Virus record (IMG/VR): IMGVR_UViG_3300046524_000568
Direction: 5' to 3' (one strand)
Length of the DNA: 20,000 nucleotides
Source: an uncultured virus (IMG/VR IMGVR_UViG_3300046524_000568)
Lineage: Duplodnaviria; Heunggongvirae; Uroviricota; Caudoviricetes
The notes under the pieces are model-generated. The model did no database searches. It had not been told where the DNA came from and saw only the letters and a list, made by a program, of their open reading frames with translations. How positions within the stretch are numbered: the stretch's first letter is position 1; every line of letters starts with the position of its first letter. Position numbers and translations under genes: made by a program. Of the stretch, positions 1-20,000 are shown piece after piece.

Positions 1-386
1 CGGCGTATCGCGACGCACTGGACGCTGCGCTGGCCCCGCTGCCGTTGCGGCCCGAGGAACAGGACCCAAAGGTTAGTCCCGCCGATGTTGTTCGAGCAGC
101 GTGGGTCGCCGATGCGGCATTTGACGCAGCATTCGCCGCAGTGAGGGAGGAGGAAGCGGCTATTCGAGCGCAGATAGCGCAACTCGAACAGTCGCTCAAG
201 GGTGTCGCCGACCGGCACAACACCACCGAACTTGCAGCCGTTCGTCGCCAAGCCTATTCGGCGCTGAGCACTGCACGTAACGTGGCGGAAACCGCGGTGA
301 AGGCTCAATACCCCGACGTGGCCAACGTGTTCTCAGCTGCGCAGTGGGGCGCAATAGTCGACTTCGGTGCCGAAACGCAGAAGTGA
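1..386 (+). CDS. Hypothetical protein, 5'-partial, Ala-rich with a coiled-coil-like segment
   Basis: The frame of ORF 45..386 stays open back to the window edge (AYRDALDAALAPLPLRP...). Heptad-like 'AIRAQIAQLEQSLKGV'. TGA at 384-386. Confidence 0.6.
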   Translation, partial: AYRDALDAALAPLPLRPEEQDPKVSPADVVRAAWVADAAFDAAFAAVREEEAAIRAQIAQLEQSLKGVADRHNTTELAAVRRQAYSALSTARNVAETAVKAQYPDVANVFSAAQWGAIVDFGAETQK

Positions 387-425
387 CCCAGCCGCTCTGA
401 CAACCAAAAGACAAGGAACTCAGCC

Positions 426-626
426 ATGAAGCCCTACACCCCGGAAACCGACCGCGGCCGCGCAAGAGGTGGACACGACATCCATCATCGCACCGCGGAT
501 TTGCCGAAAGAAGGCGCGAACAAGGTCGCCAAGACCGCACGCCATGCTGCCCGTCAGGACGGCAAGGCCACAATCGCGCGCGAGCTTATCGCCGACGTGG
601 TCGCCGACCGTAGCCCGGCGCTTTGA
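426..626 (+). CDS. Small basic hypothetical protein (66 aa)
   Basis: ATG preceded by AAGGA (413-417). Fits the co-directional chain of small ORFs. Confidence 0.55.
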   Translation: MKPYTPETDRGRARGGHDIHHRTADLPKEGANKVAKTARHAARQDGKATIARELIADVVADRSPAL

Positions 627-637
627 ACGGACAAGCC

Positions 638-856
638 ATGACCACGAAGACGACGCTTGCGACGGAAACACCCGTACCCTGCCCGAAGTGCGGCAAGCAG
701 CCGGAAACCGTCAAGACTGGCTCGTACTGGATTACGCGCTGCGCCACCGCGCACATGTTTAAGGTCGCGGGCCACACAATGGGTACCAAGCGCGAAGCCA
801 TTCACGAATGGAACAACGCCTACAAGTCGAAGAGCGAAACGGAGAAGTCGTCGTGA
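638..856 (+). CDS. Lar-like (restriction alleviation family) Zn-ribbon small protein
   Basis: PCPKCG ... C-x3-H ... EAIHEWNN matches the Lar-family pattern (PCPxCG...C...AIxxWN). ATG at 638 with GGA upstream. Confidence 0.6.
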   Translation: MTTKTTLATETPVPCPKCGKQPETVKTGSYWITRCATAHMFKVAGHTMGTKREAIHEWNNAYKSKSETEKSS

Positions 857-1098
857 ACACGAACCCTGAGAAGAACGAATGTGCCGAACTGCCTATCCCG
901 CCGGTCCCTGACTGGATTGCAGCCGAAAACATGGACACGATGCCTATGGGATGGTATTGGGCCGAGTTCCCAGGAGGATGGGAGTTCTTCAAGCCCGCGC
1001 GCCTCGCCACGCTGGGCATCGACCACGGGCACAACGGCTGGCAGCCGCTCAGGGCAAAGCGCTACTGGGGACCGTTCAAGCCGCCAGGCGTCAACTAA
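853..1098 (+). CDS. Trp-rich small hypothetical protein, phage/plasmid-like
   Basis: The GTG start overlaps the upstream stop (GTGA, 853-856) with GGAG at 841-844. Contains 'GWYW' and 'YWGP' motifs. Confidence 0.55.
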   Translation: MNTNPEKNECAELPIPPVPDWIAAENMDTMPMGWYWAEFPGGWEFFKPARLATLGIDHGHNGWQPLRAKRYWGPFKPPGVN

Positions 1099-1149
1099 CC
1101 TGGAAGCCCCGCCTCACCAAACATCGAAGAACTGAAGAGAGAAGAAGCA

Positions 1150-2751
1150 ATGCGCAAGAAAGTCGTCATTGGATTTTTGGGCACGAAGCTGGACTCGGGG
1201 CTGACCGAGAAGCGCTGGGAGCGCTGGCGCCCGACGGTGGCCCTCTTCGGCCATGATAAGTTCGTGCCGGACGCTATCGAGTTGCTGACATTCAATGGCG
1301 ACTACCAGCCACTCGTCGAGCGCGTGACGTCCGACATCCAGTCCCTGAAGCCTGAGGCGCGTGTGACCACGCACAGCCTGCCGGTGACGGACGCATGGAG
1401 CTTCCAGCACGTCTACGCGGCGCTGCATGAATTCGCGCGCGGATATACGTTTCGCGACGACACCGACTACTACGTGCACCTCACGACCGGTACGCACGTG
1501 GCCCAGATTTGCCTGTTCCTGCTGACGGAATCCCGATACCTGCCGGCGCGTATCGTCGAAACGTTGTTGCCCAAGCGTGACTCGGACGCCGAGGCCTGGC
1601 GCGGCCGCCTGGAAGTCATCGACCTGGACCTGTCAAAGTATGACCAGCTCGCCAAGCGATTCCAGAAGGAAAGCGTCGAGAGCCAGGACCTGCTCAAGGG
1701 CGGCATCGTCACGAAGAACGCTGCGTTCAACGCACTCATCGGCCGGCTCGAACGGGTGGCGCTCAAGTCGACCGCCCCGCTGCTGCTGACCGGGCCGACT
1801 GGCGCGGGTAAGAGCGCACTCGCTCAGCGTGTGTACGAGCTGCGCGCCCGCCGCCATCTGGTCGAAGGCGCATTCGTCGAAGTGAATTGCGCGACGCTGC
1901 GCGGAGACAACGCAATGTCGGCGCTGTTTGGCCACAAGAAGGGTGCGTTCACTGGCGCGGTCTCGGACCGTCCGGGCCTGCTGCGCGCGGCCGACAACGG
2001 CACGCTCTTTCTCGACGAAATCGGCGAGCTGGGTCTCGATGAGCAGGCGATGCTGCTGCGCGCGCTCGAAGACAAGCGATTCCTGCCAATGGGTTCGGAC
2101 AAAGAAGTGACGAGCGAATTTCAGCTACTGGCTGGCACCAACCGGGACCTCTCGGCAGAAGTGGCGGCCGGACGCTTCCGTGCGGACCTGCTCGCGCGCA
2201 TTAACGTATGGCAGTTCAAGCTGCCCGGACTGGCCGAACGGCCGGAAGACATCGAGCCCAATCTCGATTTCGAACTGGAACGCGTGGCGCGTGAGCTGGG
2301 TGTGCACATCTCTATTTCGCGTGAAGCGCGGGAGTCGTTCCTCGAGTTTGCACTCGAGGCTTCCTGGCCGGGCAACTTCCGTGACTTGGCTGCCGCGGTA
2401 ACCCGTATGGCGACGCTAGCCGACGGCGGTCGTATCAGCGAAGCCGACGTCGAGTTCGAAGTAGAGCAGCTGCGTGACGCGTGGGGTTCATCGGGCAACC
2501 AGGAGTTGAACCGCAATCCGCGCATCGAGGCGATTCTCGCTGAGCACACGCTCGACCGGTTCGAGCGTGTGCAGCTCGCTGATGTGCTGCAGGTGGTCGA
2601 AGCCACGGACTCGATGGCTGAAGCGGGTCGCGTGCTCTACGCAGAGTCGCGCGCGTTGAAGGCTAATCCGAACGATTCGGACCGCATACGCAAGTTTCTG
2701 GCGCGGTTCGACATGGACTACGCCGAAACGAAGAAATTGTTGGCCGCTTGA
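1150..2751 (+). CDS. rtcR: RNA repair transcriptional activator RtcR (N-terminal CARF-like RtcR domain + sigma-54 AAA+ activator)
   Basis: Typical RtcR N-terminus (VVIGFLGTKLD..RWERWRPTV..YYVHLTTGTHVAQIC), Walker A GPTGAGKS, 'NCATLRGDNAMSALFGHKKGAFTGA', Walker B LFLDEIG, FRADL, WPGNFRDL and C-terminal NDSDRIRKFLARF. Confidence 0.95.
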   Translation: MRKKVVIGFLGTKLDSGLTEKRWERWRPTVALFGHDKFVPDAIELLTFNGDYQPLVERVTSDIQSLKPEARVTTHSLPVTDAWSFQHVYAALHEFARGYTFRDDTDYYVHLTTGTHVAQICLFLLTESRYLPARIVETLLPKRDSDAEAWRGRLEVIDLDLSKYDQLAKRFQKESVESQDLLKGGIVTKNAAFNALIGRLERVALKSTAPLLLTGPTGAGKSALAQRVYELRARRHLVEGAFVEVNCATLRGDNAMSALFGHKKGAFTGAVSDRPGLLRAADNGTLFLDEIGELGLDEQAMLLRALEDKRFLPMGSDKEVTSEFQLLAGTNRDLSAEVAAGRFRADLLARINVWQFKLPGLAERPEDIEPNLDFELERVARELGVHISISREARESFLEFALEASWPGNFRDLAAAVTRMATLADGGRISEADVEFEVEQLRDAWGSSGNQELNRNPRIEAILAEHTLDRFERVQLADVLQVVEATDSMAEAGRVLYAESRALKANPNDSDRIRKFLARFDMDYAETKKLLAA

Positions 2752-2813
2752 GACGTTTTGATACGATGACCGCCGCGCCGAGCCGCGCATCGGGAACCAG
2801 CGAAGGAACAGTT

Positions 2814-3209
2814 ATGTCCAGCACCGAGTTGAAGACGCCAGGCAAGCCGTGCGCGTCATGCCCCTGGCGAAAGGAGAGCACGGCCGCGGACATTCCGAAC
2901 TTCAGCCTCGAGCTGGCCGAAGGACTCGCTTCGTGCAGCCCGGACAGTCGCAATATCGGCCCGGAATGGAACGCGAAGCTCTGCGCCTGCCACCAGTCGA
3001 AACCACGCGCGGAGTTCGTGTGCGCGGGCTGGCTGGCTGTCGCCGGCCACCGGCATCCGCAGGTACGATTCGCCGTTTTCTCCAAGGACCTCCACGAAGC
3101 CGCGCTCGAGCCGGGCGCGGACTGGCCGGAACTGCACAGGAGCTATCCCGAGGTGCTCGAAAAACTTCGGGCTACGATGCCCGAATCCGTCGAAAAGGAC
3201 GACCAATGA
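2814..3209 (+). CDS. Cys/His-rich metal-binding protein, DUF6283-like
   Basis: Motifs PCASCPWRK, ACHQS and CAGWL. ATG at 2814 with AAGGA upstream; the ORF-track start at 2748 is an in-frame TTG. Family recalled from the motif, not searched. Confidence 0.7.
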   Translation: MSSTELKTPGKPCASCPWRKESTAADIPNFSLELAEGLASCSPDSRNIGPEWNAKLCACHQSKPRAEFVCAGWLAVAGHRHPQVRFAVFSKDLHEAALEPGADWPELHRSYPEVLEKLRATMPESVEKDDQ

Positions 3210-3469
3210 AGTTTGGCCAACACGAAATACCAGACTCGCTCTTCGACATGGCACGCGAGCGCATGCGTCGCGATGACACGTTCAGGCCCGATGACATCCG
3301 CCAGCATCTGGTGGCGGATGGCGAGGAGTACATGTTGTTCGTCAACAGTATTCCGTCGAACTGGCGAATCATCGCGGACCGCGTCACGCGCGCCTGCATT
3401 GACGAAATGCGCGACGCGGGCGAAATCGAGCAACTCAAGAAAGGCGTGTGGACGCGCGCAAACAAATAA
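3206..3469 (+). CDS. Hypothetical protein (87 aa), possibly winged-helix-like
   Basis: ATGA overlap with the previous stop and AAGGA upstream. The C-terminus 'IDEMRDAGEIEQLKKGVW' resembles a helix-wing end. Confidence 0.65.
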   Translation: MKFGQHEIPDSLFDMARERMRRDDTFRPDDIRQHLVADGEEYMLFVNSIPSNWRIIADRVTRACIDEMRDAGEIEQLKKGVWTRANK

Positions 3470-3520
3470 CTATTGACCTCATAGATAGCAGGTCATTGCA
3501 GGCCTGAACTCCGATTGTAG

Positions 3521-3549
3521 TTGCGAATAGTTCATTTAACGATATACTA
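3521..3549 (+). promoter_or_regulatory. Putative sigma-70 promoter of the dsb gene (TTGCGA-16-TATACT)
   Basis: AT-rich intergenic region with -35 at 3521-3526 and -10 at 3543-3548. Contains AACGATATACTA, also found at 19270-19281 (-). Confidence 0.55.
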
Positions 3550-3589
3550 TTGATATTCGCATCACCTCACACGCAATCGGAGTAACACA

Positions 3590-4441
3590 ATGCTGAAGAA
3601 GAAACTCATCGGCCTGGCACTGCTGGCCTCGTTTGGTACGGCAGGTGCATTTGCCGCTTCCACCACCCCCGCGGCTGACGCGCCGTACTCTGGCGCAGTG
3701 CCGGCCGTGCTGCAACACGCACAGCAGGTAGGCGGGTTGGAAATCTACAAGAATTTCCCGGCCGCGGGCGGCCTGCATGGCTGGGTCGTGAAGGACCGCT
3801 CGTCGAAGTACATTATCGTCTACACGACGCCGGATGACACCGTTCTGCTGGCGGGCATCGCGCTCGATGCTACCGGCAAGAATCTGAGCAACGACTACAC
3901 GAACCAGTATGTCCCGGCGACGGACTACACGCCAGCGTACAAGGCATTCACCACGGAAGCGACGAGCGTGCTGTGGGGTAACCCTAAGGCGCAGGCTGAA
4001 ATGACTATCGTGACGGACCCGAACTGCCCGTTCTGTCAGCGCCTCGAGGCGATGCTCATTAAGGCGGTCGACGACGGCAAGCTGAAGGTGCACCTGGTGC
4101 CGGTAGGCTTCGAAGCACCGGATTCGCCGCAAAAGGCTGCTGGCCTGCTGCAGACGAAGGACGTGAGCGCATACATGACCTCGGACATCGTGCGCGGCCC
4201 GGTCGAGCAAAGCACGGACGCGGACCTGGCTGCGAAGGTCAAGGCGAACTGGGCGCTGATGTCGAAGTACGGCCTGAACGGTACGCCGGCTGTGTTCTAC
4301 ATGACGGGCAAGGCTGGCTCGCAGACGCTGAACGTTTCGCCGGGCGTGCCGAACATGACGGAACTGCTGACCAAGCTGGGTCTGGAAAGCTACCTGCCCG
4401 CAATTAAAGCGGACCCGAAGTTCGCGCAGTACGCACGCTAA
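3590..4441 (+). CDS. dsbG: Periplasmic thiol:disulfide interchange protein, DsbG/DsbC family
   Basis: Sec signal peptide (…AGAFA). DsbG-like N-terminal domain (GLHGWVV..IVYTTPD..LLAG), DPNCPFC active site and GTP cis-Pro loop. GGAG RBS. Confidence 0.85.
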   Translation: MLKKKLIGLALLASFGTAGAFAASTTPAADAPYSGAVPAVLQHAQQVGGLEIYKNFPAAGGLHGWVVKDRSSKYIIVYTTPDDTVLLAGIALDATGKNLSNDYTNQYVPATDYTPAYKAFTTEATSVLWGNPKAQAEMTIVTDPNCPFCQRLEAMLIKAVDDGKLKVHLVPVGFEAPDSPQKAAGLLQTKDVSAYMTSDIVRGPVEQSTDADLAAKVKANWALMSKYGLNGTPAVFYMTGKAGSQTLNVSPGVPNMTELLTKLGLESYLPAIKADPKFAQYAR

Positions 4442-4450
4442 GAAGACAAA

Positions 4451-4481
4451 GGCCGCTCAGCTGAAATCAGCGTGAGCGGCC
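4451..4481 (+). terminator. Long GC hairpin directly after the dsb gene
   Basis: GGCCGCTCA-GCTGA-aa-TCAGC-g-TGAGCGGCC. U-tail is weak. Confidence 0.45.
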
Positions 4482-4497
4482 CTACTTCAAGCAGCTA

Positions 4498-4537
4498 AAG
4501 AAAGGAGGCAGGCGCGAGCCCGCCTCCTTTTTTATTT
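4498..4537. terminator. Bidirectional rho-independent terminator between the convergent dsb and P1 genes
   Basis: AAAGGAGGC(a)GGC-gcga-GCC(c)GCCTCCTTT, flanked by A- and T-runs. Confidence 0.8.
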
Positions 4538-6238
4538 GCCCCAGAGATAGTAGGTCGTCGGCGCGCTGAACGCACCGAATCCTTGGCCGCCCTGAATCCC
4601 CAAACCGATTGCAAAATCATCACAGCCATTGAGGGTTGCGGTCGCGGTCTCATCGACGGCCCATCCGTATTTCGCGCCGGCACAGACCCCGTTACTCGGC
4701 GTATATTCGCCAAAATTGAAGCCAAAGCGCGCCTGCTTGATGAGGGTGCCTCCGCCCAGGTCTTTCGGGTAGTTCGTCGCATAGCTCGACCAGTTTGGCG
4801 AGACTTGTGGAACGCCAGCAACGTCGCCGCTGACGACGGTCATTTTCGCATCCGCCATCGCCGACATTGCTGTCTGGGTGCTTACCGCTGTGGTTCTGAG
4901 CGTCGATTCATTTGCCGCCTGCAGCACGAGCGCGGAGACCGGTACTTTGCTGAACGCGCTCGATACGTAGTTGCCGTCAGCCATACTGGCTCCCGTCGGG
5001 TCGTTCAGGGTCGTGCCTGTCCAGTATGCGGTGCCCCAGCGCAGCGTGCTCGAATCGTTCTGCGCCTGCTTCATGAGAAGCATCCATCCGCCGCCGTTCG
5101 TGGTCTGGTTGCAGTAGACGTCCATGGTCGAACCACCAACGGCAACACGGTAGACGCCATTGCCCGTCGCACCGGAATAGTAGTACGGCGCGCTCGGCGC
5201 CAGGTACGCCTGGCAACTCGCCGCATACGTGCCGTCCGACCATGCGCGATAGCTTCCGTTGTTCGCCACGTTCGCATTGACCGACATGCTGTAGGCCTTG
5301 CTGCCCGAGCTGAGCAGATACGCAGCCTTCACCCCGAACGACGCGGCCCCGACCGTTGTGGGCGAGCCAGAAATTACGCCATCGCCCGTGAGCGACAACC
5401 CGCCGGGCAGCGCACCGCTCGAGAGCGACCACGTGATGCCGGCGCCATTGCCGGCGTACGCGGTGTCACCGGTGACCTGAAGGTTCTGCTTGAGGTCGTA
5501 GCTGTACGCGGTGCCCGCCGTGAGCATGGGGAACGACACATCCGAGAGCGCCACGGTAACGGTCGCAACAACCAACTGATACGTGCGCTGGCCGGCGCGG
5601 TTCATGTAGCTGGCCTGCACGGCAACAGGGAACGTGCCGCCAGCCGTAGGCGTCCCGCTAAGCGTGCCGTTTGCATTGAGCTGCACCCCCGCGGGCAAAG
5701 GGCCGCTCATAAGCGACCACGTCACCTGCGCGGGGGTGTATTGCGGGTCGCCGGCCACCTGCAGATTCTGCTTCAGGTCATAGCTGTACGGTGTGCCCTG
5801 CACGCCCGGCGGGAGCGTCGCGCTCGCGAGGCCCACGACGATGTCGGCAATCATCACCTGGTAAGCCTGCTGACCTGCTTTGGTCTTGTACGCCGCCAGC
5901 ACCTGGAAGCTCGATGTCGCGGCGGCAGTCGGCGTGCCGCTGAGTTTGCCGTCGCCGCTCAGGGAGAGCCCAGCCGGCAGCGCGCCACTGGCCACGGACC
6001 AGCGAACACTGCTCTGGCTGTACGACGGGTCTCCGAGCACCTGGAGCACCGAATTGAAATCGAAGCCTCCATACGCGCGTCCGACGACGCCCGTCGGAAG
6101 CGAATATGCGTTGAGCGTGACGAGGATATTGCCCGCCGTGGCCGAGCGGCTGGGAACCGGCACAACAACAAAATAGTCGGAGGCGAAGGTGGAAAAGCTT
6201 GCGGCCGCGAGCAATGCGGCACTGACGGTCTTTTTCAT
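4532..6238 (-). CDS. P1: secreted putative adhesin/lectin; 3 He_PIG/Ig-like repeats + fibrinogen-like YCxxxxxGGGW neck + head type A
   Basis: Signal peptide MKKTVS..TFA, then SDYFVVVPVPSR. Three 'WS...G.LP.GL.L...G.LSGTPT' repeats. ASCQAY..GVY..VYCNQTTNGGGWMLLMK. Ends TYYLWGK. Confidence 0.9.
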   Translation of the reverse strand: MKKTVSAALLAAASFSTFASDYFVVVPVPSRSATAGNILVTLNAYSLPTGVVGRAYGGFDFNSVLQVLGDPSYSQSSVRWSVASGALPAGLSLSGDGKLSGTPTAAATSSFQVLAAYKTKAGQQAYQVMIADIVVGLASATLPPGVQGTPYSYDLKQNLQVAGDPQYTPAQVTWSLMSGPLPAGVQLNANGTLSGTPTAGGTFPVAVQASYMNRAGQRTYQLVVATVTVALSDVSFPMLTAGTAYSYDLKQNLQVTGDTAYAGNGAGITWSLSSGALPGGLSLTGDGVISGSPTTVGAASFGVKAAYLLSSGSKAYSMSVNANVANNGSYRAWSDGTYAASCQAYLAPSAPYYYSGATGNGVYRVAVGGSTMDVYCNQTTNGGGWMLLMKQAQNDSSTLRWGTAYWTGTTLNDPTGASMADGNYVSSAFSKVPVSALVLQAANESTLRTTAVSTQTAMSAMADAKMTVVSGDVAGVPQVSPNWSSYATNYPKDLGGGTLIKQARFGFNFGEYTPSNGVCAGAKYGWAVDETATATLNGCDDFAIGLGIQGGQGFGAFSAPTTYYLWGK

Positions 6239-6268
6239 GGAAAGCGTGGGTGGCGTTGTCGTTGCAAT

Positions 6269-6274
6269 GTATAG
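6269..6274 (-). promoter_or_regulatory. CTATAC box 30 nt upstream of the P1 start
   Basis: Same hexamer at the same spacing as before P3, P5, P6 and P7. Confidence 0.55.
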
Positions 6275-6320
6275 CTTCGACCGGCGTAACCAGCTGCGGC
6301 ATGCCGGTCAAATCGGCCGG

Positions 6321-7763
6321 TTATTTGGCCCAGAGGTACAGCGTCGCCGGTTGCCAGGCTCCCGGGTTGTTGTTCATCCAGGACAGCCCATAATGTGAGC
6401 CATATCCGCCCAGGCCGCCGCACACATCGTTGGACCCGTTCAATGGGCTCGATGCCAGATTCTCATTAGACGACCATCCCCATCGCGCGCCACAGGGCAA
6501 ATCAGTGCCTGCGACGACGTCTACAGTCTCCATGAAGTTGAATCCGAAGCGGGACTGGGTGATGACCGTCCCAGCCGGATAAGTCGTCGCGTGAATGAAC
6601 CAGTCCGGGTCAACCTGAGGCACGCCGTTGGCATCGTCGTAAAGGGTGCGGTTGGCGTTGCTGAACGCGACGAGCGGGGTCGACGCGGCGCGTGAATACG
6701 TCTTCACCGTCGACTCATTGGCCGCCTGCAGCAGGTACTGCGTTGCGCTCATTCGTGCAAACATTGCTGATACGAAGTTGCCGTCGCTCATGTTCCGCCC
6801 GGCCGCAGTGTCGTTAAGCACCGTTCCGGTCGTCCAGTAGGTCGTATCCCCCTCGAGCGTGGCCCCATCGCCCTGCGCCTGTTTCATCAGCAACGTCCAT
6901 CCGCCGCCATTCGTCGTCTGGTTGCAATACACGTCCGTTGCCGCGCCGCTGACACTGATGCGATACACACCGTCACCGGTCGCTCCGGAATAGACGTAAG
7001 GCGCGCTCGGCGCCAGGTACGCCTGGCAGCTCGCCGCGTATGTGCCGTCCGACCATGCCCGATAGCTTCCGTTGTTCACGACGTTCGCTTGAACCGACAG
7101 GCTGTAATTCGCCGAGCTCGAACCCTCCTGATAGCTCGCCTTGAGGGTGAAAGGAAAAGTTCCTGCTGCGGTCGGCGTTCCGGTGAGCTTTCCATCGGCG
7201 CCGAGCTGCACCCCGGTGGGCAACGCACCGCCGCTCAGCGACCAGCCTACCAACGTCGGCGAGTATTGAGGGTCACCCGTAACCTGGAGATTCGGCTTCA
7301 CGTCCCAGCTGTAGGCCGCTCCCGCCACGCCGCCGGGAAGGGTCGCCCCAGCCAGGCTCACGACAAGCTCCGCCACAAGCACCTGATAGCTTTGCTGGCC
7401 TGCCTTGGTCTTGTAGGCGGCCATGACCTGAAAGCTCGATGATGCCGCCGCGGTCGGAGTGCCTGAGAGCTTTCCGTCCGCGCCAAGTAGGAGGCCCGCT
7501 GGCAATGTGCCCCCCACCACGGACCAGCGAACACTTCCCGGCGTGTACGCGGGGTCACCGAGTACCTGCAAGACAGTGTTGAAGTCGAAGCCCCCATATG
7601 GGCGGCCGACAACGCCAGCCGCCAACGAATAGCCGTTGAGCGTGACGAGAATATTGCCCGAGCTCGCTGCACGGTTTGGCACCGGAACGACGACGAAATA
7701 GTCGGCGGAGAAAACAGAGATGCTGGTGGCCGCGAGCACGGCGGCGAGTAGTGTTTTTTTCAT
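6321..7763 (-). CDS. P2: secreted Ig-repeat (2) + fibrinogen-like neck + head type A
   Basis: Same architecture as P1. Starts 6 nt after the P3 stop. Ends PATLYLWAK. Confidence 0.9.
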   Translation of the reverse strand: MKKTLLAAVLAATSISVFSADYFVVVPVPNRAASSGNILVTLNGYSLAAGVVGRPYGGFDFNTVLQVLGDPAYTPGSVRWSVVGGTLPAGLLLGADGKLSGTPTAAASSSFQVMAAYKTKAGQQSYQVLVAELVVSLAGATLPGGVAGAAYSWDVKPNLQVTGDPQYSPTLVGWSLSGGALPTGVQLGADGKLTGTPTAAGTFPFTLKASYQEGSSSANYSLSVQANVVNNGSYRAWSDGTYAASCQAYLAPSAPYVYSGATGDGVYRISVSGAATDVYCNQTTNGGGWTLLMKQAQGDGATLEGDTTYWTTGTVLNDTAAGRNMSDGNFVSAMFARMSATQYLLQAANESTVKTYSRAASTPLVAFSNANRTLYDDANGVPQVDPDWFIHATTYPAGTVITQSRFGFNFMETVDVVAGTDLPCGARWGWSSNENLASSPLNGSNDVCGGLGGYGSHYGLSWMNNNPGAWQPATLYLWAK

Positions 7764-7769
7764 GTGAAA

Positions 7770-9404
7770 TTAGCGAACGAAAAGCCAACCTTGCTGCTTG
7801 TTGATATAGCCGCCCCACCCCATCGGCCAGCCCGAGGCAGCATCGTCACTCCCGTCGTTGTAGCCGCTGTTCCATCCATTCGGAAAGAGGCCATAGACGC
7901 CAGAGGTTTCCGCCCAATCGCGGAGGAAGAACGCATCCGTGCGTGCGGTGAATCCAATGCTTCGGGCCATACCGAAATTCGGATTACCGCCTGCTACCGG
8001 CGTCGGATTACTCAACTGAATACCTGTCGAGGCCCAACTGCCCGGGAATCCACTCGGCAAATTGGTCTGATAGACGTATGCGCCCCACGTGAAATTTCCC
8101 GCAAAATTCCCGAGGAGGCTCTGAGTCGGATTGAGCGCCGCTGTATTGCCGAGCGAATACGGCACAGCTTCATTTGTCAGCGAACCTTGTGCACTGGTCC
8201 AGCCGAAGACGCCTGTCCCGCCGCTCGCGCTGCGGCCAACAAGGGTCCACCCTCCGCCTGCCGTGGTCATGTCGCAATAGACGTCGGTTGGCGTTCCACC
8301 AAGGCTGATGCGATAAACACCGTTCCCGGTTGCTCCCGTGTACAGATAAGTGCCAGTGGGATTCCGATAGGCGTTGCAGGTCGCTGCAAAAGAGCCATCC
8401 GACCACGCGCGGTGACCGCCGTTCGCTACGACGTTGGCCGTCACCTTCAGAGCGTAGCTCGCCGGCGCGGACGTCTTGGTCTTGTAGCTGGCCGAAACCT
8501 GAAGCGTGTTCACGCCGGCTGTGCTCGGCGCGCCGGCGATAACGCCGGCCGCATCCATCGACAATCCGGCAGGAAGTGGACCGGCTGCGCTCCAATTTAC
8601 GCCAGCTCCGGCGCCGGCATACCCAGCGTCTCCAGACACGGCGACGTGCTGTTTCAGGTCGTAGGTGTACGCGGCTCCCGCCGGCGCGTCAGGCAATGTT
8701 GCAGAAGCCAGGCTGATGGTGATTGCGCCAACCACAATCTGGTAGCTTTGCTGCCCGGGCTTGGTGAGATAGCTCGCCTTGACTGTGAAAGAATAGGTCC
8801 CCTCCGCGCCTGGCACCCCAGAAATCGTGCCGTCAGAATTGAGCTGAAGACCGGCAGGCAAGGCGCCGCTCGCTAGCGCCCATGACACCTGCGAAGACGT
8901 ATATTGCGGGTCACCTGTGACTGCCAGGAGACTCTTCAGGTCGTAGCTGTATTGCGCGCCCTGAACGGCAGCCGGCATGGCCGTGTTCCCTGCCAATGCG
9001 ACGTTGATGTCTGCGACGAAAACCTGATACGCCTGCTGGCCCGCTTTTGTTTTGTAGCTTGCCATCACCTGGAAGCTCGAGGTGGCGGCCGCAGTCGGTG
9101 TGCCGCTCAACCTACCGTCCGCGCCAAGCGAGAGTCCCACCGGCAGCGCGCCGCCAGCGAGGGACCATCGTACGTTGCTGGTGCTAAAGCTTGGGTCGCC
9201 CTTGACCTGTAGAACCGCCTTGAAATCAAAGCCTGCGTAAGACCGGCCAAGAACGCCCGCCGGCAGCGAATATCCATTGAGCGTAACGAGGATATTGCCC
9301 GCGGTCGCTGTTCGATTTGGGACAGGAACGACAACGAAATAGTCCGACGCAAACGCCGAAATGCTGCCGGCGGCGAGCAAGGTGGCAAGGATGGGTTTTT
9401 TCAT
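7770..9404 (-). CDS. P3: secreted Ig-repeat (3) + fibrinogen-like neck + head type B
   Basis: Start set at MKKPIL (9404) by homology to the paralogs. YCDMTTAGGGWTLVGR. Ends GWLFVR. Confidence 0.9.
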   Translation of the reverse strand: MKKPILATLLAAGSISAFASDYFVVVPVPNRTATAGNILVTLNGYSLPAGVLGRSYAGFDFKAVLQVKGDPSFSTSNVRWSLAGGALPVGLSLGADGRLSGTPTAAATSSFQVMASYKTKAGQQAYQVFVADINVALAGNTAMPAAVQGAQYSYDLKSLLAVTGDPQYTSSQVSWALASGALPAGLQLNSDGTISGVPGAEGTYSFTVKASYLTKPGQQSYQIVVGAITISLASATLPDAPAGAAYTYDLKQHVAVSGDAGYAGAGAGVNWSAAGPLPAGLSMDAAGVIAGAPSTAGVNTLQVSASYKTKTSAPASYALKVTANVVANGGHRAWSDGSFAATCNAYRNPTGTYLYTGATGNGVYRISLGGTPTDVYCDMTTAGGGWTLVGRSASGGTGVFGWTSAQGSLTNEAVPYSLGNTAALNPTQSLLGNFAGNFTWGAYVYQTNLPSGFPGSWASTGIQLSNPTPVAGGNPNFGMARSIGFTARTDAFFLRDWAETSGVYGLFPNGWNSGYNDGSDDAASGWPMGWGGYINKQQGWLFVR

Positions 9405-9433
9405 GAGTTGCACGGGGGTTTGAAATGTATCCC

Positions 9434-9461
9434 GTATAGGAAAATCTTAGATTGATGCCAT
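9434..9461 (-). promoter_or_regulatory. Putative promoter of P3-P2: ATGGCA-17-TATACG, CTATAC box 29 nt upstream of the ATG
   Basis: Motif and spacing are shared with the other array genes. Confidence 0.5.
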
Positions 9462-9462
9462 G

Positions 9463-9493
9463 AGAAAGGGAGGCAATTTAGCCTCCCCTTTCT
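9463..9493 (-). terminator. Rho-independent terminator after P4
   Basis: AGAAAGGGAGGC-aattta-GCCTCCCCTTTCT hairpin, 15 nt past the P4 stop. Confidence 0.75.
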
Positions 9494-9508
9494 GCTGCCC
9501 GAGCGGGC

Positions 9509-11749
9509 TTACCGCACCCACATCGTGAAGTTGCAGTTGGCGATGTCGCCCGTGCAGTATTGCGAAGTGTTGTTGCCGTTGCCGAGTACGTTGATGCCGA
9601 GAGACCAGTCTCCACCAGTCCGGTTGGTCGAGAAGTACGTGTTCCACTGCCCGCCGTCGTCGGAGATGCCGTAGTAGAACGGCTGACTCAGGTTGGCCGC
9701 ACGCATGGGCGCCGTGAACGAGGTAGTCGCGTATGTGACGGTCGGCGGCGTGCCGGTCATCGCTTGCGTGAGCAGCGTGGTGTGCGAATAAGCGAAAGGC
9801 GCCACGAACCGCGTCTGGTTGATGAGCCCATCGGATTTCAGGCGATAGAGTCCGCCGTTGCGCACCAGGTTGATGGTCGCGTCGGCGAGTTTGAAGGTCA
9901 TGCCCGTCGACGCATCTGCGGCCGCAGAGCGTGTCAGATTCAGTGCGCCCGCGGTGTTCCATCCAGTGATGTTGCCGCCGAGGCCGCGCATCGCCAGTGT
10001 CCAGCCGCCGCCATCGGAGGTCATGTCGCAGTATGCATCGGTGACCGTTCCGCCAGTCTGCAAGCGGTACACCCCGTTGCCCGTCGCGCCGGAATACAGG
10101 TGCCCCGCCGTGGGATTCAGATATGCATTGCAACTCGCGGCGTACGTGTTGTCCGACCAGGCCCGATAGCCCGAGAACTGCGAGAGAATTTGCGTCACCG
10201 CAAAGGTGTAGCTCTGGGTGGCAGACTTCCCCTTGTATGCGGCCTTCACCTGCACCGGGTTCGTGCCCTTTGCACTCGGCGTGCCTGTCACGGTGCCATT
10301 GCTGTTGAGGTTCAATCCCGTGGGAAGCGCGCCGCCAGCAATCGACCAACTTACGTTGGTGCCATTTCCGGCATAGGCGTTGTCACCAGTGATACTGAGA
10401 TTTGGCTTGAGGTCCCAGCCATTTCCGCTGTTGTACGCTTGGCCAATCGTGACGCCAGGCGGCGACGAGGTCGCGCTGGACAGTGTCACCGTGATGGCGC
10501 CAACCACCACGGCATAGCCCTGCTGCCCCGTCGAGGTCTTGTATGCCGCCTGAACGGTGAACGGCGTGCTTCCATCGCTTTCAGCGCTCGGAGTGCCGGA
10601 GATGACGCCGTCTGCGCCCAGACTCAGCCCAGCGGGCAAGCTGCCACTCGCAACACTCCATGTCACACCTGTGCCTGCGTATGCCGCGTCGCCGGTAATG
10701 GCCAGCTTCGGCTTCAGGTCGTAGCTGTACGGGGCGCCTTGCACGCCAGCGGGAAGCGCCGCGCCGTTGAGCGTGACCACGATAGCTCCGACGACAACCT
10801 GGTAGGCCTGCTGCCCCGCCTTTGTCTTGTACGAGGCCTGAACGGTAAACGGAGTGCCGGTGTTTGCAGCCGTTGGCGTGCCGGAGATAACGCCATCCGC
10901 GACCAGGCTCAGGCCTGCGGGCAAGCTGCCACTCGCAACACTCCACGTGATGCCCTGGCCTGTGTACGCAGCGTCTCCTGTGATGGCGAGTTTCGGCTTC
11001 AGGTCATAGCTGTATGCAGCTCCTTGAATGCCTGCGGGAAGGGCTGCGCCGCTGAGGGTAACCACAATGGCGCCGACGACAACCTGGTAGGCCTGCTGCC
11101 CCGCCTTCGTCTTGTACGAAGCCTGGACGGTAAATGGTGTGCCGGTGTTTTCAGCCGTAGGCGTGCCGGAGATAACGCCATCCGCGCCTAGGCTCAGGCC
11201 TGCAGGCAAGCTGCCACTCGCAACACTCCATGTGATGCCCTGGCCCGTGTACGCAGCGTCGCCCGTGATGGCGAGTTTCGGCTTCAAGTCATAGCTGTAT
11301 GCAGCTCCTTGAATGCCCGCAGGCAGACTTGCCGAAGCGAGCGACACAACCAGATTGTTGACCGTCACCGCGTAGTTCTGTTGCCCGGCCTTGGTCTTGT
11401 AGGCCGCCATCACCCCAAAGTTCGAGGTGCCCGCCACCGTGGGAGTGCCCGTCAGTTGACCGCCAGAACTGAGCGACAGACCTGCCGGCAGCGCGCCCGT
11501 TGACACGGACCAACGCACGTTTGAAGGCGTGAAGTTCGGGTCGCCTTTGACTTGCAGCACTGAGTTGAAATCGAACCCGGCGTATGCGTCGCCCGCGACA
11601 GCGTTCGGCAGACCATACGAGCTCAGCGTGACGAGAATGTTACCCGTGGTGGCCGAGCGGTTCGGCACGGGAACCACAACGAAGTAGTCTGATGCCATCG
11701 CGGAAACAGAGGCTGCGGCGATGAGCGCAGCAAGAATAGTTTTTTTCAT
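9509..11749 (-). CDS. P4: secreted Ig-repeat (5) + fibrinogen-like neck + head type C
   Basis: Signal peptide and SDYFVVVPVPNR. Five Ig-like repeats. YCDMTSDGGGWTLAMR. Ends NCNFTMWVR. Starts 13 nt after the P5 stop. Confidence 0.9.
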   Translation of the reverse strand: MKKTILAALIAAASVSAMASDYFVVVPVPNRSATTGNILVTLSSYGLPNAVAGDAYAGFDFNSVLQVKGDPNFTPSNVRWSVSTGALPAGLSLSSGGQLTGTPTVAGTSNFGVMAAYKTKAGQQNYAVTVNNLVVSLASASLPAGIQGAAYSYDLKPKLAITGDAAYTGQGITWSVASGSLPAGLSLGADGVISGTPTAENTGTPFTVQASYKTKAGQQAYQVVVGAIVVTLSGAALPAGIQGAAYSYDLKPKLAITGDAAYTGQGITWSVASGSLPAGLSLVADGVISGTPTAANTGTPFTVQASYKTKAGQQAYQVVVGAIVVTLNGAALPAGVQGAPYSYDLKPKLAITGDAAYAGTGVTWSVASGSLPAGLSLGADGVISGTPSAESDGSTPFTVQAAYKTSTGQQGYAVVVGAITVTLSSATSSPPGVTIGQAYNSGNGWDLKPNLSITGDNAYAGNGTNVSWSIAGGALPTGLNLNSNGTVTGTPSAKGTNPVQVKAAYKGKSATQSYTFAVTQILSQFSGYRAWSDNTYAASCNAYLNPTAGHLYSGATGNGVYRLQTGGTVTDAYCDMTSDGGGWTLAMRGLGGNITGWNTAGALNLTRSAAADASTGMTFKLADATINLVRNGGLYRLKSDGLINQTRFVAPFAYSHTTLLTQAMTGTPPTVTYATTSFTAPMRAANLSQPFYYGISDDGGQWNTYFSTNRTGGDWSLGINVLGNGNNTSQYCTGDIANCNFTMWVR
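10470..11325 (-). repeat. Three tandem ~285 bp (95 aa) Ig-domain repeats inside P4
   Basis: TCATAGCTGTATGCAGCTCCTTGAATGCC occurs at 11004 and 11289 (period 285). The proteins of the two units are nearly identical; the third unit (~10719) is slightly more diverged. Boundaries approximate. Confidence 0.85.
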
Positions 11750-11762
11750 TGTTCGCTTCGGA

Positions 11763-14294
11763 TTACCGAACCTTCAGCTCGGTTTTCACCATGGACTCGT
11801 ACTGGCCTGTCCAGGTGTTCCACTCCATACCGTCGGCATACGACGTGTGGACACCATTGAGATAGCCGCCATTCAGATTCGACTGGTGGCAGGAGTTGTA
11901 CCACCAGGCACCATGGAACGTGACCGCGCAGTTTTGCGGATACAGGTCGTGGTCGACGTCCTGAGTCGAGAACTGCATGCCGTTCTGATAGCTCAGCGAA
12001 TCACCAATTGTGCCTCCCGAATACGTCAAGGAGATGCGGTAGGCATCCGCCGCCGTAGCGACCTTGAACCCTGCGTACTTGGCATAACCCGTCGCGCCGG
12101 TATATCGCGTCAGGTCGATGCGCAAGGTGGTGGCACCCGCGGCGGTGAGCGCAGCCAGCCGGTCGTTACCCATCCAGTATTCGGTCGCCGCGCTACCAAA
12201 GCCGGCCGCGTAGGCGGCGTAGCCCTGGTAGAAGTTGACCGCGCCATTGGTGCGGCGCTGGAAGGTTGTCCATCCCCCGCCGTCGTTGGTCATGTCACAC
12301 CACACATCGAAAGACGTAAGCGGACCGGACCCGTCCACGTCGATTCGATAGATGCCATCGCCTGTTGCGCCGGTGTACGCGTATCCCGTCTTGCCGCTGA
12401 AATACTCGAGACAGCTCTTTGCGTAGGTGCCATCTGACCACGCGCGATAGCCCGTGTTTTGTGCGACACCCACGGTGTAATTAATGGTGTAGCTCTGACT
12501 CGCTGTTTGGGTCTTGTACGTAGCGGTGAGCTTCAACGGATTGGTGCCCGCAGCCGACGGTGTGCCGGTCACGGTGCCGTTGCTGTTGAGTGTAAGGCCG
12601 GTGGGCAGTGCGCCGCTCGACACCGACCAGGCTACCCCCACGCCATTTCCCGCATACGTCGCGTCGTTCGCAACCGACACATTGGGCTTGAGGTCCCAGC
12701 CGTTTCCGCTGTTGTAGGCGGCGCCGTACGACGCTGCCGGCGCCGTGCTGCCGTTGAGCGTAACCGTGATGGCGGCCACCACAATGGCATAGCCCTGCTG
12801 ACCGGACTTCGTCTTGTAGGCCGCCTGAACGACAAACGGTGTACCTGTGCTTGCGGCTGTTGGCGTGCCGCTGATGACGCCGTTTGCGCTCAAACTCAAG
12901 CCCATCGGCAGCGCGCCAGAGACAACGCTCCACGTCACACCTGAGCCCGTGTATGCTGTGTCACCCGAGACATTCAGCTGCGGCTTCAGGTCATAGCTAT
13001 AGGCCGCGCCCTGCTCGCCCGCAGGCAGCGCCGCGCCGCCTAGCGCGACCGTGATGGCCCCAACGATGATTGAATAGTTTTGCTGCCCGGTTTTCGTCTT
13101 GTAGGCTGCCTGAATCGTGAATGGCGTGCCAACGCTCGCATCCGTCGGCGTGCCGGAGATGACACCGTCCACGCTCAGGCTTAGGCCGGCCGGCAGCGTG
13201 CCCGAGGCAACGCTCCATGTAATTCCGGTGCCCGTGTACGCTGCGTCCCCCGAAACACCCAGCTTGGGCTTCAGGTCATAGCTATATGTCGAGCCCTGAA
13301 CGCCGTTGGGCAACGCGGCAGTGTTCAACACGACGGTGATTGCGCCAACAAGAATCGAATAATTTTGCTGGCCCGACTTGGACTTATAGGCAGCCTGAAC
13401 TGTGAACGACGTACCCGAGCTTTCATCGGTCGGCGTGCCCGAGATGACACCGTCGGCACCCAGACTTAATCCCGCAGGCAAGCTACCGGATGCCACGCTC
13501 CACGTGACGCCCGCGCCAGTGAAGGCAGCGTCGCCAGAGATGCCCAGCTTGGGCTTCAGGTCGTAGCTGTACGCTGTACCTTGCATGCCGTTGGGCAGCG
13601 TCGCTCTGCCAAGCACAACTGTGATAGCGCCGACGAAGACCTGATAATCCTGCTGGCCCGCGCTATTCAGATAACTCGCCTTCACCGTGAATGGAAACGT
13701 ACCTTCGGCTGTCGGGGTTCCGGTGAGCGTGCCGTCACTGTTGAGCGCGAGCCCCGCGGGCAAGGTGCCGATGCTCGACCAGGTCACCTGGCTCGGCGAG
13801 TACTGCGGGTCACCGCTCACGCTCAGCTGCGTCTTGAAGTCGTAGCTGTATGCTGCACCCTGCTGGCCCTGCGGTAGACCCGAGGTAGCGAGTGAGACAT
13901 TCACAGTGGCAACCAGGACCTGATACTGCTGCGCGCCGGCCTTATTCTTGTAGGTGGCGAGCACCGAGAAGGACGATGAGCCGCCAACCGTCGGCGTGCC
14001 GCTCAGTTTGCCGCTCGAGCTCAGCGTGAGTCCCGCCGGCAACGCGCCGGCCGACCAGTGAACCCCAGCTGCAAAAAAGGTCGGGTCGCCTTTGACCTGA
14101 AGCACCGTATTGAAGTCGAAACCACCATACGGACGGCCGGCGACGCCCGACGGCAGCGAATAGCCGCTGAGCGTTACGGTGATATTGCCCGACGTAGCCG
14201 TGCGGTTCGGCACTGGAACCACGACGTAATAGTTGGCGGCGAACGCCGGGGCAATGCTAGCCGCGAGCAGCGCCGCAAGGATGGTCTTTTTCAT
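11763..14294 (-). CDS. P5: secreted Ig-repeat (6) + complete fibrinogen C-terminal (FReD; ficolin/FIBCD1-like) domain
   Basis: Start at MKKTIL (14294) by homology. Head has VWCDMTNDGGGWTTFQRR..NF..Y..GFG..EYWMGND..LRIDL..Y..F.V..Y..GDSL..NGMQFST.D.DHD..NCA..GAWWY..CH.SNLNG.Y..SYADG.EW..W.G..S..TELKVR. Confidence 0.92.
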   Translation of the reverse strand: MKKTILAALLAASIAPAFAANYYVVVPVPNRTATSGNITVTLSGYSLPSGVAGRPYGGFDFNTVLQVKGDPTFFAAGVHWSAGALPAGLTLSSSGKLSGTPTVGGSSSFSVLATYKNKAGAQQYQVLVATVNVSLATSGLPQGQQGAAYSYDFKTQLSVSGDPQYSPSQVTWSSIGTLPAGLALNSDGTLTGTPTAEGTFPFTVKASYLNSAGQQDYQVFVGAITVVLGRATLPNGMQGTAYSYDLKPKLGISGDAAFTGAGVTWSVASGSLPAGLSLGADGVISGTPTDESSGTSFTVQAAYKSKSGQQNYSILVGAITVVLNTAALPNGVQGSTYSYDLKPKLGVSGDAAYTGTGITWSVASGTLPAGLSLSVDGVISGTPTDASVGTPFTIQAAYKTKTGQQNYSIIVGAITVALGGAALPAGEQGAAYSYDLKPQLNVSGDTAYTGSGVTWSVVSGALPMGLSLSANGVISGTPTAASTGTPFVVQAAYKTKSGQQGYAIVVAAITVTLNGSTAPAASYGAAYNSGNGWDLKPNVSVANDATYAGNGVGVAWSVSSGALPTGLTLNSNGTVTGTPSAAGTNPLKLTATYKTQTASQSYTINYTVGVAQNTGYRAWSDGTYAKSCLEYFSGKTGYAYTGATGDGIYRIDVDGSGPLTSFDVWCDMTNDGGGWTTFQRRTNGAVNFYQGYAAYAAGFGSAATEYWMGNDRLAALTAAGATTLRIDLTRYTGATGYAKYAGFKVATAADAYRISLTYSGGTIGDSLSYQNGMQFSTQDVDHDLYPQNCAVTFHGAWWYNSCHQSNLNGGYLNGVHTSYADGMEWNTWTGQYESMVKTELKVR

Positions 14295-14324
14295 GGAGGT
14301 GATGCCGAAAAATAGTATTCTTTG

Positions 14325-14365
14325 GTATAGCGTTATATTACCATTTTGCCAATTTTGTAATTGGC
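14325..14365 (-). promoter_or_regulatory. Putative promoter of P5-P4 (TTGGCA-17-TATACC) with a GCCAATT-N4-AATTGGC palindrome over the -35
   Basis: CTATAC at 14325-14330, 30 nt upstream of the ATG. Perfect 7-bp inverted repeat at 14348-14365. Confidence 0.6.
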
Positions 14366-14382
14366 TCATCCTCGACACGAAT

Positions 14383-14408
14383 AAAAAATAGAGGCCCCGA
14401 GGGGCCTC
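14383..14408 (-). terminator. Rho-independent terminator after P6
   Basis: GAGGCCCC-ga-GGGGCCTC, followed on the minus strand by TATTTTTT. Confidence 0.8.
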
Positions 14409-14421
14409 CCTTGCCAGAGCA

Positions 14422-16152
14422 TCACTTAGCCCAGAGATACAGCGTTGCAGGCTGCCAGGCGCCCTTGTTGTTGTTCATCCATGTCGAACCGTATGCGTCG
14501 CCATACGCTCCCAATCCACCGCAGGCGTCATGACTACCCGGCGCGGCGCCCGCCGCATCCTGATTGGCGGCCCAGCCCCAGCGAGCGCCACAACGGATTG
14601 CGGTCGGAAACGGACTCCAGATTTCCCCGAAATTGATGCCGAAGCGTGCCGCGTTGATGACATCGCCCAAGGGCATCGTGCTCGCGTGGATATACCAGCT
14701 CGGCCCCGCCGCTTGCGGCACGCCAGCATCGTCACTGTACGTCACGCGTGTGCTATTGCTGAATGCTGCGAGTGCCGTCGACGCGGCGCGGTTATAGACC
14801 TGGCGCGTGCTTTCGTTGGCCGCTTCGAGCCGGTATTGCGTCACCGGCAACGTGGAGAACGCACGAGATACGAGGTTTCCGTTGTTCTTGTTCAGGTTCG
14901 CCGGGGTGTCATTGAGTGTCGTGCCGCTCGTCCAGTAGGTCGAGTCGCCCTGAAGCGTGGCGCCGTCTCCCGCCGCCTGCTTCATCAGGAGCATCCAGCC
15001 ACCGCCTTCGGTCGTCATGTCGCAGTAGACGTCCATCGGCGAGCCGGTCGGGTTAATCCGGTAAACCCCGCTGCCCGTTGCGCCCGCGTACTGGTATGAA
15101 CCGCTCGGAGCGAGGTACGCCGCGCAGGTCGACGCATAGGTACCGTCAGACCAGGTCCGGTATCCGCCGAAGTCCTTGAGATTGGCGGTCACCGACATGC
15201 TGTAGTTTGCCGGCGAAGTGGTCTTGGCCTTGTAGCCGGCGGAGACCGCAACGCTCGCCGAGCCGACCTTCGTGGGCGTGCCGGTGATGCGACCATCGGT
15301 GCTTAGTGCGAGTCCCGCAGGAAGCGTTCCTATCAGATTCCAGGTCACATTCGAGCCATCCCCTGAGTAGGCTGCGTCCCCTGAAACAGTCAGGTTCTGC
15401 TTCAGGTCGTAGGCCATCGCCGTGCCCGCGGTCAGCGCCGGGACCGTGGCGCCACTCAGACTCACCGTGATAGCGCCTACAATAACCTGATAGTTTGCCT
15501 GCCCCGTCTTCGAGAGGTAGGCGGCGCGGACAGTGAACGGAAAGGTCCCCTCGGCATTTGGGATGCCCGTAATCGTGCCATTCGAGTTGAGTTGAAGACC
15601 CGCCGGAAGCGAGCCGCTCGCAAGTGCCCAGGAAACCTGCGCCGGCGTGTATTGCGCATCACCCGTCACATTCAGACGGGACTTGAGGTCATAGGTGTAT
15701 TGCGCACCCTGCACGCCGGCCGGCATCGCGGAATCGGCTGCCAGGACAACGCTGACGTCGCTGACGAGGACCTGATAGGCCTGCTCTCCAGCCTTCGTCT
15801 TGTACGCCGCCATCACCTGGAAGCTCGATGTTGCAGCCGCAGTCGGAAAACCGGTAAGCTTGCCGTCTGCACTCAGGGTCAGACCTGCGGGCAGCGCGCC
15901 AGCTACCACCGACCAGCGTACGCTGCTCGCGCTGTAACCAGGGTCGCCGAGCACCTGAAGCACGGAATTGAAATCGAATCCGGCGTACGCACGGCCGATA
16001 ACGCCCGTCGGCAACGAGTAGCCGTTGAGCGTTACCAGGATGTTGCCGGCGGTCGCCGAGCGATTCGGCACCGGCACCACGACGAAATAGTCGGACGCAA
16101 GCGCAGACATGCTGCTCACCGCCAGTAAGGCGGCGATAATGGTTTTCTTCAT
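14422..16152 (-). CDS. P6: secreted Ig-repeat (3) + fibrinogen-like neck + head type A
   Basis: Same architecture. YCDMTTEGGGWMLLMKQ. Ends GAWQPATLYLWAK, as in P2. Confidence 0.9.
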   Translation of the reverse strand: MKKTIIAALLAVSSMSALASDYFVVVPVPNRSATAGNILVTLNGYSLPTGVIGRAYAGFDFNSVLQVLGDPGYSASSVRWSVVAGALPAGLTLSADGKLTGFPTAAATSSFQVMAAYKTKAGEQAYQVLVSDVSVVLAADSAMPAGVQGAQYTYDLKSRLNVTGDAQYTPAQVSWALASGSLPAGLQLNSNGTITGIPNAEGTFPFTVRAAYLSKTGQANYQVIVGAITVSLSGATVPALTAGTAMAYDLKQNLTVSGDAAYSGDGSNVTWNLIGTLPAGLALSTDGRITGTPTKVGSASVAVSAGYKAKTTSPANYSMSVTANLKDFGGYRTWSDGTYASTCAAYLAPSGSYQYAGATGSGVYRINPTGSPMDVYCDMTTEGGGWMLLMKQAAGDGATLQGDSTYWTSGTTLNDTPANLNKNNGNLVSRAFSTLPVTQYRLEAANESTRQVYNRAASTALAAFSNSTRVTYSDDAGVPQAAGPSWYIHASTMPLGDVINAARFGINFGEIWSPFPTAIRCGARWGWAANQDAAGAAPGSHDACGGLGAYGDAYGSTWMNNNKGAWQPATLYLWAK

Positions 16153-16180
16153 CGCGGATAAACGGTTAGGATGTTCTTTG

Positions 16181-16208
16181 GTATAGCATTATATATGCTT
16201 TTTGTCGA
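16181..16208 (-). promoter_or_regulatory. Putative promoter of P6 (TCGACA-17-TATACC)
   Basis: CTATAC at 16181-16186, 28 nt upstream of the ATG. ATATAA(C/T)GCTATACCAAAGAA is shared with the P5 upstream region. Confidence 0.6.
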
Positions 16209-16423
16209 TGAACATCTTAAGACCAGCCTTGCCCCGGACTTGCGTGGCGCATTTTCAGCTCTTGGTGCTCTCCGTCAGGTGCTCGAGTCGACGAAAAGCA
16301 CCCGGAAAGACAGCGAGCGAGCTTCTTTCCGGATTTCAGCGTCATCCGTCAATACCCCAAACCGTTCGTTTTTGAGATGCGGCCGCTCAGTAGCCTCAGG
16401 CCAGTTGGGGTGAATTTCCCTGG

Positions 16424-16455
16424 GAAAAAGCGAAAGGGAGGCTAAGCCTTCCCTT
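16424..16455 (-). terminator. Rho-independent terminator after P7
   Basis: AAGGGAGGC-taa-GCCTTCCCTT hairpin with a T-run on the minus strand. Confidence 0.7.
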
Positions 16456-16480
16456 GTGCGGCGAAATTTGCGTTACCGGC

Positions 16481-18313
16481 TCAGCGCACGAATACCGCCC
16501 ATCGCCAGGCCTCAAGCGCCGCCTTGCCGATGGTCCGGTTTCCGCTAAACAACTGCTCGGGCGCAAGCCCCCAGTAGGTCCACGGCAACAGCGTATACAG
16601 CCCGGTCGAAGAGTTGAAGGTCGGCGGCCCCATGTACAGATGGTTGCCCCAGTCGTCGTTGTTCGGACCCATCACCTGCGCGCCCGCCTCATAGGCGTAG
16701 GTTCCGCACGCTGCTCCGCCAGTGCCTGCCGGCCAGTTCACGCCACACCCGTGCCAGTTGCCATCAGACCATACCGTCGAATCGGCGCTGCCGAAGCGAA
16801 ACAGGTTCTGGTCGCTCGGGTCTGTGCTGTGGTTCAACGGGCTCGCCCACCCTTCGGTGGTATCGGTCATCAGGTCATAGAGCTGCGTGCCGGGCGCAGT
16901 CACCGGTCCGCGGATGTAATTTGCCGCCGCCTTGAGCAAAAGCGTGTCGCTGTACAGGCTGGTCACGCCACCGGCACTCTTCAGGAACATGTAATCAGTG
17001 ATGGCGGCCTGCACCGCGGTGCCGCGATAGAACGAGCTGGTGCCCGATGTCAGGCAGGTGTCGGTCAGCGAGGAGCACACGCCGGTCGTCCCCTTACCCA
17101 TCACGTCCGAGCGCATGCCGTTGAAATCCGACTTCAGCACCAGCGTCCAGCCGCCGCCGTCCGTTGTCTGGTCGCAGTAGACGTCGACCGTCGAGCTGCC
17201 AGGTTTGATGCGATAGGTGCCGTCACCGGTCGCACCCTGGTAGCGATAGTTGCTGCTTGTTGGCATGCGATAGCCTTTGCAGCTCGAGGCGTACGTGCCA
17301 TCAGACCACGCGCGGTAGCCAGACTGCTGCTGCAACTGGGCCACTACCGGGAATGCGTAAACTTTGCTGTCCGACTTGCTCTTGTAGGTCGCCTTGACTG
17401 TGACAGATGTGCTGCTCGGCGTGGTCGGAGACCCGGCGACGACACCCGTATTGGCGTCGAGTGCGAGCCCGGCAGGCAGCGTACCGCTATCAACGGACCA
17501 CGAAACGCCGGCGCCCGCCTGATAGGCTGCGTCGCCCGTCACGGTGAGCGACAGTTTCAGGTCGAGCCCTGAATAGGTCTGGCCGACGATGCCCGTGGGT
17601 GGCGTGGCGTTTGCGAGACTGACGATGATGGCGCTCACCACGACAGAATAGGTCTGCTGGCCGTTCCGGTTTTTGTATGCAGCCTGAATCGTGAACGGCG
17701 CGCCGGTGTTCTCTGCGCTCGGCGTACCGGAGATGACGCCATCCGCGCGCAGGCTCAAGCCCTCCGGCAGACTGCCCGACATCAGGCTCCAGCTCACGCG
17801 TGCGGCGCTGTATGCCGGGTCGCCGGTGACTGAGAGCCGCGGCTTCAGGTCAAAAAAGTAGGCCGCGCCCTGTTCGCCGCTGGGCAAGTTCGCGGTCGCC
17901 AGCGCGATGCCGAGATTGTTTACGGTGACCGTGTAGGTTTGCTGCCCGGCCTTGGTTTTGTAGGCAGCCATAACCTGGAAATTGGACGCGCCGGCTGCCG
18001 TCGGCGTGCCGGTCAGCCTGCCGTCCGCGCCGAGAGAAAGGCCTGCAGGAAGCGCGCCGCCGGTAACCGACCAGTGAACGCTGCTGGCGTCAAATCCGGG
18101 GTCCCCAAGCACCTGCAGCGCAGTGTTGAAGTCAAATCCTGCGTAGACGTCCCCGACCAAGCCTTGAGGCGGGGTGACGGCGCTCAACGTCACGAGAATA
18201 TTGCCTGACGTTGCCGAACGATTCGGCACAGGCACGACAACGTAGTAGTCGCTCGAGAACGCAGGCAGGCTGGTCGAGAGCACAGCCAAGGCAAGGAGCG
18301 TTTTCTTGAACAT
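16481..18313 (-). CDS. P7: secreted Ig-repeat (3) + fibrinogen-like neck + Cys-containing head type E
   Basis: Start at MFKKTLL (18313; alternative 18328), supported by the signal peptide, homology and CTATAC spacing. YCDQTTDGGGWTLVLK. Ends WAVFVR. Confidence 0.88.
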   Translation of the reverse strand: MFKKTLLALAVLSTSLPAFSSDYYVVVPVPNRSATSGNILVTLSAVTPPQGLVGDVYAGFDFNTALQVLGDPGFDASSVHWSVTGGALPAGLSLGADGRLTGTPTAAGASNFQVMAAYKTKAGQQTYTVTVNNLGIALATANLPSGEQGAAYFFDLKPRLSVTGDPAYSAARVSWSLMSGSLPEGLSLRADGVISGTPSAENTGAPFTIQAAYKNRNGQQTYSVVVSAIIVSLANATPPTGIVGQTYSGLDLKLSLTVTGDAAYQAGAGVSWSVDSGTLPAGLALDANTGVVAGSPTTPSSTSVTVKATYKSKSDSKVYAFPVVAQLQQQSGYRAWSDGTYASSCKGYRMPTSSNYRYQGATGDGTYRIKPGSSTVDVYCDQTTDGGGWTLVLKSDFNGMRSDVMGKGTTGVCSSLTDTCLTSGTSSFYRGTAVQAAITDYMFLKSAGGVTSLYSDTLLLKAAANYIRGPVTAPGTQLYDLMTDTTEGWASPLNHSTDPSDQNLFRFGSADSTVWSDGNWHGCGVNWPAGTGGAACGTYAYEAGAQVMGPNNDDWGNHLYMGPPTFNSSTGLYTLLPWTYWGLAPEQLFSGNRTIGKAALEAWRWAVFVR

Positions 18314-18341
18314 TAGGTATTGAGCCATAAAGGGATTCTTG

Positions 18342-18347
18342 GTATAG
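18342..18347 (-). promoter_or_regulatory. CTATAC box 28 nt upstream of the P7 start
   Basis: CTATACCAAGAA here versus CTATACCAAAGAA before P5 and P6. Confidence 0.55.
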
Positions 18348-18365
18348 ACCGAAAATCCCCGTCGC

Positions 18366-19196
18366 CTAGCGTTCCTCCGCGCGCGAGTCCCCAGCAGGTG
18401 CCGGCTGGTCGGGCTGCGCAGGTTCAGTTGCAACGGCTGCTGTGTCCTCGGGCTGGCCCTTGTCCTTGGCCGCCGGTGCGTCAGCCCCATCCAGGAACCA
18501 CATGCCCATCGCGAAACCACCAATGTTGGCCAGAAGGTGGAGCACCGCATTTGGTAGCTGGTAGCTCCAAAACGACACCGGCGACTCACCACCGCGAAAG
18601 CCGGTGATGATTGCGCAAACAACTGTGAGCACCAGTGAAATGACAAAAAGGGTCATCCAGCCATCGTGCCTTTCCTTCTCATTCGTGGAGTTCACCTTCG
18701 AGAGATAACCCAGCGACACGGTCAGACTGAACACCACCGGCGAGATGGCGCAATAAAGTGCAACACGAGAGAAGAAAGTCGCGTCGAGCGGCAGTGTTTT
18801 TTCGAAATACGAGAAGTAGATAACGAGGAGCCAGGCCGTCAGCAGCAACATGGGGGCGTCGACCAAGGGTCGCACGCGGTAGTGCCCCGTCTTGCTCACG
18901 CGCAGGTAGATGTGGGTCAACCAGAACACACCGACCGCTCCGGTCAACACCGTGTAGTGCGAGGCAGTTGCGTCGCCGAGAGCGGGAATCAATACGCCCA
19001 ACCCTTCAAAACCGGTCACGATGCCGTAAATGGCCAATTCCCACAGCGTCGACCCGATTTGCGGCAATTTGAGCTGGCCCAGCACCAGCGTCAGTAGCAG
19101 CACCGAAATTAGAACACCCAGAAAAGACTGCACGATGCGTTTGGGCGAGACGGGCTTGCTGCTGCTCGAATCGACAGGGGTGGATGAAGCGCTCAT
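18366..19196 (-). CDS. Integral membrane protein (~7 TM), unknown function
   Basis: About seven hydrophobic segments, an AAAAGGA RBS, and a low-complexity Pro/Ala tail. Confidence 0.85.
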   Translation of the reverse strand: MSASSTPVDSSSSKPVSPKRIVQSFLGVLISVLLLTLVLGQLKLPQIGSTLWELAIYGIVTGFEGLGVLIPALGDATASHYTVLTGAVGVFWLTHIYLRVSKTGHYRVRPLVDAPMLLLTAWLLVIYFSYFEKTLPLDATFFSRVALYCAISPVVFSLTVSLGYLSKVNSTNEKERHDGWMTLFVISLVLTVVCAIITGFRGGESPVSFWSYQLPNAVLHLLANIGGFAMGMWFLDGADAPAAKDKGQPEDTAAVATEPAQPDQPAPAGDSRAEER

Positions 19197-19269
19197 ATGT
19201 CCTTTTCAAGTTGGCGAGCCGAATGCACCGTGGGTCGATGGCTCGAATGGGATACCGATAACTTGAATT

Positions 19270-19299
19270 TAGTATATCGTTTATTGGTATTTTTGGCAA
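19270..19299 (-). promoter_or_regulatory. Putative sigma-70 promoter of the membrane-protein gene (TTGCCA-17-TATACT)
   Basis: -35 at 19294-19299 and -10 at 19271-19276 in an AT-rich intergenic region. Confidence 0.65.
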
Positions 19300-19362
19300 A
19301 CGATGACGCACCCCTTCGTCGGATGCCGCCCCGACATCTGGCCAAAACTTCAGCGCCAAATG

Positions 19363-19387
19363 AAAAAGGCCCGCCTCCGGCGAGCCT
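19363..19387 (-). terminator. Rho-independent terminator after the LprI-like gene
   Basis: Minus strand reads AGGCTCGCC-gga-GGCGGGCCT-TTTT. Confidence 0.75.
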
Positions 19388-19410
19388 CAGTGCGCGTGTA
19401 ACAAAACCCG

Positions 19411-20000
19411 CTAGTTCGCGGCGGACGCCTTGGCCTGATTGGCATTACGTGCCTCAAGGTCTTCAGTGCGTGTCAGGTAGGCTGATTCAATACACTCGCC
19501 TGTCGTGCAAACGTCGCGTTCTTTCTGGCGCCACGCTATCTGGTCTGCTTTCAGTGCGCTCGCATTGTCGCCGTTGCTGCGCAATTGCTCATAGGCCTCC
19601 GCCATGTTTTGGTCGAGCATGGCGAGCCGCGGTGAGGCACAAATCAGCTGCTCGACGTTGCTCGAGGCTTTGGCGCAGTCGAAACTCGGCACGACGGCAG
19701 CGACGGGCACCACCGGCTGCTGTGTGACGGCGGCCACCGGCTGGATGACAGGAGGAACTTCGGCTGCAGCGTCCTCGGACGGTTGAATCGGCGGCCGCCG
19801 TGGCTCCACATCCTGCGCGGGCTCTGCCTTTGCGGTCATCTCCGGTGCCGGCTTCTGCTGCTCGACTGGCGCGTAGAGGCCCGCCAACCGGTTCAGGTCG
19901 TCCGTCGTGATTTTGCGCACAAACGTGAATTCGCCTTGTTCACCATCGTGCATCGTCAGCAGGAGGTGGAACGCCGATTTGTCCTGATTCCAGATTTCCT
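19411..20000 (-). CDS. Protein with a C-terminal LprI/DUF1311-like (lysozyme-inhibitor family) domain after a Pro/Ala/Gln linker; 5'-partial
   Basis: PSFDCAKA..VEQLIC..L..LD..M..AY..L..DQ.AW..RD.C...CI..AY..R. The frame is open to the window edge (EIWNQDKSAFHLLLTMHD). Confidence 0.8.
   Translation of the reverse strand, partial: EIWNQDKSAFHLLLTMHDGEQGEFTFVRKITTDDLNRLAGLYAPVEQQKPAPEMTAKAEPAQDVEPRRPPIQPSEDAAAEVPPVIQPVAAVTQQPVVPVAAVVPSFDCAKASSNVEQLICASPRLAMLDQNMAEAYEQLRSNGDNASALKADQIAWRQKERDVCTTGECIESAYLTRTEDLEARNANQAKASAAN

Follow-up and report, generated by a model that had tools for sequence, protein, structure and literature searches.

Seven tandem genes for probably exported Ig-stalk proteins with fibrinogen-related and intelectin-like heads in a Burkholderia-like soil bacterium

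The stretch of DNA analysed here (the window, 20,000 nt in full) belongs to a Burkholderia-like soil bacterium and carries on its minus strand seven paralogous genes, P1 to P7 (Table 1), all of which proved intact upon ORF calling and translation, as expected from the first-pass annotation, which had described seven intact, co-oriented paralogs. The gaps between them (6-328 nt) contain no ORF of at least 100 aa on the gene strand. A consensus scan, which is a pattern match only, returned 20 terminator-like sites compared to 12.3 ± 3.9 in shuffled sequences, and the hairpins listed in Table 1 suggest that the array is not a single operon but is split into several transcription units. The convergent neighbour of P1 encodes a DsbG-type periplasmic thiol:disulfide interchange protein (129.3 bits against NCBIfam NF008657, cut-off 124). 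The same gene is found beside the array of the related locus L016, and no thioredoxin-family gene is present among the six flank ORFs scanned at another related locus, L019.

Table 1. Coordinates of the array genes, their constituent parts and neighbouring features in the window
Feature	Position	Strand	Product	N-module	Ig repeats	Neck	Head	Head class	Remarks
P1	4532-6238	-	568 aa	5837-6238 (with signal peptide)	5267-5818 (repeats 2-3)	5075-5257	4535-5074	t0, intelectin-like	Pfam He_PIG x3, 5.7e-28
P2	6321-7763	-	480 aa	7362-7763	7077-7343 (repeat 2)	6888-7070	6324-6887	t0	
P3	7770-9404	-	544 aa from conserved MKK start	9003-9404	8427-8981	8238-8420	7773-8237	t3	ORF open to 9413
P4	9509-11749	-	746 aa	11348-11749	10184-11329 (repeats 2-5)	9992-10174	9512-9991	t6	285-nt tandem repeat at 10515-11317, inside Ig repeats 2-5
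P5	11763-14294	-	843 aa from conserved MKK start	13899-14294	12465-13880 (repeats 2-6)	12261-12455	11766-12260	t1, ficolin-like	ORF open to 14378
P6	14422-16152	-	576 aa	15751-16152	15178-15729	14986-15168	14425-14985	t0	head 61% identical to P2 head
P7	16481-18313	-	610 aa	17909-18313	17330-17890	17138-17323	16484-17137	t2	largest head, six cysteines
DsbG-type gene	3590-4441	+							signal peptide, CPFC motif; convergent with P1
Terminator-like hairpin + T-run	14390-14409	-							between P6 and P5
Terminator-like hairpin	9468-9487								between P4 and P3
Terminator-like hairpin	4510-4525								after P1 and dsbG

Reading of the N-termini by eye revealed in all seven proteins a signal peptide of the KK-hydrophobic-AxA type followed by the conserved peptide (S/A)(D/N)Y(F/Y)VVVPVP(N/S)R, both of which had been proposed earlier; Sec-dependent export is thus probable for each of them. 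The peptide (DYFVVVPVPNR...) and the first Ig domain together form an N-module, which is 61-87% identical between paralogs and whose residues 1-29 are unstructured in the predicted model. The He_PIG family (PF05345) is matched above the Pfam cut-off of 24 bits by every protein (67.6-215.9 bits, whole-protein E-values from 1.4e-18 to 7.6e-65) in two to six stretches each; the matches number 3, 2, 3, 5, 6, 3 and 3 in P1 to P7 and thus reproduce exactly the repeat counts originally claimed. The stalk model consists of β-sandwich domains matching SraP and cadherin-type modules, and its matches include GH107 fucoidanases, He_PIG-like Ig domains being found also in such glycoside hydrolases. The length of the stalk varies independently of the class of the head. 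The 20 kb window shows no gene for an anchor, an usher, a barrel or a dedicated secretion system. As regards inverse autotransporters and chaperone-usher systems, the seven proteins have no β-barrel anchor domain of their own according to Pfam and NCBIfam, and usher or chaperone genes are absent from the flanks scanned (11 ORFs in the window, 29 at four related loci).

The stalk is joined to the head by a neck whose motif, with invariant columns including R..W.D...A..C..Y and G.ATG.G.YR....D..C..T..GGGW, was recovered in 7 of 7 proteins, as had been asserted. Six of them score 38.5-48.3 bits, above the cut-off, with NCBIfam NF040941 (GGGWT_bact, a fibrinogen-like YCDxxxxGGGW domain), and P1 falls just under the curated cut-off of 30 bits with 28.8. 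The stalks are free of cysteines, all of which reside in the neck or the head: a first pair (head positions 13 and 47-51) is common to all seven proteins, and a second (positions 174-215) to six, P3 having the only head without it. The identification of the neck as the first subdomain of the fibrinogen fold is borne out, the A-subdomain with its disulfide being shared by the whole array (Pfam, NF040941).

The part that follows the GGGW sequence measures 152-216 aa, compared to the earlier estimate of about 170-210 aa. The heads of P1, P2 and P6 are 42-61% identical to each other, compared to 17-27% for all other pairs in the window, which agrees with the proposed division into five types, one shared by P1, P2 and P6 and one each for P3, P4, P5 and P7. 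A confident fold could be assigned to two of these classes. The head of P5 matches Fibrinogen_C (PF00147) with an E-value of 3.1e-60 (204.2 bits, cut-off 22) over profile positions 10-219 of 221, and it is the only one to span the full-length domain with the A, B and P subdomains. In a phmmer search of the PDB its relatives were ficolin-2 (1.4e-57), FIBCD1 (1.8e-56) and tachylectin-5A (3.8e-47), aligned over residues 30-232 of the 232-residue head, with the stretch STQDVDHDL... placed opposite STKDQDNDL... of ficolin-2; it is also 42-50% identical to fibrinogen-related proteins of molluscs, rotifers and spiders. The fibrinogen domains of FIBCD1 and tachylectin-5A are of the acetyl-group and chitin-binding type. 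In the heads of P1, P2 and P6, a class with invariant D, N, E and W positions, an intelectin-like fold extends across the entire carbohydrate-recognition domain; their likeness to the X-type lectins (human intelectin-1, Xenopus XEEL, lamprey serum lectin) is at the level of fold only, with 13-15% identity and sequence similarity confined to the fibrinogen-like start. At least two of the five head classes thus resemble animal immune lectins.

For P1, P2, P3, P4, P6 and P7 the Fibrinogen_C match is restricted to profile positions ~9-55 (18.4, 20.6, 25.3, 17.9, 31.7 and 22.1 bits, respectively; cut-off 22), and no Pfam family matches the part after GGGW in P2, P3, P4 or P7 even at an E-value of 10. 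Profile-profile similarity between head classes is limited to the first 60-105 residues: hhalign alignments of other heads with the canonical class end at head residues 62-98, that of the P3 class covering residues 1-98 only. As the classes are linked solely through this region, common ancestry of their distal parts does not follow, and fold-level kinship of the six non-canonical heads with fibrinogen is possible. In the ESM Atlas, residues 529-746 of P4 offer a lead, with TM scores of 0.58-0.70 (by query) to clusters in which fibrinogen-C proteins occur. For the P7 head AlphaFold2 gave no reliable model (pLDDT 38.5); when only proteins of 154-490 aa were searched, 59 matches were obtained, of which 5 cover 57-100% of this head and the remaining 54 cover 21-44%. 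The notion of fibrinogen-fold heads stands for the complete domain of P5, but only one head of seven is a canonical fibrinogen domain by sequence. That the heads bind rather than catalyse is supported by the ficolin-like P5 and the intelectin-like P1, P2 and P6; Pfam and NCBIfam detect no catalytic domain in the seven proteins.

In the window as in L016 and L019 the array adjoins the same rtcR/DUF6283/rtcB genes, yet gene number, gene order and Ig count differ, and the L016 array includes a truncated remnant; the array thus turns over between genomes at an orthologous site. Overall, P1 shares 79% identity with the terminal L016 gene, and heads of the same class are 62-78% identical between the two loci. 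The contrast between a constant scaffold and variable heads was likewise supported, the conservation of the N-module standing against ~20% identity between heads of different classes. In the tree of N-modules three head classes meet within one branch of 98% support, and head class requires 10 changes compared to a minimum of 5, which speaks for reassortment of scaffold and head. The DNA repeats among the paralogs are at most 83% identical, from which we conclude that the paralogs are old; the array is a maintained set and not a rapidly diversifying one. Among 22 proteins scanned, the same scaffold also carries RCC1 (3), Laminin_G_3 (4), Gly_rich_2 (3) and TSP1 (1) heads, which are binding modules too. 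RCC1 and TSP1 elsewhere usually bind proteins, hence "lectin" may be too narrow a term for the whole family.

The explanation we prefer, with moderate confidence, is that the array constitutes a repertoire of exported modular binding proteins, in which a shared stalk presents differing heads. After the probable Sec-dependent export suggested by the N-terminal sequences, the disulfides of the heads would be formed in the periplasm, where the adjacent DsbG homologue may assist those heads that bear cysteines, and the proteins would then leave the periplasm. The conservation of the N-module suggests that it most likely docks all paralogs to a single shared partner, which would be an anchor or else an export machinery. 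The two to six Ig domains of the stalk would keep the C-terminal head away from the docking point, and the heads would serve as lectin modules built on the common fibrinogen A-subdomain. P5, of the ficolin/FIBCD1/tachylectin type, probably binds acetylated sugars (GlcNAc, chitin) in a Ca2+-stabilised pocket, as judged by homology; the intelectin-like P1, P2 and P6 may bind microbial glycans, and P4 is probably a divergent fibrinogen-type fold. Seven genes could thereby provide a cell with several putative specificities at several reaches for attachment to, or agglutination of, other organisms (fungi, bacteria, roots or protists, for instance), and the family would have evolved by gene birth and death, duplication of stalk repeats and reassortment of scaffolds and heads. 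A role in conjugation, which had been suggested as well, was not supported: a tblastn search with P2 gave no match in 72,556 plasmid records, and the rtcR/rtcB neighbourhood looks chromosomal. A bolder version, which we hold to be rather unlikely, sees in some rhizosphere Burkholderiaceae a counterpart of the FREP/ficolin/intelectin repertoire of invertebrates, in which recombining, stalked lectins of animal type, docked through the common N-module to one surface anchor for all or assembled into mixed multivalent particles, would recognise and hold non-self surfaces (such as fungal chitin or galactofuranose and foreign lipopolysaccharide). The fibrinogen, intelectin-like, RCC1, LamG and TSP1 heads of the family would then also mark a route of domain exchange between kingdoms.

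Lectin-like bacteriocins of the LlpA type, known from Pseudomonas and Burkholderia, come without immunity genes and possess a different fold, that of the monocot mannose-binding lectin. It is distinctly unlikely that the array is an analogous arsenal, released to bind the surface glycans of competitors and to kill or inhibit them over various target ranges. Pfam and NCBIfam give no match to known bacteriocin or toxin domains for any of the seven proteins, and a long Ig stalk behind a conserved docking module at the N-terminus is more in line with tethering than with a toxin that diffuses, even if signal peptides, lectin-type heads of diverse classes and the lack of small companion ORFs in the gaps would be in keeping with such antagonism, as would the antimicrobial action of an intelectin, intelectin-2 being described as a broad-spectrum antimicrobial lectin (PMC12800186). 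Nor do the proteins resemble a polymorphic toxin system, given that no toxin family was matched and the gaps hold no ORF of at least 100 aa on the gene strand that could be an immunity gene. We give just as little credence to polysaccharide foraging, in which chitin or other glycans due to be degraded would be kept close to the cell by the heads, in the manner of carbohydrate-binding modules acting in trans: the acetyl-group/chitin-binding type of the P5 head and the occurrence of He_PIG-like domains in GH107 fucoidanases point that way, but the 11 flank ORFs of the window and the 29 of the related loci (L016, L017, L019, L030) include no glycoside hydrolase, transporter or sugar-utilisation gene, and seven different heads at one enzyme-free locus are unlike known utilisation loci. 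Receptor-binding proteins of phage origin or tailocin fibres, attached to a particle by the N-module and selecting target cells by their heads, are very improbable despite the constant N-terminus and variable C-terminal head that phage fibres also have, two phage clusters among the ESM Atlas neighbours of the P4 head, weak PHROG matches (phrog_29085 at ~1e-5 to the N-module of P3 and P6, phrog_10681 to the neck of P6) and 40-45% identity of the first Ig domain to that of actinophage major tail proteins, because all seven proteins have Sec signal peptides, which phage fibres do not need, phage structural and lysis genes are absent from the flanks of the window and related loci, the P2 and P5 heads found nothing at an E-value of 1e-3 by tblastn in 50,697 phage records, and the tail-protein match covers a generic Ig domain only (residues 33-131), the N-peptide lying outside it.

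Both fibrinogen-related lectins and intelectins are known from animal innate immunity. Like the animal fibrinogen lectins (ficolins, FIBCD1, tachylectin-5A, invertebrate FREPs), P5 has a complete fibrinogen-related domain; the other six heads are non-canonical by comparison, and the array proteins differ further in being bacterial, probably Sec-exported and devoid of a collagen-like or coiled-coil oligomerisation region. Where ficolins have an N-terminal collagen-like region, P5 has six He_PIG domains and no collagen repeat, and it is ficolin-like in its head only. Snail FREPs form diversified families with Ig-type domains before the fibrinogen domain (PMC7588048), a combination also seen in the array, whose stalk is built of bacterial, cadherin-like He_PIG domains, whereas the animal proteins use IgSF domains. 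In contrast to stalk-and-lectin adhesins such as SraP and intimin/invasin, the array proteins lack a serine-rich region, LPXTG and a Pfam β-barrel anchor, their genes are multiplied in tandem and their heads are interchangeable; with neither LPXTG nor β-barrel, the anchor, if any, must act in trans through the N-module, whose conservation hints at a docking or export partner worth finding.

One bacterial head is almost as close to human ficolin as invertebrate heads are, and ficolin- and intelectin-like heads share one bacterial stalk at a locus that varies between relatives. The array probably represents a repertoire, so far uncharacterised, that lets the cell adhere to the sugars of other organisms; if the heads bind glycans, they would add a new class to the lectins and adhesins of Burkholderia, make intelectin-like and ficolin-like modules for glycan probes available from a tractable bacterial source, and offer a test case for the building of modular binding repertoires by scaffold-head shuffling. 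Bacteria have been reported to hold a fibrinogen domain with two of four intelectin motifs, a possible prototype (PMC9682848), and from this statement bacterial relatives of intelectins appear to have been noticed before but not studied. The view that no named system has this organisation holds insofar as literature searches found no analysis of function, structure or array for the family, but the neck is covered by NF040941, and the proteins under that model belong to the same family as P1 to P7, occur in Burkholderia ubonensis, B. multivorans, Paraburkholderia spp. and Castellaniella sp., and bear the automatic names "fibrinogen-related protein" or "Ig domain-containing protein" at NCBI. P1 is 75% identical to a protein of B. 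ubonensis and 70% to one of B. multivorans, and neighbouring accession numbers (KVP39835/KVP39838, MBU9200069/MBU9200070, MDN8078809/MDN8078811) indicate that the family is clustered in those relatives too.

The array is composed of seven intact open reading frames (ORFs), all located on the minus strand within positions 4532-18313 of the window. As revealed by the alignment, each of the encoded paralogs P1-P7 starts with a signal peptide of the KK-hydrophobic-AxA type, followed by an invariant mature N-terminus, (D/N)Y(F/Y)VVVPVP.R (the N-peptide), and a strongly conserved first Ig domain (Ig1), which together constitute the N-module. The stalk is formed by He_PIG Ig repeats, identified with Pfam (whole-protein E-values 1.4e-18 to 7.6e-65), and leads to a conserved neck with the GGGW motif and to a head, in which the 152-216 residues after GGGW are unalignable between most paralogs. 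The NCBIfam model NF040941 ('fibrinogen-like YCDxxxxGGGW') matches all seven proteins, six of them above its cut-off. The first-pass annotation had proposed an array of stalk-and-head adhesins or lectins, and every countable feature of its description has been found accurate by analysis of ORFs, Pfam, NCBIfam and the alignment. In its base composition the array is not distinct from its own flanks. Opposite P1 and P4 lie two long antisense ORFs, whose translations are rich in arginine and alanine; they resemble the shadow ORFs commonly seen with GC-rich genes rather than genuine genes.

Coordinates of the array genes and of other features in the window and in related loci
Feature	Sequence	Location	Strand	Head class	Ig repeats	Remark
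rtcR and DUF6283 genes	window	1150-3209				adjoin the array
P1	window	4532-6238	-	t0	3	intact ORF from conserved MKK start
P2	window	6321-7763	-	t0	2	intact ORF from conserved MKK start
P3	window	7770-9404	-	t3	3	intact ORF from conserved MKK start
P4	window	9509-11749	-	t6	5	intact ORF from conserved MKK start
P5	window	11763-14294	-	t1	6	intact ORF from conserved MKK start
P6	window	14422-16152	-	t0	3	intact ORF from conserved MKK start
P7	window	16481-18313	-	t2	3	intact ORF from conserved MKK start
Antisense ORF	window	4583-6274	+			563 aa, opposite P1
Antisense ORF	window	9560-11191	+			543 aa, opposite P4
Tandem repeat	window	10515-11317				Ig repeats 2-4 of P4
P6 N-module	window	15748-16152	-
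Strain difference	window	16413-16457				P7-P6 intergenic
Membrane protein	window	18366-19196	as P7			276 aa, ends 52 nt before P7 start
Array remnant	L016	2692-3472				truncated, frame-broken
rtcR, DUF6283 and rtcB genes	L016	13854-18506
rtcR, DUF6283 and rtcB genes	L019	14162-18976
Single-Ig member	L001	7637-9391				Castellaniella sp.
TSP1-bearing member	L034	4993-10104			12	1704 aa

Clustering of the parts following GGGW from 137 neck-bearing proteins or ORFs (from the window, related loci and database matches; thresholds 35% identity and 60% length coverage) yielded 14 head classes, five of which are present in the window. The three heads of the intelectin-like class t0 are 42-61% identical to one another. 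All pairs from different classes in the window share 17-27% identity, and the profile-profile similarity among classes stops after the first 60-105 head residues, which correspond to the neck, the A-subdomain and little more. The distal head parts of P2, P3, P4 and P7 gave no Pfam match, even at an E-value of 10. The first disulfide pair is present in all seven heads and the second, at head positions 174-215, in six; a C-terminal pattern hydrophobic-x-hydrophobic-K/R, aligned in P5 with the last strand of ficolin-2, is also common to the heads. Together, the cysteine pairs and the C-terminal pattern hint at a common topology.

The head of P5 is a complete fibrinogen-related domain, with which the Pfam profile Fibrinogen_C aligns from position 10 to 219 of 221 (E-value 3.1e-60). 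Its best matches in the PDB are ficolin-2 (1.4e-57), FIBCD1 (1.8e-56) and tachylectin-5A (3.8e-47). In the PDB alignment it retains an acidic DxDxD stretch and a Cys...Cys-His loop with aromatic residues, which in this lectin group make up the Ca2+ site and acetyl pocket. The nearest relatives of similar length outside the family are all from animals: Mytilus (49-50%), rotifers (44-48%) and spider techylectin (46-48%). Residues 529-746 of P4, in the ESM Atlas's own model, resemble clusters among whose members are fibrinogen-C proteins from chordates, Myxococcota and phages (TM 0.58-0.70), which is a lead only. The AlphaFold2 model of the P7 head, built from a 14-row alignment, has a pLDDT of 38.5, too low for use; a match of this head at 0.90 in the ESM Atlas search, to a cluster with Fibrinogen_C in 29% of its members, is a weak lead. 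With the whole model of P2, Foldseek returned Ig-type proteins only, among the matches listed, and a head match surfaced only with VIA-align, whose listed matches include ligand-bound intelectin-1 (6usc); no canonical fibrinogen chain was present among the 50 matches listed in each VIA-align run, and P2 may still possess that fold. On the grounds of homology and fold, the heads are predicted to be lectins of the Ca2+ type.

In BFVD, the P2 model matched E3SSV2 from Prochlorococcus phage P-HM2 and A0A1D8KMS1 from Synechococcus phage S-CAM8, both cyanophage proteins about 300 aa long, with a TM of 0.50 by target over 269-306 columns, among surrounding matches that were Ig-only; judging from the model, these phage proteins may possess a head similar to that of P2.

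The scaffold has been also found with different heads. Among 22 further scaffold-bearing proteins scanned for domains, 20 are devoid of the neck and exhibit RCC1 propellers (three proteins), Laminin_G_3 (four), Gly_rich_2 (three) or, after 12 Ig repeats, TSP1 (one), the remaining ones having Ig modules of the ASH/HYDIN type or no additional domain that could be recognised. Therefore, the constant of the family is the N-module with the He_PIG stalk, whereas the neck and head of fibrinogen type make up one cassette among several. The domain scan revealed no enzyme families among the heads of the family. The long member encoded in locus L034 comprises the N-module, 12 He_PIG repeats and a TSP1_ADAMTS domain (3.4e-24); the thrombospondin type 1 domain is typical of animals.

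Among 8000 candidates scored, 1575 relatives of P1 were identified at an E-value of 1e-3, and the N-peptide is present in 117 of the best 120, 99 with and 18 without the neck. The members with a named source belong to Burkholderia ubonensis (75% identity), B. multivorans (70%), Paraburkholderia spp. and Castellaniella; their database labels read 'Ig domain-containing protein' or 'fibrinogen-related protein' and, since their accession numbers are adjacent, they are clustered too. When the N-module profile was compared with 1.84 billion representatives, 141 proteins were added to the list, and just 17 of them had the N-peptide; giant He_PIG-repeat proteins swamp this search, and therefore the family size is not derivable from it. 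A scan of metagenomes identified 24 loci with family members, including L016 (five complete genes and a truncated remnant), L017 (five genes) and L019 (at least eight genes and one more nearby). Species-representative genomes yielded a single locus, in Castellaniella, and of 401 genomes sampled from the order to which that genome belongs, 1 has true members; the scan pattern is carried by just 12 of the 27 named Burkholderia and Paraburkholderia members, and thus absence from species representatives is not proven. There are hints that presence of the family varies between strains.

The array in the window is adjoined by a DUF6283 gene and by rtcR, a sigma-54 activator that acts on the RNA-repair operon. 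The arrays of L016 and L019 have the same neighbours plus rtcB. Because these genes flank each array, the three loci represent the orthologous site in related genomes, and a single chromosomal site thus carries arrays of differing content in three genomes. The single-Ig member in Castellaniella (L001) adjoins a gene assigned a 'HAD domain in Swiss Army Knife RNA repair proteins', a second RNA-repair-related neighbour of the family that may be a coincidence; a DDE transposase of the IS type is located about 3 kb away.

Turnover of copies and heads across orthologous loci, which the first-pass annotation had proposed to look for, was indeed observed between the window and L016, as they differ in gene order, head set and Ig counts. 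Read from the rtcR side, the window has t0, t0, t3, t6, t1, t0, t2 (3, 2, 3, 5, 6, 3 and 3 Ig repeats), and L016 has t0, t6, t3, t1, a remnant and t2 (3, 4, 3 and 6 repeats, none counted in the remnant, and 6). Heads of the same class are 62-78% identical between the two arrays and the neck tracks the head (82-90% within a class, with the exception of t6, 69%). N-modules are 61-87% identical all against all and track the head class in part only: on the N-module tree, head class takes 10 changes (minimum 5; shuffled mean 13.3) and genome of origin 9 (shuffled mean 13.1), and one branch with 98% support joins genes of three head classes. The 98% branch and the 10 changes against a minimum of 5 therefore show that scaffold and head have been reassorted. 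The L016 remnant, with the N-peptide and part of Ig1 only, lies between two intact genes and is direct evidence of gene decay within the array. Stalks lengthen by duplication of the repeat unit, as exemplified by a 285-nt tandem repeat in P4 (2.8 copies, 85% matches).

Direct DNA repeats in the array are at most 83% identical, and hence the paralogs are old. A diversity-generating retroelement was rejected, as there is no near-identical pair of template and variable repeats; no reverse transcriptase was found among the window flank ORFs scanned. Contigs from four metagenome runs were aligned to the array; one run covers it entirely (94% of sampled words) and may be the source sample, and others contain pieces of some array genes, 90-99% similar. 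Several contigs fuse stalk or N-module segments of different paralogs (e.g. position 5908 to 12558, where the shorter side spans 50 letters), and these are indistinguishable from cross-mapping of other strains' paralogs. In a contig from another rhizosphere metagenome run, 43 nt between P7 and P6 are swapped for 809 other letters, so that strains differ in this spacer between array genes.

Judging from their signal peptides, P1-P7 would be exported by Sec, and the Ig stalk, by homology and fold, would serve as a spacer. The gene adjacent and convergent to the array encodes a DsbG equivalog, in which a signal peptide and a CPFC motif are present; dsbG is also located beside the L016 array, and a scan of six L019 flank ORFs revealed no thioredoxin-family gene. 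As all cysteines of P1-P7 are confined to the neck or head and dsbG is adjacent, formation of disulfides in the heads is plausible, with DsbG as a putative helper. Conservation of the N-module suggests that one common partner could bind it in all paralogs; the monomer model leaves its residues 1-29 unstructured, and no anchor or secretion gene was seen within the 20-kb window. Hairpins with T-runs, one following P6 (14390-14409) and another separating P4 from P3 (9468-9487), suggest that the array may comprise several transcription units. The multi-pass membrane protein encoded upstream of P7 matches Frag1/DRAM/Sfk1 weakly (24.6 bits, below the 30.3 cut-off). PADLOC gave no matches for P1-P7, dsbG or the gene upstream of P7, and Rfam and tRNA scans of the window gave none.

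The nearest kinds for the heads are animal fibrinogen-related lectins and X-type lectins, and for the layout stalk-and-lectin adhesins such as SraP; snail FREPs are a convergent Ig-plus-fibrinogen family. A paper on a lamprey intelectin-type lectin states that bacteria have a fibrinogen domain together with some of the intelectin motifs (PMC9682848). In the literature searched, there was no study on the bacterial family, its arrays or the N-module, and we therefore regard the locus as one that combines known folds with a bacterial scaffold and a locus organisation not described before. The proposed binding to conjugation recipients is without support, as tblastn of P2 against plasmid records gave no matches, and an 82-nt fragment of rtcR was all that megablast of the whole window detected in plasmids.

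The P2 and P5 heads had no tblastn matches in phage records. Residues 33-131 of the P6 N-module, i.e. Ig1 and not the N-peptide, share 40-45% identity with the Ig domain of major tail proteins in 61 records of Gordonia, Rhodococcus and Nocardia phages. Weak matches to PHROG families of unknown function were also found, to phrog_29085 at residues 17-102 of P3 and P6, and to phrog_10681 at the neck of P6.
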